NCBI GenBank assembly: GCA_031414535.1
Contig: JANNVQ010000014.1
Location: 128,001 to 192,000 of the forward strand
Length of the DNA stretch: 64,000 bases
DNA from: Gemmatimonas sp.
GTDB lineage: Bacteria > Gemmatimonadota > Gemmatimonadetes > Gemmatimonadales > Gemmatimonadaceae
Direction of reading: 5' to 3'
Below are positions 1 to 64,000 of this stretch, one piece after another (position 1 is the first letter of the stretch; every line of letters begins with the position of its first letter). Below the pieces are notes generated by a model. That model was not told the DNA's origin. It did no database searches and worked only from the letters and a program-made list of their open reading frames with translations. A program made the position numbers and the translations under genes.

Positions 1-1
1 A

Positions 2-1624
2 GTGCACGACTCCGTGCGCGGCCTCACCTTCGTGAACTCGGATCTCGCGTTCCGCGGAAATCTCGTCTACCAGGGCAACTTCGCTGGATTCGCCATCTGG
101 GATGTCAGCAACTCCGCTACACCGCGTCTCGTCTCGGCCGTGGACTGCATCACGGCACAGGGCGATCCGTCCATCATCGGTAACCTGCTGTTCATCTCCG
201 CTGAAGGCGCTGGCAACCGCAATGACTGCGCCAAGGGCGGTGTGACGAACGAAGCCGATCATATGGCTGGCGTTCGCATCTATGACGTGAGCAATCCCGC
301 AACGCCCCGCTTGGTGAAGAACGTGCAGACCTGCAAGGGCTCGCACACGCACACTGTGGTACCGCACCCCACTGATCGCGGCGTCGTCTACCTCTACGTC
401 TCCGGCAGCCAGAACGCGCGCCCGGATACTGAGCTTGCCGGCTGCCGCAACGGTGGCAACCCAGCCGATGAATCCAACTCGCTGTTCCGCCTCGACGTGA
501 TTCGCGTACCGCTCGCCCGTCCCGAGGACGCCGCCGTGGTCACTGGCGCGCGCATCTTCACCGGACTTGGGCCCGCGCCGGCTCGTGGTGGTCGCGCCCG
601 CGCTCAGCGTCCGATGACGGGCGTGGACAGCGCCGAGATGGCGATGGCCCGCGCCGCTGGCCCGCGTAACTGCCACGATGTCAGTGCGTACCCAGCGATG
701 AACCTGCTCGCCGGTGCCTGCGCGTCGTATGGCATTCTCGTTGACATCTCTAATCCAGAAAAGCCGGTGCGCTTGGATGCCGTGGCCGACACCAACTTCT
801 CACTCTGGCACACCGCCGTGTTCTCCAACGACGGCAAGAAGGTCGTGTTCACCGACGAGTGGGGCGGCGGCACCTCGCCCAACTGCCAGATCACGCACCC
901 GCTGGAAATGGGCGGCAACACCACGCTCGTGATCGGAGAAGATCGCAAGCTCACGCAGCACGCGTACTTCAAGATTCCCACCGCACAGACGGCGCGTGAG
1001 AACTGCGTCTCGCACAACGGTTCGCTGATTCCCGTGCCAGGCCGCGACATCATGGTGCAGGGCTGGTATCAGGGCGGTGTAGACATCATTGACTTCACCG
1101 ATGCCGATCGTCCCTTTGAAATTGGCTACTTCGATCGCGGGCCTGTTGACGCGCCGACGGTCGGCGATTCGGCCAACAGCCGTGCACGCGGCACTATCGC
1201 TGGCTCCTGGGGCGCCTACTGGTACAATGGCAAGATCTACTCGTCCGAGATGGCGCGCGGTCTCGACATCCTCGAGCTCGTACCAAACGCCCAGCTCTCA
1301 GCCAACGAGATCGAAGCCGCGAAGCTCGTGATGTGGGAAGAGTTCAATCCGCAGAGCCAGCCGAAAATTGTATGGCCAGCGGCCTTCCCGGTCGTGCGCT
1401 CCTACCTCGACCAGTTGGTGCGCACCAACGGACTCGCCGCTGCACGTACGACGGCCATTGGTCAGATGCTAAACACCGCCGAGCGTCAGTCGGGTGCCGC
1501 GCGACGCACATCGCTCAATACACTCGCAACGGCAGTTGAACGTGACGCCGCTGGTGCGCGTGATGCCGCGCGCGTGCAGATGATGGTCGCGGCGATTCGC
1601 GATTTGGCGAACGCGACGCGCTAA
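2..1624 (+). CDS. LVIVD-repeat beta-propeller protein (5' truncated by window edge)
   Basis: Repeated 'IWDVSNSATPRLV', 'IYDVSNPATPRLV', 'LVDISNPEKPVRL' units and SHTH/CHD/CVSHNG motifs typical of LVIVD proteins; the frame is open from the window start. Confidence 0.8.
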   Translation: MHDSVRGLTFVNSDLAFRGNLVYQGNFAGFAIWDVSNSATPRLVSAVDCITAQGDPSIIGNLLFISAEGAGNRNDCAKGGVTNEADHMAGVRIYDVSNPATPRLVKNVQTCKGSHTHTVVPHPTDRGVVYLYVSGSQNARPDTELAGCRNGGNPADESNSLFRLDVIRVPLARPEDAAVVTGARIFTGLGPAPARGGRARAQRPMTGVDSAEMAMARAAGPRNCHDVSAYPAMNLLAGACASYGILVDISNPEKPVRLDAVADTNFSLWHTAVFSNDGKKVVFTDEWGGGTSPNCQITHPLEMGGNTTLVIGEDRKLTQHAYFKIPTAQTARENCVSHNGSLIPVPGRDIMVQGWYQGGVDIIDFTDADRPFEIGYFDRGPVDAPTVGDSANSRARGTIAGSWGAYWYNGKIYSSEMARGLDILELVPNAQLSANEIEAAKLVMWEEFNPQSQPKIVWPAAFPVVRSYLDQLVRTNGLAAARTTAIGQMLNTAERQSGAARRTSLNTLATAVERDAAGARDAARVQMMVAAIRDLANATR

Positions 1625-1640
1625 GGTCTCGTGAGTGAAG

Positions 1641-1678
1641 CGGCTCCCCGGGCTGATTGAGCCCGGGGAGCCGTTTTC
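1641..1678. terminator. Intrinsic terminator, probably bidirectional
   Basis: 14-bp perfect inverted repeat CGGCTCCCCGGGCT-gattg-AGCCCGGGGAGCCG followed by TTTTC, between convergent genes. Confidence 0.85.
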
Positions 1679-1696
1679 ATTTACTGCTACGCGTTG

Positions 1697-2356
1697 CTAT
1701 CGCGCGAAGCAGTAGAACAGTCCGTTGCCACCCGTCGCCACCAGATTGGCTTGGCCGCAACCGCGTGAGGGATGCGCTGAGTTCCAGGAGGTCGGGCGCA
1801 CACCGCCACCGATGCGGTCGTGATGGCCCACCATCGCACGCCCTGTCGCAGCATTGCTGGTCCAGTTGCTGCAGGTGGTGTCGAGCGTGTCCACAGCGAG
1901 GGTGCCGTCGGGATTTGAACCCGTGATGATATCGTGCATGTTGGGCGTGTCGCCTCGCCCGTTCACGGGCTCACCCTTCTCGTTGAGCGAGTTGGCCTTA
2001 CCCGCCTGGCTCTCCTCGGAGTGCAACTGCTCGAGGTTCTGGGCAATTAAAACACCCTTGGCATTGTACCACGGTCCAGCGCCGATGCGATCACGCGCGT
2101 GCACAGCCGGCTGTCCGCTCGTGGCCGCCGCGCTTAAGTACGCGTGCCACGTTTTGCCCAGCACTCCTGCCGCCTCGGCCAGCGTGTGACAGTGACGGTC
2201 CGCACCAGCGAGTCCGCCAATGTTTGCCCCGTCACCGGAGCCCACGGACGTAATAAAGAAGCTCATCGTCTCGCGTTCAGCCTTGTCGGGTGCCGCAGCG
2301 GCCGAAAATGTGACGATGGTTCCAGCGATGATGACATAGGGAAGTAGCGCGCGCAT
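1697..2356 (-). CDS. Secreted lectin-like (endostatin/C-type-lectin-like fold) protein
   Basis: Signal peptide; 'SFFITS..G.GGLAGADRHC..LA', 'WHAYLS', 'CSNWTS' and C-terminal 'LFYCFA' motifs; AGGAG RBS upstream. Confidence 0.7.
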   Translation of the reverse strand: MRALLPYVIIAGTIVTFSAAAAPDKAERETMSFFITSVGSGDGANIGGLAGADRHCHTLAEAAGVLGKTWHAYLSAAATSGQPAVHARDRIGAGPWYNAKGVLIAQNLEQLHSEESQAGKANSLNEKGEPVNGRGDTPNMHDIITGSNPDGTLAVDTLDTTCSNWTSNAATGRAMVGHHDRIGGGVRPTSWNSAHPSRGCGQANLVATGGNGLFYCFAR

Positions 2357-2386
2357 CGGTGTTGCTCCTGTCAGGGATGAAGAAAC

Positions 2387-4612
2387 TTAGGGCAAGAGGG
2401 TTAGCAGGCGCTGATGGACGTCGCGCACTCGGGCACGCGCGGCATCAATGGCGGCGCGGCCCTCGCTGGACGTACCGCCGACTTCAAGATCTGTGAAGGC
2501 CTGCAGCGATGCGTCATAATACTCGGCCCACGTATTGATGATGTCGAGCTCGCCCGCCTTGGCGCCACCGCGACGAATGACCGCGGCACTGAGCCGCGCT
2601 TCAGTATTGAGGCGTGTGATGGCGGCGTCGCGCACTTCGGCAATCAGGCCACGAGCCATCACGCCGTCTACCGACGTCAGCGCCAACGCCGAGACGAGAG
2701 CGGTAATGCCAACGTTGCGTAGCTCGTTCGGCGACACCATCTCCAGCCGGTCGCCATCGGTATGATAGAACTGATCCGTAAAGTGCCAGAAGAGCAAGCC
2801 CGGCTTCTTGGCGGACAGGAAGGGCGTGTGATCACTCCCGCCCTCGAAGGGATTGGTGCCCACCACCCAACCATTGGTGGCCGCCTGCTCTCGCGCCCGC
2901 GCGATGGTGAAGTCGTTGAAGTAGTGCGGCATGAGCTGGGCCTTGGTGATGGGACTACCGCCCCACTCCGAGTGCTTATCCTCGCCGCGTGTCCAGATGG
3001 CCGAGGGGTCAGGCATCTTCTCAATCAAGAACGTGCCGCCCGTTTTCTCTGTATTCTCACCGACCATATCTAAGGAGAGGCCCCACTTGATGCCGCGTGC
3101 GCGCACGGAGTCCTGCTTGATGTAGCGATCCGTGGAGCGAATCTCGAGACCCCACAGAAAGGTGATGGTGCGCGCCGGATCTACCTCAGCGCTGCGCAGC
3201 ATTGCAGCCGCCACGCGCGCCATCTCCACCTGTGCACCTACGCCGGACGCATTGTCATTGGCACCTGGTTCCTGCACGTGGGCACTGAACACAAAGCGCT
3301 CATCCGGATGCGAGCTGCCCCGCACCTCGGCAACGACGGCTTGTTCAACGGCGTCTTGGGTCCAGCGCACCTCACTCTGCACTTTCACCATCGTCGGCCG
3401 ACTGGCGCTGCGCCCACGGGCCAGCGCAGCACGCAAACGCTCACGCGCCGCAAACGAGAGCGCGATGCCCCAGCTCTTTGCCGTGGTGTCTCGCGTGATG
3501 CCGCCAAACTGAATGGAATTGCGGTTGCGTTCCGGCTGCAGATACTCGGGAAGCGAGTAGCCGAGCACGCCGAGTGCCCCGCGGCGAACCACGGCCTCAG
3601 TGAACAGTCTGCCCACGCCTGTCTCGGCCAAGACGATCTTACCACGCACGTTGGCCGCATCCAGCTCGGCGGGAGTGCCGCGGCCAGCGTCTACCAGTTC
3701 AGCGATGACGCCGTTGGGGCCAGTCGCATAGGAGTTGGTAGCCAGCATATTGCGATTGGTCACAAAGCGTAGCACGGGTGCCTCTTCGCCTTCAATGCTG
3801 AGCGCGGCATCTATTGGCTCCCACGCGGGCTGCGCCATTGGATAGCGCTCCACGCGGTAGGTCAGGCGTCCTGCATTTGGGCTGCCTTCGCGCACGTAGC
3901 CTGCTGCCTCCAAGCGCTGCACGATGTGCGCGATGGATGCGTCGAAGCCGCGATTGCCAGGCCAGCGCACATACTGATCGAGAAATGCAACCGTCGCGAA
4001 GGCGGAATCACCCGAGAACCGAGGTAGGACCTTGGCGTGCAGTTCCCGAGTAGGCGACTGACCACTGGCCACGCTCCACGGCGCGCATTGCGGTGCGGTT
4101 GCACCAGCGGCGCGCGGCAGTGTGTCGCGCACGGCCATGAGCTCAATGTCGAAGATCAGCGTGGCGGCAGGGGGAATCACCGGAGGGCGGCCGCGCGGCC
4201 CGTACGCGAACTGCTGTGGAATGATCAAGCGACGCTTGCCGCCCTCGCGCATGCCATCGAACCCGAGGTCCCAGCCGACAATCACGCGCCGAAACCCAAG
4301 CGGAACGACGATTGGTTCGCGTTGAATGCCTAGCTCATTGGTATCGCGGGACGAGTCGAACTTAGTGCCGTCAGTGAGCCAGCCCGTGTAATGCGCGTAG
4401 ACGCACTTGTTGGATTCGGCGGTGGCGCCGGTGCCGAGCGCGAGCTCAATCGCATCGAGCGAGGCGATGCTGTAGCGCGGAGCCGTGGTGGCAGGGATGG
4501 CCGCAGGAAAAGCAGGCACCGGGACGGCAGGCGCGCCAGTAGAACGCGGAGCGCAGGCAATGAGGAGTGTACCGCTCGCCGCGGCGATGGTGCGAATGAG
4601 AGATGAACGCAT
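2387..4612 (-). CDS. Lipoprotein: FKBP-type peptidyl-prolyl isomerase fused to PA-domain M28 metallopeptidase
   Basis: Lipobox LLIAC; FKBP motifs 'HYTGWLTDGTKFDSS', 'VIVGWDLG', 'IPPAATLIFDIEL'; M28 motifs 'SAHVQEPGANDNASG', 'SLDMVG', 'GSDH', 'YHTDGD'. Start placed at ATG 4612. Confidence 0.8.
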   Translation of the reverse strand: MRSSLIRTIAAASGTLLIACAPRSTGAPAVPVPAFPAAIPATTAPRYSIASLDAIELALGTGATAESNKCVYAHYTGWLTDGTKFDSSRDTNELGIQREPIVVPLGFRRVIVGWDLGFDGMREGGKRRLIIPQQFAYGPRGRPPVIPPAATLIFDIELMAVRDTLPRAAGATAPQCAPWSVASGQSPTRELHAKVLPRFSGDSAFATVAFLDQYVRWPGNRGFDASIAHIVQRLEAAGYVREGSPNAGRLTYRVERYPMAQPAWEPIDAALSIEGEEAPVLRFVTNRNMLATNSYATGPNGVIAELVDAGRGTPAELDAANVRGKIVLAETGVGRLFTEAVVRRGALGVLGYSLPEYLQPERNRNSIQFGGITRDTTAKSWGIALSFAARERLRAALARGRSASRPTMVKVQSEVRWTQDAVEQAVVAEVRGSSHPDERFVFSAHVQEPGANDNASGVGAQVEMARVAAAMLRSAEVDPARTITFLWGLEIRSTDRYIKQDSVRARGIKWGLSLDMVGENTEKTGGTFLIEKMPDPSAIWTRGEDKHSEWGGSPITKAQLMPHYFNDFTIARAREQAATNGWVVGTNPFEGGSDHTPFLSAKKPGLLFWHFTDQFYHTDGDRLEMVSPNELRNVGITALVSALALTSVDGVMARGLIAEVRDAAITRLNTEARLSAAVIRRGGAKAGELDIINTWAEYYDASLQAFTDLEVGGTSSEGRAAIDAARARVRDVHQRLLTLLP

Positions 4613-4648
4613 TACCAATCTTACGCATTTCGCTCACGCCACGCCCAG

Positions 4649-7600
4649 CTAGAACGCTAGCCGACCCCAGTGCGCCACGAAGTTCATGAACCCGCCCATC
4701 GGGGGGAGCATACGATTCAGATCCTCGGGCCGCTCCATCCACTCGCTTTGGCCAATCAAGGCCAGAGCATCCAAGTACGGAATCACGCTCGGCCAGCCTG
4801 CAGTCACAAAGGCCACCTCGGCGTCCATCACCATGGAGCGATAGTTCTGATTTTGCGAGCCCATCATGTGATAGAACACCACGCGCTCGCGCTCTGCATC
4901 TGACAAAGAGGCCTCCCAGTCGCGCACGAAGCTGGTTCCAATGTCGAGCACCGCGTCCGGTGTCTCTTCCATTCGCATCACGGACTGGCCGCGGCCCTGC
5001 ACCTGCGCAATACGCTGCGTGACGAAACTCCACGTCAGCTGGCCCCACTCGGGCCGCTGCATGATGGTCCAGGCTTCACGCGAGGCGAAGTAGTTGGCTT
5101 TCAGATGGAGTCGCGTGCGGTCGTCGTGCTCAAATTCACGCTGGCGACTCGATGCCATCGCGAGACGCGCGATGTCCTCTTCGAGTCGCGCGAGATCTGT
5201 ATACGCCGCGTCCGGAAATCCGAACAATTCGCGTAGCCAGGGATTTGCTTCGAAAGTGGTCCGCACGCTGCGAACTTTTGCTGGGATGTCGGTGACGGCG
5301 ATTTTGCTGTCGAAGATGCCCACTTGTATCAGGCCGCCAGACTGCGCCAATGTTGCCGCGTGCCGCTCGCGTGCGGCGAGAATGCGCCAGAGCAGTTCGC
5401 GACTCAAGAGTTGAGTTCCGCGCACCTCCACGGAGTTACTGCGATACGAAGGCGCAATCACGAGCACACGGGCCCCGCGCAGCGCCGCGCCGAATAACGT
5501 TGAGCCCCAGAACTCCGCATTCCAGAATGAGTCGGGCACGAGAATGACGGATCCACTCGGCATCATCGTGTACAGCACGGCCTTGGCCACGTTCACGTGC
5601 TTGGAGTCGTAGCCCGTTTCGTTGTGAATGCTGAGCGCACGCTGGCTCACACCATCACGCGCAGCGCCAGCGCGCACGATGGCGTCATAGTCATCCGCGC
5701 GCGTGCGCAGCTGCAGGGCCTGCGGTAGACGATCCAGCGGCAGACGATGTGCCATCAAGTTGCGGCGCGCTTGATTTTTGAGATCTAAGGCCGCTGGCCC
5801 ACGTACGAGTATCGAGCGATCCTCCCACGTCAGGTTAGAGTAGTGCTCACCCACGCCGGCCCCTGTATACATGGCCTCGCCACGGTAGGGGTCTGCCTCC
5901 GAGATGTCGTAGAAGATCAGCTTGCGGTGATCACGCAGGATGTTGTCCGTCATCGGCAAGCCAGACGCCAAGCGCCACGACCGGAAGGCCGGATCAGGCC
6001 TATTCATCACGCTCACGTGCACCTTGATGAGGTTGCGCAGCCAGGCATCGCCCAATCGTGCGCGCTCCGCCTGTAAGCGCCGGGAGTTTCGAATGGCGGC
6101 GCGCAGCTCTTCCTGCGCCGCGCGGATTGTGTCTCCCCACGAACGGAACTCGCGGGGCAACGCTACCTCAGCACGAGTCGGATCTTCGAGGAACTTGAGG
6201 AAGAGAGATCCCGAACGCACCGAGTAGTACCACTGGTCGTGCAATATCAGATAGGTCGGGAAGCGGCCAGTTGAGTCGTAGGCCCGCACGCGGGCCGTCA
6301 TCGCCGCCAAGTACGAGCGCACCACTTGGCGATAGCTCACTTCGTCGGGGTCCCCAACATCGTCCACACCGCGGAAGTCGTGCGTCCAAAGTACGTGATA
6401 CTCCTCGGCGGCGCGGATGCTGCGGCTCAACTGATACTGAAACTGCTCATTGATGATGTAGGAAACGAAGTTTCCTTCCGTGAATGGCGTCTCCACCGCA
6501 CGCGACACAAGTGCATCGAGCTCGGCTTGTGTATCGTGCGCTTCGGCGCGCAGCGCCAGCTGAAGCGGAATCCAGCCAAAGCGTTCATCAATCCAAGCTC
6601 CGGCGATCTCTTCACGCTGCCTTGCGACAACATCGAGCATGGTTGCGAAAATGGCACCGGCGGCCGACACACGCGTGCGTCCAAGCGCGGGCAGGCCCTC
6701 AAGGTGCAACTGGAATGCATCGCGGGCATTGGCCAGCAACACCGGCATCACCCGAGGATGCTTGGCCTGGCCCAGCAGGCGATTGTACGGCAGGAGCACT
6801 TCATCGAGCAGGACTTGGCGCGCTAGGGCGGCTGCACGGCGCACGAGTGCGGCATCGGCTTCCGTCGGAGTAGCCGATGCTAGGGACTGCGCGAATGCGA
6901 GGTCTATGGCGTCGTGGTAGCGAGCGATGGCAGCCGCAACATCAACCGTCGGCGCCGCGCTGCGCTCGGCAGAGCCAGCCGAGGGAAGCGCGCGGCCTAA
7001 GAAGGGAACCACGTGCGTCGTGATGGTCGTGGCATCGCGATGGAGAGCGTCTAGCGTAGCAGCAAATGCAGGCGGCTTGTTTGCGGACGCGCTAGCCGCT
7101 GCGCGCCCTGAGGGTTCCCGCCTTGCCGGCATCGCCCGGTCCGTCGCCGGACGCTTGCGGCCCGCATTGACGCGTTGCACGAGTGGAAGCTCAATGCCCG
7201 CGTACAACTGACGGCCGCGACCTGGGATGTAGTCAAGTCGCAACATCGATCCGAATCCGACCGCGCCTCCACGCCTGAGCGGCGCGCGAAACGAATAGAT
7301 GGCGTCCGTGCGATTGCGCGCCATGTCGTGATCTGCACCGAGGGCCACACCTAAAATTGGAATAGCCAGGCGCGCACGCGCGCCGACGCTCGCGTCCCCA
7401 GCATCGGCGATGCCAGTGTAGGTCTCGAAGCTCAGTCCGAGCGCGTCCACCACGGGATTCTTGATGCTGTGATAGACGCCGAGTCGCAGCTGTACTGGGT
7501 CAGCGAGGGCTGGACTTCCTCCAAGCCCTCCGACGGCGAGGCCCGAAAGCCAACTCCATGGCTTGGGCTGGCCAAGCGAAAGCACAGCTCGTGGCACAGT

Positions 7601-7726
7601 GTCCGAGCCCTGCGCCCACACTGAGTTCGGCAGGCACCCGATGAGTGCACCACCGAACATGAGCTGGCGAAGGGTGGAATGGCATCGCATACCCACATGA
7701 CTACGCCTAAAGGAGAAAGCTGTCAA
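4649..7726 (-). CDS. Large exported phospholipase D superfamily protein
   Basis: HxKxxxxD motif 'HRKLIFYD', second 'HLKANYF' and 'GSQNQNYRS..DAE' motif; signal-peptide-like segment ending VWA-Q. The true start may be a downstream ATG. Confidence 0.65.
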   Translation of the reverse strand: MTAFSFRRSHVGMRCHSTLRQLMFGGALIGCLPNSVWAQGSDTVPRAVLSLGQPKPWSWLSGLAVGGLGGSPALADPVQLRLGVYHSIKNPVVDALGLSFETYTGIADAGDASVGARARLAIPILGVALGADHDMARNRTDAIYSFRAPLRRGGAVGFGSMLRLDYIPGRGRQLYAGIELPLVQRVNAGRKRPATDRAMPARREPSGRAAASASANKPPAFAATLDALHRDATTITTHVVPFLGRALPSAGSAERSAAPTVDVAAAIARYHDAIDLAFAQSLASATPTEADAALVRRAAALARQVLLDEVLLPYNRLLGQAKHPRVMPVLLANARDAFQLHLEGLPALGRTRVSAAGAIFATMLDVVARQREEIAGAWIDERFGWIPLQLALRAEAHDTQAELDALVSRAVETPFTEGNFVSYIINEQFQYQLSRSIRAAEEYHVLWTHDFRGVDDVGDPDEVSYRQVVRSYLAAMTARVRAYDSTGRFPTYLILHDQWYYSVRSGSLFLKFLEDPTRAEVALPREFRSWGDTIRAAQEELRAAIRNSRRLQAERARLGDAWLRNLIKVHVSVMNRPDPAFRSWRLASGLPMTDNILRDHRKLIFYDISEADPYRGEAMYTGAGVGEHYSNLTWEDRSILVRGPAALDLKNQARRNLMAHRLPLDRLPQALQLRTRADDYDAIVRAGAARDGVSQRALSIHNETGYDSKHVNVAKAVLYTMMPSGSVILVPDSFWNAEFWGSTLFGAALRGARVLVIAPSYRSNSVEVRGTQLLSRELLWRILAARERHAATLAQSGGLIQVGIFDSKIAVTDIPAKVRSVRTTFEANPWLRELFGFPDAAYTDLARLEEDIARLAMASSRQREFEHDDRTRLHLKANYFASREAWTIMQRPEWGQLTWSFVTQRIAQVQGRGQSVMRMEETPDAVLDIGTSFVRDWEASLSDAERERVVFYHMMGSQNQNYRSMVMDAEVAFVTAGWPSVIPYLDALALIGQSEWMERPEDLNRMLPPMGGFMNFVAHWGRLAF

Positions 7727-7775
7727 AGCGAAGACCTAGGCCTACTTCGTGACTGGCTTTCCCTCTAAGCACCCC

Positions 7776-7846
7776 GGAACACGCGTGGAACACGCGTGGA
7801 ACACGGCTGGATTCCTCTCGGAACGCTCCCGGGACGCTTCCCGGAC
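7776..7846. repeat. 11-bp-period direct repeat array (GGAACACGCGT and degenerate copies)
   Basis: Units begin at 7776, 7787, 7798, 7809, 7820 and 7831 in a divergent intergenic region. Confidence 0.75.
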
Positions 7847-7899
7847 TGGGCGCGGACGAAGAGGGCACGCCGCGCCGGTAGCGTACGGGTGACTCCCAC

Positions 7900-8772
7900 A
7901 TGGACTCCGTCATGCGCCGCTTGAACTTCGCTCGCCAAATGCTGATCGCCGCCTTCGCACCACTGTACTTCGCCCCCGTTGCCGCACAGCAGCTGGGAAG
8001 CGAGGAACGCCGCATCGTAATTGCGCTTGACCAGTCGGACTCGAGCTGGGCGGCGGAGGGCATGAGCCAGCGCCGCATGTCCCTGCGGATGGCGCACGCG
8101 GCTATCGTGCACCGCCTGCGTGTGGACTTGGTAGACGCGCAGGGCGAGGTGATCACCGCCGGTGCAGACTGGGACGTGACCGTCTTCAGCGCGGCAATGG
8201 GTGGCGTGATGGCCACTCTCAATCAGGCGCATCCCGAGTTGCGCGTACCCCGCCCCTACGGCCTGCGCTTAGAGGCCACGGACTCGTTGACCGTGGAGAT
8301 GGATGTGCGCGCGTTCCGTGCAGGTGATGTGTCCTTGCGTGCGGTAATCGACTACGAGTTGCCCGAGGCCACTGCGAGCCGTTTGCCCGTATTGGCATTG
8401 ACCAGCAGCCGCGCAGTGCTGAACCCCACGAAGAACAGTGCGAAGGCAACTACTGAAGACGCGTGGACTTGGCAGCCGACCGTGCAGGGTCGCTTGGTGG
8501 CCGTGAGCAGCGAGGCCGTGGCGCGCGCGGACGAAATCGTCTTGGAGGATGTTGCAACCGGTGCCGTGCTGTGGCGCACGCGGACCCAGCGTCCGCTGAG
8601 CGGTACGTCTGGCTATCAACGTCAAGAACAGATTCGCCCCGGCATCAACCTAGAGGAAGGTCGCAGCTACCGGCTGCGTACCATCTACGCGGCCAACGAG
8701 GCGCCGAGCGCTGCGGAGCGCGCCTTGGCTCCGCTCGCGGTGATGCGGCCTAATAGTGCGGGCAATCAGTAA
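7900..8772 (+). CDS. Hypothetical secreted protein
   Basis: 290-aa ORF with signal peptide (..PVAA-QQ) and beta-rich sequence; no family recognised. Confidence 0.65.
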   Translation: MDSVMRRLNFARQMLIAAFAPLYFAPVAAQQLGSEERRIVIALDQSDSSWAAEGMSQRRMSLRMAHAAIVHRLRVDLVDAQGEVITAGADWDVTVFSAAMGGVMATLNQAHPELRVPRPYGLRLEATDSLTVEMDVRAFRAGDVSLRAVIDYELPEATASRLPVLALTSSRAVLNPTKNSAKATTEDAWTWQPTVQGRLVAVSSEAVARADEIVLEDVATGAVLWRTRTQRPLSGTSGYQRQEQIRPGINLEEGRSYRLRTIYAANEAPSAAERALAPLAVMRPNSAGNQ

Positions 8773-9868
8773 CGGCACTGGGCGCGGGGAGCGTGATGTC
8801 AGTCAGCATCCACGATCCCCGCGCCAGTTCGCGCGCAGTCCCGAGCTGCTCTCTGCACAGCGCGCTGCGCTCGCCACCGACCACGTGCACCAAATCAAAC
8901 AACGCGGCGCTCTTTCGACGCAGAGCATGCCGAGTGCCGAAGGAGTGCACCAGCCACGAGTTGGCGTAGCGACCTTCCGTCATGTCCACCGTCTCGAGCC
9001 CTAGAAACACTGCCGCCCCCGGCTCGCCACCAGCAATGCGCCCAGCACGGTGCGATCGGTTCACCCGCTGCGACATCAGCAGCACGCGATCGTCCGCCGA
9101 GGCGTAGAGCAAAAGACGCTTGGTGAGCACTTGGATGGCAGGCACCAGCACCGTGCCAAAGTGCTGCAACTCGATGTCCGGCGAGACGAACGCTACGGCA
9201 CGCAGGGGATTCGCACTGAGGAGCGAACGTAGGCCCTCGTGCTCGCGCAGCGTCTCGCCAACCATCTGGCCGCCAAGGGAGTGCGCAATCAGGAGCAGAC
9301 GGCCGTTGCCGGTTGCGGCAACGCTCGTGGCGAGCGCCTCTGCGAATGCGCCTTTGCTCGCAACCGCTGCGACGGAATCCGCCCGATACGCCGTAGTGAG
9401 CACATCGCCGTCGCGCGGCCACGCGATACCCGATCCAATTGAAGGCCAAGAAAAAACAATCCAGGGCTGATCGCTACGCGAGCGGGCTCGAGCCAAGGCA
9501 CTATGCTGCCAGAGATTGCGCAACGAGGTACCGTAGCCGTGCGTGTAGAACACGGCAAAGTGGTCCGTGTCTGTGCTGGGGCCAACGCGGGCTGCGAGGC
9601 GCGCCACGAACTCGTCTCGCGTGACGATTAGCGAATCGAGAATCTCAATGCGCGCGGCGTCCACCGTGGGATCTACCATTGAGGGCCGCGCGGTTATCAC
9701 AAGTCCGTACTCGAGCGACTCCGCGAGCCTTGCCTGCTCGCGGCCGCCTTCGCGCACGCGCGCTGATGCGTAAAAGAGCGTGTCTGTTGGAGTGACGGTC
9801 GGTGCGGCAGCTGGCGGCGACGTGCACGCAGCGCCGGCGAGGGCAGCAGCAGACACAACCGCACGCAT
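8750..9868 (-). CDS. Alpha/beta hydrolase lipoprotein (DUF900-like)
   Basis: Lipobox AGAAC; 'FYTHGY', 'FSWPS', nucleophile elbow 'AHSLG', 'SPDI', 'YASADDRVL'. ATG 9868 lies 1 nt after the RLP stop. Confidence 0.75.
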   Translation of the reverse strand: MRAVVSAAALAGAACTSPPAAAPTVTPTDTLFYASARVREGGREQARLAESLEYGLVITARPSMVDPTVDAARIEILDSLIVTRDEFVARLAARVGPSTDTDHFAVFYTHGYGTSLRNLWQHSALARARSRSDQPWIVFSWPSIGSGIAWPRDGDVLTTAYRADSVAAVASKGAFAEALATSVAATGNGRLLLIAHSLGGQMVGETLREHEGLRSLLSANPLRAVAFVSPDIELQHFGTVLVPAIQVLTKRLLLYASADDRVLLMSQRVNRSHRAGRIAGGEPGAAVFLGLETVDMTEGRYANSWLVHSFGTRHALRRKSAALFDLVHVVGGERSALCREQLGTARELARGSWMLTDITLPAPSAVTDCPHY

Positions 9869-9869
9869 C

Positions 9870-11096
9870 CTACTGCGCAATCGCCTTCCAAGCGTCACGT
9901 ACGGAACGCGCTCCAGCCCGTGGACCTTCGGCGTGACCGAACACTCCCCGCCCCGCCATAAATCCGAAGTCGCGCGTCCCCAGTACGGCATAGACACGCG
10001 GTAGCGTTGCCGCAGAATCACTCCCCCCGGGTACCGGCAAGGCGCGCTTGATCGGACCCATCGGCTCTAAACAAGCCTCCACGTTCTCAAGCACTTCGCG
10101 CTCACTGAGCATCATCCGCGCACCGAGGCCTGGCATGATCACGGCATCGCAACCGGCAATGCGTTGCAATCGCGTGAACACACGGGAATGGATACCGAAG
10201 CTCGGCACACGCCCGGCGGCCGCAATCATCGGAAAGTGCCCGAAGAGCGGAACGCGCGCGTGCTCGCGCAGCATACGCACGCCGCTCAGCCCCACAGGCA
10301 AGGCATTCACCAGCAAAGCACTGGCCCCATTGCCCACCGCGGTGTCGTGCAACGCAATGAGCCGTGAAACCTCGTCCGTGACATTCGCCATGTAGAACTT
10401 GTGCTCGCCCGTCGCCCGCTCGGCGCGGGCTCTCGCCGCGCCAAGCACGGCCGAGCGCGCGGCGAGCGGCGACCACGCTGGATCAGCGAGCATCTCATCG
10501 TCCTTCGCGATGTCGAGCCCGCCCATCCACGCCTCCTCGGCGATTGCCGCGAATGGCTCAGGGGCGAGTCCAATGTTTGGCTTGATGACGCCAATGAAGA
10601 TGGGTCGATCGTACACGTCGAGCAGCTTGCGCAATCCCTCAACGCCGAATTGCGGGCCCGGAAACTGCGCCAAGAACGAATCAGGAAAACGAATGTCTTC
10701 GAGCCGAATGATTGGCACATCGGGCACGAAGAACACGCCCTCGCCCATCACAGCGGACATCAAGTTGGGCAAGCGTGGACCAAAGTTTGCGTGCGGGTGC
10801 GCGATGGTCACGTGGCAACGATGGACCTCTCCAGTAGGCGAGTTGGGGATTGCCAAGCTGAATCCCTGCGGGAGTGGCTCGCTCAAGAACTCCACCACCT
10901 TCGCGCCAAAACGCGGACGGAAGTCCTCGTCCACTCCCACGCGCTTCCATTGTGCCGTGCTTTGCTCGCGACAGATGCTCGCCGCCGCTACCCGAGGATT
11001 ACCAACACATTCAAAGGTGTAATCGAGCTCGAGGTAGGCCTCTCGCTCGAGTTCTTGGCGACTCGCGAAGAACCCAGCGATGTCGTCCGCGTTCAC
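9870..11096 (-). CDS. rlp: RuBisCO-like protein (form IV, resembling the IV-Photo clade)
   Basis: 'EQSTAQW', 'GPQFG', 'KPNIGL', 'GGLDIAKDDEML', 'PVPGGSD', 'GRGVFGH' motifs; GTG start overlaps the yjbQ stop (GTGA). Confidence 0.9.
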   Translation of the reverse strand: MNADDIAGFFASRQELEREAYLELDYTFECVGNPRVAAASICREQSTAQWKRVGVDEDFRPRFGAKVVEFLSEPLPQGFSLAIPNSPTGEVHRCHVTIAHPHANFGPRLPNLMSAVMGEGVFFVPDVPIIRLEDIRFPDSFLAQFPGPQFGVEGLRKLLDVYDRPIFIGVIKPNIGLAPEPFAAIAEEAWMGGLDIAKDDEMLADPAWSPLAARSAVLGAARARAERATGEHKFYMANVTDEVSRLIALHDTAVGNGASALLVNALPVGLSGVRMLREHARVPLFGHFPMIAAAGRVPSFGIHSRVFTRLQRIAGCDAVIMPGLGARMMLSEREVLENVEACLEPMGPIKRALPVPGGSDSAATLPRVYAVLGTRDFGFMAGRGVFGHAEGPRAGARSVRDAWKAIAQ

Positions 11097-11518
11097 GCCT
11101 GCATCAGCTGAAGGTGCACTTCGCGCTGGGCCCGAGGGCCATCGAGCTCCACGAAGAACAGGGCCTGCCAAGTGCCAAGCGCAATCTCACCGCCGCGCAC
11201 CATAATGTTCTCGCTGGCCGGCATGAACAGGCCAAGGATGTGCGCGTGGGCGTTGTCACGGCCATCCACGGTGGCGCGATTGTGCCCATAGTCGTGGTCC
11301 TTGGGTGCCATCTGCTCCAAGTACGCCACCATATCACGCTGCAGCGCTGGGTCGAGCTCGTTGATGGTGATGCGCCCCGTCGTGTGCGGCGACGAGACCG
11401 TGAGCAGTCCATCCAGGACGCCCTGCTCGACGACCCAGCCCCGGATGCGGCTCGTGAGATCAACGAACTCGATTGACGCGTTTGAGCCCAGTGTCAGCGT
11501 GTGGTGGCGAATCGGCAT
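11093..11518 (-). CDS. yjbQ: YjbQ (UPF0047) family protein
   Basis: 'PHTTG.ITINE', 'NAHAH', '[14 protein letters not shown]' signature motifs. Confidence 0.9.
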
Positions 11519-11607
11519 GCGAGCAATATGGCGGAACTGGCCGCTTGCTGCTCTTGCCCCCCCGCACTTTTCCGCTGAGCTTGAAGGCATCTTCTTCCCC
11601 ATTCTCT

Positions 11608-12069
11608 ATGCGCATCACGGTTAACGGCACGGCCCACGAATTCGAGATTGAGCCGGAGATGCCCTTACTCTGGGCACTTCGTGACGAGCTCGGCGTCACC
11701 GGCCCCAAGTACGGTTGCGGCATGGGCGTCTGCGGTGCCTGCACTGTCCACGTAGATGGCAAAGCCGTGCGCAGCTGCTCCATGCCGGTTGGTAGCGTCA
11801 CCAAGCCGGTGACCACCATCGAAGGGCTCGGCACTCCTGATTCCCTGCACGCCGTGCAGCGTGCTTGGATTGAGTTGCAGGTCGCCCAGTGTGGTTACTG
11901 CCAGAGCGGCCAGATTATGACGGCGGCGGCTTTTCTCGCCACCAATCGCAATCCTACGGACGCTCAAGTAGATGACGCGATGAACGCCAACCTCTGCCGC
12001 TGCGGCACCTACCCGCGCATTCGTGCGGCCGTGCAACGTGCGGCCGCGCTGCTCCGCGAGGTGCGCTGA
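11608..12069 (+). CDS. iorA: 2Fe-2S subunit of isoquinoline 1-oxidoreductase-type molybdoenzyme
   Basis: '[14 protein letters not shown]', 'QCGYCQSG', 'NLCRCGTY' motifs. Confidence 0.9.
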
Positions 12070-12070
12070 C

Positions 12071-14317
12071 ATGGGCAAGCTCAAGACCATCGCACGCCGC
12101 AGCTTCGTGGTTGGCTCAGCGGCCGTAGCCGGCGGGCTCGTCGTCGGCTGGGCCGCGGTCAAGTGGCCAATTCGCAATCCCCTGCTCGATTCGCTCGACG
12201 AGGATGATGCCACGTTGAACCCCTACGTGCGCATTGATCCCAACGGCATCACCATCATCACGCCACGCGCGGATTCCGGGCAGGGCGCCTACTCAATGCA
12301 AGCGGCTTTGGTGGCCGAAGAGCTCGACGTGGAATGGGGAAGCTTTGCCGTGGAGCCGGGCCCGCCGAGCAAGGCCTACTTCAATGCGGCGGTGCTCGCC
12401 GAGGGATTTCCGCTCGCCGCTACCAACGATGGTTTTGTGGCACGCCAAGGTCGGGCTATGGGCGGAGCCATCGCCAAGCTCATCGGGCTGCAGATCACGG
12501 GTGGCTCTTCGACCGTGCCCGATGCCTACGTCAAGCTGCGCGCGGCCGGAGCCGTGGCGCGCCAGATGCTACTCGGTGCAGCCGCGAAGCGCACCGGAAT
12601 TGCCATCGCGGACCTGCGCACCGAACGCGGCGCCGTGGTCACACCAAATGGCGAGCGCATTGCCTACACCTCGCTGGGCGCCGAAGCCGCGCTCATTGAC
12701 CCGCCGGGTAAGGTGGCCCTCAAGGATCCTTCTGAGTGGCGCCTGCTTGGCAAGCCGATGCAACGGCTCGACATCGTCGCGAAGTCCACCGGCACAGCGC
12801 AGTACGGCATTGATGTGCGTTTGCCGGGAATGGTCTACGCGACGGTGCGCACCAATCCGCGCATTGGCGGAGCGGTGCGAGCCATTGACGATACGGCAGC
12901 AAAGTCGGCGCGCGGAGTTATCAAGGTCGTGCCAATCAATGGCGGCGTGGGCGTGATTGCCGACAACACTTGGCGTGCCTTTCGCGCGGCGGCGCAGGTG
13001 CAGGTGCAGTGGGGCGAGGCCCCATACCCCAAGAGCTCTGCCGAGATGTTCCGAGTAGTGGCGGAGTCCTTCACCGAAGAGCGGCGTGACTCGCGCTTTC
13101 GCAATGACGGCGACGTAGAGGAGGCACTCGCAGCAGCGGGCACTGGCGTGATTGAAGCCGAGTACAAGCTTCCCTACCTCGCGCACGCACCGCTCGAGCC
13201 CATGAACGCCGTCGTGCAACTGAAGGACGGAAAGCTCGACATCTGGACAGCGACGCAGATTCCACGCATCCTCGTCCAGTTCGCCGCCGAGACGGCTGGC
13301 ATTGATGAAGAGAACGTGACGCTGCACGCAATGATTGCCGGAGGCAGCTTTGGACGTCGCCTTGAGGACGATTACGTGCGACAGGCCGTGCAACTTGCCA
13401 TGGCGCACCAAGGCGTGCCCATCAAGATGACCTGGACGCGCGAGGAAGACTTCACACACGACTTTCCGCGCACGATGGCCATGGGACGCGGGCGCGGCCT
13501 CATCAAGGACGGCAAGGTTGAGGTCTTCGATTTAGGCATCGCCGCACCCGCCACGACGGCCTCCCAGACCGCGCGCATCAATCTTTCCGCGCCAGGACCG
13601 GATATTTCGATTGTGGCTGGCGCTTGGGACCAGCCCTATGCGATTCCACAGTATCGCGTGACTGGCTACCGTGCACCGGAGTTGGCGCCGATCAGTTCGT
13701 GGCGCTCGGTGGGCGCATCCATCAACGGATTCCTGCACGAGAGCTTCCTCGACGAACTCATTCACGCTGCCGGTGCGGACCCGCTGTTGGAGCGCATTCG
13801 CCTGTGCACGCACGACGCGTCGCGGCGCGTGATCGAAGAGGCCGGCAAGCTGAGTGATTGGGGCTCGGCGCTCGAGCCTGGACGCGGCCGAGGCATCGCC
13901 TTCACCACATCGTTCGGCGTGCCGGTGGCCGAGGTGGTAGAGGTGACCAATACGCCGGAGGGCATGCGCATTGATCGGGTTGTGGTGGTGCTCGATGTCG
14001 GTCGCGTGCTCGATCCGCAGAACTTTGAGAACCAGGTCCAAGGCGGAGTCATTTGGGGCTTAGGCCACGCGATGAACGCCGAGCTCACGTTCGCCGATGG
14101 TGTGGTGGAGCAGAGCAACTTTCATCTCTACGAGACTATGCGTCTGAAGCAGCTGCCGCAGATTGTGGTGAAAGCGCTCGACACCGACTCCAAGGTCCGT
14201 GGCGTGGGCGAGCCGCCAGTACCTCCTGCCGCGCCGGCCTTGGCCAATGCCATCTTCGCGGCCACTGGGCAGCGTATCCGTGAGTTGCCAATGCGAAAGG
14301 CCATTCGCTTCGTATGA
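12071..14317 (+). CDS. iorB: Molybdopterin-binding subunit, isoquinoline 1-oxidoreductase beta family
   Basis: Tat-like 'ARRSFV' leader; 'TGGSST', 'HAPLEPMN', 'GGSFGRR', 'WRSVG', 'GVGEPPVPP.APA.ANAIF'. Confidence 0.9.
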   Translation: MGKLKTIARRSFVVGSAAVAGGLVVGWAAVKWPIRNPLLDSLDEDDATLNPYVRIDPNGITIITPRADSGQGAYSMQAALVAEELDVEWGSFAVEPGPPSKAYFNAAVLAEGFPLAATNDGFVARQGRAMGGAIAKLIGLQITGGSSTVPDAYVKLRAAGAVARQMLLGAAAKRTGIAIADLRTERGAVVTPNGERIAYTSLGAEAALIDPPGKVALKDPSEWRLLGKPMQRLDIVAKSTGTAQYGIDVRLPGMVYATVRTNPRIGGAVRAIDDTAAKSARGVIKVVPINGGVGVIADNTWRAFRAAAQVQVQWGEAPYPKSSAEMFRVVAESFTEERRDSRFRNDGDVEEALAAAGTGVIEAEYKLPYLAHAPLEPMNAVVQLKDGKLDIWTATQIPRILVQFAAETAGIDEENVTLHAMIAGGSFGRRLEDDYVRQAVQLAMAHQGVPIKMTWTREEDFTHDFPRTMAMGRGRGLIKDGKVEVFDLGIAAPATTASQTARINLSAPGPDISIVAGAWDQPYAIPQYRVTGYRAPELAPISSWRSVGASINGFLHESFLDELIHAAGADPLLERIRLCTHDASRRVIEEAGKLSDWGSALEPGRGRGIAFTTSFGVPVAEVVEVTNTPEGMRIDRVVVVLDVGRVLDPQNFENQVQGGVIWGLGHAMNAELTFADGVVEQSNFHLYETMRLKQLPQIVVKALDTDSKVRGVGEPPVPPAAPALANAIFAATGQRIRELPMRKAIRFV

Positions 14318-15516
14318 ACGCACCACTGAACGCGCCTCGTCGCTGGTCCAGCGCCGTTACGAAGGGCGCGCCGCAGACACCCGTGTGGTCGGCACCAGAC
14401 CCCGCCCTCGCCGCGGCGGGTATTGAAGGCGAGTACGTGGTGGCGCGGGTCCGGTTCGCCGCCATGGGTCTCTTGCTCATCTCGCCGACGTACAGCTTGG
14501 TCTCCACCGGCGGCGGCGATCCGATGCACGTCGTGGGATTCGTCGTGACCATTATCTCCTTCTTGGCCTCCTTTGCCATTTGGGAGATGCTGCGTCGCGG
14601 CCATTGGCGGCCGTGGATTGGGTTTGCGTCCAGCGCCTTCGATGTCTCCATGATTTCGGTGGCGCTCGCGAGCTTTTACGTCGTTGCCACGCCGCTGAAC
14701 GCCATCAACTCGACGGTCACCTTCGAGATGTATTTCTTGGCACTCGTGGCGACCTCGCTCCGCTACGACGCGCGCATCTGCATCGCGGTCGGAGGGCTCG
14801 CCATTGGGCAGTACGGCCTGCTCTGGGCCGTGGCCGCTGCGAACAACGATTTGCGTGCCGCCGAGTATGTGCTGCGGGCGGGGCCCTACATCCCCGTGGA
14901 CCTGTTCACGCGTCTCATCCTGCTTGGCATCGCGACCATCCTCGCCGTGAGCGTCGTGCGTCGCGCCCAGCGCCTGCTCTACCTCGCCTCGCGCGACCGC
15001 CTCACTGGATTGTTCAATCGCGGGCACTTCGACCGCGCGCTCATCTCGGCGATGGACCAAGCCACCCGCGACAGTGTCCCACTCTCGCTCGCGCTCATTG
15101 ATGTGGACCACTTCAAGCAAGTCAATGATGTGCACGGCCACGCCGTGGGTGATCGTGTGCTGGAGCAGCTCGCTGACCTGATGTCGCGTTCCATGCGTCG
15201 CACGGACATCGTGGCACGATACGGCGGAGAGGAGTTCGTCATTCTCCTCCCCAGCACCACGCGAGATGCCGCCTACCATCGCATTGAAGCCCTGCGGCGC
15301 GAGGTCAGTGACTTCCCCGTACGGCTCGACGGCGATCGCATGCTACGCATCAACTTCAGTGCCGGCATCGCTGGGACCGTGGCCGATGCCGGCGTGACTG
15401 ATCCGAAGGTACTCATTGATATTGCCGACCGGCGACTGCTCGCGGCAAAGCGCGCCGGACGCGGGCGTTGCTTCGGTAGCGACGACGAGAGCGATCGCGC
15501 GGCATTGAATGGATGA
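14314..15516 (+). CDS. Membrane-bound diguanylate cyclase
   Basis: Several TM helices, then 'DRLTGLFNR', 'DVDHFKQVND..GH..GD' and 'RRTDIVARYGGEEF' (intact active site and I-site). Confidence 0.92.
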   Translation: MNAPLNAPRRWSSAVTKGAPQTPVWSAPDPALAAAGIEGEYVVARVRFAAMGLLLISPTYSLVSTGGGDPMHVVGFVVTIISFLASFAIWEMLRRGHWRPWIGFASSAFDVSMISVALASFYVVATPLNAINSTVTFEMYFLALVATSLRYDARICIAVGGLAIGQYGLLWAVAAANNDLRAAEYVLRAGPYIPVDLFTRLILLGIATILAVSVVRRAQRLLYLASRDRLTGLFNRGHFDRALISAMDQATRDSVPLSLALIDVDHFKQVNDVHGHAVGDRVLEQLADLMSRSMRRTDIVARYGGEEFVILLPSTTRDAAYHRIEALRREVSDFPVRLDGDRMLRINFSAGIAGTVADAGVTDPKVLIDIADRRLLAAKRAGRGRCFGSDDESDRAALNG

Positions 15517-15908
15517 AGCCACCGAGACCCGGATTTAGCACAGGTTGGCGCGAAGGGCACTTCTTTGACTTGTGGATGCTCGTGCACTTTGCGAGCGGCG
15601 CGGCTGGCGGATTCGCTAACGTTTTCTTCGGGCTTGGCACGCTCACCGTTTACATCGTGGCCACGGTGATGATGACGCTCTGGGAGCTGGGCGAGTACCG
15701 CATGGGCGTACGCGAGTCCATGAGCAATCGCTTACTCGACATAGTGGTCGGGCTCGCGGGTGCACAAACGGCGCTCTGGATTGCCGCGCCACTCTCACGG
15801 CGCGGGCGTGTTATTGCGTTCATCGTCGGCTTCGGACTGGCGCTGGTGTTGGGCGCACTGGGCGCGATTGCCTCTCGGCGCCGCGAAAAACAACAGGCCA
15901 AGACGTAA
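15513..15908 (+). CDS. Small hypothetical membrane protein
   Basis: About four hydrophobic segments; 'HF..G', 'WELGE', 'D...G' pattern; ATGA overlap with the DGC stop. Confidence 0.65.
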   Translation: MKPPRPGFSTGWREGHFFDLWMLVHFASGAAGGFANVFFGLGTLTVYIVATVMMTLWELGEYRMGVRESMSNRLLDIVVGLAGAQTALWIAAPLSRRGRVIAFIVGFGLALVLGALGAIASRRREKQQAKT

Positions 15909-15914
15909 GGCGAA

Positions 15915-15956
15915 CGAGGCCCGGTCAGAGAAGATGACCGGGCCTCGCTGCGTTTT
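15915..15956. terminator. Intrinsic terminator between convergent genes
   Basis: 13-bp inverted repeat CGAGGCCCGGTCA-gagaaga-TGACCGGGCCTCG followed by a short T tract. Confidence 0.75.
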
Positions 15957-15977
15957 GTCGCTGACTCGAATCCGTGC

Positions 15978-18900
15978 TTACTCAGTAGCTCTGCGCAGGC
16001 GCGTGATCGCGTTCAGCGTAGACTGCGCCTGCACAGCGCTGATGCGCCCGCTGCGAACGAGCGCGTCAATCTCATTCTCCAGAGCACCCAGCTGGCCGAG
16101 CAAGGAGTTGTCGTTGCCGCGCTCGATGCTGGCCCGAATGGCCCGCACCTTAGTGAGCAGCGACTGCGCCTCACCACGGTTCCGTAGCGAACCCGCGAGC
16201 GCCTCGACCTCAGCCGCCACCTGTGCCGCTGCCTCAGCCGTCGTGGCCTGCGCCACTTCGACCGTGCGGCTCACGGTGTCAGCGAGACCATCGTTGTCGG
16301 TGATGACGAGCTGCACCGTGTAGCTGCCGAAGAACTGATACTCGTGCGTTGGCGCAGCGCCGCTGCCCGTGTTCCCATCGCCAAAGTTCCAAGCATACGA
16401 GACGATGCTGCCATTGGGATCAATAGAACCGGCGGCGCTAAAGGAGATTGGCGCGCCTTCTGTTCCCGCAACTGGCACGATGTTCGCCAAGGGCGGCTGC
16501 GTGCCTGTGATGAGCGCGCGACGTGTCTTCGCCGGTAGTGCCGTGAGGAAGCGGTAGCCGCTCAAGCGCTCCACTGAGTCTGCAGTGACCACATACTGGG
16601 TCTGCCAGTTGGCATTGCGAATGCCTGGCGCGTTCGGCATCACCACCGCGACCACCTGCAGGTCTCGATAGTCGCGCACGTCCTCGAGGCGCGTGCCGCG
16701 CGCAGCGATGACGCTGACCTTCCAAGTCCACGCTGGGATTGTGATGAGCCCTTCACCCTTCACCGTCCCGACGGAACCCGTGGCGCCGGCGAAGATGGTG
16801 AGTTCCTTGTTCTGACCCTCGGCGAGATCGCCTAAGTAGTTCTCGTGCTGAGCCCAAGGACCCTGATTGTTGTCCGAGAACTGCGGGATGATGTTGGAGA
16901 AGTAGAAGGTGCGGGCGTTGTCGAGTTGACCAACGGTGCGGTCAAACGAGCGCGCCAAGTGGCCGCGATCAATGCCTGCGCCAGCAGCCGCTCCGGCGCC
17001 GGTGTAGTCCGCCGTGCTGTAGCGCGAGAACCCGGCCGTCTCGAGCTCCGGATCGAACGTGAAGCAGTCGCAGCGCTCCTGCCCCGGTACGATGTGGTCG
17101 CCGGTCAGGTTGTAGGCCACCCAGTTCGGGATGCCGCGGCCGCCGTTCCACGAGCTCGTGAACTCACGACGCGAGACGAGGAAATCATCGCTGGCATCGC
17201 TGTCCACTGGCAGGCCGTACTCAGAGGCCTCACCATAAGCTGCGCTGCTGCCGAGGAACTCCTTCACGATGAGCCGCAGGTTGCGGCCGGTGCCGTCCTG
17301 CGCCGTCACGCGAATGGTGCCCGCGCCGGCGCCTACTCCGCGAACCACGCCGCGTGCATCCACAGTGATGATTGCCGGCGTCAGCGAGGCCCAAGTGAAG
17401 GTTGTCGTAACGATGGCATTCGACGGATCGCGCAGCGTAGCGAAGATCTGGTCTTCGAAGCCCACCGGCAGGGTGTCTGCCGTCTCGCGGCCCGAGGTTG
17501 TGATGCGGTTGGCCGAAACCACCGGCGCCACGTCTTCGAGGCCCGTGTTCTCTGCGTCGGGAGTGCCGTAGTCGCCGTCGCCGAAGGTCGTAGTGGAGAA
17601 GCCCCACTCCGAGCCGTCAGCGTTGGACACCGGCGCCACACCCGGGCGCAGACCCTTCGTCACGCCGCGGGGAAGCGTCGTCCACGACACCGAGTCGGCC
17701 AAGGCCTGCGCCGGGTCGAGCAGAACCAAGTAGTCGTTGTTGTCGAGCCAAATCGTGCTGCTCGATCCCACGAAGTAGTTGTAGTCGAGCGTCACACCGC
17801 CGTTGCGGTTGAAGTCATTGCCACGGCCGAGCACGGCGTAGCCACCCGCCGGCACAATCACGCTGCTGTTGATGGTGTGCACCGGCTGTCCGCTGCCGCC
17901 GCTCAAAATGCGCCAGCCCTGCAGATCAACCGGCTCGCTGCCGTTGTTGCGCACTTCAAACCATTCGCCCCAGCTCGCGCTCTCGGCGTTAGCCGGATCG
18001 CCCATCAGTTCGTTGATCTGGATATCGAAGGCCGACACCACACGCGGAGCGGCCGTCACTGTGACCTGCACCGTTGCCGACGCCGAGCCCGCAGTGGCCG
18101 TGATGACCGCCGAGCCTGCATTCACCGCCGTAATCAGGCCGCTGGTGCTCACCGTGGCGACCGTGCTCGCGCTGCTGCTGAAGGAGACGGGGATGCTGAG
18201 CGGCGCGCCGGCCTCGTCGAAGACGGATGCCGACACCGTTACCGTCGCGCCAACCACCAGCGTAACCGAAGGCGGTGTGACCGACACCGAGGCCGCGACC
18301 GGGCCCGTGGCGCCGCCGCAAGGCGTGATGGTCGCTGAGGCCGTGTTGCGCGGGCTTGGTGCCGCCGCGACGAAATCCGCGCTCGGCGAGCCCGTGTACG
18401 CGCAACCCGCTTCGCCGCGAATCACCGCATTCGTGTTGCTTGGCGCCGGCGTGCGAGAGGTCCATTCCGTGATGCAGTTCCCCGCGGCTGTCGAGTTTCC
18501 GAATGCCACGCGGTCCACCACAGGTGCATCCACCGGGCAGGTTCCGCTGAGGGCGGTGCCGTTAGAAACCAACACCACCTTGCCAGCGGTCGCGGACATC
18601 GCGATCGTGCCCGAAGCGTCCGGCGTGGGGAGCGCCTGCGTTCCACCCGTGCCCTGCCCCTGCTGGACGAGATAGTATCCGCCCGGCTGAATGACACCGG
18701 TCAGCGAGGTGTAGGCCCAGCTGGAGCCCGTCGCCGATGCGTAAGCCACGCGCCAACCCGTCACGGTCACCGGCGTACTGCCGGGATTGAACAGCTCAAT
18801 GAAGTCGTTGCGCAGCGTAGCGCCGGAGTTTCCGCCGCCGCCGTAGATCTGCGAAATCAGAACCTGAGGGCCGGCATAGGCAGCCGCAGCACCACCGGAA

Positions 18901-19007
18901 ACGAGGCGTAGGCTGACGCTCGGTGGTGCGGTGGGCGCATCGGCGCAGGAGAGCGCGAGGACAGCGGCGCTGAGGGCGGCAAGGCCGCGCGAGGTGGAGA
19001 GACGCAT
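15978..19007 (-). CDS. Lipoprotein nuclease: two lamin-tail domains, Ig-like domains, DNA/RNA non-specific endonuclease, PKD and C-terminal helical domain
   Basis: Lipobox LALSC; LTD motifs 'ISQIYGGGG..NDFIELFN' and 'INELM..EWFEVRN'; nuclease 'DRGHLA', 'NIIPQ..NNQGPWAQHE'; PKD 'WNFGDG'. Confidence 0.85.
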   Translation of the reverse strand: MRLSTSRGLAALSAAVLALSCADAPTAPPSVSLRLVSGGAAAAYAGPQVLISQIYGGGGNSGATLRNDFIELFNPGSTPVTVTGWRVAYASATGSSWAYTSLTGVIQPGGYYLVQQGQGTGGTQALPTPDASGTIAMSATAGKVVLVSNGTALSGTCPVDAPVVDRVAFGNSTAAGNCITEWTSRTPAPSNTNAVIRGEAGCAYTGSPSADFVAAAPSPRNTASATITPCGGATGPVAASVSVTPPSVTLVVGATVTVSASVFDEAGAPLSIPVSFSSSASTVATVSTSGLITAVNAGSAVITATAGSASATVQVTVTAAPRVVSAFDIQINELMGDPANAESASWGEWFEVRNNGSEPVDLQGWRILSGGSGQPVHTINSSVIVPAGGYAVLGRGNDFNRNGGVTLDYNYFVGSSSTIWLDNNDYLVLLDPAQALADSVSWTTLPRGVTKGLRPGVAPVSNADGSEWGFSTTTFGDGDYGTPDAENTGLEDVAPVVSANRITTSGRETADTLPVGFEDQIFATLRDPSNAIVTTTFTWASLTPAIITVDARGVVRGVGAGAGTIRVTAQDGTGRNLRLIVKEFLGSSAAYGEASEYGLPVDSDASDDFLVSRREFTSSWNGGRGIPNWVAYNLTGDHIVPGQERCDCFTFDPELETAGFSRYSTADYTGAGAAAGAGIDRGHLARSFDRTVGQLDNARTFYFSNIIPQFSDNNQGPWAQHENYLGDLAEGQNKELTIFAGATGSVGTVKGEGLITIPAWTWKVSVIAARGTRLEDVRDYRDLQVVAVVMPNAPGIRNANWQTQYVVTADSVERLSGYRFLTALPAKTRRALITGTQPPLANIVPVAGTEGAPISFSAAGSIDPNGSIVSYAWNFGDGNTGSGAAPTHEYQFFGSYTVQLVITDNDGLADTVSRTVEVAQATTAEAAAQVAAEVEALAGSLRNRGEAQSLLTKVRAIRASIERGNDNSLLGQLGALENEIDALVRSGRISAVQAQSTLNAITRLRRATE

Positions 19008-19095
19008 TTGACTCGGGTTGGGTTCGGCCAGAACAAACTTCTGTAATTCAGAAATAGCCTAGGGAAGCTCGCCGAATTCGCGCCCGCTGTCAAAG

Positions 19096-19111
19096 CGCAT
19101 CTGTCACGCCA
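19096..19111 (-). promoter_or_regulatory. Possible sigma-54 promoter for the nuclease gene
   Basis: Minus strand TGGCGTGACAGATGCG has GG-N10-GC spacing but deviates from TGGCAC-N5-TTGC. Confidence 0.3.
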
Positions 19112-19162
19112 ATGTCTCGGTGTCTCTGGCGCGGGTACCGTAGTTGCGGACATCTTGCGCGT

Positions 19163-20023
19163 GTGACGACGCCTGTGACCACCGCCGCGCGCCCAATGCT
19201 CTCTGGCATCGTGGACTTGCACAGCCACTTCATCCCTGGCGTGGACGACGGCGCCCGCACGCCGGACGAGGCGCTGCGCGCGCTGATTGCGATGGCAGCG
19301 CAGGGCTGCGACAGCTGCGTCACCACGCCGCATCTTGATGCGTCCCTGACCCGTAACGCTCCGGCGCTGGCTAAGCGGCTCGCGGACTTCGACCGCGGCT
19401 GGGATCAACTCGGCGCCGCCTGCGGGGCGCATCTCGGCCAGCAGGGCGCCGCCGCCTTGCCGATGCTGTTTCGCGGCGTGGAGTTGATGCTCGATGAGCT
19501 CGAGCCCGATTTGAGCAATCCCAAGCTCAGGCTCTGCGGTGGGCAGTACGTGTTGGTGGAGTTTCCGGCGCTACGGTTGCCCGTAAATGCCCACGTGGGC
19601 ATTGCGGCCTTGGCCCGCCAAGGCTGGCGGCCGGTGGTGGCGCATCCGGAACGTTACCGGAATCTCGATGTGAAGCTCGAGTCACTGCGTCGCATCCGCG
19701 AAGCGGGCGCCTACTTCCAAGTGAACGCCGGCTCGCTCACTGGCAAGTACGGCTCGCGTGCGGAGCGGACGGTGCGGCGGCTCCTAGATCAGGGCTGGGC
19801 GAGTTTTATGGCCAGCGATCATCATGCGCGCGGGACGCCGCAGATTGCCGGCGCAGTTGAATTGTTGGCGGAGTCCGGGGGAGTCGAGCAAGCCACGCGA
19901 CTGCTCGCGGAGAACCCGCGGCGCATTTTGATTGGGGCAACGCCGTTGGATGTGGCGGGGATTGCACCGGCACGTGGGAGCGTGTGGTGGAATCGGTTGA
20001 TGCGTCTCACAGGGAGCGCCTGA
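19163..20023 (+). CDS. PHP-family protein tyrosine phosphatase (CpsB/CapC type)
   Basis: 'DLHSHFIPGVDDG', 'TTPH', 'AHPERY', 'ASDHH' motifs. Start is GTG 19163 or ATG 19196. Confidence 0.9.
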   Translation: MTTPVTTAARPMLSGIVDLHSHFIPGVDDGARTPDEALRALIAMAAQGCDSCVTTPHLDASLTRNAPALAKRLADFDRGWDQLGAACGAHLGQQGAAALPMLFRGVELMLDELEPDLSNPKLRLCGGQYVLVEFPALRLPVNAHVGIAALARQGWRPVVAHPERYRNLDVKLESLRRIREAGAYFQVNAGSLTGKYGSRAERTVRRLLDQGWASFMASDHHARGTPQIAGAVELLAESGGVEQATRLLAENPRRILIGATPLDVAGIAPARGSVWWNRLMRLTGSA

Positions 20024-20025
20024 GC

Positions 20026-21093
20026 ATGCGTCTCGTCACGGTGGTGGGCGCGCGACCGCAGTTCATCAAAGCGGCACCAGTAAGTGCTGCCCTACGCGAG
20101 CATCACAAGGAGTGCCTCGTGCACACGGGGCAGCACTACGACCCCGAGCTCTCCGGCGCGCTGATTGATGAGATTGGAATGCCTCAGCCGGACATTGCCT
20201 TGGGCATTCATGGTGGATCCGCGGCCGAACAACTGGGGCGCTGCGTGCTCGCGCTCAACGAGGTGCTCGTCAACCAGCAGCCCGACGCCGTGATGGTGTA
20301 CGGTGATACCAACTCCACGCTCGCTGGCGCGCTTGCTGCCGACCGCTGCGGCATACCGCTCGTTCACGTCGAAGCTGGACTCCGCTCCTTTGACCGACGC
20401 ATGCCCGAAGAGCGAAACCGCATCGTCGCCGATCATCTGTCCAGCCTCTTGCTCTGCAGTTCCGAGTCTGGTGCAGTGCAGTTGCGCCGCGAAGGCATCG
20501 CGCACGGCGTGCATGTGGTTGGCGACGTCATGCAGGACGCCTTACTCGCCACTCAGGCGCGACTTCAGGGCGCCAACAGCGCGGCCATTCTTGCTCGCTT
20601 CGGTCTTGTGCCTGGCGGGTACGTGTTGGCCACGATTCATCGCGCCGAGAACACTGATGACTTGGCGCGGCTGCGCGCAATCCTAGGCGGGCTCGCCGCC
20701 GTGGGTGTTCCGGTGATTCTGCCGCTGCATCCCCGCACGCGGCAGGCAATGGCGTCCTCGGGGTTATCTGCCGAAGGCCGACTAAGCACGGTCACCTCGC
20801 TAGGGCACCTAGAGTTCGTGGCCTTGACGTCTGCGGCGCGGTGCGTCGTCACCGACTCCGGCGGACTGCAGAAGGAAGCCTTCTGGCTTGGAGTTCCTTG
20901 CGTGACTGTCCGGACGAGTACCGAGTGGACGGAGACTGTGACGAGCGGTTGGAATCGCCTCGTGGATGCGCAAGCGAGTGACATCGTTAGCGCCGTTGGT
21001 GCGGCGACGCCACAAGCGGAGAGACCGGCGCTCTTCGGACCGACCGGCGCCGCTGCGCGTATCGTCGAGTTGCTACCGCGTGTGCTCGAATAG
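20026..21093 (+). CDS. wecB: UDP-N-acetylglucosamine 2-epimerase, non-hydrolysing (WecB/WbpI family)
   Basis: 'GARPQFIK', 'HTGQHYD', 'GDTNST', 'HVEAGLRS', 'PEE.NR', 'TDSGGLQKEA'. Confidence 0.92.
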   Translation: MRLVTVVGARPQFIKAAPVSAALREHHKECLVHTGQHYDPELSGALIDEIGMPQPDIALGIHGGSAAEQLGRCVLALNEVLVNQQPDAVMVYGDTNSTLAGALAADRCGIPLVHVEAGLRSFDRRMPEERNRIVADHLSSLLLCSSESGAVQLRREGIAHGVHVVGDVMQDALLATQARLQGANSAAILARFGLVPGGYVLATIHRAENTDDLARLRAILGGLAAVGVPVILPLHPRTRQAMASSGLSAEGRLSTVTSLGHLEFVALTSAARCVVTDSGGLQKEAFWLGVPCVTVRTSTEWTETVTSGWNRLVDAQASDIVSAVGAATPQAERPALFGPTGAAARIVELLPRVLE

Positions 21094-21116
21094 CACGCAC
21101 CTCTTGTGCGATTGAA

Positions 21117-21818
21117 TCAGCGCGGGAGCCATTCGCGCAGTTGCACTGGTGCATCACGATCGGCAACGCACAAGGCACCAACGAATGGCGCCGGTAGACC
21201 GAGCGCATGCAGCTTCCAACGGTTGATGTCTGGCGTGTCCGCCGCGTAGAGGAGCCGGGGTGTCGCATCGCCTGCCGTCACCGCGAAACGCGCCAGCGCT
21301 GGGCCGATCCCGACTCCCGTGGCCTTCACATAGGCCTCCTTTCGCGTCCAGATGCGATAGAAGGTTTGCAAGCGCTCGGGCTCGGGCACCGTCCAGAGCG
21401 CCGACTGCTCTTCGGTGGCAAAATGGGACTCCGCCACACCCTGCATCTCAGGAACCGGCCGCGGGTCCTCCACATCCACTCCAACGACGGCGCCAGTTGT
21501 CACTGCCACAAGGGCCATTGCGCCAGAGTGTGATAGGTTGAAGTCGATTCCTGCGACGTCGAGCAGCGTGGGCTTCCCGTTAGCATCGCGCCCGAATCGT
21601 AGGGCCTCTGGTGAGAGGCCCGTGGCGCTGGAGAGCACGCTGCGCAGCGCCACGTGCGCCACCCGCCAGCGATCCGCGTGCTCGGTGGCGTAAAAGCGGG
21701 CCGCTCGATCGCGCTCCGCGTCGTCTAGCCAGGCGAGTCGCTCGGCATTCAGAACTTTGCGCTCGTCGAGCGGCACCATCCACACAGTCGTCACTTCCGA
21801 AAGAAAGCACATTGGCAC
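21117..21818 (-). CDS. Sfp-type 4'-phosphopantetheinyl transferase
   Basis: 'GKP', 'FNLSHS', 'VGVDVE', 'WTRKEAYVKATG.G' motifs. Confidence 0.92.
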   Translation of the reverse strand: MPMCFLSEVTTVWMVPLDERKVLNAERLAWLDDAERDRAARFYATEHADRWRVAHVALRSVLSSATGLSPEALRFGRDANGKPTLLDVAGIDFNLSHSGAMALVAVTTGAVVGVDVEDPRPVPEMQGVAESHFATEEQSALWTVPEPERLQTFYRIWTRKEAYVKATGVGIGPALARFAVTAGDATPRLLYAADTPDINRWKLHALGLPAPFVGALCVADRDAPVQLREWLPR

Positions 21819-21860
21819 TGGGCAGGCGAGCCGATGTAAGTTGCCTCGGCCGCTACCATC

Positions 21861-23096
21861 ATGCGCGGCACCACAGTCCTCAACTTTTCGGAGTCGCGTT
21901 TGCTCGCTGCGCTGCTGTTCATCATTGGGGTCTGTGCAGCGGTCACGTTCTACGCGTATTTCGGGTATCCGGCGCTGCTATGGCTACTCGCCAAACTGCG
22001 GCGGCCTCAGCATGTACATCGTGCTGAGCCCTCGGTGTGGCCTCGCATCTCCATTACGCTACCCGCTTACAACGCCGAACAGACCCTGCGTCCGGTGCTC
22101 GACGCACTTATGCTGGTGGACTATCCGCGGGACCGCCGCCAGATCCTCATCGTGTCAGATGGCTCCACGGATGGCACGGACGCGCTCGTACGTGAGTACG
22201 CATCACAGGGTGTGGAGTTGCTGCGCATTGAAGGACGTCTGGGGAAGACGGAGATCGAGAACCGGGCTTTCGCCTCGCTCACCGGCGAAATTATCGTCAA
22301 CACCGACGCATCGGTCACCATCGATCCCGCCGCCGTGAAGCACCTCGTGTGCGCTCTCGGAGATCCCGCAGTGGGCGTGGCCTCCGGACGCGACGTTTCG
22401 GTCGCGTCCGTGGGTGCGAAGGGCGACGCCAGCGAAGCGGCCTACGTGGGATACGAGATGTGGGTGCGCGACCTCGAGACTGCAATTGATGGCATCATTG
22501 GGTCGAGCGGTTGCCTCTACGCCATTCGCGCTCCACTGCACCGCCGGCAACTTGGCGGCCATTTGAGCCGCGACTTCAGCTCTGCGCTCTGGGCGCGCTT
22601 GAACGGCGTGCGAGCCGTGTCCGTGCGCGATGCGGTGTGCTTCGTACCGCGCGCCGCGTCAATGCGCGTTGAATACCGACGCAAGATTCGCACGATGAGC
22701 CGCGGCATTCAGACCCTATTCTTTCATGCGCAGCTCTTGAATCCGTTTCGCTACGGATTGTTCGCCTGGATGCTGGCGAGCCACAAACTGCTGCGCTGGC
22801 TGGTCCCTTGGGCGCTTCTCGTGGGCGCCGCGCTCACGCCGGCGCTGCTCATACTCGCGGTCGCTGATCGCGCCACGGTCTGGGGGGCGCTCGCGGCGCT
22901 CGGCACAGCGGGAGTGCTGGTGCTGCTCGTATTGGGCGCGCTTGGCTGGCGTTGGCCCGGGCCTCATCCTCCGCGACTTGCCGCAGTAGCCGCATATTTT
23001 GTGGCCGGCAACTGGGCAGGCATCATTGCCTGGGTTCAGGCAGTGCAGGGCCAAAGTGCCGCGCGGTGGGAACCGACGCCGAGGTCCCTCAGCTAG
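21861..23096 (+). CDS. Glycosyltransferase family 2, membrane-anchored
   Basis: 'PAYN', 'SDGSTDGT', 'TDA', 'GCLYAIR'; N- and C-terminal TM segments. Confidence 0.88.
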   Translation: MRGTTVLNFSESRLLAALLFIIGVCAAVTFYAYFGYPALLWLLAKLRRPQHVHRAEPSVWPRISITLPAYNAEQTLRPVLDALMLVDYPRDRRQILIVSDGSTDGTDALVREYASQGVELLRIEGRLGKTEIENRAFASLTGEIIVNTDASVTIDPAAVKHLVCALGDPAVGVASGRDVSVASVGAKGDASEAAYVGYEMWVRDLETAIDGIIGSSGCLYAIRAPLHRRQLGGHLSRDFSSALWARLNGVRAVSVRDAVCFVPRAASMRVEYRRKIRTMSRGIQTLFFHAQLLNPFRYGLFAWMLASHKLLRWLVPWALLVGAALTPALLILAVADRATVWGALAALGTAGVLVLLVLGALGWRWPGPHPPRLAAVAAYFVAGNWAGIIAWVQAVQGQSAARWEPTPRSLS

Positions 23097-23102
23097 ACGA
23101 AA

Positions 23103-23903
23103 TCAGCGAAGCAATGCCGCGGCCAATAGTGGACCTGCAATCAAGCTTACAACTTGAAGAACGATGGTGCGATCCCAAGGTTGGCGCGCAGCGTCAATCA
23201 CGAGGAAGTCGCCGTCGCGCACGCCCAACTCGGCGAGCGTGCGCCCATTCACGATTGCTGAGCGGACTTCACTATTTGAAATTGTCTCGGAATTATTCCG
23301 CACCATGCGCATCCGCATCGGGTCTGCCGTCTGCAGCGGTCCACCGGCGGCCGTGAGCACGTCATCCAAACGCGCATCGAGTGGGGCGAGTTGGTAGCCC
23401 GGTTGTGCCACCGGACCGAACACGGCCACGCGCAGCAACGGCCGCACGAGCACCTCGGCGTCGCGGGCCGTGTTGCGCACGCGCGACCTCACGCGCTCCG
23501 CGGCTTCGGCGCGCAGCACACCCGTCAGCGAGACGGCCCCAAACGAGCCCACAAAAACTGTCAGGGAATCGTCTACCACCAGCGTCTCGTCGAAGGACGC
23601 ATTGCCCGATACCTTCACGATGATTCGATCGCCAGCCCTGAAATCCCCGCGCTCAAGGCGAGTACGCAGAGTCTCCGCACCACGTGTAGCCCTCGCGCGC
23701 AGACGCAATCCGTAAGCGGGCGATGCAGCAACAGCTTCGAGACGGGCCGCCTCGGCAGTGACTTCCTCACGAGAAGCGGCAGGATCCGATCCGCGAGACG
23801 CCGATTGCGCAGGGAGCGCTGCGGCGAAGAGGCTGAGAGCCGTCGAGAGTGTTCCCATCGCAAAGCGGAGGTGCGAGGTTCTCGGCGCAAAGATGCAAGT
23901 CAT
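23103..23903 (-). CDS. Polysaccharide export protein (Wza/OPX-like, SLBB domain)
   Basis: 'GDRIIVKV' Poly_export-like segment, 'VFGPVAQPG', 'LTAAGGP', 'GDFLVI', C-terminal amphipathic helix. Start is ATG 23903 or 23858. Confidence 0.75.
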   Translation of the reverse strand: MTCIFAPRTSHLRFAMGTLSTALSLFAAALPAQSASRGSDPAASREEVTAEAARLEAVAASPAYGLRLRARATRGAETLRTRLERGDFRAGDRIIVKVSGNASFDETLVVDDSLTVFVGSFGAVSLTGVLRAEAAERVRSRVRNTARDAEVLVRPLLRVAVFGPVAQPGYQLAPLDARLDDVLTAAGGPLQTADPMRMRMVRNNSETISNSEVRSAIVNGRTLAELGVRDGDFLVIDAARQPWDRTIVLQVVSLIAGPLLAAALLR

Positions 23904-24205
23904 TTTCCAATGCTAACCTACGCAATCCCACGGCCGCTACTGAGTGCATTGCTCGCAGATTCTACCTCGGAGGGAACTTGCGTCTGGACAGCGATGTTGC
24001 ACCTTCGCACCAGTACTGGCACGGTGTGTGGCCTAGGCGCATCGGGACTGGCGCACATTTTCGACGCAGAAGATACCGTAAGTCGTTGTTGTAAAGTTAC
24101 TTAGGAGATTCCCAACTCCCTGCATGACTCTTGCGTATATGTAACGTGATTGTCCCGAATCCCATCTCGGGGTACCAGTGACAAATCCCACCTAATCTCC
24201 CGTCC

Positions 24206-25132
24206 GTGATTTCAACGCCAAGTGCGACCCGCCGTCCCCCGCTGACGCTCATTGCCAACGGGCAGGAGTGGAACGCCCGCTCGCTTGAGTCCATTCTCGC
24301 CCCGCACGGATACGCCGTGTTGCGCGCATACAACGGACGTCAGGCCATTGAGCGCACGCTTAGTGCGCGTCCAGACCTGATCATCATCGACACCGATCTC
24401 CCGGACCGCAGCGGATTCGACGTCTGCCGCGCGATCCGCGAGCATCCCAGCATCAGCCGGGCGACACCAATTCTCATGACTACGGCCGGCAATCCCAGTC
24501 GTGCTAAGAAGCTTGAGGCTCTACGCGCGGGCGCTTGGGAGATGCTTGGCGCAACACTCGATGCGGAGGAGCTGGTATTACGCCTCGACGCAATGATTTC
24601 GGCGAAGCTCGAAATCGATCGGGTAAAGGACGAGAGCCTGCTCGACGAGATTACTGGGCTCTACAACCTGCGCGGGCTCGATCGTCGCGCACGTGAGTTG
24701 GGCTCTCAGGCCTTCCGCGCGAAGGGTGCGCTGGCCTGCGTGGTGGTCACCCCGCTGAGCTCCGACGCCGACATTGACATCGCAAACTCGTCTGTGATGG
24801 TGCGGCTGGCCCGCGTATTGCTGCAGACCGGCCGCAATTCCGACGTGATTGGCACCATGAGCCCAGGTGAGTTCGCCATTGTTGCTCAAGGCACCGACGC
24901 CGAGGGAGCCGAGCGACTTGCGCAGCGTATTGCGGTGGCAGCCGCTGAACAGTTTGGGAACGAGTCCGTACATGTCGCGGTGGGCTACGACGCAGTGCTC
25001 GACTACTCCGAATCCCCGATTGATCCGAGCGACCTGCTTTCCAACGCGAGCGCCGCTATGCGCGCATCGCGGACGAGCGCCGTCGGGGGACAGCGCGTGA
25101 GCATCAGCCGCTTCGGCGCAATCCTTAACTAA
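24206..25132 (+). CDS. Receiver domain plus degenerate GGDEF domain protein
   Basis: REC 'PDLIIIDTDLPDRSGFDVC', 'DEITGLYN'; the GGDEF position reads SPGEF and is preceded by RNSD. Confidence 0.85.
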   Translation: MISTPSATRRPPLTLIANGQEWNARSLESILAPHGYAVLRAYNGRQAIERTLSARPDLIIIDTDLPDRSGFDVCRAIREHPSISRATPILMTTAGNPSRAKKLEALRAGAWEMLGATLDAEELVLRLDAMISAKLEIDRVKDESLLDEITGLYNLRGLDRRARELGSQAFRAKGALACVVVTPLSSDADIDIANSSVMVRLARVLLQTGRNSDVIGTMSPGEFAIVAQGTDAEGAERLAQRIAVAAAEQFGNESVHVAVGYDAVLDYSESPIDPSDLLSNASAAMRASRTSAVGGQRVSISRFGAILN

Positions 25133-27486
25133 CCGTCGCCCGGCGTCGCCTGGGAGACGCTACCTGACGGCAAGGCAGCCACCTCGTTCTGCTCGCCGGC
25201 TGCGTAGCCAGGCAGATACGAGTAGTACCGATAGGCTCCCGTCGGCTTCACATCGTTGAGCACCGCGCCGAGCACGCGGATAGACAGGCGCCGCAGATCA
25301 GCCAGGCGTGCGCTCGCGAGCTCACGGTCCGTGAGGCCGTTCCGCAGCACCAACGCGAGCGTCCCGCTCAGCGAAGCCAGCACAATTGGATCCACGCCCG
25401 CGCCCAGCGGGGGGCTGTCAATTACAATCGCTTCGTAGGTCCCGCGCACGTCCATCATCAAACGCGTCATCTGCGTGGATGAGAGAAGCTCCGGGATATT
25501 GGACCTCGGCGTACCCTTCGGCAGGAAGTCGAACTCCTCGCCCACGGGCCGCACAATCGACTCGGCTAGGCTGCTTTGACTCGAGAGGACTTCCGACAAG
25601 CCCGGACTCCGTGGGACGTTCAGCGTGCGGTGCAGGTAACCGCGGCGATTGTCACCGTCCACGAGCAAAGTCCGTCGCCCAGTAAGGGCGATGCTCTGCG
25701 CGAGCAGCAACGAGACGAACGACTTCCCGTCTCCGGCGCCCGGTGAGGAGATGGTGACGACAAACGGGCCGCCGCTCCCGTGCGCGAAGAGCAGTCCCAT
25801 TCGAATGCTGCGCGTCACCTCAACCAGCATCGCCTGGTCGTCCTCTCGCGCCTGCCCATCGCGTCCTTTGCGTAGTAGCGGAAGCGCACCGAGAATCTGA
25901 AGTCCAAGGTCTCGCGTCACCTGCTCGGGGTAGCGGATGCGCCGATCAAAACGATCTCGCAAAATGGCGAGCGTCACGCCGGATCCGAAGCCAAGGATGA
26001 ATCCGACCACAATCACTAGAACGACTTGATCGCTTACAGGGCGCGTCGGTGGCACAGCGTAGTCGAGCAAGCGCACATCCGGCGCCGAGCTCAGCTCGGA
26101 AAGTCGGGCCGATTCGTACGCGGCCTGCACTTCCTTATAAAGATTCTGTGCTACGTCCCTGTTGCGCTCGCGCCGAGATTCCTCGGTGGCGCGAAGCGGG
26201 ATTTGCTGCATCTCGCGTGACGACGCTGCAATCCGCGAGTCCAAGTCTGTGATCCGAGCCTCAAGTGCTTGCCGCAGATTCGCGGCCTGTCGCGGAATCG
26301 CCACGCGCTCAATCTCGAAAATCTCCGCTTCGAGCTGGCGCAGCGGAGGATAGGTCGATGAGAAGGCAAGGCGCATCTGCCTCGCCTCGCCGCGCTTCGT
26401 AGTGAGCAACTGCAAAGTGCCTGTCAGCTCCGAATACTCGCGCACGGCAGGAATCGCGGCCAGCGAGGCACCCAACGAGGTCGTGGTATCGCTCTGCGCC
26501 TGGAGGGCACGTTCGATGGCATCGCGGTCGCGCACGAGGTCATCGCGGTCCATCCGCAGCCGGAAGAATGCCTGCCGCACCGGGTCGCGAGTCTCCGCAA
26601 GGCCAGGCGTAATCGGCGCCGCCCCGCGATCGCTTGGCAGAGTAATGGTGTTCACCTGATACTGCTCGAGTGCGCTCTCCTCGGCTGTAAGTTTCAGGCG
26701 CGCCACCTCAAGCTGCTCGCGTAAGGCCTCGGTAACGGTCGTCAGCTTCTCACGCTTGAGCTGCGTCGCGACTTCAACAAACTGATCCGCAATCGTATTG
26801 ACCAGCCCCGCCGTGTTGGACGCATCGTATCCGCGGAGCGAGAGCTTCAGCAGGGCGCCGTCCAAAGGAAGCACGGGCTCCATCTCATTGTTCAGGCGCA
26901 CGGCCGCGTCGCGAGGAGACCGAACGCGGAACCGCACCTCCAGCCCGCCGGGTGACGGAGGCGTCCACAGAAGCCCGACCGGGCGACCGAGGGAATCACC
27001 CGCCGGAGCCGAGTCCAAGAGGGTCCCCTCGACGGAACTGAGCCGATTGGTCCCCGCACCGTCACTGCTGAACACGTACTCGCCCCAGCGGGCTTCCGGT
27101 GCAATTGCAAAGGTAGAGAAGAAGCGCCAGTCGGTGGACGCTGCCGGCTCGAGATACAGTCGCCGCTTGCGCACCACCTCGTCGAGGACCGCGTAGGAGC
27201 GCAGCAACTCAATCCAACCGCGGCCTTCAAAGAGCGGTGCGCTACGTAAGGGATTGGCCGCGCCGAAGCTGCGGGTCGCTACCGGCACTTGGAGCGAGGC
27301 CTGCGCTTCATACACGGGCTGCAGGAGCCGAGACAAACCAGCGCCAGCTAAGAGACCGCCGAAAGTGAGCGCCAGAATCAGGACGCGCTGACGCCAGATG
27401 GCCGACCAGAGCCGCCGGAAGTCGATTGCCTCGTCTTCGTACAGATAGTCACTTCCGGCTTTCGACTGAGGCTTGGTGGACGGCAT
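25129..27486 (-). CDS. wzc: Polysaccharide co-polymerase / tyrosine autokinase
   Basis: Two TM helices flanking a coiled-coil periplasmic region; Walker A 'SSPGAGDGKS', 'LLVDGDNRR', 'IVIDSPP'; C-terminal Tyr cluster 'AYRYYSYLPGY'. Confidence 0.93.
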   Translation of the reverse strand: MPSTKPQSKAGSDYLYEDEAIDFRRLWSAIWRQRVLILALTFGGLLAGAGLSRLLQPVYEAQASLQVPVATRSFGAANPLRSAPLFEGRGWIELLRSYAVLDEVVRKRRLYLEPAASTDWRFFSTFAIAPEARWGEYVFSSDGAGTNRLSSVEGTLLDSAPAGDSLGRPVGLLWTPPSPGGLEVRFRVRSPRDAAVRLNNEMEPVLPLDGALLKLSLRGYDASNTAGLVNTIADQFVEVATQLKREKLTTVTEALREQLEVARLKLTAEESALEQYQVNTITLPSDRGAAPITPGLAETRDPVRQAFFRLRMDRDDLVRDRDAIERALQAQSDTTTSLGASLAAIPAVREYSELTGTLQLLTTKRGEARQMRLAFSSTYPPLRQLEAEIFEIERVAIPRQAANLRQALEARITDLDSRIAASSREMQQIPLRATEESRRERNRDVAQNLYKEVQAAYESARLSELSSAPDVRLLDYAVPPTRPVSDQVVLVIVVGFILGFGSGVTLAILRDRFDRRIRYPEQVTRDLGLQILGALPLLRKGRDGQAREDDQAMLVEVTRSIRMGLLFAHGSGGPFVVTISSPGAGDGKSFVSLLLAQSIALTGRRTLLVDGDNRRGYLHRTLNVPRSPGLSEVLSSQSSLAESIVRPVGEEFDFLPKGTPRSNIPELLSSTQMTRLMMDVRGTYEAIVIDSPPLGAGVDPIVLASLSGTLALVLRNGLTDRELASARLADLRRLSIRVLGAVLNDVKPTGAYRYYSYLPGYAAGEQNEVAALPSGSVSQATPGDG

Positions 27487-27579
27487 CTACTATAAACTGG
27501 GGAAAAGAATATGAAAAAAGGGGGCAAACCCCTGCGAACATGAGACGAATATACGCTGAAGAGGTAATGAACTAAGCTC

Positions 27580-27608
27580 TTGACGCGCCTCTAATTAGGC
27601 CGTACCCT
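27580..27608 (+). promoter_or_regulatory. Sigma-70-type promoter for the response regulator
   Basis: TTGACG-N17-TACCCT. Confidence 0.5.
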
Positions 27609-27629
27609 ACGATTCCAGATTTTCTTCTG

Positions 27630-29192
27630 TTGCGCGGCTGCCACAGGTCCGTGGTAGCCATAGCCCGCCCGAAATTGAGCGCTTCTCGTTCTGCTGTCAC
27701 GGATTCCCACAATCCGGATGACCATTCGCTAGTCGGACGCGAATTTCGATCCAGTCTCAACGTATTGCTCGTGGACGATGAGCGTACGCTTCGTGAGACC
27801 TGTCGCACTATTCTCGAGAGCCTCGGCTACGTCGTGGATGTCGCGACACGAGGTGAAGAAGCACTGAAGCTGTTGCAGCGGCGCATCTACGACATCGTGC
27901 TCAGCGACCTGTATCTGCCCGATATCACCGGAATTGACATCTGTAAGGTTGCCGTTGAGCGCTCGGCACGGACTCTCGTCATCGTGATGACGGGAAATCC
28001 CAGTGTCTCCTCAAACGTTGAAGTGCTTCGCGCTGGAGCTTGGGATTATTTGCCGAAGCCGTTCTCGGCGACCCATTTAGAAATTCTGATTGGGCGAGCC
28101 GCGCACACCATGTTGGTAGCGCGAGAAAACGATGGCCCTGACGGTCAGGCGCGGGAGGTGCCGGAGGATCCTGATACGCCCATCGGCGTGTCACAGTCCT
28201 TTCTGCGCTGCCTTTCGCTTGCGCGCAAAGTTGCGGATACCGACGCATCAGTTTTTATCACTGGTGAGACGGGCGCCGGCAAGGAGATGATCGCGCAGTA
28301 CATCCATCGCCAGAGCCGTCGGCGCACGCGCCCGATAGTTGCCGTGAACTGCGCGGCCTTCCCTGAGGGTCTGCTCGAGTCCGAGATGTTTGGCCATGTG
28401 CGCGGATCGTTCACGGGTGCCGTGCGAGACAAGGCCGGGTTGCTCGAGACGGCCAATGGTGGCTCGATGTTCCTTGACGAGCTCACCGAGATGCCGAAGT
28501 CCCTGCAAGCCAAGTTGCTGCGCGTCATTCAGGACGGTGTCGTTCGGCGCGTCGGAAGCAACGCAACCAACACGGTCGTCAATGTGCGCTTCGTGGCCGC
28601 GTCCAACCGTGACCCCGATGACGCCGTGCGCGATGGAGTCCTCCGCGAGGACCTCTATTATCGTCTCCGCGTGGTTCCAATCGCAATTCCGCCACTGCGC
28701 GATCGCCCCGAAGACATCGAACCGCTCGCCCAGCACTTCCTGCGCCGCTATTGGCGCCAACACCGCGACGGCGAATCTCGGGTCCCGAGCCTAGCGCCTA
28801 GCGCGCTCGAGGCACTTAAGTCCCACTCTTGGCCGGGGAATGTCCGCGAGCTCCAGAACTCGATTGAGCACGCGGTGGTCCTGTTGAATCCGGGGCAAGC
28901 GGTGCACGCTCAGGATATTCCGTTGCATGGGATGCGCGCCCGCGCCGCCGCGGCCGCGCCGGAACCCGCCGTGGAATCTCCGGTGGATTTGTTACAGGAG
29001 AGTTATCACGCCGCGCGCGATCGAGTCATTGCGCAGTTTGAGCGGCGGTACATTGATGCGTTGGTAGTCGCGGCGGACGGAAATATGTCGAAGGCAGCAC
29101 GCCTGGCTGGCGTCGACCGCACGACGCTCTACCGATTGATGGAACGACACGACCTGCAGCGCGACGCGGTCGTGAGTACAGATCTCTCGTGA
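27630..29192 (+). CDS. Sigma-54-dependent response regulator (NtrC family: REC-AAA+-Fis HTH)
   Basis: 'VLLVDDE', 'GETGAGKE', 'ESEMFGH.RGSFTGA', 'FLDE', 'WPGNVREL', 'AARLAGVDRTTLYR'. Start codon uncertain. Confidence 0.93.
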   Translation: MRGCHRSVVAIARPKLSASRSAVTDSHNPDDHSLVGREFRSSLNVLLVDDERTLRETCRTILESLGYVVDVATRGEEALKLLQRRIYDIVLSDLYLPDITGIDICKVAVERSARTLVIVMTGNPSVSSNVEVLRAGAWDYLPKPFSATHLEILIGRAAHTMLVARENDGPDGQAREVPEDPDTPIGVSQSFLRCLSLARKVADTDASVFITGETGAGKEMIAQYIHRQSRRRTRPIVAVNCAAFPEGLLESEMFGHVRGSFTGAVRDKAGLLETANGGSMFLDELTEMPKSLQAKLLRVIQDGVVRRVGSNATNTVVNVRFVAASNRDPDDAVRDGVLREDLYYRLRVVPIAIPPLRDRPEDIEPLAQHFLRRYWRQHRDGESRVPSLAPSALEALKSHSWPGNVRELQNSIEHAVVLLNPGQAVHAQDIPLHGMRARAAAAAPEPAVESPVDLLQESYHAARDRVIAQFERRYIDALVVAADGNMSKAARLAGVDRTTLYRLMERHDLQRDAVVSTDLS

Positions 29193-29211
29193 TTCTTTCG
29201 CCAATTATTTC

Positions 29212-30339
29212 GTGAACCAGCGTCCCTCGCACCGCATCGGCTACATTCGTCCGTCATCGCCCGACGCCCTCATTGAAGTGGCGGCGGACCGTGAGACGAT
29301 TCAACGCGCCGTCAACCGCTCAATCGGCGTTTGGCGGGAGCGCCTAGGCGACGCGTTCAAGGACGACGAGATCCACGAGGCAGCGAGCTGGGCGGTCGAG
29401 GCCCTCGCTGCGGCCGCGAGCGGCGCTGAGATTCGGACGCCCGAATGCTCGCCCGTGCTCTGTCACTTCGTACTCGAGCGCAGCAGCGCAGCTCTGCTTG
29501 AGGACGCCGCATCGTCAGCCACCATCGGCAAAGACGCCATCATTAGGCTGATGCTCGCAGTCGACGCCGCGCGGCGCCTCGTGGAGCCCGAGTGGGGACG
29601 ATACTTCGAGTCCGAACTCTCGGGCCCTGACGGGCTCAACTTGGTCGTTGAAGTCGTGCACGATTTGCGGTCGCCGCTCACGTCCATCCGGTGCTTGGCC
29701 GAGATTTTGGAGCGTGGTCAATCTGGCCCGGTCACGCCGCTCCAACAGCGGCAGCTTCGTCTCATTTACGGCGCGGCCATGGGGCTAGGCTCCATGGCCA
29801 CCGACGTGCTCGAGATGGCGCGCCGCGGTGACCAGATTGCGGACGTCGAGGAAACCCAGTTCTCGATCAACGAAATTCTCAGCGATGTCTTCGCAATGGT
29901 CCGCCCAATCGCGGAAGAAAAGGGCCTCCTGATGCAGGCTGGCGCCCTAGTGAGCGACCGCCGACGCGGCCCCGCGACCCTGATCAGCCGCGTCCTACTC
30001 AACTTGGTCACCAACGCGCGCAAGTTCACCGATGCGGGAAGCGTCGAGGCGCGCCTGCGCGCCGTCTCGCGCTCGCGGGTGGAGTTCTCGGTGGTTGATA
30101 CGGGCCCCGGCATTCCGGATGCCGCACTCCCCGATCTCTTTAGGCCCTTCCGACGTTCCGCAGCGCGTGCCGGCCGCTCGGGTTTCCTGCTTTCCGAGAC
30201 GGGACTCGGCCTCGCCCTGTGCCGACGACTGCTCCGGCGCGTGGGCGCGGAGCTGAATTTCGAGACCACCGCAGGGCAGGGTACACGCTTTTATTTTGAG
30301 CTTGACATCCCGCCTGTCGGTGGTTTGCAAAGCTCGTGA
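29212..30339 (+). CDS. Cytoplasmic sensor histidine kinase
   Basis: H-box 'HDLRSPL', N-box 'NLVTNARKFT', 'DTGPGI', 'GLGLAL'; no TM segment. Confidence 0.9.
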   Translation: MNQRPSHRIGYIRPSSPDALIEVAADRETIQRAVNRSIGVWRERLGDAFKDDEIHEAASWAVEALAAAASGAEIRTPECSPVLCHFVLERSSAALLEDAASSATIGKDAIIRLMLAVDAARRLVEPEWGRYFESELSGPDGLNLVVEVVHDLRSPLTSIRCLAEILERGQSGPVTPLQQRQLRLIYGAAMGLGSMATDVLEMARRGDQIADVEETQFSINEILSDVFAMVRPIAEEKGLLMQAGALVSDRRRGPATLISRVLLNLVTNARKFTDAGSVEARLRAVSRSRVEFSVVDTGPGIPDAALPDLFRPFRRSAARAGRSGFLLSETGLGLALCRRLLRRVGAELNFETTAGQGTRFYFELDIPPVGGLQSS

Positions 30340-30473
30340 CCGCAACACCGCACCAGTTCGTGTTGCGCCATGTCTACAGTGTATGAAATGTTGCCGGCCA
30401 TTAAGGGTCATTAGAATGCCGTAAGCTGTTATCAAACAACGAGATAGGTACCAGAAGGACTCGTTGAGTTCGA

Positions 30474-30489
30474 CGGCACAATACGTGCT
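30474..30489 (+). promoter_or_regulatory. Sigma-54 (-24/-12) promoter upstream of the priming sugar transferase
   Basis: CGGCAC-AATAC-GTGCT with exact GG-N10-GC spacing; an NtrC-family activator is encoded just upstream. Confidence 0.65.
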
Positions 30490-30504
30490 CTGTAGTATCG
30501 TTTG

Positions 30505-31227
30505 ATGACAACATTTGGCCTACACACAGTTATCCCAAAGTTTCGGCGCGCTGACACGGCGCTGCCGATTCCTGAGGATCATCCCCATCGGCGTGAGCGA
30601 GCCCGCCGAGCCCTGAACGTCACCGTCGCGGCCATTGGGCTGGTAGTCACTGCGCCTATCATGGCGCTGATTGCGGTGGCCATCCGGTTGACTGACCGGT
30701 CAGGTCCTGTTCTGTATCGTCAAATGCGGGTCGGGCTTTGCTTGCGCTCAACCTACGGCGGAAACCACCGCCGCCAGCAGGACATCGGTGGCCGCCCTTT
30801 TATGATCTACAAGTTCCGCACGATGCGCATGGCGAGGCCGGGTGAGGAAGTGCAGAAGTGGGCCTCCTTGGACGATCCGCGCATCACCCGGCTCGGTAGC
30901 TTCCTCCGCAAGACGCGGCTCGACGAACTGCCGCAGCTTTACAACGTGTTGCTCGGCGACATGAACGTCGTCGGTCCGCGCCCGGAACAGCCTGAGATCT
31001 TCCAGACCCTTCGGTCGGACGTCCCCAGCTACTCCGCCCGTCAGCGCGTTCGTCCCGGGATTACTGGCCAAGCGCAGATCACTCTGGCTTATGACACCTG
31101 CCTTGAAGACGTCAAAAAGAAGGTCGCAGCTGATCTTCTCTACATCGAACGTCAGTCTGTCATCACCGACTTGAGCATCATGCTCAAGACCTTTCCGGTC
31201 GTCGTGTTCCGTAAGGGCAGTCGCTAA
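30505..31227 (+). CDS. Priming sugar transferase (bacterial sugar transferase / phosphoglycosyl transferase)
   Basis: 'YKFRTM', 'DPRITRLG.FLRKTRLDELPQL.NVL.GDMNVVGPRPE', 'RPGITG.AQ'. Confidence 0.93.
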   Translation: MTTFGLHTVIPKFRRADTALPIPEDHPHRRERARRALNVTVAAIGLVVTAPIMALIAVAIRLTDRSGPVLYRQMRVGLCLRSTYGGNHRRQQDIGGRPFMIYKFRTMRMARPGEEVQKWASLDDPRITRLGSFLRKTRLDELPQLYNVLLGDMNVVGPRPEQPEIFQTLRSDVPSYSARQRVRPGITGQAQITLAYDTCLEDVKKKVAADLLYIERQSVITDLSIMLKTFPVVVFRKGSR

Positions 31228-31242
31228 GGCTAGTTTGCTGGT

Positions 31243-32304
31243 GTGACGGTCTCGCCAATTTCTGACGAATCCCCTAGAGAACGCCCGCCGGTACGCGCCG
31301 GTGGGCGTTCTCGTCTGTTAGTGATTGCCGCCTCGGCCTTGCTCGCGCTCGCGGCAGTTGATCTCGTGGTGCGGCGGGTGGCGCCGCCGCGCAATCTGCG
31401 CGAGGTCCAAGATGCCGTGAAGGAACTTGAGCGCAACGACCCCACCGTCCTCGCCATCGGCTCCAGCCACGCGCGCACCTTCGCTGTCCTTGCGGATTCG
31501 CTGGCCGCGCGCACCGCGGGGCGCGAGCGATTGCTGGCGGTGCCTGTGGAATGGGGCAAGCTGAGCTCCTACCGCTGGACGCTCGAGGAACGCCTCCTCC
31601 CGCTCTTCGACGAGCGGAATGCCGCTGGGCAGGTACGTCGCGGCAAACTGCGCCGTGCCATCATCGTCACCGAGTGGTGGGACTCCTGCGCGGGCTCAAG
31701 CCAGCCCCAGAACCTTCCAGCGCGCGCTTGGGCTTGGCGGCACTATTGGGATGACCTCGGCCGCAACGGATTCTCCGACTACAACTCAAGCTTCCTGAGT
31801 TATCGCCTTTCTCGATTGACGCGTTTCTCGGCCCTCATGCAGGACCGCGGACGCACGCGATTCCCGACGGCGCTTCGCGAAGCGCTTGTGCCTGGGCCGG
31901 CCCGCGAAGAAACCAGCGGATATCGCGACCAGATGGCGAACTGGCAGGTGCTCGTCGAGAGTGGCGACAAATGCATCGGCGACCAAGCCCAGATGGAGTC
32001 GCTCGTGGCGATAGTAGACACGCTCCTGGCGCGCCGCCTAGATGTGACGGTGCTCTTGTATCCGCGCATGCCAAGCACGCTCACTCCGACGGCACGGCAG
32101 ACGACCCTGCCCCGCTTCCTCGCCCTCGCCCAAGCGGCCTTGCGCGGGCGTCCGGTGCGCGTGCTCGATCTCACCGATGTCGCGCCCTTAACAGACGCCG
32201 ACTTTGGCGAGGATTTCGATCACCTTCTGCCGGCGGCGAACGCACGCTTTTCTGGCTGGGCTTTGGATGGTCCTTTTGCGTTCTTGCTTGAGGGCACGCG
32301 ATGA
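31243..32304 (+). CDS. Membrane-anchored SGNH-like (DltD/AlgJ-like) acyltransferase partner
   Basis: One N-terminal TM; 'IGSSH' block I and C-terminal 'DFDHL' (DxxH); ATGA overlap with the MBOAT gene. Confidence 0.65.
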   Translation: MTVSPISDESPRERPPVRAGGRSRLLVIAASALLALAAVDLVVRRVAPPRNLREVQDAVKELERNDPTVLAIGSSHARTFAVLADSLAARTAGRERLLAVPVEWGKLSSYRWTLEERLLPLFDERNAAGQVRRGKLRRAIIVTEWWDSCAGSSQPQNLPARAWAWRHYWDDLGRNGFSDYNSSFLSYRLSRLTRFSALMQDRGRTRFPTALREALVPGPAREETSGYRDQMANWQVLVESGDKCIGDQAQMESLVAIVDTLLARRLDVTVLLYPRMPSTLTPTARQTTLPRFLALAQAALRGRPVRVLDLTDVAPLTDADFGEDFDHLLPAANARFSGWALDGPFAFLLEGTR

Positions 32305-33716
32305 CTCCCACGAGTGTGGCATTCGCGCTGTTAGTGCTGACCGCCCTACTCCTGCACTGGACGGGTCCTCACACCTCCCGGTGGCAGAATAGCGTCCTGC
32401 TGGGGTCGAGTGCCCTCTTCTACTGGTCCTGGTCGCCCGCTTGGCTGCCGGTGCTCGCGCTGTCCACGCTCGTGGATTTCTGGGCCGCACGGAAGATTGG
32501 CGATGCCACCGGGGCCCCAACCCTGCGGCGATTCGCGCTCTGGTTAGGCCTTGGCAGCAACCTCGGCGTACTGCTGTGGTTCAAATACGCAGGCTTGCTG
32601 CTCGACTCTGGTTCACTCGCGCTGCCGATCGGCCTCTCGTATTACACGCTCATTCGTGTTGGCTATCTGCTCGACCTGCGCTACGGACGAATCGTGGCTG
32701 AGCGCTCGCTGCTGAACTTTGCGACGTTCATTTGGTTTTTCCCTCAGATGGTCGCGGGCCCCATCACTCGCGCCCGTGCGATGTTGCCGCAGTTCTCGTC
32801 CGCCCGTTCGTGGCGCGACGTGAATTTCGGGAGTGCTGCCGCCGCGTTATTGCTCGGCTGGACGCTCAAGGCTTACGTGGCCGACTGGATTGGGCCCGCG
32901 CTCGTGGAGCCCGTGTTTGCCTCAAGTGCAAGGTTTGGCGCGGCGGCCCACTGGCTCGCGTTAGTGAGTTACGCACTGCAGGTCTTTGGCGACTTCGCCG
33001 GCTACTCACTACTCGCCATCGGCGTGGCCGCGCTCTTTGGCATGTCGCTGCCCGTCAACTTTGACCGTCCCTTCCTCAGCCGGTCGATGCCGGAGTTCTG
33101 GCGGCGTTGGCATATCACGCTCAACACATGGCTCTTTGACTACGTGTTTGGGCCGCTGACCACGGGCGGCGGAGTGCTTCATGGACGCATCGCCTACAAC
33201 CTCGTGTTGATTTTCATGATCTCCGGGCTTTGGCACGGCGCGGAGTGGACCTTTGTGATCTGGGGACTGCTACACGGCCTGGCGCTCGCGGCGCACCACG
33301 GCTGGGATGTGTGGTACCGCGCGCAGTGCCGTCGCGACCGACGCTTCGTGACTGTTCGGAAGTCCGGCGCCTATGCATGGGCGGCTTGGGTGCTCACACA
33401 GGGCTGGTTCTTGGGCTCACTGGTTCTTTTCAAGAGTAGTGACCTCGCAAGCGCGGGTCGGTACCTCGGCGCACTCTTCGTCGCCGAGGGCACCGCATTC
33501 CCCTCGCTGGACTCCATGGCGCTGGCGAGCCTCCTCGGAGCCTTGCTGGTTGTCGCCTGGCATCATGCTGAGGGTTTGAGCTTAGGCGCGAGGCTGCGCG
33601 CGCGGTTTGACGCACTCCCTGCCCCGGTGATTGGCGCGGTCTTGGGGCTCGGGCTCGCGTGGTTGCTCATCTTCGCCCCCTTGGCCCGCACTAGCTTCAT
33701 TTATGCTCAGTTTTGA
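32301..33716 (+). CDS. MBOAT family O-acyltransferase (AlgI/DltB-like)
   Basis: 'LPIGLSYYT', 'FFPQMVAGPI', 'DFAGYS', 'FWRRWHITL', 'SGLWHGA.W'; C-terminus 'FIYAQF'. Confidence 0.93.
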   Translation: MTPTSVAFALLVLTALLLHWTGPHTSRWQNSVLLGSSALFYWSWSPAWLPVLALSTLVDFWAARKIGDATGAPTLRRFALWLGLGSNLGVLLWFKYAGLLLDSGSLALPIGLSYYTLIRVGYLLDLRYGRIVAERSLLNFATFIWFFPQMVAGPITRARAMLPQFSSARSWRDVNFGSAAAALLLGWTLKAYVADWIGPALVEPVFASSARFGAAAHWLALVSYALQVFGDFAGYSLLAIGVAALFGMSLPVNFDRPFLSRSMPEFWRRWHITLNTWLFDYVFGPLTTGGGVLHGRIAYNLVLIFMISGLWHGAEWTFVIWGLLHGLALAAHHGWDVWYRAQCRRDRRFVTVRKSGAYAWAAWVLTQGWFLGSLVLFKSSDLASAGRYLGALFVAEGTAFPSLDSMALASLLGALLVVAWHHAEGLSLGARLRARFDALPAPVIGAVLGLGLAWLLIFAPLARTSFIYAQF

Positions 33717-33718
33717 CT

Positions 33719-33982
33719 ATGCATAGCGACGCTGAACTCCGGCACGTGATCGTCGAGTGGCTGGACGACCAGTACCACTTTGGCGATGCCAGCTCGCTCA
33801 TCAAAAGTGACGAGCAGTCCTTCTTGGATACGGGAGTGCTGACCAGTCTTGGGTTCGTGCAGTTGGTGCTGTTTCTCGAAGGCAAGTTGCACATCGTCAT
33901 CGAACGCGGCGCACTGACCCGCGAGAACTTCGACGGCATGGGCAAGATTCTCGCCTTTGTGCGAGCCTGCCGGCTGCGCTGA
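33719..33982 (+). CDS. Stand-alone acyl carrier protein
   Basis: Small acidic protein with 'SFLDTGVLTSLGFVQLVLFLE' and 'ENFD' motifs; Ppant serine codon at 33845. Confidence 0.85.
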   Translation: MHSDAELRHVIVEWLDDQYHFGDASSLIKSDEQSFLDTGVLTSLGFVQLVLFLEGKLHIVIERGALTRENFDGMGKILAFVRACRLR

Positions 33983-35946
33983 TGGATTCAGACGTTCTGT
34001 GGAATCCTGATCCTGCTGTAGCCTCGACATCGCAACTCGGGGCCTTCCAGCGCTTCTGCGAGCGTGAGACGGGCGAGGCGTTGACGAGTTGGCAGGACTT
34101 CCACGCGTTCTCGGTAAGGCGCTTCGAGGACTTCTGGAATCTATTTCTGCGCTGGAGCGGCGTCCGCACGAGCGGTGAACCGAGCCCCGTCTGCACGTCG
34201 CGCGATGTGGAGTCGGCAAGATTCTTCCCGAATGTTCGGCTGTCGTTCACGGAGTCTTTGTTGAGCGGGGCCGGCGTTGCGGATGAGGCGGCGGCCATCG
34301 TTGTCTGCAGCGAGGGGAGGCCGCCGCGCACGGTGACGCGTGGCGAACTCCGCTCGCGCGTGCGGCGCCTCGCTCGTGCATTGACGGCCCTCGGCGTCGG
34401 GCCAGGCAGCCGAGTAGCCGGACTCACGTCGCACGACGACGACACTATTGCGGTGGCGCTGGCCGCCGTTGGAATTGGCGCCACGTGGTCTGCATGTGGG
34501 CCAGAGCTCGCGGCAGATGCGGCGGTGGCGCGCTTCAGCGTCTTTGCACCCACGCATTTGGTTCTCAGCGTACAGACGCCGCGCGCAGATGCCGGGGATG
34601 AACCGTTGGCGCGCGCGCGCCATGTGGCCGCCCGTCTTCCCTCGCTGGTTCAGACCTTGCTGATTGGTCCCGATGCGGCCGCCGAGGCTATTGCCGAGGC
34701 TCTTTCGAACTGGCCGCAGGCTTGCGCGCCGCTCGCGCCACTGGAGCAGGCGCAGTCGGATGGTGCGTTTGAGTGGCCGCTTTTCGCGTTCGATCATCCG
34801 CTCTACGCGCTCTTTTCCTCGGGCACGACCGGCCCGCCAAAGGCCATCGTGCACGGTGCAGGCGGCACCTTGCTCGAGCATCTCAAGGAGCACAGGCTGC
34901 ACGGGGATCTTGGGTCGACTGACCGACTCTACTTCCAGACATCCTGTGGCTGGATGATGTGGCACTGGACGGTTTCGGCCCTCGCCACCGGCGCCTCAAT
35001 CGTTACCTACGATGGTTCGATTGCGGCCGATGGACCCGACACACTCTGGCGACTCGCCTCCGATACGCGCGTCACCGCGCTCGGGATTTCACCCAGCTTC
35101 GTCCAATACCAACGAAGCACGGCGGTGCATCCGCGCCGCCACGATCTCGCGGCGCTCCGGCTCGTGCTCTCCACGGGCTCAATTCTCTTCGACCGCGACT
35201 TCGACTGGCTGCATGAGCAGCTCGGTCCGCTACCCATTCACTCCATCTCTGGTGGCACGGACATCATCGGATGCTTCGTGCTCGGCAATCCGACTCTCCC
35301 TGTGTACCGAGGAGAAAGTCAATGCATCAGCTTGGCGATGGATGTACAGGCCGTTGCTGATACGGACGGCGGCCCAGACGAGTTGGTGTGCGCGAATCCG
35401 TTTCCGTCGCGGCCGGTTGCGTTCTTGAATGACTCGGACGGGACGCTGCGGCACGAGGCCTACTTCGCGCAGCGCCCGGGGTTGTGGACACACGGAGACT
35501 TTGTCGCTCTGCGTCCGCGCGGCTCAGCGCGCGTGCTCGGGCGCGCCGATGGCGTGATGAAAGTGCGTGGTATCCGCATCGGTCCAGCCGAACTCGTTGG
35601 CATCGTGGAGGCCTTGCCAGAGATTGAGGCCGCGATGGCCGTGGCCCAAGATGCGCCCGACGAACCCGGTGGTGCGCGCATCGTGCTTCTGGTGGTGCTC
35701 CGCGAGGGCGAGGTGCTGGACCGCGCGCTCACGTACCGCATCAAGCGGGCGGTGCGCGACGGCGCATCAGCCGATCACGTGCCATCACGCGTGGTAACGG
35801 TTCCCGCATTGCCCGTGACACTCAACGGCAAACGCTCAGAGCGCGCGGCACGTGACATCGTAAATGGTCGCACACCGGCGAATCTCGCCGCCCTGCGCGA
35901 CCCAGACCTCGCCGCGCGAATTAGCGAGGCGCTGCGACGGGAGTGA
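33982..35946 (+). CDS. Acetoacetate-CoA ligase family adenylating enzyme
   Basis: 'FSSGTTGPPKAIVHGAGG.LLEHLKEH', 'GWMMWHW', 'SISGGTDI.GCF', 'W.HGD', 'GR.DG', 'P.T.NGK'. Confidence 0.88.
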   Translation: MDSDVLWNPDPAVASTSQLGAFQRFCERETGEALTSWQDFHAFSVRRFEDFWNLFLRWSGVRTSGEPSPVCTSRDVESARFFPNVRLSFTESLLSGAGVADEAAAIVVCSEGRPPRTVTRGELRSRVRRLARALTALGVGPGSRVAGLTSHDDDTIAVALAAVGIGATWSACGPELAADAAVARFSVFAPTHLVLSVQTPRADAGDEPLARARHVAARLPSLVQTLLIGPDAAAEAIAEALSNWPQACAPLAPLEQAQSDGAFEWPLFAFDHPLYALFSSGTTGPPKAIVHGAGGTLLEHLKEHRLHGDLGSTDRLYFQTSCGWMMWHWTVSALATGASIVTYDGSIAADGPDTLWRLASDTRVTALGISPSFVQYQRSTAVHPRRHDLAALRLVLSTGSILFDRDFDWLHEQLGPLPIHSISGGTDIIGCFVLGNPTLPVYRGESQCISLAMDVQAVADTDGGPDELVCANPFPSRPVAFLNDSDGTLRHEAYFAQRPGLWTHGDFVALRPRGSARVLGRADGVMKVRGIRIGPAELVGIVEALPEIEAAMAVAQDAPDEPGGARIVLLVVLREGEVLDRALTYRIKRAVRDGASADHVPSRVVTVPALPVTLNGKRSERAARDIVNGRTPANLAALRDPDLAARISEALRRE

Positions 35947-37072
35947 TGTTGTGAAAGCGCTTCTGACGTGAGGTCTGCCACGGCGCATCGGAGCGGAGCA
36001 CTTCCAAGAACTGCTCCGCGCTGCGACCGTCGCCAAAGTGCTGCGAAGGAGCCACGCCAGACGGCAGGTTGGTGAGCACCTGCTTGATGGCCCCGGCTTC
36101 CGCTGGCACGTTCACGATTGACGGATATATAAACCGGTCAGACTGCCGCGTCCCCACGTTCACCGTGGGGACGCCATAGACCGGCGCCTCGCGAATCCCG
36201 GCGCTGGAGTTTCCGACAATCGCCTGGGCGTGCTTCAGCAGCGAGAGGAAGTACTCAAAGCGCATGGACGGCAGCATGCGGAAGCGGGGATTCCCCTCGA
36301 AGGTCTTGTAGTGCCGCAGGATGATATCGGCGCCAAAGTCGTTGTTGGGATACACCACCACGAAGTTCCGCCCCGACTCCACGGCGGCCCGCACGATCTC
36401 CGCGCTCTGGACCTCCAGCTGGTCGTGTTCCGTCGTGACCGGGTGGAACATCAGGATGCAGTGCTCGTCGAACGGAATCTCGTAGCGCTCGCGCACCACA
36501 GCCATCGTCGGCAGTGTGTCGCCGAGCATGACGTCAATGTCTGGCGAGCCAATCACGAAGATGGACGAGGGCTGCTCACCCAACTGCACGAGGCGATCGC
36601 GCGCTTCATCGTTGGCCACGAAGTGTAGGTGCGACAGCTTCGTCACCGCGTGCCTAATGAGATCATCAATGGTCCCCGAGATCTCGCCACCCTCGATGTG
36701 CGCCACGAGGATGTTATTCAGCGAGCCCACAATTGCGCCGGCAAGCGCCTCGATCCGATCGCCGTGCACGACAAGCAGATCGGGCGTGGCCTCGCGCACG
36801 TAGTGGCCGAGGCCCTGCACTGTCGTCGCAAGCACGAGATCCATCTGCGACGTCACTGCACCGTCCTGATTCACGAACGGATGGATGCGGTCGAACCCGG
36901 CATCGCGAATCTCCTTCACCGTGCGGCCGTACCGGGCGAGCATATGCATCCCAGTGGCGAAGATGTCGTACTCTAGCCCCGGTGTCGCCTTCACGCTGGC
37001 GATGAGCGGCTTGATTTTTCCAAAGTCGGCGCGCGTGCCGCTCAGGAAGAGAATGCGGCGGGTAGTGGTCAC
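35921..37072 (-). CDS. neuC: UDP-N-acetylglucosamine 2-epimerase, hydrolysing
   Basis: 'GTRADFGK', 'TGMH', 'HGDRIE', 'HIEGGE.SGT.DD.IRHA.TKL', 'GNSS.GIREAP'. Confidence 0.92.
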   Translation of the reverse strand: MTTTRRILFLSGTRADFGKIKPLIASVKATPGLEYDIFATGMHMLARYGRTVKEIRDAGFDRIHPFVNQDGAVTSQMDLVLATTVQGLGHYVREATPDLLVVHGDRIEALAGAIVGSLNNILVAHIEGGEISGTIDDLIRHAVTKLSHLHFVANDEARDRLVQLGEQPSSIFVIGSPDIDVMLGDTLPTMAVVRERYEIPFDEHCILMFHPVTTEHDQLEVQSAEIVRAAVESGRNFVVVYPNNDFGADIILRHYKTFEGNPRFRMLPSMRFEYFLSLLKHAQAIVGNSSAGIREAPVYGVPTVNVGTRQSDRFIYPSIVNVPAEAGAIKQVLTNLPSGVAPSQHFGDGRSAEQFLEVLRSDAPWQTSRQKRFHNITPVAAPR

Positions 37073-38124
37073 GCCGAGGCGCCGAGCGCCGGGTTGACGT
37101 CAGCAAAGCGAAGCTGCGCGTTCTTGGGGATTGCGCTCGTCGCCGTGCGGCCGAGCAGGGATTCGAAGTGCACGGCCTTGATCTCGCCAGTGCCGGGACG
37201 CTTCACCCACACGTTCTCGCGCGTGAGCTTGCCGCCAGCGGGGATGTCCTCTATTGCCACGACGCATGCGTAGGCGAAGTCAATCGTCGGCTGTTCTTCC
37301 GGCAGGATGGTCTTACCGCCACCGAGCGCGGCGTGCACGGCGCGGGTACCACGTACCAAGTCGCCGAGTTCGGCTGGATCGAGCGAGATTGGCACGTCGG
37401 GGCCGGGCCAAGACTTGTCGCTCGTGAAGTGCTTCTCGAGGATGCTCGCACCCAGCGCGACGGCGGCGAAGCAGGTGTAGTTGCCAAGCGAGTGGTCGCT
37501 GAGGCCGAGCACAGCGTCGGGGAATGCGGCGGCGAGATCGCCGATGCCGCCGAGGCGCACGCGCTCGTAGGGCGTGGGATACATGGACGTGCAGTGCAAC
37601 AGGGCGTAGGGCACCTTGGCCTGACGCAGGATTTCCACCGACGGCGCAACGCTCGCGATGTCGTTCATGCCGGTGCTGAGAATAATCGGCTTGCCATACG
37701 ACGCAATGTGGCGAATGAGCGGGTAGTTGTTGCACTCGCCCGAGCCAATCTTGTACGCCGGCACACCCATGGACTCAAGTCGCACGGCGGCCGCCCGCGA
37801 GAACGGCGTGCTCAGGAACATCAAGCCTTTGGACTGGGTGTACGCCATCACCTTGCGCTCCTCGGCCTCCGTGAGCGCACAGCGCGACATGATGTCCCAG
37901 ATGGATTCCTTGGCGTTTCCGGGAATCACGTTGTTGGGGATCATTTCATCCTCAATCACATGACTCTGGAACTTGGCGCACTCCGCCCCGACTGCGGCGG
38001 CATCGTCCACCATCTGGATGGCCTTGTCGAGGCTACCCTCGTGATTGATGCCGATTTCGGCAATGACGAACGGGGGATGGTCTGGACCGATGTCGCGGTC
38101 TTGGATGCGGAGTGAGGGTGCCAT
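37069..38124 (-). CDS. neuB: N-acetylneuraminate (nonulosonate) synthase
   Basis: 'IAEIGINHEG', 'KFQ', 'KIGSGE', 'STGM', 'HCTSMYP', 'SDH', 'EKHFT' and C-terminal SAF domain 'KRPGTG'. Confidence 0.95.
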   Translation of the reverse strand: MAPSLRIQDRDIGPDHPPFVIAEIGINHEGSLDKAIQMVDDAAAVGAECAKFQSHVIEDEMIPNNVIPGNAKESIWDIMSRCALTEAEERKVMAYTQSKGLMFLSTPFSRAAAVRLESMGVPAYKIGSGECNNYPLIRHIASYGKPIILSTGMNDIASVAPSVEILRQAKVPYALLHCTSMYPTPYERVRLGGIGDLAAAFPDAVLGLSDHSLGNYTCFAAVALGASILEKHFTSDKSWPGPDVPISLDPAELGDLVRGTRAVHAALGGGKTILPEEQPTIDFAYACVVAIEDIPAGGKLTRENVWVKRPGTGEIKAVHFESLLGRTATSAIPKNAQLRFADVNPALGASA

Positions 38125-38168
38125 AGCCGAGAAGGTTAGCAGTTCAGGCCAAGGCGGCGAAAGTGCAG

Positions 38169-39197
38169 CTAGGCACCGATTCGCCGAAGGGCCTCGACCT
38201 CGGCGAGCCAGTCCGCCGGAACCTTGCCGAGGACGGCCGACACGCCATTCAGCAGGGCTCGGCGCGTGGCCTCCGGGGCGGCGCCCTCGGCGTCCCAAAT
38301 GATGGGCGCGCCGAAGACGCTGCGAAGCGCGAAGGCAGGCTCAGCGTCCTCGGCGTTCCGCGCAGGAAAGCCGCCGCAGAGCACTGCGCTCGTCGGACGT
38401 CCCGGACCTAGAGCGTCGAGGTAGGCCTCAATAGCGGGCCCGAGCGCCAATCCGCGTAGGTCGAGGCTCGCTTCCCGGCCCTCGGAGCCGGCGGGTGCTT
38501 CGCTCCAGGCGGCAAGGCGCGCCCGCTGGAGGTCCTGCGCGGAATCAATGTCCACGGACGCCGCTGCATCCATCGAGACGCCCAGAGTAGTGCCAGCCAC
38601 GAGGAACGCGCGATGGCGCTCGAGCTCGTCGAGGCGCGTGACGTACACGGCCCCGTTCGGCCACAAGGCCACGGGATTGTCCTGGCGCCGCGTGCTGATG
38701 GGTGCAGCGCCGAGCGCGAAGGAGAGCGGCTGGGAGTCGCCGCCGTACATCGCGAGAGCAATCGGGTGACTGGCTTCGATGACCGTGACTGCCGATGGCG
38801 CGCCTGCGGCCTGCGCCGCATTCCAGCACGCGCTAACATGTTCGGCGCGGCGCATGGGCGAGGTGGGCTGGAGCAGGATCAGCCACTGGGCCTCGCGTTC
38901 GAGCCGGTTCCAGGCGTGGAGCACGTTGTCCACGGTCTGCGTGGTGTCGGCGGCGAGTTCGCTGGGACGGAGGAATGGCAGCTCGCCTCCCCAGCGCCGT
39001 CCTTCCGCCCCAATCTGCTCACCGTCGGTGTCCACCAAGATCCGTGCGCGATCTTCAAGACCACTCGTACGCAGGAAGGCGCGTGCGGCGAGTACTGCGC
39101 GCCCCACCAGACTCACACCGGCGACGCTTGCGAGGTTCTTTCCCGGCAGGCCTTTGGAGTTGGCGCGGGCGGGAATCAGCAGCAGCAAGTCACGCAT
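38169..39197 (-). CDS. neuA: CMP-nonulosonic acid synthetase with C-terminal extension
   Basis: 'IPARANSKGLPGKN', 'FLRP.ELA.D', 'LQPTSPMR', 'NGAVY', 'DID...D'. Confidence 0.9.
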   Translation of the reverse strand: MRDLLLLIPARANSKGLPGKNLASVAGVSLVGRAVLAARAFLRTSGLEDRARILVDTDGEQIGAEGRRWGGELPFLRPSELAADTTQTVDNVLHAWNRLEREAQWLILLQPTSPMRRAEHVSACWNAAQAAGAPSAVTVIEASHPIALAMYGGDSQPLSFALGAAPISTRRQDNPVALWPNGAVYVTRLDELERHRAFLVAGTTLGVSMDAAASVDIDSAQDLQRARLAAWSEAPAGSEGREASLDLRGLALGPAIEAYLDALGPGRPTSAVLCGGFPARNAEDAEPAFALRSVFGAPIIWDAEGAAPEATRRALLNGVSAVLGKVPADWLAEVEALRRIGA

Positions 39198-40953
39198 GGC
39201 GGGTGGATTCGGAGAGGAGACGTTGAATCTCGGCGACGGCGCGCGCACTGCACTCGCCGTCGAGAGGACCGAGGAAGTCCGGATCATTGGGTGGAGGCAG
39301 TGGCTGCTTGGCAGCCGAGGCGGCGAGCGTCTTCAGGTGGCGCTCCAGCGAGGCATCGTCGGTCGCGCGCAGGCCTCGGAGGTTCACGAACGAATCGGGA
39401 ATGGGCTGCCCCGTGAAGTCCACGAGGAGCAACTGTCGCCCGAGGATGTCGGCCTCGAAGGCCACGCTCGAGGTCTGCACCATCACGATGTCGCTCAGCT
39501 GGATGAGTGTGTCAATGAGTACATCGGCGGCGAGCACCATGCGAGTGCGAGGCGTGGCCGCCGCGAGCTGGTGGTGTACCGTCTGATCCTCGGACGGATG
39601 GGGGCGCAGCACTAGGAACAACTGCGGTATGCGCAACACGGACTCCACCACGCGACGGACAAAAGCAGCATCCTGCCCGTACTGGGTGGCAAAGAGCAGA
39701 ATCGGGCGATCACTGGGGAGCGCCAGCGCCTCGCGCTTGACTCCCACATCCGGTGACTGCTCGCCGCGGCGCATGGCATCGTACCGCGGCTGGCCGACGA
39801 TGACGGTCCGATCCTCGGCGAAGCCGTCCGCTTCGAGGAGGCGTTTCAGGTGGCGTCCATTCGTGCCGATGCGGTCCGCCGTCAGCCAGCGCCACTGCGG
39901 CATGTCGGCGGCGATGCCGTCCTGCAGGCAGAAGGTCGGAATGCCCTTCGCGCGCGCCGCGAGCACCCACGCGGAACCAACCCACCAGCGATCATTCCCC
40001 ACCACCACCTCCCGAGGCGGCGCCTTAGCTATGCGCTTGGCGACGGCCTCGAAGTGCGCTTCTTGCCTCGGCAGGTGCAACTCAATGGCGCTGATTGACG
40101 CGCGCAGCACCGTTCCGGCGCCGCCGGCGGGCAACTTCGGCGTCGCAGCGGACCACAGGGCGTCACGTAGCGCGGCCGCTGACTGTGAACTCTCATGTGC
40201 AAGGGGCTCGCAGAGCGCGAGGGGAGAGATGGAGGACGCCGCGTGGTGGAGGTGTTCAACGTCCGAAAGGCCTGCGCGGCGAGCAGCGCCGTGCACGGCC
40301 TCCATCATCAGGTCCATCGGACGCGTCCACGAAATGAGAAGCGTGCGCCCCGCCGTGGACGGAGTCGGCGAATCCAACGCCGGCGCCGATGCCGTGGGCA
40401 TCGCGGGCCGCGAAATCATGCGTGCAGCGAGCGAAAGCAGGCGCGAAGCGCGCAACGATAGGCCATATTCCGCCGCATCCGTGACGAGCGCGTGCGCGAG
40501 AGCGCTGTCCAGTGTGAACAATCGAACTGCCTTGATGCCCACCGAAGCGACGTGGCGGCACAGGGCTGACATCAGCTCAAAGCGGCGGAGGTCTTCCTGC
40601 AGGTCCAAGGCGTTGAACAGCAAGAGGCGATCGCCGAGTTCGAGCGAGGCGGGCGCATCGAGGGACATGAGTCCGCGAGACAGGGCCAGAGTGCGTGCGT
40701 CGGCGTCGCGCCTCGCGGCGTCCGGCAGCGCATTGAAGAGCGAACGGCGCGGCACCCGCGGCAAAACCTGAGCCAAGTCGAGGGCACCGCCGCCGGGCGA
40801 GTAGATAACAAGTTCGCTGGGAGCGGCGCGAAAGCCGGCCCCCAGCCGGAGAGCCTCGCGCAAGAACGCGCGCCCGCGTTCAGATCCGCGCCAGTCAATC
40901 AGCCAGAGGGACCCGTTTGCGTCAGTCGCCAATCCCCCGCGCGCGTCGTTCAT
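39190..40953 (-). CDS. GT-B fold capsule-biosynthesis protein, putative nonulosonate (sialyl) transferase
   Basis: 'LQDG', 'GQPRYD', 'LFATQ', 'LRPHPSE', 'SSVAFEA', 'DG..SAR' motifs; first gene of the neuA-neuB-neuC run. Confidence 0.55.
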   Translation of the reverse strand: MNDARGGLATDANGSLWLIDWRGSERGRAFLREALRLGAGFRAAPSELVIYSPGGGALDLAQVLPRVPRRSLFNALPDAARRDADARTLALSRGLMSLDAPASLELGDRLLLFNALDLQEDLRRFELMSALCRHVASVGIKAVRLFTLDSALAHALVTDAAEYGLSLRASRLLSLAARMISRPAMPTASAPALDSPTPSTAGRTLLISWTRPMDLMMEAVHGAARRAGLSDVEHLHHAASSISPLALCEPLAHESSQSAAALRDALWSAATPKLPAGGAGTVLRASISAIELHLPRQEAHFEAVAKRIAKAPPREVVVGNDRWWVGSAWVLAARAKGIPTFCLQDGIAADMPQWRWLTADRIGTNGRHLKRLLEADGFAEDRTVIVGQPRYDAMRRGEQSPDVGVKREALALPSDRPILLFATQYGQDAAFVRRVVESVLRIPQLFLVLRPHPSEDQTVHHQLAAATPRTRMVLAADVLIDTLIQLSDIVMVQTSSVAFEADILGRQLLLVDFTGQPIPDSFVNLRGLRATDDASLERHLKTLAASAAKQPLPPPNDPDFLGPLDGECSARAVAEIQRLLSESTRHA

Positions 40954-41000
40954 ACGTCGCGGAGGATAGATGATCCCACGACACTCCGCCAGCCCAAGCG

Positions 41001-42458
41001 ATGAGCGCGCGCAAAGGATTCGCACGGCACACCATTATCTACGGCGCCGGCATCGTCATCAGCCGCCTCGTCTCGTTCGTGATGTTGCCCGTTTATACCC
41101 GCTATCTGACGCCGGCGGACTACGGAGTGATGGCGCTGTTGGATATGACGCTCGACATCGTGGCTATCGTGGCGGGTGCCAAGATTGCCGGCGGCGTCTT
41201 CCGTTTCTATTACAAGGCGACTGATGACGAGTCGCGCAAGCGCGTAGTCTCCACGGCGATGCTGCTGCTCGGAGCATCTTTCGCCCTGCTCGCCCTCATC
41301 ACGGGCCTGCTAGCCGAACCGGTCGCGCGGCTCGCCTTCGGCACCGCCGAACACGCGACGCTCGTGCGCGTTGGTGCCGCCAGCTTGGGCCTCCAGGGCT
41401 TCGTGATCGTCCCGCTGGCACTGGTACAGCTTCAGCAGCGCTCCGTGGCGTACACTGCCATCACGACGTTCAAGATGTTCATGCAGCTCGGCCTCTCAGT
41501 CTTGTTCCTCGTGCACTTCGAGATGGGCGTGCTGGGCATTCTCACGAGCACGCTCGTGGCCAACGCGGTGGTGGCGACAGGTTTGGTGATCTATTCCATC
41601 CGCCAAGTCGGGCTCAAGTTCTCACCCCCACTCGCCACGGCGCTTGTGGCCTTTGGATTGCCGCTGGTGGGCACACAGGTCGCCACCTTCACCTCGACCT
41701 TCGCCGACCGCTACTTCATCAACGCCTTCGTGGATAGTGCGGCAGTCGGGCTCTATAGCTTGGGATACCAATTTGGATTCCTGCTTGTGGCCGTGGGCTA
41801 TTCTCCCTTCGCCATGTTCTGGGAACCGGAGCGCTTTCGCGCGGCCGAGCAGCCAGACCGGGATGCGCGATTCCAACGCGCACTGCTCTTCGCGAGCCTC
41901 CTGCTCGCGACAGTCGCAGTGGGCATCGGGATTTGGGTGGAGGACGTACTCCGAATCATGGCCACCCCCGCGTACCGGCCGGCCGCACGCATCGTACCGC
42001 TACTGCTCGTGGCATACTCGCTCCAAGGGTGGAGTGCGTTCATGGAAGCCGGCATCCTTATCCGGGAACGTACGGGAATCATCGCAGCAGCCAATTGGAC
42101 CGCCGCGCTCTCCAGCCTCGCCGCAAATGCCGTTCTCGTGCCGCGCTTTGGCATGTTGGGCGCCGCTTCGGCCACCGTCATCGCGTTTGGTCTCCGCACG
42201 ATGCTCATTCACTACTGGGCACAACGTCTGTACTTCGTCCCTTTCGATTGGCGACCCACGCGGATGCTCGCGCTGCTGGCGGCTACAACGGTCACGGCGT
42301 CGTACCAGCTACCCGAACTCCAGTTGATGTACTCCGTCCCCATTCGCCTCGCACTGCTCGGCGCCTTTGCACTCGCGGTATGGCAGCTGAAAATCTTGCC
42401 GGAGGCTGAGGTACGGACTCGCCTGCTCGGTCTGCGGGCGCGATTTATTGGGCCGTAA
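41001..42458 (+). CDS. wzx: Oligosaccharide flippase
   Basis: Many TM helices; 'LPVYTRYLTPADYG', 'DRYFI', 'VGLYSLG', 'VPRFG.LGAA.AT'. Confidence 0.88.
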   Translation: MSARKGFARHTIIYGAGIVISRLVSFVMLPVYTRYLTPADYGVMALLDMTLDIVAIVAGAKIAGGVFRFYYKATDDESRKRVVSTAMLLLGASFALLALITGLLAEPVARLAFGTAEHATLVRVGAASLGLQGFVIVPLALVQLQQRSVAYTAITTFKMFMQLGLSVLFLVHFEMGVLGILTSTLVANAVVATGLVIYSIRQVGLKFSPPLATALVAFGLPLVGTQVATFTSTFADRYFINAFVDSAAVGLYSLGYQFGFLLVAVGYSPFAMFWEPERFRAAEQPDRDARFQRALLFASLLLATVAVGIGIWVEDVLRIMATPAYRPAARIVPLLLVAYSLQGWSAFMEAGILIRERTGIIAAANWTAALSSLAANAVLVPRFGMLGAASATVIAFGLRTMLIHYWAQRLYFVPFDWRPTRMLALLAATTVTASYQLPELQLMYSVPIRLALLGAFALAVWQLKILPEAEVRTRLLGLRARFIGP

Positions 42459-42460
42459 CT

Positions 42461-43573
42461 CTAGGGATTCGCGAGGTAGAGGCGTTCGTACTCGCGGGCC
42501 ATCCGCTCGGCGCTGTAGCGCTCATCAAAGCGGCGGCGCGCGCTGGCGCTGAAGCGCGCGCGCCGAGCGGCATCGCCGAGGACCGTCGCGAGTCCCGCCT
42601 CGAGCGCGGGCACATCCTTCGGTGGCACCAACCAAGCCGACTCATCGTGCTCCAGCGCGTCTGGCACGCCGCCCACCGCCGTCGCCACGACTGGACACCC
42701 GACCGCCATCGCCTCAAGAATCACCATCGGCAAACCCTCCCACAGCGACGGCAGCACGAAGACGTCGAAGGCCTGCAGGAGCTCCGCGACATCTCGGCGC
42801 ACGCCGAGGAAGCGCACCGTGCCATCGAGGCCCAACGCGCTTGAGCGCGCGCGCAGCTCAGCGTCCAACTCACCATCGCCGGCGATGAGCACCTGCAGCC
42901 CCGGAAAGCGTGCGGCCAATCCCACCGACGCCTCAAGCAAGTAGGAAATGCCCTTTTGCTCGGCGAGCCGCGAGGCGAAGCCAATCACGGGCGCGTCGGA
43001 CGCGATCCCAAGTGCGGCGCGCACGGCCGCGCGCTGGCCGCGCGCCGCGTACTTTCCGCCCTCGATGCCGTTGATGATGGTGCGCAGCTTGCGTTCGGGG
43101 ATCTTCTCATAGCGCCGCAGGTTCTCCGTCGTGTGCTCCGACACGCCAACCATAGCGCGCGCAAAGTACGACAGGACGTGCTCCGAGAGCATGTGGCGGA
43201 ACATGTCGGGGAAGGGACGCGCGTGATCGGTGTGGATCACCACGGGCGTTCCCGCCATCAGTGCGCCAATCGTTCCGTTGACAAACGGTTCGGTGTTGTG
43301 CGTGTGAATGACATCAATCTTTTGCGCGCGCAGTACGCGGGCCACGCGACGAAACGCGAAGTAGTCCGGACGTCCCTCGGGCCGCTCAAGCTCAATGACG
43401 CTGAAGCCGTCGGCCTCAAGCGAGTCGGCGAGCGGCCCCTTGCCCCGCAAGCAGAGCACTGAGACCTCAAAGCGCGTCGGATCAATCGTGCGGCACAGCG
43501 TTTCCACCACCCGCGGCAGTCCACCGACCCCGAGGTCGTGCGTTACCTGCATCACCTTCAATCGGGGCGTCAC
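42461..43573 (-). CDS. Glycosyltransferase family 4
   Basis: 'GVGG', 'HTH', 'NGI', 'RL.EQKG', 'PSLWEGLPMVILEAMA'; GTG start overlaps the upstream stop. Confidence 0.92.
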   Translation of the reverse strand: MTPRLKVMQVTHDLGVGGLPRVVETLCRTIDPTRFEVSVLCLRGKGPLADSLEADGFSVIELERPEGRPDYFAFRRVARVLRAQKIDVIHTHNTEPFVNGTIGALMAGTPVVIHTDHARPFPDMFRHMLSEHVLSYFARAMVGVSEHTTENLRRYEKIPERKLRTIINGIEGGKYAARGQRAAVRAALGIASDAPVIGFASRLAEQKGISYLLEASVGLAARFPGLQVLIAGDGELDAELRARSSALGLDGTVRFLGVRRDVAELLQAFDVFVLPSLWEGLPMVILEAMAVGCPVVATAVGGVPDALEHDESAWLVPPKDVPALEAGLATVLGDAARRARFSASARRRFDERYSAERMAREYERLYLANP

Positions 43574-44676
43574 GGAGCCTTGGGTAGCCACGCCGCAATC
43601 GCGCTCGCGAAGTCCTCGGCCATCTGGAGATTGCCGGGCGAGGTCAGGTGGCAATCGTCGAAGAACAGATTGTCCGACAAACTATGCGGCACATGCCCTG
43701 CTCGCCCACCAGCCAAGCGCATGGAATCAGCAACACCACGCAGTCGCGCTGCGAGAGTATCGCGCACCTGCTGCGTGGTTTCGGCGTCGACCACCCAGTA
43801 ACTGATGCTTGAGACATCAGCCGGCTTGTACTTCGTGCGCAGCGACGACGGCGGCGTCGAGAGCAGGAGTACCGCGCCAGCGCTGTCGGCAATCGCGGCT
43901 ATGCGATGCAGGTTTCGTGTGAAGATTTCGATGCCCTCGGGATGCACCTTCTCCGTTGGGCGCGCCACTTGAATCTGACGGTTCGTCGTCGCATCGCGCA
44001 GCACGCCTGGCAAACGGGCAACCATGAGCATGTGCTTGGTCCGCGACCACAGCGACGGACCGCCAGCTGCGTCCTCGGCGCGCAGCCGACGGAGGACGGA
44101 CTCCCAGATTAGCATCCGCTCGTCAGGGTCCTGAAGGTTTGGTATGCGCACATTGCGCACATCGTTGATGCCCGTATTGACGATGACGATATCGGGCCGA
44201 TACTTCACGCCCTCAGCGCGCAGGCGCTCGACGATGGCATTGGAGTCAAAGCCATCGAGCGCCAGGTTGAGCACCTCGAAGCGCATGCCCGGATGACGGC
44301 TGGCCAGTACCTCGCGCAGGTGTGCATCAATGGTTGCGCTGTCTTCGACGCCCCAGCCGTGTGTGGTGGAGCCGCCAAGCAGGATGATGCGCACCGCGCC
44401 GGCAGGCTTCGCGAGACTGACTTCCGGTCCGCGGTAGCCCAATGAGTTCGCGCTCGCGGTTGCGCCGTTGCGATAGGTGAGACTGGTACCGGGACGTTGG
44501 CGGTATCCGAGGCGTCCGATTGGCACGATCTGCACCGCGAGCGGGTCGTAACTGCGCAACGTTCTCGCGAGCGCTGGGTTGGACGCCGAGGCCACGCGCA
44601 GCGCGGCTTCCGTCAGGCCAAGCAAGAGCGCGCCGACGACGCCGAGCGCGAGCAGTACCACTTGAAGCCGCCTCAC
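43570..44676 (-). CDS. SGNH/GDSL hydrolase family protein, membrane-anchored
   Basis: 'NSLGYRG', 'LGGSTTHG', 'GIND', 'DDCHL...GN'. Confidence 0.85.
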   Translation of the reverse strand: MRRLQVVLLALGVVGALLLGLTEAALRVASASNPALARTLRSYDPLAVQIVPIGRLGYRQRPGTSLTYRNGATASANSLGYRGPEVSLAKPAGAVRIILLGGSTTHGWGVEDSATIDAHLREVLASRHPGMRFEVLNLALDGFDSNAIVERLRAEGVKYRPDIVIVNTGINDVRNVRIPNLQDPDERMLIWESVLRRLRAEDAAGGPSLWSRTKHMLMVARLPGVLRDATTNRQIQVARPTEKVHPEGIEIFTRNLHRIAAIADSAGAVLLLSTPPSSLRTKYKPADVSSISYWVVDAETTQQVRDTLAARLRGVADSMRLAGGRAGHVPHSLSDNLFFDDCHLTSPGNLQMAEDFASAIAAWLPKAP

Positions 44677-45995
44677 GTCGTCGCCGCCTCACGCGCGGCT
44701 TGCAGCTCGGCGCGACGTGCTCGGTCGAGCGAGTGGTACAGAAGCATATTCAATCCGATCAAGTTGAAGAAAGTCGAGTAGTACAACTGGTCGTAGAAGA
44801 ATGCGCAGCCCAGGAAGCCCACCATGGCGCACTCCATGCCGATAAGGACTGAGCGCAGGTCCCAGTCGGGTCCGGCGCGCGCTTCCCAGATGCGCTGGTA
44901 GCTACGCCTGCGAAGCTTCCAGTTCTTGGCCACGAAATCAAAAATCATCCACAGATAGACGGCAGCGCCCACCGTGCCGAGCTCCGCGAGAATCTGCACA
45001 TACACGTTGTGCGGGACGCGATTGTAGATGCGCCCGGCCTCGATGTATGGTCCGCCGAGTTCTCCGTCTTCAAAGAAAGAGGCGCCAGTGGCACCGAAGT
45101 TCGCGGGACCTACGCCCAGCACCGGGTGCGCCGCGTACAGTTGGAGGGCCGCCGACCACAGATACATGCGATCGGAGCCTGTCTCATCCTCGGTACCATC
45201 CTTGATGGTGGCCATCTCCGCCCAGAATTCGCCCTTGGGAAACAGGACCTTGGTCGCGCCGAGCATGAAGATTGCGATGACCACAGCGAAGCCCATTGAT
45301 CGGATTTTGTGGGACGAGCGCAACCACATCACCACAAGCACCAGTGCCGCCGAGAGTACCGCACCTCGCGCAAAGGACGCCACCACACCGATGACGCAGA
45401 GCATAGCCGCGATTCCGGCAATCCATCGATAGCGCGGACGGCTCTGCCCAACAGCCACGATTCCGGCAAAGCCAATTCCCATCACCGCCACAGGACCGTA
45501 GCCGTCTTCGTTGCCATACACGCTGTGCCACAGCACACGACCATCCGGTAGCCCATGTATGCTCCACCAAGCCCAAGAGCATAGGTAGAGCAGGAGCAGC
45601 GTTGGCATCTGCTCGGGCCTGCGGAACACGGCGGCGGAGGCGGCCAGCAGCCCCCAGGTGAAGATCACGAACCGCAAGGCCCACTGTACGTAGCCCATGT
45701 TCTCCGAGCCCGGCCCCGACAGCAAGTGCACAATCAGGAAGGCGAACACCGGCGGCACAATGGTGCGCAGGTTCAGCCGGTACAGCGCAAACGCCACCGC
45801 GAACGGGAAAATGAGCGTCGGGATACGCCTGAGGGGGCCAAGGCCGAAGCTGGCCAGAAACCACTCGGGCTCATACAGTTGAAGCACCCACATAAAAACC
45901 AGCACAGAGGAGACGCTGAGGCGCATGCTCGGCAGACCCGACGCGCTCGCGCGGCCTGGCTGCGCGAGCGAGACGTCGGCGGCAGTGCTGTCCAT
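44673..45995 (-). CDS. O-antigen ligase / Wzy polymerase family protein
   Basis: Multi-TM; 'ARG', 'R.YLW', 'GVGPANF', 'HNVYVQILAELG.VG'. Confidence 0.85.
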   Translation of the reverse strand: MDSTAADVSLAQPGRASASGLPSMRLSVSSVLVFMWVLQLYEPEWFLASFGLGPLRRIPTLIFPFAVAFALYRLNLRTIVPPVFAFLIVHLLSGPGSENMGYVQWALRFVIFTWGLLAASAAVFRRPEQMPTLLLLYLCSWAWWSIHGLPDGRVLWHSVYGNEDGYGPVAVMGIGFAGIVAVGQSRPRYRWIAGIAAMLCVIGVVASFARGAVLSAALVLVVMWLRSSHKIRSMGFAVVIAIFMLGATKVLFPKGEFWAEMATIKDGTEDETGSDRMYLWSAALQLYAAHPVLGVGPANFGATGASFFEDGELGGPYIEAGRIYNRVPHNVYVQILAELGTVGAAVYLWMIFDFVAKNWKLRRRSYQRIWEARAGPDWDLRSVLIGMECAMVGFLGCAFFYDQLYYSTFFNLIGLNMLLYHSLDRARRAELQAAREAATT

Positions 45996-46081
45996 CTGAG
46001 TATCTTATCGCGCTGGCGAAGAGCCGTCACCAGCCTTCTGTGCTTTTTACCCGCTCCTGCAGCCGAGACTGACCAACAGCA

Positions 46082-48031
46082 ATGTGCGGATTCGCCGGAC
46101 TATTTGTGCGTGGTGGCGCGGCGCCCGGTGCCCTCGAGGCTGACGCTCGGGCGCTGATTGGGCCCATCGTACACCGCGGACCTGACGACAGCGGAGTCTG
46201 GGAAAACGCCGATGCCGGCGTCGGTTTTGGATTTCGTCGCTTGGCGATTCTCGACCTCTCGCCGCTCGGCCACCAGCCCATGCATTCGAGGTCAGGGCGG
46301 TACACCATCACCTTCAACGGTGAGGTCTACAACCACCGCGACCTGCGGCGCGAGCTCGAGGCGACGGGGCATCCCTTCCGCGGCCATTCGGACACCGAAG
46401 TGATGCTCGCGGCCTGCGAGGCTTGGGGGTCGCGCGAGGCCATCTCGCGCTTTGCGGGCATGTTCGCCTTCGCCCTCTGGGACAACGCCGAGCGTCGGCT
46501 TACGCTGGCCCGCGACCGGCTGGGCAAAAAGCCGCTGTTCATTTTCCATCACGGCGGCGTGCTCCTGTTCGGCTCTGAACTCAAAGCCTTGGCCGAGCAT
46601 CCGCGCTTTCTGCGCGTGGTTGACCCAGACGCTGTCGCCTCGTACCTGCGCTACGGCTACGTTCCTGCGCCTGGCGCCATCTACCGTCACGTGCAGAAGC
46701 TGCGTCCGGGACATTTCCTTGAGGTTACGGACCCTGCTCAGCCCCTGCCGGAGAGCAAGGCCTACTGGGATGTGGTCGCGGTGGCGGACGCGGCGCGCAG
46801 GCGCCCTCTGACCGACGAGCGCAGAGGACTTGACGATCTCTCGGCGCTGCTCGACGACGCCGTAAAGCGCCGCCTAGAATCGGACGTACCGCTCGGCGCC
46901 CTATTGTCGGGCGGCATCGACTCCTCGCTGATTGTGTCCCGAATGCAGGCCGTGTCTGGGCAGCGCGTGCGCACGTTCACCATTGGGTTTGACGAGCCGG
47001 AGTGGGATGAGTCTTCGCACGCGGCCGATGTGGCGGCGCACATCGGGACGGACCACACGATGCTTCGCCTCAGTGGAAGCGACGCTCTCGCGGTGGTGCC
47101 AGACCTGCCGATGCTGTTCGACGAACCGCTGGCCAATCCTTCGCATATCCCCACACTGCTCGTTTGCCGGCTCGCTCGGCGCGACGTGACCGTCGCGCTC
47201 TGCGGCGACGGCGGAGACGAGCTGTTTGGCGGATACAATCGCTACGTGGCGGGCCCAACATCCATCGCCCAGGCGCTGCGCGTGCCGCCGGTGCTACGCG
47301 GATTGGGCAGTCGCGTGCTGCTCGGCGTCTCGGCGCCCACGTGGGATGCGGTGGCGCGCGCCTTGGTGCCGAGTCGCTGGCGGCCTCGGCTCGCCGGGGA
47401 GAAAGCGCAGAAGCTCGGCCGCATGCTGGCCGCTGGCAACGTGTCCGATGCCTACCGCTGGCTTGTGTCGGCGGCGGGCGATCCGGCCGAGCTCATGACC
47501 GCAGGGCGAGAGCCGCAGCGTCGCGACAGTGAAATACTGGCCGATGCGTCACGCGGCACGATGGCCGAGCGCATGATGCTCGCGGACCAGATGTTTTACT
47601 TGCCGGACGACCTGCTGGCCAAGGTGGACCGCACCAGCATGGCCGTGAGCCTCGAGGTGCGCGCTCCGCTGCTCGATGCTCGGCTTGTAGAGTTTGCCTG
47701 GCAGATGCCGCTCGACATGAAAATCCGCAGCGGCATCACCAAGTGGGCGCTGCGCGAGTTGCTTGCGCGCGACGTGCCCCGCGCGATGTTTGAGCGCCCC
47801 AAGATGGGATTCAGCGTTCCCATCCGAGCCTGGCTCACCGGCCCGCTTCGTCCGTGGGCGGAGGATCTTCTCTCGGATGCCTCGCTGCGCGAGGTGCCGT
47901 TGTTGTCGGCCCCTGCCGTGCAGCGCGAGTGGCAGGCGCTGGTGGCGGGCCGTGCTGGCAGCGGCTACGGGATGTGGACCTTGCTGCAGCTCATCGCTTG
48001 GTGGCGGGTCTGGAAGCCGACCGTGGGCTGA
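46082..48031 (+). CDS. asnB: Asparagine synthase (glutamine-hydrolysing) family amidotransferase
   Basis: 'MCGF.G', 'HRGPD', 'NGEVYN', 'RDRLGKKPL', 'LSGGIDSS', 'GDGGDELFGGY', 'KVDR.SMA.SLEVR.P'. Confidence 0.95.
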   Translation: MCGFAGLFVRGGAAPGALEADARALIGPIVHRGPDDSGVWENADAGVGFGFRRLAILDLSPLGHQPMHSRSGRYTITFNGEVYNHRDLRRELEATGHPFRGHSDTEVMLAACEAWGSREAISRFAGMFAFALWDNAERRLTLARDRLGKKPLFIFHHGGVLLFGSELKALAEHPRFLRVVDPDAVASYLRYGYVPAPGAIYRHVQKLRPGHFLEVTDPAQPLPESKAYWDVVAVADAARRRPLTDERRGLDDLSALLDDAVKRRLESDVPLGALLSGGIDSSLIVSRMQAVSGQRVRTFTIGFDEPEWDESSHAADVAAHIGTDHTMLRLSGSDALAVVPDLPMLFDEPLANPSHIPTLLVCRLARRDVTVALCGDGGDELFGGYNRYVAGPTSIAQALRVPPVLRGLGSRVLLGVSAPTWDAVARALVPSRWRPRLAGEKAQKLGRMLAAGNVSDAYRWLVSAAGDPAELMTAGREPQRRDSEILADASRGTMAERMMLADQMFYLPDDLLAKVDRTSMAVSLEVRAPLLDARLVEFAWQMPLDMKIRSGITKWALRELLARDVPRAMFERPKMGFSVPIRAWLTGPLRPWAEDLLSDASLREVPLLSAPAVQREWQALVAGRAGSGYGMWTLLQLIAWWRVWKPTVG

Positions 48032-49145
48032 GCTGTTCGGCAATCAGGGGCAGCACCTGAGCGGTGAGAAGCGCGTGTCCCGCAGCCGTAAAGTGCTGGT
48101 CCACCGTTCCATAGAGGTGAGTGCCCGCCCGCTGCGCCTCGCGGAAGGCCGGCAACACGTCAATGTTGCGGAGACCACGCGCCGTCATCGCCGCGGCGAG
48201 CAAGCGGTTCGGTTGCTCCGCGTCAATTGATGCGGTGTCTAGCCCGAATCCGCGCGCGTATTGCATCATGAGCGCCGGATCAATCTGGTAGGGCGCTGGA
48301 AGCAGGACGAATATGGGCTCCACGCCCGTCTTCCGAGCGGCAACCGCAATCTCCTCGAGGATTGTCGCCGTGTTGTCCCAACGTCCATCCTCAGCGACCG
48401 ACTTGTTGAAATCCGGTGGGAAGTACGCCGCCGTAAGTCCGAGGCGCATGCGTAGGGTCTCGAGCCGGCTTTTCAGCAGCACGAAAAGATGTGAGCGCTC
48501 CTCGAGGAAGTCGTTCACCGGATACAGCAGAGCGTCCACGAACTCGCGCGCCGAGAGTTGGCGCGGAAAGCGCAGGCTGTGGAGCTCCGTCGGTGTACGC
48601 GGCCTGTAGGCGGGAGTTCGCCACTGCATGATGTCGTTGCCCAAGTACACGGCGACCAGCGCGGCGCTGAACTGAGTCTCACGGACCAGTGCCTCCGCGC
48701 GCAAGCGATACTGCTCTGGGTTCCAGCCGCCTACGCCGGCGTTCCAGGTTTCCAGCGTCGGGTCCGCCAGGGTAGTCCGCAGCGCCGCTTGGAGAAGCCC
48801 GGCCGTGCTGGAGTCGTGCTCCACCTGAATGGCTTCCATAAACGAGTCCCCAAGGATGAGCACCTTTCGGGCATCGGGAACGCGTGTGGTCCCGGGGGCG
48901 ATTCGGAGTGCCCGAGGGTCCGTGGCGAGAGTCACCTCGCCCTCACCGGTGTTGATCGTGGTAACGATGTTGGGCTGATGCAGCCAACCGAGGGTGTCCG
49001 CGGCTTGGTAGATATCGGCCCGCCTAATGATCAACTGTTGTGGCACCGCGATGCGCACGGCTACCTCGCCGAGTCCGCAGGCAAAGAGGCCAGAGAGGCC
49101 GACGAGCAATCCATTGAGCAGGAGCGTGCGAAACAGACGGTTCAC
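47991..49145 (-). CDS. SGNH family protein (AlgJ/AlgX-like)
   Basis: N-terminal TM; 'LGDSF', 'NAGVGG', 'GND', 'DQHF...GH'. Confidence 0.8.
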   Translation of the reverse strand: MNRLFRTLLLNGLLVGLSGLFACGLGEVAVRIAVPQQLIIRRADIYQAADTLGWLHQPNIVTTINTGEGEVTLATDPRALRIAPGTTRVPDARKVLILGDSFMEAIQVEHDSSTAGLLQAALRTTLADPTLETWNAGVGGWNPEQYRLRAEALVRETQFSAALVAVYLGNDIMQWRTPAYRPRTPTELHSLRFPRQLSAREFVDALLYPVNDFLEERSHLFVLLKSRLETLRMRLGLTAAYFPPDFNKSVAEDGRWDNTATILEEIAVAARKTGVEPIFVLLPAPYQIDPALMMQYARGFGLDTASIDAEQPNRLLAAAMTARGLRNIDVLPAFREAQRAGTHLYGTVDQHFTAAGHALLTAQVLPLIAEQLSPRSASRPATKR

Positions 49146-49291
49146 GGCAGCTGATTGAGTGGAAGGGCAAAACCTGTGTTCTGGAGCAAGTGACTTAGCC
49201 GTTGCCCTAGTCAGCCTTGCGGCAGATGCGTCCAACCCCCAAATCTAGACCGGGTGACAGCGCGCTGACAGCATTGGAAGGAGCGTATGGA

Positions 49292-50806
49292 ATGCGGATA
49301 ACGGGACAGTGGATAGTGGGGTTTGCGGTGGTATTGGCCACTGCGGGTGCGGCATGTGCCGACAAGGAGAATTGCACGCTCACGGAGCCGCTCTGTGACG
49401 TGGAAACAGTCACCATGGAACCAACCACCGCGACCATCACGACAATTGGCGGGACGGTGCAGTTGACCTTGGTGGCGCGCGACGCTGCCAACGCGGTGCT
49501 CAGCGTTACCGGAATCCCGGTGACTTGGGTATCGAGCAACATGGCGGTGGCAACCGTGAGCGCGTCGGGTCTCGTGACGGGTGTGGCGGCCGGCAGCAGC
49601 ACGATTACGGCCACATCGCAGCTCTTCCCTGGTGAGACGCGCACGGCCGCCGTGACGGTGGATCTCTCGGCGGTGGCTACGCAACTCGGCGTCAGCACCC
49701 AGCCTGGCGGTGCGGTGTCGGGCTCGGCGCTCTCGCCCCAGCCCGTGGTGCAGGTGCGAAACGCGGCTGGCACGCTCGTCTCGTCAACGGCAGCGGTCAC
49801 CGCCTCAATCGCGTCTGGCGGCGGCACGCTCAGTGGTACTACCACCGTGAACGCCGTGGGCGGCGTGGCCACATTCACCAACCTCGTGGTCACCGGCACC
49901 GCTGGTGCGCGGATGCTGCAGTTCACATCAGCTGGTCTCACGACCGCCACCTCCTCCAGCTTCACCGTGACCGCGCCGCCCGTAGGCGGTCCGACACCGT
50001 GGTTCTTGGAAGACTTCAGTACCTATACCAATACGGCCGATCTCACCACCATTGGCGGTGGTCGTCCATTCACGACGTTCTACTCAGAAGACGGCGGATC
50101 GTTCGCGCTCGACAATACCGGCGTGAATATCAATGGATTCAACCTCACGAAGTCGCTGCGGGTGAACTTTCCAAGCAGCGCGACTTGGACGGACGATTCG
50201 CGCGTCGTGAATGGGACAGCGGATCGCTGCGACAACTACACGATGCGTCCCGTGCTTCAGCCAAACGGTTCGCAATTCGGAACCCAGAGGCATCTATGGT
50301 TCGAGTTCTATATCCGCTTCTCCTCGAACTGGACGACCGTTCCGACGGCAGCTTGGGGCTGCTCAGGAGCGCCGGACCACAAGACTTGGCTGATGGAACC
50401 ACAGGGCGGATCCGGCCGATGGGAAATCAAGATTGGATTCGGGTCCGGCGGGCTCGGACCGGCGGTGACCGTTGGCGATCCCGTCTTTGGTCAGACTCAG
50501 TTCCCTAACGTCAAAAGCTGGTTGAATAACGACCCCGAGGCCGTGGCTCCAACCTATTGGAACAACCAATGGCACCGGGTTCGCGTCGAGGTGTTCCTCG
50601 GCACTTCCGCTGGAGCGAATGACGGGGTGTTCCGAGTGTGGATGAACGACACGCAGATTCACAATCGCACTGGCATCACGTACAACGCGGCGTCCACCGG
50701 TTTCTCATCGATGCAGATGGGTGCCAACCGCAATCACGGCCAAGGCGAGGCCATGAGCTTCTCGTGGGGCCTCGTCCGCATCTTCAATACGAACCCTGGC
50801 TGGTAA
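49292..50806 (+). CDS. Lipoprotein with Ig-like (Big) domains and C-terminal polysaccharide-lyase/concanavalin-like domain
   Basis: GGAAGGAG RBS; lipobox AGAAC; 'WVSSN..VATVSASGLVTGV' Big_2 repeat; C-terminal 'WFEFYIRF', 'WHRVRVEV...DGVFRVWMND'. Confidence 0.7.
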   Translation: MRITGQWIVGFAVVLATAGAACADKENCTLTEPLCDVETVTMEPTTATITTIGGTVQLTLVARDAANAVLSVTGIPVTWVSSNMAVATVSASGLVTGVAAGSSTITATSQLFPGETRTAAVTVDLSAVATQLGVSTQPGGAVSGSALSPQPVVQVRNAAGTLVSSTAAVTASIASGGGTLSGTTTVNAVGGVATFTNLVVTGTAGARMLQFTSAGLTTATSSSFTVTAPPVGGPTPWFLEDFSTYTNTADLTTIGGGRPFTTFYSEDGGSFALDNTGVNINGFNLTKSLRVNFPSSATWTDDSRVVNGTADRCDNYTMRPVLQPNGSQFGTQRHLWFEFYIRFSSNWTTVPTAAWGCSGAPDHKTWLMEPQGGSGRWEIKIGFGSGGLGPAVTVGDPVFGQTQFPNVKSWLNNDPEAVAPTYWNNQWHRVRVEVFLGTSAGANDGVFRVWMNDTQIHNRTGITYNAASTGFSSMQMGANRNHGQGEAMSFSWGLVRIFNTNPGW

Positions 50807-50827
50807 GCGTTCGCTTTACGACCGATT

Positions 50828-50865
50828 AAGAGGGGGCGATCGGAATCAACCGGGCGCCCCCTCTT
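50828..50865. terminator. Stem-loop / probable terminator
   Basis: 11-bp inverted repeat AAGAGGGGGCG...CGCCCCCTCTT just after the lipoprotein stop. Confidence 0.65.
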
Positions 50866-50886
50866 GCGTGGCCCTAGATTCCCTGC

Positions 50887-51798
50887 GTGCGATCCGCTTT
50901 CCGTCTGCTGGCCGAACACTTGTTGGATAGCTCGGGCCTGACCGCGCTCGCCCTGCGAAGCAGGACGGGCGGGCGACTCATTCTCGCCTTCCACAACGTC
51001 GTTCCCGACGACACCGCGCGCATCGGCGATCAGGCCCTGCACCTGCCGCTCTCCACGTTTCGTAGTGTGCTCGACGAGTGCTCGGCCTTCGGGGACATCG
51101 TCCCACTCGCCAGCGCATTGCACGACGACCTCGGCGAAAACGCGCGCCCTCGCATCGCCATCACCTTCGACGATGCCTACCAAGGCTGCTTACGGTACGC
51201 GCTACCCGAACTCCATCGGCGGCGCCTGCCCGCCACCATCTTCGTCGCCCCCGGAATCCTCGGAGGACGCACGATGTGGTGGGATGCCATCGCCGAGTTG
51301 CACGGCCTCGCGCCTGAAGCTCGCAACAGGGCCCTCAATAAGCACGCCGGTGACCACATCCAGATTCATCACGACTGGCGCGGCCGTAACGCCGCATGGG
51401 CGACACTCCCCGACGACTGGCAGACGGCCCACGAAACGCAGCTGAAGGCAGCCATCGAGCATGACCAGATCAGACTCGCCCCGCATTCGTGGAATCACCG
51501 CAACCTCATGCGCTGCAGCAACACAGAGCTCAACGAGGAACTGCAGCGCCCAGTGGAGTGGCTCTCCGAGTTCGCTGGAGATCGGTGCCTGCCTCATGTG
51601 CTCGCGTATCCGTACGGGCTTCATGACGATCGCGTCGAGACTGCCACCCTCGCCGCCGGTTACGCGCAGGCCCTCCGGGTGGATGGAGGATGGTGGCAAG
51701 GCGCCACGCCGCCGACAATGCGAATCCCGCGGCTCAACGTTCCCGCCGGCATCACACGGCGGGGTTTCCGACTCCGGCTCGCCGGTCTGCTTCAGTGA
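50887..51798 (+). CDS. Polysaccharide deacetylase (CE4/NodB)
   Basis: 'TFDDAY', 'HSWNH', 'AYPYG' motifs. Confidence 0.9.
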   Translation: MRSAFRLLAEHLLDSSGLTALALRSRTGGRLILAFHNVVPDDTARIGDQALHLPLSTFRSVLDECSAFGDIVPLASALHDDLGENARPRIAITFDDAYQGCLRYALPELHRRRLPATIFVAPGILGGRTMWWDAIAELHGLAPEARNRALNKHAGDHIQIHHDWRGRNAAWATLPDDWQTAHETQLKAAIEHDQIRLAPHSWNHRNLMRCSNTELNEELQRPVEWLSEFAGDRCLPHVLAYPYGLHDDRVETATLAAGYAQALRVDGGWWQGATPPTMRIPRLNVPAGITRRGFRLRLAGLLQ

Positions 51799-52991
51799 CC
51801 ATTCTCGCACCACAGCGCATCCTGGTCACCGATGGCGAGCAACGAGCGGCGCTCGCGGCCATTCGCTCACTCGGCGCCGCCGGTCATCAGGTGACCGTGA
51901 TCTCCTCGCGCGCACCCTGCATCGGTTCGGTGTCGCGCTTTGCCGCTCGGCAGGCCCTGATGCCCTCGCCGATGCGGGACGGGGCCGCGTTTGCGAAGGC
52001 CATTTGGGCGCGGGCCGCAGCAGACGGTTGCAGATGGATTCTTCCCATCACCGAGGAATCCGTGCTGGCGCTGGATCCCGCGTCTGCGCCACAGGGCGCG
52101 GCGCGATTGCTCGCGCCACCAATGGAAATTTTTCGCCGTCTGTCGGACAAAGAACTCGTGCTCGCGACGGCTGCTCAGCAGGGCATTCGCGTACCGAGGC
52201 AATGGGTGATTACACGGCCTAACGAGGAACTTCCACAATCACTCCCACCACGCGTCGCCATCAAGGCGGCACGGTCCATCGTCGGTGAAGGTGGCAACCG
52301 CCAGCGCAACAACGTGCAGTACGCCGAGGGGCGCGACGCTGTGGTGGCCGCGCTGGCACAGCTACCATCGGCAGCGTTCCCTGTGCTCGTACAGGAGCGC
52401 ATTCGAGGCCAAGGCATCGGCGCCTTCCTGCTGCGTTGGGATGGGCGTACGGTGGCGCGCTTCGCTCACCGACGCCTGCGCGAGAAGCCTCCCACGGGCG
52501 GCGTGAGCGTCTGCGCCGAGAGTGTCGCGCTGGACCCGGCTCTCGCGGCGGCAAGCGAACGGCTCGTGAGCGCGCTGGGTCTTGAGCATGGCGTGGCGAT
52601 GGTGGAGTACAAGCAGGACGCGCAAACCGGCGAGCCCGTCTTGATGGAAATCAACGGGCGTCTGTGGGGTTCGCTGCAGTTGGCCATCGACTCGGGCGTG
52701 GATTTCCCCGCGCTATGGCTGGCGTGTGCAAATGATGCGGCGCCTCCAGTTCCACCTACTTGGCGACTGGGTCAACGTCTGCGCTGGCGCTGGGGCGAGA
52801 TTGACCATCTCATCGCTCGGCTTCGCCGGCGTTACGAGGCGGACGATCTCCCGCCAAATGATCTTGGCCTGATGCGAACAATGATGGATGTTCTGCGCCC
52901 GCTCGCTTCAAACGAACGAAGTGAACTCGCACGGCCCGACGATCCGGCTCCGTCTCGTCGAGAGACGTTCGATTGGCTGCACCGACGCTAA
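51795..52991 (+). CDS. ATP-grasp carboxylate-amine ligase
   Basis: 'AAIRSLG', 'DK', 'LVQERI.G', 'MVEYK', 'LMEINGR.WGS'; GTGA overlap with the deacetylase stop. Confidence 0.85.
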   Translation: MTILAPQRILVTDGEQRAALAAIRSLGAAGHQVTVISSRAPCIGSVSRFAARQALMPSPMRDGAAFAKAIWARAAADGCRWILPITEESVLALDPASAPQGAARLLAPPMEIFRRLSDKELVLATAAQQGIRVPRQWVITRPNEELPQSLPPRVAIKAARSIVGEGGNRQRNNVQYAEGRDAVVAALAQLPSAAFPVLVQERIRGQGIGAFLLRWDGRTVARFAHRRLREKPPTGGVSVCAESVALDPALAAASERLVSALGLEHGVAMVEYKQDAQTGEPVLMEINGRLWGSLQLAIDSGVDFPALWLACANDAAPPVPPTWRLGQRLRWRWGEIDHLIARLRRRYEADDLPPNDLGLMRTMMDVLRPLASNERSELARPDDPAPSRRETFDWLHRR

Positions 52992-53020
52992 GCACGACCG
53001 GAGCGCGCGCGACCCGACTC

Positions 53021-53036
53021 TGGCATCGCGCTTGCA
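53021..53036 (+). promoter_or_regulatory. Sigma-54 (-24/-12) promoter
   Basis: TGGCAT-CGCGC-TTGCA, near-consensus, intergenic, 30 nt before ATG 53067. Confidence 0.8.
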
Positions 53037-53066
53037 TCACTGTGTCCTGACCACTACCCTGCCCCG

Positions 53067-54086
53067 ATGCCCTCGACTGCTACACCCACGACCATTGCCG
53101 TAATCGGCGCCGGCGCCATCTCGCGCAGCTTCCACCTGCCCGCGCTCGCGCGACGCGACGACCTGCGGCCGCATGTGATCGTCGTGGACCGAGATCTCTC
53201 CCGCGCGCGCGCGCTGATGGGCGAGTTTGGCTTCGCCTCTGCCGCGAGCGACCTGCGGGAAGTGCTGGGTGTAGCCACCGGCGCCGTGATTGCCGTGCCG
53301 CACCATCTGCACGTGCCGCTGACGCACGATTGCCTGCGCGCCGGCGTGCACGTGCTTTGCGAGAAGCCACTTGCCGAGTCTGCCGAGGAAGTGGCCGCAT
53401 TGGGCGCGGAAGCCACGGCGGCCGGACTCACGCTGCTCGTGAACAACACGCGGCGCCTCTATCCGTCCACGCGCGCAATCCGCGAGGCCATCGTGCGCGG
53501 CGACCTCGGACATGTCACGCGGATTGAGTTTGAGGAAGGCGGGGCTTACGACTGGCCCGCGGCCGGCGACGGCTACTTTGGGGTGAAGGCTGGCGGGCGC
53601 GGCGTGCTCTTCGATATCGGTGCGCATGTACTCGACCTCGTCTGCTGGTGGCTCGACAGCACGCCCCGCGTGGAGCGTTACGCAGATGACTCCTACGGCG
53701 GCACCGAAGCGGTGGCGCAGGTAGACCTCAGAACCGATAAGGCCGAGGTGCACATTCGCTTGTCGTGGTTGAGCAAGTTGCAGAATCGGTTTCGCATCGT
53801 GGGCTCCAACGGCGCCTCCATCGAGCACGGCATCTACGATTGGCGTGATCCCGTCTTCGTGGCGGCCGACGGGCGCCGACGCGTCATCAAGACTGATCCC
53901 GGCCCCCGCACCTACGCGGGATTCGGCGATGTCCTCATTGAAAACTTTGTGGATGCCATTCACGGGAAAGCTGCGCCACTCGTGCCCGCCGCGGCCGTAG
54001 CGCCGTCCATCGCCTTGCTGGCGCAGTGCTATGCACAACGCAGCCGACTGCCCGAACCCTGGCATCTCCCGGAGGTGAAGTCGTGA
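53067..54086 (+). CDS. Gfo/Idh/MocA family oxidoreductase
   Basis: 'IGAGAI', 'PH.LH', 'HVLCEKPLA', 'GVLFDIGAH.LD'. Confidence 0.9.
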   Translation: MPSTATPTTIAVIGAGAISRSFHLPALARRDDLRPHVIVVDRDLSRARALMGEFGFASAASDLREVLGVATGAVIAVPHHLHVPLTHDCLRAGVHVLCEKPLAESAEEVAALGAEATAAGLTLLVNNTRRLYPSTRAIREAIVRGDLGHVTRIEFEEGGAYDWPAAGDGYFGVKAGGRGVLFDIGAHVLDLVCWWLDSTPRVERYADDSYGGTEAVAQVDLRTDKAEVHIRLSWLSKLQNRFRIVGSNGASIEHGIYDWRDPVFVAADGRRRVIKTDPGPRTYAGFGDVLIENFVDAIHGKAAPLVPAAAVAPSIALLAQCYAQRSRLPEPWHLPEVKS

Positions 54087-55150
54087 GCGCGCGTCCGAAG
54101 GTTCTCATCACGGGCGCGGGTGGCTTCGTGGGCGGCCGCTTCGCCGAGCTCTTTCATGCATGGGGCGTTGGCGAGGTGCGCGCGGGGCTTCGCCGTTGGA
54201 GCAGTGGTGCGCGCGTCGGGCGCACGCCGGTTGAACTGGTCCTCTGCGATGTGACGCGCGCCGAATCCGTGCGCGCAGCACTGGAGGGTGTGGATCTCGT
54301 GGTGCACTGCGCCGTCGGCGGGCGCGATGCCACGGTGACGGGTACGCGGACCCTCTTGGACGAGTCCCTGCGCGCTGGAGTGAAGCGCGTCGTGCACATC
54401 AGCACCATAGACGTGTACGGCTCAACAGATGGCGAGTGCCGAGAGGACGCGGCGCTCACGAAGACCGGCCGCGAGTATGGCGACACCAAAATCGAGGCCG
54501 AGGAAGCCTGCCGCGAGTACCTGCAGCGCGGCCTGGCCGTGAGCATGCTGCGTCCCACTCTGGTGCACGGCCCCTTCTCAGCGCTTTGGAGCGTGGAGAT
54601 TGCGGGTCGCGTCCAGCAACGTCCGTTTCCGCTCCCCGAGACTGTGTGCGGCGGCACCTGCAATCTCGTCTACGTGGACGACGTGGTGCTAGCAGGTAAG
54701 CTCGCGCTCGAGCGGCCCGAGGCTGTGGGCGAAGCGTTCAACGTGGGCGGTCCGGAAGTACCGACATGGAACGCGTACTTCGAGGCGCTGAACACGGCAC
54801 TCGGCCTCCCGCCGCTCGCGCGTCAGGCGGAGGGTGGATCGCGGGCCACAAGCTTACTTGTGCATCCCGTGCGCATGGCCGCGAAGTTCGGCATGAAGCA
54901 GTTCGAGAAGCAGATCATGACTGTGTACCAGAGCTCAGCCGCCGCTAAGAACCTGATGAAGCGGGCGGAGAAGCTCATTCGCGGCACACCCGGTTTGGAC
55001 GAGTTCAGCTACTATGGGCGGCGCGGCACGTATCCAATTGATAAAGCGAGGCGGCTACTAGGCTACGCGCCTGCCTTCGATATGGCTCGCTCTTTGCCGC
55101 TGACGGCGGCCTGGTTGCGCGCACACGGGTACATCGGCACGCCTAGCTGA
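54083..55150 (+). CDS. NAD-dependent epimerase/dehydratase (extended SDR)
   Basis: 'ITGAGGFVG', 'HCA', 'YGDTK' (YxxxK), 'LRP..V.GP', 'VYVDDV'. Confidence 0.9.
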   Translation: MSARPKVLITGAGGFVGGRFAELFHAWGVGEVRAGLRRWSSGARVGRTPVELVLCDVTRAESVRAALEGVDLVVHCAVGGRDATVTGTRTLLDESLRAGVKRVVHISTIDVYGSTDGECREDAALTKTGREYGDTKIEAEEACREYLQRGLAVSMLRPTLVHGPFSALWSVEIAGRVQQRPFPLPETVCGGTCNLVYVDDVVLAGKLALERPEAVGEAFNVGGPEVPTWNAYFEALNTALGLPPLARQAEGGSRATSLLVHPVRMAAKFGMKQFEKQIMTVYQSSAAAKNLMKRAEKLIRGTPGLDEFSYYGRRGTYPIDKARRLLGYAPAFDMARSLPLTAAWLRAHGYIGTPS

Positions 55151-56315
55151 TGCGCGCGCTGGCCCAGGCGGCGGCGCGTTGAAGATCCGCATCGCTTACC
55201 CGCGAGTGCACGGGTAGCGTGACGAGGCGTGCCGCCAATGCGCGCGCGCCTTCCCACGGGCCGCCTGCACTAGATGACACGCGAGTGAAGCCAGGCAGAT
55301 CACAGAGCGCGAGTGGATATCCAGGCTCAATCCCAAGCTCGCGAGAGCTGCGCTCGCCGCGGCCCACGGTACCGCGCAACACCACTGGCATGCGTAAGTA
55401 GCCCGCGACGCCATTCGGCGGCAGGGCGAGCGCAGCGCTGGCTGGAAGCCTCTGTTGCATTCGTCGGGCGCGCTCGCTGCGCGCAACACTTTCCTTACCC
55501 TCAAGCTCAAGCGCGGCACGCACGAGTTCCGCTGCACGAGCGTCCAACCTCATCGCGGGGTGTGCGGCGTGGTACGGCGTGTCGCCCAAGCCGAGTGCCG
55601 GAACTCGGGCTGGCACGCCATAAAAGGCGGGGTGCGAGAGCAGGTCTTGGCCCAGCATCTTGAGCGCCCGCAGAAGGCCAGCCTGCTCACCGACGGAGAG
55701 CGCACGAATCAATTGAATGGCTCGCCCATCCAAGGCCGGCTCTCGAACGAGTAGCGCACCCCCGCCGCCGGCAGAACGTCCCTTCCCTCGACCGAAAGAG
55801 AGCAGGCTGAGGTCACCGTGTGCGCCGAGTGGCTTACCGTTCAGACTGCCACCCACTCCTTGAGCCGCGTCCTCGATGAGCAGCGCGCCGGCTTGCCGGC
55901 AGCGTTTCCCAACCTCGGCCAAGTTCACCGGCACACCGTAGAGGTGCACCGCGACCACCGCAGCGGCCCCCGTCGCCAACACCCGGTCAAGGCTCGCGAG
56001 ATCGGCCGACAGAGTTCGCGGATCCACATCGTACAGCGCGACTTCGACGCCAGCGGCATCGGCGGCGGTCGCGAGATCAAAGCAGCCGTAGGCAGGCAAG
56101 GCCACCACGCGGTGGGGGCTCTGCTCCACGGCCAACTGCATCGCCAAGGCGAGGGCGCTGGTGCCGCTATCTACGAGGTGCGCCGCCGTGGCCGCGAAGC
56201 GCTCGGTGAGTAGGCGCTCCACGCCTTTTACCGCCTCGCCGCGGCCCAGACTCGCGAGGGCGGCCGACCAGGACATGGGGGAGTAGGCGGGCGGGACCCA
56301 GCGCCAAGGATTCAT
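55143..56315 (-). CDS. DegT/DnrJ/EryC1/StrS family PLP-dependent aminotransferase
   Basis: 'SGTSAL', 'VHLYG', 'IEDAAQ', 'SFGRGK', 'GGG', 'LVTLPVH'. Confidence 0.85.
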   Translation of the reverse strand: MNPWRWVPPAYSPMSWSAALASLGRGEAVKGVERLLTERFAATAAHLVDSGTSALALAMQLAVEQSPHRVVALPAYGCFDLATAADAAGVEVALYDVDPRTLSADLASLDRVLATGAAAVVAVHLYGVPVNLAEVGKRCRQAGALLIEDAAQGVGGSLNGKPLGAHGDLSLLSFGRGKGRSAGGGGALLVREPALDGRAIQLIRALSVGEQAGLLRALKMLGQDLLSHPAFYGVPARVPALGLGDTPYHAAHPAMRLDARAAELVRAALELEGKESVARSERARRMQQRLPASAALALPPNGVAGYLRMPVVLRGTVGRGERSSRELGIEPGYPLALCDLPGFTRVSSSAGGPWEGARALAARLVTLPVHSRVSDADLQRAAAWASARIS

Positions 56316-56337
56316 CTCGGTAAGTTACGGGGCCGCT

Positions 56338-57723
56338 ATGTCTGAGAATACTGCAACCGCGCGGAGTTGGTGGGTGCTGCTCGCCGTCATCGCCCTCGCG
56401 GCGCTGCTGCGCTTCCCACTGCTCGACATTTTCCCGGGCTCGACGCCCGACGAAGGCGGCTGGCCCTTGGCCGTCCGCTCCTGGGTGGACGATGGCGACC
56501 GGACCTACGACCTCCACTCGGCGCCGGGCTACCATGTGCTGCTCGGCATCCCCTTCGCGATTGCGGGCTCCAGCTTCGAGGTGGCTCGTGCTGCATCGGT
56601 TACGGCTGGACTCATCGCCCTGTTGTTTTGGTTCTTCGCGGCATCGGCGGCGGCGGGCCGGACTGCGGCGCTGATTTCAGCGCTCTTGATTGCCACGAGC
56701 TTCGACGCCATCACGAATGACCGCCGAGCGCTGATTGAGCCTTACCAGATGCTTGCGATGTCGGCGCTCTTCTGGGCTTGGAGCACGCGCGAGCGCCGAC
56801 GAAGTATTTGGATTGCGCTCCTAACGGCGGTCCTATTGCTCACGAAAGCCATCGCCATCGTGTTCGTGGGTGCCTTTGGCGTCTCCACGTGGTTTGAGTC
56901 CACTCGCGATCCGCGCACTCGCCGCGCCGACCGCTTGGCGCTGCTCGCTGGCGTGGGGCTCGCCATCGCCGCTTACCTCGGCCTGTACCTAAGCGACCCG
57001 CCAACCTTCTTGCGGGGCTGGGGCGATAACGTCGGTCTCGCCACGTACGAGGCATCCGACGCCCTCTTCCGCGTGGGGCGCTTCGGCTTCGCGCCTGAAA
57101 CCGTGAAGACTTCGCTGCTCGCGATGTCGCACGCCGACCCCGTCGTCCTTGCCGCCGCGCTGATGGGGTTCGTGGCCGCACTCAAAAAGCGCGTGCTCTT
57201 ACCGCTCGCGTTTGGTATTCCGTTCACGCTGGGGTTCTTGCTGCTTCAGGTGTGGCAGGCGGGAAACTACTTCCACCCCATCACACCAATGGCCTGCATC
57301 CTGGCAGGCTGGTGGGTGTCCACGCAGCGGAGACAGTGGCAAGTGGCGCTGGTATTCTCGGCCGCACTGCTCTCGGGAGTCCGTATTGTTCGCGGCGCCT
57401 CCGCGGCCGACCCCGCCGAGCGCATAGCCACAGTGGAGCTCGCGACCCGCCTGCAGGGAAGCGACCATGTGCTGTCGGCCGCGTATCTCGCCATGCGCCT
57501 GCCCGGCGCGGTGACCTCGTACCCTGAGTTCCCGCCCCCGTACATGCCAGCGCTCGACACCCTTCGCGCACGCAGCATCACTTGGCTCCTCTACGATAAA
57601 CGCGAATGGGCCTACGCACACCGGCAGGTGCCGCAGGACTCCGTGCGTGCATGGCTCAATTCCTGTTGCGTGGCCGAGCCAGGCCTCGGCGGCGGCGTAT
57701 TTCTTGCGTACCGGGTGCGATGA
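56338..57723 (+). CDS. GT-C fold (family 39 / ArnT-like) membrane glycosyltransferase
   Basis: First TM followed by 'PDEG', 'H.PGY', 'R..S', 'EP', 'LLTK'; multi-TM. Confidence 0.7.
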   Translation: MSENTATARSWWVLLAVIALAALLRFPLLDIFPGSTPDEGGWPLAVRSWVDDGDRTYDLHSAPGYHVLLGIPFAIAGSSFEVARAASVTAGLIALLFWFFAASAAAGRTAALISALLIATSFDAITNDRRALIEPYQMLAMSALFWAWSTRERRRSIWIALLTAVLLLTKAIAIVFVGAFGVSTWFESTRDPRTRRADRLALLAGVGLAIAAYLGLYLSDPPTFLRGWGDNVGLATYEASDALFRVGRFGFAPETVKTSLLAMSHADPVVLAAALMGFVAALKKRVLLPLAFGIPFTLGFLLLQVWQAGNYFHPITPMACILAGWWVSTQRRQWQVALVFSAALLSGVRIVRGASAADPAERIATVELATRLQGSDHVLSAAYLAMRLPGAVTSYPEFPPPYMPALDTLRARSITWLLYDKREWAYAHRQVPQDSVRAWLNSCCVAEPGLGGGVFLAYRVR

Positions 57724-57754
57724 CTTCGCTTTCATCACGCTTAGTTTCCACCAC

Positions 57755-58858
57755 GTGACGTCAACCGCTGCTTCCGAGCCGACGCTAAACCTCAGCGTCG
57801 CTGATTCCGCCCCAGCCGGGTGGGACGCCTTCGTGCGTGCCACCCCGACGGCGACGCACGCGCATCTGGCCGGATGGCAGCATGTGTTTGACGGCGTGCT
57901 TGGGCATCGCACTCGCTATGCAATACTCGAGCATTCTGACGGATCTGTGGCCGGCGTCCTGCCGATTGTTGATGTGCGCAGCCGCATTTTTGGACGCTAC
58001 TTGATGTCCATGCCATTCTTGAATGCTGGCGGGCCCATTGGCGGCGCGGCCGCTCAGCGGCAACTCGCCGCCTGGGCGCAACGCGAAGCGGTCGCGGCGA
58101 ACTCCAAGTTACTGGAGCTTCGCTGGACGGCCGACATCGCGGCGGTCCCACGAACCGTGGGTGGAGATTTTCCCCGCCCAGCTTCGCTCCCCGAGACGCT
58201 CGCGGTGTCTGACCGCAAGATCACGGTGGCGATGCCGCTGCCTGAGACCGCGACCGAGCTCTTTGAGAAGGGGCTTAAGTCCAAACTGCGCAGCCAAGTT
58301 CGGCGACCCATGAAGGAAGGCCTCACGGCGCGCTTCGGTGCCGACCAGTGCGCGCCATTCTACGATGTGTTCGCGCGGAACATGCGAGAGCTGGGCACGC
58401 CCGTTTTGCCACGAAAGTTCTTTGAGGCCTTGCTCACCAGCTTTCCGAACGAAGTGGTGTTCGCCACGGTCTGGCGCGGTGACACGCTGATGGCTGGCGG
58501 CTGCGGATTTCTCTACGCCAACAGCTTTGAGATCACCTGGGCCTCGTCGCTGCGCGAGTTCAACCAACTCTCTCCCAATATGCTGCTCTACTGGGCCATG
58601 ATGGAGCACGTCATTGGCGCGGGTGCGCGGCGCTTCGACTTTGGACGCTGCACGCCGGGCAGTTCTACCCATCGCTTCAAGACGCAGTGGGGCGCAGTTG
58701 ATGAGCGGCTGCCATGGGCCTCGTGGTCGAGTACTCCAGACTCGGGCGTGCCGAAGCAAGACTCCGGCGCATTCGCACTCGCCTCGAGAGTCTGGACCCG
58801 TTTGCCCCTCTCGGTGACTAACGCGCTCGGTCCATTCCTCGCCAAATCAATTCCGTGA
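57755..58858 (+). CDS. FemAB-related GNAT protein (type found in PEP-CTERM/exosortase-associated EPS loci)
   Basis: 'GVLP', 'SMPFLN.GG', 'LRSQVRR', 'NMRELGTP', 'PNMLLYW', 'FDFGR', 'FK.QWG'. Confidence 0.85.
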   Translation: MTSTAASEPTLNLSVADSAPAGWDAFVRATPTATHAHLAGWQHVFDGVLGHRTRYAILEHSDGSVAGVLPIVDVRSRIFGRYLMSMPFLNAGGPIGGAAAQRQLAAWAQREAVAANSKLLELRWTADIAAVPRTVGGDFPRPASLPETLAVSDRKITVAMPLPETATELFEKGLKSKLRSQVRRPMKEGLTARFGADQCAPFYDVFARNMRELGTPVLPRKFFEALLTSFPNEVVFATVWRGDTLMAGGCGFLYANSFEITWASSLREFNQLSPNMLLYWAMMEHVIGAGARRFDFGRCTPGSSTHRFKTQWGAVDERLPWASWSSTPDSGVPKQDSGAFALASRVWTRLPLSVTNALGPFLAKSIP

Positions 58859-60087
58859 GCCAGACTCGAGGCGCAGTACTCAAGGTCTGGGATTCCGAGT
58901 ATCCCTGGGACGTCCGCACGGAGAAGGTGTGTCAGGCGCTCACGGGTGCCGGCTACGCTGTGCACATGGTGGCGCGAAATCGCGACGGTCGTGTGCTTGA
59001 GGAGACGCTCCCCGAATGCACGGTGCATCGGCTCGCACCGTGGCGTGCATTGGGCGCGCGCGTGGACGCGGCCTCGCAGTTCCCCGCGTTTTTCAATCCG
59101 CGCTGGACCTCGCGGATGCGCGAGGTTGGCCGACGCGAGCGCGCGCAGGTGGTATTGGTTCGCGACCTCCCACTGGCACCGGCCGCGATTCGTGTGGCGC
59201 AGCAACTCAAGTTGCCGGTGGTACTGGACATGGCCGAGAACTATCCGGCGATGATCCGCGATCTGTGGACCACCGGGGCCACACGGCTCGGCGACCGGCT
59301 GGTGCGGAATCCCAAAATGGTGGAAGCCGTCGAGAACTGGGTGCTCCCGCGCCTCGATCACTGTGTGGTGGTGGTGGAGGAGTCGCGTGATCGGCTCATC
59401 AAGCTGGGCGTGCCTGCCGACCGGGTGACGGTAGTAAGCAACACACCTGCACAGAGTCGCATTGACGAGTATGCCGCGCTGCGCGACGCTGCAGAGGCAC
59501 AGCACACTGACGCGCCGCTGCGCCTGACCTACCTCGGTCTCATGGAGGAAGCGCGCGGTGTGCGCTTGGTGCTTGACGCCGTTGCGCTGCTGGCGCGAGA
59601 GGGCGTGGTCGTCGCGCTCGATCTCATCGGTGATGGGCGGGCCCGTAAGGCGCTCGAGTCGCACGCCACAGCACTCGGACTCGACTCATCCCACGTACGC
59701 TTCTTTGGGCACGTGCCCTACCGCGACGCATTAAAGATTGTGGCCGAGGCGGATGCGGGGCTCATTCCTCATTACGCCAATGAGAGTTGGCAGACGACCA
59801 TTCCCAATAAGCTCTTCGACTACATGTCCCTCGGGCTCGCCGTCATCTCCTCGGACGTCACGCCCGTGGTGCGCGTGCTCGCTGAGACGGGCGCCGGCGT
59901 GACGTTTATGGATCGGAAGGCGGACGACCTCGCACGCGTGCTGCGTTCACTAAATCGCAGCGCCGCTCGAGCGCAGGGCGTGAAGGGCAGGCAATCCGTG
60001 CGCAATCGCTATAACTGGGAGCGCGACGCCGAGCATCTCATAGCTGTTATCAATCGCGTGATCGCCGACGGGAAGAAATCGCATTGA
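58855..60087 (+). CDS. Glycosyltransferase family 4
   Basis: 'YPWDVR..K', 'YLG.....RG', 'PNKLFDYMS.G..VISSD'. Confidence 0.88.
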   Translation: MSQTRGAVLKVWDSEYPWDVRTEKVCQALTGAGYAVHMVARNRDGRVLEETLPECTVHRLAPWRALGARVDAASQFPAFFNPRWTSRMREVGRRERAQVVLVRDLPLAPAAIRVAQQLKLPVVLDMAENYPAMIRDLWTTGATRLGDRLVRNPKMVEAVENWVLPRLDHCVVVVEESRDRLIKLGVPADRVTVVSNTPAQSRIDEYAALRDAAEAQHTDAPLRLTYLGLMEEARGVRLVLDAVALLAREGVVVALDLIGDGRARKALESHATALGLDSSHVRFFGHVPYRDALKIVAEADAGLIPHYANESWQTTIPNKLFDYMSLGLAVISSDVTPVVRVLAETGAGVTFMDRKADDLARVLRSLNRSAARAQGVKGRQSVRNRYNWERDAEHLIAVINRVIADGKKSH

Positions 60088-61235
60088 GGTCAGCGGCCCT
60101 GACTCCTCCTCGTGAACAGCTCCGCATCGTCCATTCCTGCACGCCGGCCAGCGTGGGTGGACTGGAGCGCGTGGTGCAGGGTCTCGCTTCGGGACTCGCA
60201 GCGCGCGGCCACTGGATTGACGTAATCGCCGTGGTGGAGCCCGATGTGCGCACGGACGATCTTCGCGCTCCGCTCGATGCGGCTGGCGTGACCGTGCACG
60301 AGCTCCGCCTTGGCGGACGCGATTACCTCGGAGAGATTCGCGGCGTTGGCGCCCTGCTCCGCCAGTTGGCGCCCGACGTGCTGCACACGCACGGCTATCG
60401 CGCCGACTTGATGCACGGGCTGCTCGTACGGCCCCGCCGCACAGCGAACGTGAGCACGCTGCACGGCTCCAGCCGCCTCGGCGGCATCTCCCACGCATTC
60501 GAGTGGGTTCAGGAGCGCGCGCTACGGCGTTTTGATGGCGTGGTCGCGGTCTCTACGCCTTTGGAAAAGCAGTTGCTTGCCTTGGGAGTCCCGCGGGCGG
60601 CCCTGCATCGCATTCCCAACGCCACGAACGCGCCGCCGCTACTGCCTCGCGCGGAAGCACGTGCGGCGCTTGGCGTGGCTGGCGCTGGCGTAGTGATCGG
60701 ATTTATCGGGCGTCTGATTCCCATCAAGGGCACGGACGTGTTGGTCCAAGCCTTAGCAAGCGTAAGTGACTTGCCTTGGGACGCCGTAATCGTGGGCGGT
60801 GGCCCAGAGCGCGAGCGTCTCGAGAGCCTCGCGGCATCGTTGGGGCTTGGCGCGCGTGTACAGTTTGCTGGCGAACGTGAGCATGCGGCTCGCTATCTCG
60901 CGGCCTTCGATCTCTTCGTGTTGCCATCGCGCTCGGAGGGCACGCCCATCGTGCTGCTTGAAACGCTTGCCGCGGGTGTGCCCGTCATCGCGAGCGCGGT
61001 GGGAGGCGTGCCTGATCTGATTGCGGCGCCCGCCGAAGGCGCCTTGGTGCCGCCTGATGATGCGGTCGCACTCGCCGCAGCTATTCGCGCCGCACTCGGC
61101 GCACCAGCAGCTGCACAGGCTGCCGCAAGGTCCGCACAAGAGCACGTTCGCCGCGAGTATGACTTCGAGACATGGATCTCGCGGCACGAGGCGCTCTACG
61201 TCGCCGCGATGCAGCGGCGCGGGCTCGCACCTTAG
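60084..61235 (+). CDS. Glycosyltransferase family 4
   Basis: 'GGLER', 'HTHG', 'GRL.PIKG', 'PSRSEG.P..LLE', 'VGG.PD'. Confidence 0.92.
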   Translation: MRSAALTPPREQLRIVHSCTPASVGGLERVVQGLASGLAARGHWIDVIAVVEPDVRTDDLRAPLDAAGVTVHELRLGGRDYLGEIRGVGALLRQLAPDVLHTHGYRADLMHGLLVRPRRTANVSTLHGSSRLGGISHAFEWVQERALRRFDGVVAVSTPLEKQLLALGVPRAALHRIPNATNAPPLLPRAEARAALGVAGAGVVIGFIGRLIPIKGTDVLVQALASVSDLPWDAVIVGGGPERERLESLAASLGLGARVQFAGEREHAARYLAAFDLFVLPSRSEGTPIVLLETLAAGVPVIASAVGGVPDLIAAPAEGALVPPDDAVALAAAIRAALGAPAAAQAAARSAQEHVRREYDFETWISRHEALYVAAMQRRGLAP

Positions 61236-61247
61236 GACACCGGCGCC

Positions 61248-62087
61248 TCAGCGCTTGCGAGCCACGAGCAGCACGAGGTCGCCAAGTCGGTACGGCAGCT
61301 CCACACCACGCGCCGCAGCAGGGGCAGGCAGCCCGAGAACTTCCAGACCGCGGGCCAGCGAAATCCAACGAGTCACTGAACCATACGACACCCAAGACCA
61401 CTCAGTCTCTGGCAGAAGTCTCCGCAGGGATCGGCGGTTGAACCATGTCGTCACGCGCTCTGGCGACCATTGGTGCCAGCGCGCACCACTCATTCGTGCG
61501 ACTAGTGCATCGCGGTCCCACGTTTCGATGCAGAGCAAGCCGCCAGGGGCGAGCATGCGCCGTGCCCGCGCAACTGCGCGCGCGGGCTCCGCACAATGCT
61601 CCAGTACGTTCAGCATCGTCACGGCATCTCGCGACCCTGCTTCCCCCGCGTCACCGTCCACGGCGTCAAAGGCCTCCGTGCGCACCTTGAGCCCAGCCAG
61701 TCGCGCGTGGTCAGTTGCCCACGCACTCACGTCTGCGCCGGCCGCCTGCCAGCCACGGCTCTCGGCCTCGCGGAGCAGAAATCCGGCTGCACACCCAACG
61801 TCAAAGAGCCGGCGCCCTTCGTTGACCCTCTCGAGCCGCCGCAAATATCGGGCGGCCTGACGACGTAGCGTCGGCCCCTCAGCGAGATAGTCGGCGTAGC
61901 CGTCCGACGCATCGCCACGGAAGTACTCAGGGGCAAATCGCGTGGCCGCCTGCGCCGAATCAAACGGGCGATGATATACCGCGTCGCAGAGCCCACAACG
62001 CCAGAGTCGGTGCACCCCAATATCCACTGCGCGGGCCTGCTCACTCGCGCAGATAAGACAGCGAGGCGCTAAAAGCTCATCAGGCAC
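61248..62087 (-). CDS. Class I SAM-dependent methyltransferase with N-terminal CxxC...CxxC
   Basis: 'CLIC', 'CGLC', 'FDVGCAAG', 'NVLEH', 'LAPGG'. Start placed at GTG 62087. Confidence 0.85.
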   Translation of the reverse strand: MPDELLAPRCLICASEQARAVDIGVHRLWRCGLCDAVYHRPFDSAQAATRFAPEYFRGDASDGYADYLAEGPTLRRQAARYLRRLERVNEGRRLFDVGCAAGFLLREAESRGWQAAGADVSAWATDHARLAGLKVRTEAFDAVDGDAGEAGSRDAVTMLNVLEHCAEPARAVARARRMLAPGGLLCIETWDRDALVARMSGARWHQWSPERVTTWFNRRSLRRLLPETEWSWVSYGSVTRWISLARGLEVLGLPAPAAARGVELPYRLGDLVLLVARKR

Positions 62088-63747
62088 CAGTCGCGAGGCT
62101 GAGGAGCCGTGAAGCGAACGGAAGCTGAACAGGCTCGATGGGCAGCGATGCATCCACCAGTTCGCAGCCAGTCACGCAGGTCGCTGCGAGGCGCCGCACT
62201 TCCTCGTAGCTCTGCGGCCCAACACCACCATAGCGCGCACGCAGGAATGCGTCTGTGTCACGCACCTCACGCGACACGGCGCGCTCCACATCGCGGAAGG
62301 CGACCATGACATTCTGTACAACCACATGCTCAACCTTTTTCCGGCCGTAACCGATACCCACTACCGCGCCTGCAGGTAACGCAAGACCACGCCAAATGGT
62401 GCAGAAATCGAATAGCCGCGGCGAAGGCAGAGCTTGCAAAGCGTGTGACGCTAGCGGCCGATACAGCTCGTGCGCGACTGCCGCGAACAAGGCGTCGGCA
62501 CCGCTAAGCGCGCGCTCAAGATCCTGCGTGAAGCAGTCCTCAAGACCGAGGCGGCGAATATTGACGTCGTCCGGCTTCACGAAGGGATCGTGCACGATGA
62601 CGTCCGCGCCAGCCTCGCGCGCGAGCTTCGCAAAGATCAGCGCCGCAGAGTTGCGCGTGTCCTCCGACTCGGCGCGGTACGCCGCACCGAGCACTGCAAT
62701 GCGCTTCCCGCGCGGATCACCGAGCGCGGCGTTTACTCTCGCCCAAGCCAAGGTCGGCGACACGTCATTCACCTCGCGGCTCGCGAGAATCAAACTCTTT
62801 GCTGCAGCGGGGTCCCGAGCTTCAAGCCGCCGCCACCAGAGGAGCACTCCGTCCTTCGGCAAACAGTGGCCGCCCACGCCCACGGTGGGTACCAGCACGC
62901 CGCCGTGCGGCACGGCCGTTGGGTCTTGGCTCGCGTTGTCCTCCTGCGCGAGTCCCGCGTTCACGCGGTCGCGAAGATCAAAGAAGTCCAGGTTCTCAGC
63001 GTCACACCAACGTGCCAACTCCGCCGAGAAGGCGATGCGAACATCGCGATAGGCGTTCTCCAAGGTCTTCACGATTTCGGCCGTGAGGCTGTCCGTGACG
63101 TGAAGCGTACCGGCCGTGACGATGCCCGAGTACAGCGTCGCGACCTCAGCTGCCGTGGCGGGATCGAGCGCTCCGACGAGCTTGTCGCTCGCAGCGACTC
63201 GCGCCACCAGCCGGCCCGGCATCACACGGTTTGGTGAGTTCGCAAGGCGCACATGCTGACCTTCGATAAGGCCCTGCGCCGCGAATCGCTCGCGCACCAC
63301 CGTGGCCATAGACGAGGGCGCCAACGTGGACTCAATGATGACGAGCGGCGCGCTAAGACCTGGGCGCCGCGCGCGAAACGCTATGGCGAGCGCATCGAGC
63401 GCCGCAAAGAGCGGCACGTAGTCCGGCGCGATGCCATCCTTGTCCGTCTGCACGCAGACGAGAACGATTTCAGCGTTCGCGAGATCGTCCACATCATGCG
63501 TGGCGCCGAGGTGGCCGCTCGCGACCGTGCGTCGCACGATTGCATCGAGGCTTGGCTCCGCCCCGCCAATCGGAGATTCACCCCGATTGATGGCGCCCAC
63601 CTTCCAGCCTGAGGTCGCGGAGTTGCGCTGAACCACGAGCACGCGCCGGCCCGCTGAGCCGCGCTTCGCCTCGACATCCGCCAAGAGTGCTGCCATGGGC
63701 ATCCCGACGATACCCGGGCCGATTACGCCGATCAGTGATGTCGTCAT
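62080..63747 (-). CDS. Nucleotide-sugar dehydrogenase (UDP-glucose/GDP-mannose dehydrogenase family)
   Basis: 'GPGIVG.P', 'EST..P', 'P.R..PG', 'K.LENAYRDV.IAF', 'GVGGHCLPKD', 'D.RNS', 'HDP'. Confidence 0.9.
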   Translation of the reverse strand: MTTSLIGVIGPGIVGMPMAALLADVEAKRGSAGRRVLVVQRNSATSGWKVGAINRGESPIGGAEPSLDAIVRRTVASGHLGATHDVDDLANAEIVLVCVQTDKDGIAPDYVPLFAALDALAIAFRARRPGLSAPLVIIESTLAPSSMATVVRERFAAQGLIEGQHVRLANSPNRVMPGRLVARVAASDKLVGALDPATAAEVATLYSGIVTAGTLHVTDSLTAEIVKTLENAYRDVRIAFSAELARWCDAENLDFFDLRDRVNAGLAQEDNASQDPTAVPHGGVLVPTVGVGGHCLPKDGVLLWWRRLEARDPAAAKSLILASREVNDVSPTLAWARVNAALGDPRGKRIAVLGAAYRAESEDTRNSAALIFAKLAREAGADVIVHDPFVKPDDVNIRRLGLEDCFTQDLERALSGADALFAAVAHELYRPLASHALQALPSPRLFDFCTIWRGLALPAGAVVGIGYGRKKVEHVVVQNVMVAFRDVERAVSREVRDTDAFLRARYGGVGPQSYEEVRRLAATCVTGCELVDASLPIEPVQLPFASRLLSLATGA

Positions 63748-64000
63748 CAATCAATAAAGGTCCGAAACCAGATTTCGAGATTGAGCAATCCCCACGATTG
63801 CCGTGAAAAATCACGCTCATGCCGTAGCAAACCTTCCACGCCTGCGGGGTCGAAAATTCCGCGCTCGCGTGCGCGCGACGACATGAGGGTGTCATGGATG
63901 AAGTCACGCGAGGGCCCGCGTGTCCACAGGTGCAGCGGCACCGGGAAGCCCATCTTGTCCTTGCGGGCAAGCACGGTCTCCGGCACGACACCCTGCGCCG
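63747..64000 (-). CDS. asnB: Second asparagine synthase family amidotransferase (3' end only)
   Basis: 'R.DKMGF.VP...W' and 'WGLLNLEIW.R.F' are the typical C-terminus of AsnB; the gene runs off the window edge. Confidence 0.8.
   Translation of the reverse strand, partial: AQGVVPETVLARKDKMGFPVPLHLWTRGPSRDFIHDTLMSSRARERGIFDPAGVEGLLRHERDFSRQSWGLLNLEIWFRTFID

Follow-up and report, generated by a model that had tools for sequence, protein, structure and literature searches.

Described MBOAT/SGNH acylation systems

The Dlt pathway (DltA, DltC, DltB, DltX and DltD), which D-alanylates teichoic acid, combines an adenylating enzyme, a dedicated carrier, an MBOAT, an FXYXXF shuttle and an anchored SGNH protein, and the available part of a 2025 mechanistic paper (PMC12148441) presents the MBOAT/SGNH pathways other than Dlt as working without a carrier protein. 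In PatA/PatB, AlgI/J/X and WssH/I, the MBOAT has a hexapeptide fused to its C-terminus, its partner is an SGNH protein and the targets are envelope polymers; the donors, according to the same part of that paper, are acyl-CoAs. One glycan cluster described with an ACP of its own, for a four-carbon acyl group proposed to reach a sugar, is the viosamine island of Pseudomonas syringae (acp, vioS, vioR, vioB): in the portion of that study available to us (PMC3927599), the ACP is proposed to give the sugar an acetoacetyl and then a 3-hydroxybutyryl group, the C4 unit coming from a FabH-like synthase and ending as an amide on the nucleotide sugar. An O-(3-hydroxybutanoyl) ester exists on the exopolysaccharide of Rhizobium leguminosarum (PMID 2033051, as cited in the accessible part of PMC6628131).

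The four-gene cassette studied here appears to combine two known acylation machines. It has the same set of elements as Dlt, but its ligase is of the acetoacetate-CoA-ligase family and not a DltA, its hexapeptide is fused to the MBOAT whereas DltX is a separate microprotein, and it is found in a diderm host with a Wzy/Wzc-type glycan locus. It shares its MBOAT architecture and SGNH partner with the PatA/PatB group, but it keeps, as judged from its genes, an ACP and a ligase; it appears to be an exception to the carrier-free rule, a PatA-type MBOAT supplied by an ACP. Unlike the viosamine island, it would adenylate a free acid and form a predicted periplasmic O-ester. Acetoacetyl-CoA synthetase (EC 6.2.1.16; TIGR01217; 4wd1; S. 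meliloti AcsA2) resembles the cassette ligase in fold, adenylation motifs and acyl-pocket residues, but the latter belongs to a separate clade in which carrier fusions occur, has a decayed CoA-binding loop and stands in a biosynthetic context. Such a cassette would extend the tyrosine-shuttle mechanism to an acyl group that is neither acetyl nor amino acyl, and it is a candidate route to C4 esters of glycans. The preliminary description of this DNA knew of no characterised pathway with these enzymes. The literature searched contains no description of the cassette, while the primary Dlt mechanism paper or its supplements may list ACP-linked MBOAT loci.

Organization and recurrence of the cassette

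The window, by which we mean the whole 64-kb stretch of DNA analysed, contains on its forward strand, in this order, the genes for an SGNH protein (31243-32304, 353 aa), an MBOAT (32301-33716, 471 aa), an ACP (33719-33982, 87 aa from its ATG) and a ligase of the acetoacetate-CoA-ligase family (33982-35946, 654 aa), with stop and start codons overlapping or almost abutting between all four ORFs. The first ORF starts 15 nt past the end of the priming glycosylphosphotransferase gene (PF02397; 30502-31227, forward strand). The preliminary description had read here four tightly coupled genes directly after the priming transferase, and both the coupling, with exact coordinates, and the identity of all four components stood up to analysis. 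A promoter and terminator scan was uninformative, with 1 promoter-like site for 0.8 expected and 3 terminator-like sites for 5.2 expected. The host is an uncultured diderm, and the cassette lies within a Wza/Wzc/Wzx-type polysaccharide locus, whose export genes, both assigned by Pfam and both on the reverse strand, are Wza-like at 23103-23903 and Wzc-like at 25129-27486. A forward-strand regulator sits between these two export genes (23103-27486 region).

Recurrence was followed in 61 SGNH-family loci, each step being counted only where the locus was long enough, and locus L120, from an unpublished genome, being excluded. The MBOAT follows the SGNH gene in 42/46 loci with room, the ACP follows the MBOAT in 31/33, and the ligase completes the order behind the ACP in 26/31 (24/29 once duplicates are removed), among others in records from Gemmatimonadota and Myxococcota. 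The ligase is not behind the ACP in L054, L059 and L075, and the downstream genes are absent from L083 and L092. Since the four-gene order recurs across the SGNH loci, the arrangement is not due to chance, and the linkage of the ligase to MBOAT and ACP, for which a co-occurrence search had been proposed, is conserved across lineages.

The MBOAT and the SGNH protein

The MBOAT (PF03062) ends in the acyl-shuttle hexapeptide FIYAQF, with Y468 as its tyrosine. Its catalytic H312, which aligns with H336 of DltB, as well as F466, Y468 and F471 are invariant in 34 cassette MBOAT sequences, and a FXYXXF-type motif is fused to the C-terminus in 47/47 rows, duplicates included. The PDB matches of the MBOAT include DltB, but its score against the DltB model TIGR04091 is 166 bits, below the cut-off of 375, and the DltA model is absent from the best 25 family matches of the ligase; a true dlt operon was rejected on these family-model scores. 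The cassette MBOAT is of the PatA/AlgI type, and because it carries the Tyr motif on its own C-terminus, DltX is unnecessary. Cassette MBOATs are a distinct subtype, set apart by two motifs when compared with 12 others from the phylum: GG[NS][RK] is found in 1/34 cassette MBOATs versus 11/12 of the others, and a basic insertion in 34/34 versus 0/12. The column of DltB R317, a DltC contact, was dropped as evidence, the Arg of cassette MBOATs being also present in ordinary ones. In the proposed relay, the MBOAT would pass the acyl group from the ACP through His312 to its own Tyr468; these residues are observed, and the transfer chemistry is suggested by likeness to PatA and to DltB/DltX.

The SGNH ORF alone has zero Pfam matches, while PF13472 is matched by 43/57 aligned members of its family. 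The preliminary description had pointed to a GSS...DxxH signature, and in these 57 sequences G73-S74-S75-H76, D324 and H327 are indeed invariant. The predicted structure (pLDDT 91.7) retrieved SGNH folds with Foldseek; in the sequence-level search the family profile matched no solved structure, and the protein atlas clusters were unnamed or labelled DUF1574/LB_356. A single strong hydrophobic helix (residues 25-43) is found near the N-terminus. The true start may be later, because the database copy has 327 aa instead of the 353 of the ORF. A membrane-anchored SGNH protein with a Ser-Asp-His triad thus adjoins the MBOAT, as in systems of the PatAB/AlgIJ kind, and it would act as the final acyltransferase, in the role of DltD or PatB.

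The carrier protein and its ligase

The ACP, for which an alternative TTG start at 33713 would give 89 aa, has zero Pfam matches, and its NCBIfam matches, AmcB and DltC, are weak and under the cut-off. Its family profile finds in the PDB peptidyl carrier proteins, DltC and PltL, and matches this genome once, at the cassette ACP itself. The attachment serine S43 and the WLDD motif are invariant in 33 sequences. By its invariant Ser43 and the PDB matches of its profile, DltC among them, the protein qualifies as a dedicated phosphopantetheinyl carrier. Its Ser43 would be primed by a PPTase; the HetI/Sfp-like one encoded on the reverse strand at 21117-21818 (PF01648 and PF22624) is a candidate, although a nearby NRPS/PKS may be its client instead. 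In L076, L084 and L086 an AcpS gene is directly upstream.

The ligase passes the TIGR01217 model (576 bits, cut-off 521) and fails NF002937 (597 bits, cut-off 639), and its top PDB match is 4wd1. WMMW, STGS, SISGGTD, D506, R521 and K617 are conserved, among them acetoacetate-CoA-ligase motifs first noticed in the sequence. In a tree of 187 sequences, a single clade (FastTree support 0.999) takes in every cassette ligase (25) and every fusion protein (36); in a 34-sequence subsample the same clade has a UFBoot of 85, or of 100 when the sister P0141 is included. A PP-binding domain is present at E 1e-4 or better in 33 of the ligase's best 40 matches (50%-identity representatives), and weakly in one further relative among them. 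A-T-TE fusions of the clade, which are soluble proteins like the cassette ligase and its ACP, occur in Caballeronia and Cupriavidus (L103, L104), and the members of the clade, these fusions included, carry the label acetoacetate-CoA ligase in databases but probably load carriers in biosynthesis.

The CoA-contact role of R191/R194 in Salmonella Acs is taken from the available part of a preprint (bioRxiv 10.64898/2026.07.06.736832). Compared with the outside tree group of 116 ligases, which is CoA-using by assumption, K or R at the R194 column is found in 1/25 cassette and 6/36 fused ligases versus 105/116, and at the R584 column in 6/25 and 6/36 versus 102/116; the CoA-nucleotide-binding loop Y.[YFW].G[KR] is present in 0/25 cassette ligases versus 71/116. 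The acyl-pocket columns mapped from Acs are the same as outside the clade. The cassette ligases have mostly lost their CoA-binding residues while keeping an acetoacetate-type pocket. A second ligase of the same genome, 43% identical to the cassette one, lies beside HppD- and HmgA-like genes and is its paralogue in a catabolic context, that of tyrosine breakdown. This paralogue, the trees and the decayed CoA loop ruled out a catabolic role, and the cassette ligase does not group with the catabolic enzymes, the comparison that the preliminary description had named as a check.

One could still suppose that this enzyme is just another CoA ligase of the ordinary kind, that MBOAT and SGNH protein use acyl-CoA or acetyl-CoA like PatAB and AlgIJ, and that the ACP is incidental. 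The TIGR01217 score, the PatA/AlgI architecture of the MBOAT and the R584-equivalent (R592) retained by the ligase of the 64-kb window would fit, as would four Myxococcota/Deltaproteobacteria genomes, all incomplete assemblies, in which the cassette ligase is the sole match at E 1e-60 or better. This scenario is very improbable in view of the closest relatives, which are fused to carrier domains, of the decayed CoA loop, and of the ACP, which sits between MBOAT and ligase in 31/33 loci with its serine invariant and has no counterpart within about 1.5 kb of any of the 12 other MBOATs. Because CoA-contact residues are lost and relatives are carrier-fused, we consider it highly probable that the ligase loads the ACP: it would adenylate acetoacetate, possibly 3-hydroxybutyrate, and form the thioester on the ACP instead of on CoA.

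The acyl group

Acetoacetate-producing genes adjoin the cassette in 6/55 non-duplicate loci from three lineages, as three sets: HMG-CoA lyase; 3-oxoacid CoA-transferase; and thiolase with HMG-CoA synthase. The metabolite that these three sets share is acetoacetate. Ketone-body genes were seen next to the cassette neither in the 64-kb window nor in 49/55 loci, many of them short, and ScoA/B and an archaeal-type HMG-CoA synthase have zero matches in this genome. The thiolase cluster of L056, which shows 32% identity and lies on the opposite strand, is not among the six. Because ketone-body genes neighbour cassettes, acetoacetate is proposed as the acid, and a ketone body is the likely substrate, although pocket conservation is compatible with other small acids too.

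The same ACP-MBOAT-SGNH relay onto a glycan might indeed carry lactate, glycerate, 3-hydroxypropionate or a 3-hydroxy-3-methylglutaryl group, the last either freed from HMG-CoA or made by a neighbouring HMG-CoA synthase that acts on acetoacetyl-ACP. Such a choice would suit the fixed substitutions of the clade, such as R477, present in 25/25 cassette ligases at a position that is M in 80% of outside sequences, and L048, L089 and L057, where an HMG-CoA synthase gene is present and a lyase gene was not seen. It agrees poorly with the unchanged pocket columns and with the shared acetoacetate; moreover, L065 and L067/L068 have next to the cassette a gene for HMG-CoA lyase, an enzyme that breaks HMG-CoA down. 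We regard another acid as unlikely, and on balance lean towards a carrier-dependent MBOAT/SGNH relay by which a glycan at the cell surface would be O-acylated with a ketone-body acid of four carbons.

The group left on the glycan would be acetoacetyl, or 3-hydroxybutyryl after prior reduction. A reductase-like MaoC-SDR gene was seen near the cassette only in L063 and was found neither in the other loci nor in this genome. That the acetoacetate stays unreduced on the glycan and forms a coat of reactive beta-ketoesters is a rather doubtful idea; such a coat could chelate metals or condense with amines. Natural acetoacetyl esters of bacterial glycans are not known to us.

The acceptor

In the last step, the anchored SGNH serine would take the acyl group and esterify in the periplasm a hydroxyl of the Wzy/Wzc-type glycan, an acceptor that we infer with good confidence. 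The priming transferase is directly upstream of the cassette also in L001, L002, L003 and L008, and glycan genes lie within 10 kb of 14/22 annotated complete cassettes. In the other eight (L004-L007, L056, L062, L074 and L078) they were not seen among the scanned neighbours; L004-L007 lie among two-component genes, with lgt several kb upstream in L004-L006.

These eight loci, together with a GT-C-type membrane protein often encoded behind the ligase, leave some room for a genuine relay with another acceptor, such as a lipid-linked sugar, a glycolipid, a glycoprotein glycan or peptidoglycan. This is quite unlikely given the position directly behind the priming transferase here and in related genomes, the shared glycan gene set that recurs around the cassette in other lineages, and the envelope polymers on which characterised MBOAT/SGNH pairs act in the available part of PMC12148441. 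The preliminary proposal of an acetoacetate- or 3-hydroxybutyrate-type acid loaded on the ACP and esterified to the exported glycan is supported by comparison, the lost CoA contacts and the carrier-fused relatives speaking for ACP loading and the ketone-body neighbours for acetoacetate; neither a catabolic grouping of the ligase nor a missing linkage to MBOAT and ACP, which would have told against the proposal, was observed. Not all loci show a glycan that could be the acceptor.

The GT-C-type protein just mentioned is PMT_2-like, and in L001, L003, L008, L061 and L068 its gene comes right after that of the ligase. The window has a homologue at 56338-57723 on the forward strand (weak PF13231, stronger in the homologues), 33-35% identical to those of the five loci, possibly a fifth partner of the cassette that is displaced here.

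Gene Order and Host Locus of the Cassette

The four tightly coupled genes that the preliminary description placed after the priming transferase were found as translationally coupled ORFs, beginning 15 nt 3' of that transferase on the + strand: SGNH (31243..32304), MBOAT (32301..33716), ACP (33719..33982) and ligase (33982..35946). Their GC content is about that of the flanking DNA. The MBOAT matches PF03062 and the ligase scores above the TIGR01217 cut-off; the window SGNH and ACP, searched as single proteins, gave no Pfam match, and their identities were established at the family level through homologue sets.

The host glycan locus encodes CpsB, WecB, Wza, Wzc, Wzx, glycosyltransferases, an O-antigen-ligase-family protein, a NeuC/NeuB/NeuA-like block and a PPTase. 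The sialic-acid-type block (35921-41025, - strand; hydrolysing NeuC above cut-off, NeuB-like protein, cytidylyltransferase and putative transferase) is convergent with the cassette and was not found in the compared loci L001, L003 and L008. Two other SGNH/AlgX-like genes (43570-44676 and 47991-49235, - strand) are without an MBOAT of their own, because the genome gave a single MBOAT match; they may encode partners of the cassette MBOAT, or esterases. Directly past the window on the same contig (G000:C14), genes for a formyltransferase/adenylation/luciferase-like/carrier protein (L109:5957-10630) and a type I PKS (L109:10647-16397) lie next to the glycan locus at its far end and are alternative PPTase clients. 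About 10-19 kb ahead of the window, L108:1289-5074 and L108:5111-10468 encode a 1262-aa double-SDR protein and a 1786-aa AMP-binding/enoyl-CoA-hydratase/zinc-dehydrogenase protein, whose architectures are like those of malonyl-CoA reductase and propionyl-CoA synthase, two enzymes of 3-hydroxypropionate metabolism.

Conservation and Distribution

The cassette is real and conserved. The linkage of ligase, ACP, MBOAT and SGNH genes recurs across lineages in the 61 loci examined (8 genome loci from an SGNH protein search, 51 metagenome loci from an SGNH alignment search and 2 further genome regions). Where the locus left room, the MBOAT followed the SGNH gene in 42/46 loci (39/42 minus six duplicates), the ACP came next in 31/33 (29/31 without duplicates) and then the ligase in 26/31 (24/29). 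Rearranged versions occur in L075, with two SGNH-MBOAT pairs, the ACP after one and the ligase after the other, and in L102, where ACP-ligase is convergent with SGNH-MBOAT. The closest named relatives are Gemmatimonadota; named records come from this phylum, Eisenbacteria (partial), Myxococcota and one Deltaproteobacteria MAG, ACP homologues adding the name Vicinamibacteria. The distribution is patchy: the SGNH profile matched 4/401 genomes of the phylum, and a 58-59% identical ligase is present in 2/24 genus members, most members having only 40-46% matches.

The Ligase, the ACP and the MBOAT

A catabolic role for the cassette ligase was ruled out by a paralogue in a tyrosine context and by a separate clade. 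This second genome copy, 43% identical to the cassette ligase, adjoins HPPD-like and homogentisate-dioxygenase-like genes. In a 187-sequence tree, with duplicates and fragments left out, a single clade (support 0.999) holds 25/25 cassette ligases, 36/36 fusion proteins (ligases joined to a carrier domain) and 7 further representatives; the 23 copies of housekeeping type lie beyond it, as do the S. meliloti and Streptomyces plasmid-collection sequences. A 34-sequence IQ-TREE subsample gave a UFBoot of 85 to the clade, and of 100 to the clade together with its sister P0141, which retains the CoA loop. The cassette ligase stands apart from housekeeping-type copies and groups with carrier fusions. 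Two outcomes that the preliminary description named as refuting, a ligase that falls among ordinary catabolic enzymes and a lack of conserved linkage to MBOAT and ACP, were therefore not observed.

Among the best 40 matches (50%-identity representatives), 33 match a PP-binding domain with an E-value of 1e-4 or lower, one has a weak match to this domain and six are stand-alone; most carrier-bearing proteins also have a thioesterase, some hexapeptide or GNAT domains. In the representatives P0073, P0089, P0092, P0095, P0080 and P0117, the clade ligase is fused to a carrier and a hexapeptide acyltransferase, GNAT or thioesterase-GDSL, which suggests several other acyl-transfer outputs. Two plasmid genes annotated acetoacetate--CoA ligase, in Caballeronia (L103:11947-15015) and Cupriavidus (L104:9938-13027), are adenylation-carrier-thioesterase fusions with no annotated glycan genes nearby. 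A 2032-aa adenylation-PKS gene lies directly 3' of the ligase in L081 (14732-20827).

Salmonella Acs numbering was carried onto the ligases via the genome's own Acs. The acyl-pocket and adenylation columns are identical within and beyond the clade. CoA-nucleotide contacts are mostly lost: K/R occupies the R194 column in 1/25 cassette, 6/36 fused and 105/116 outside sequences, and the R584 column in 6/25, 6/36 and 102/116, the outside group being CoA-using by assumption. The window ligase has lost the CoA loop and kept R592, the R584 equivalent. R191 and R194 of Acs are given a CoA-binding role in the portion consulted of a preprint (bioRxiv 10.64898/2026.07.06.736832). Together, the cassette ligase very probably loads the ACP.

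The ACP serine is invariant (33/33 sequences), as are H312 and the C-terminal F-x-Y-x-x-F of the MBOAT (34/34), and in three loci (L076, L084 and L086) the gene directly 5' of SGNH encodes AcpS. PMC12148441 shows that PatA acetylates this tyrosine of the C-terminal hexapeptide, and states that MBOAT/SGNH pathways except Dlt have no carrier protein. Two motifs separate the cassette MBOATs from 12 others of the phylum (13 retrieved, minus one of an unpublished genome), and no cassette-type ACP was found within ~1.5 kb at those 12 loci. A genus relative has an ordinary MBOAT and GDSL pair (L003:1186-3768) in the same glycan locus as its cassette; therefore, both kinds of acylation can coexist.

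Probable Acceptor and Acid

The nearer neighbours, from 242 called ORFs, were scanned for 22 non-duplicate complete cassettes with annotated flanks. Glycan genes lie within 10 kb in 14/22 (L001, L003, L008, L048, L061, L063, L068, L071, L076, L077, L081, the weakest, L086, L100 and L101); none was found among the nearer neighbours in 8/22 (L004-L007, L056, L062, L074 and L078). A GT-C-type membrane protein gene comes after the ligase in L001, L003, L008, L061 and L068, and its window homologue is 20 kb downstream. A periplasmic glycan is quite probably the acceptor.

Ketone-body genes adjoin the cassette in 6/55 non-duplicate loci. An archaeal-type HMG-CoA synthase, a thiolase and an OB-fold partner are directly upstream in L048 and L089; in L048, 3-oxoacid CoA-transferase A and B are directly downstream, all on a single strand within a glycan operon. 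HMG-CoA synthase and thiolase are divergent from the cassette in L057/L058, HMG-CoA lyase and CoA-transferase A and B are directly upstream in L067/L068, CoA-transferase subunit B is one gene off at a contig end in L061, and L065 has HMG-CoA lyase. Compared across the three lineages with such neighbours, the SGNH proteins are 35-42% identical. As a rough control, the ketone-body queries gave one match in the 3.7 Mb genome that holds the window; by this rough, informal estimate, chance would give well under one such neighbour in 55 loci. Acetoacetate is the metabolite common to the lyase, CoA-transferase and thiolase/HMG-CoA synthase sets, and acetoacetyl-CoA synthetases can also activate 3-hydroxybutyrate. 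A MaoC-SDR gene two genes 3' of the cassette, in L063 only, fits reduction to 3-hydroxybutyryl. The window has no ketone-body genes, and its host would draw acetoacetate from leucine or tyrosine breakdown. Acetoacetate is the sole activated acid stated for acetoacetyl-CoA synthetase in the part consulted of PMC5596199. We consider a ketone-body acid the probable substrate; the whole relay, for which the estimates on ACP loading, glycan acceptor and acid are interdependent, is somewhat better than an even proposition.

Relation to Known Systems

No description of the cassette was found in the literature, subscription papers being mostly out of reach, and it is uncharacterised as far as this search reached. 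The relay works like Dlt but differs from it in the ligase, the MBOAT type and DltX. The architecture is common with PatAB/AlgIJ, to which the cassette adds a carrier. A precedent for placing an ACP-borne C4 group onto a sugar, by other chemistry, is the route proposed for the P. syringae viosamine island (PMC3927599).
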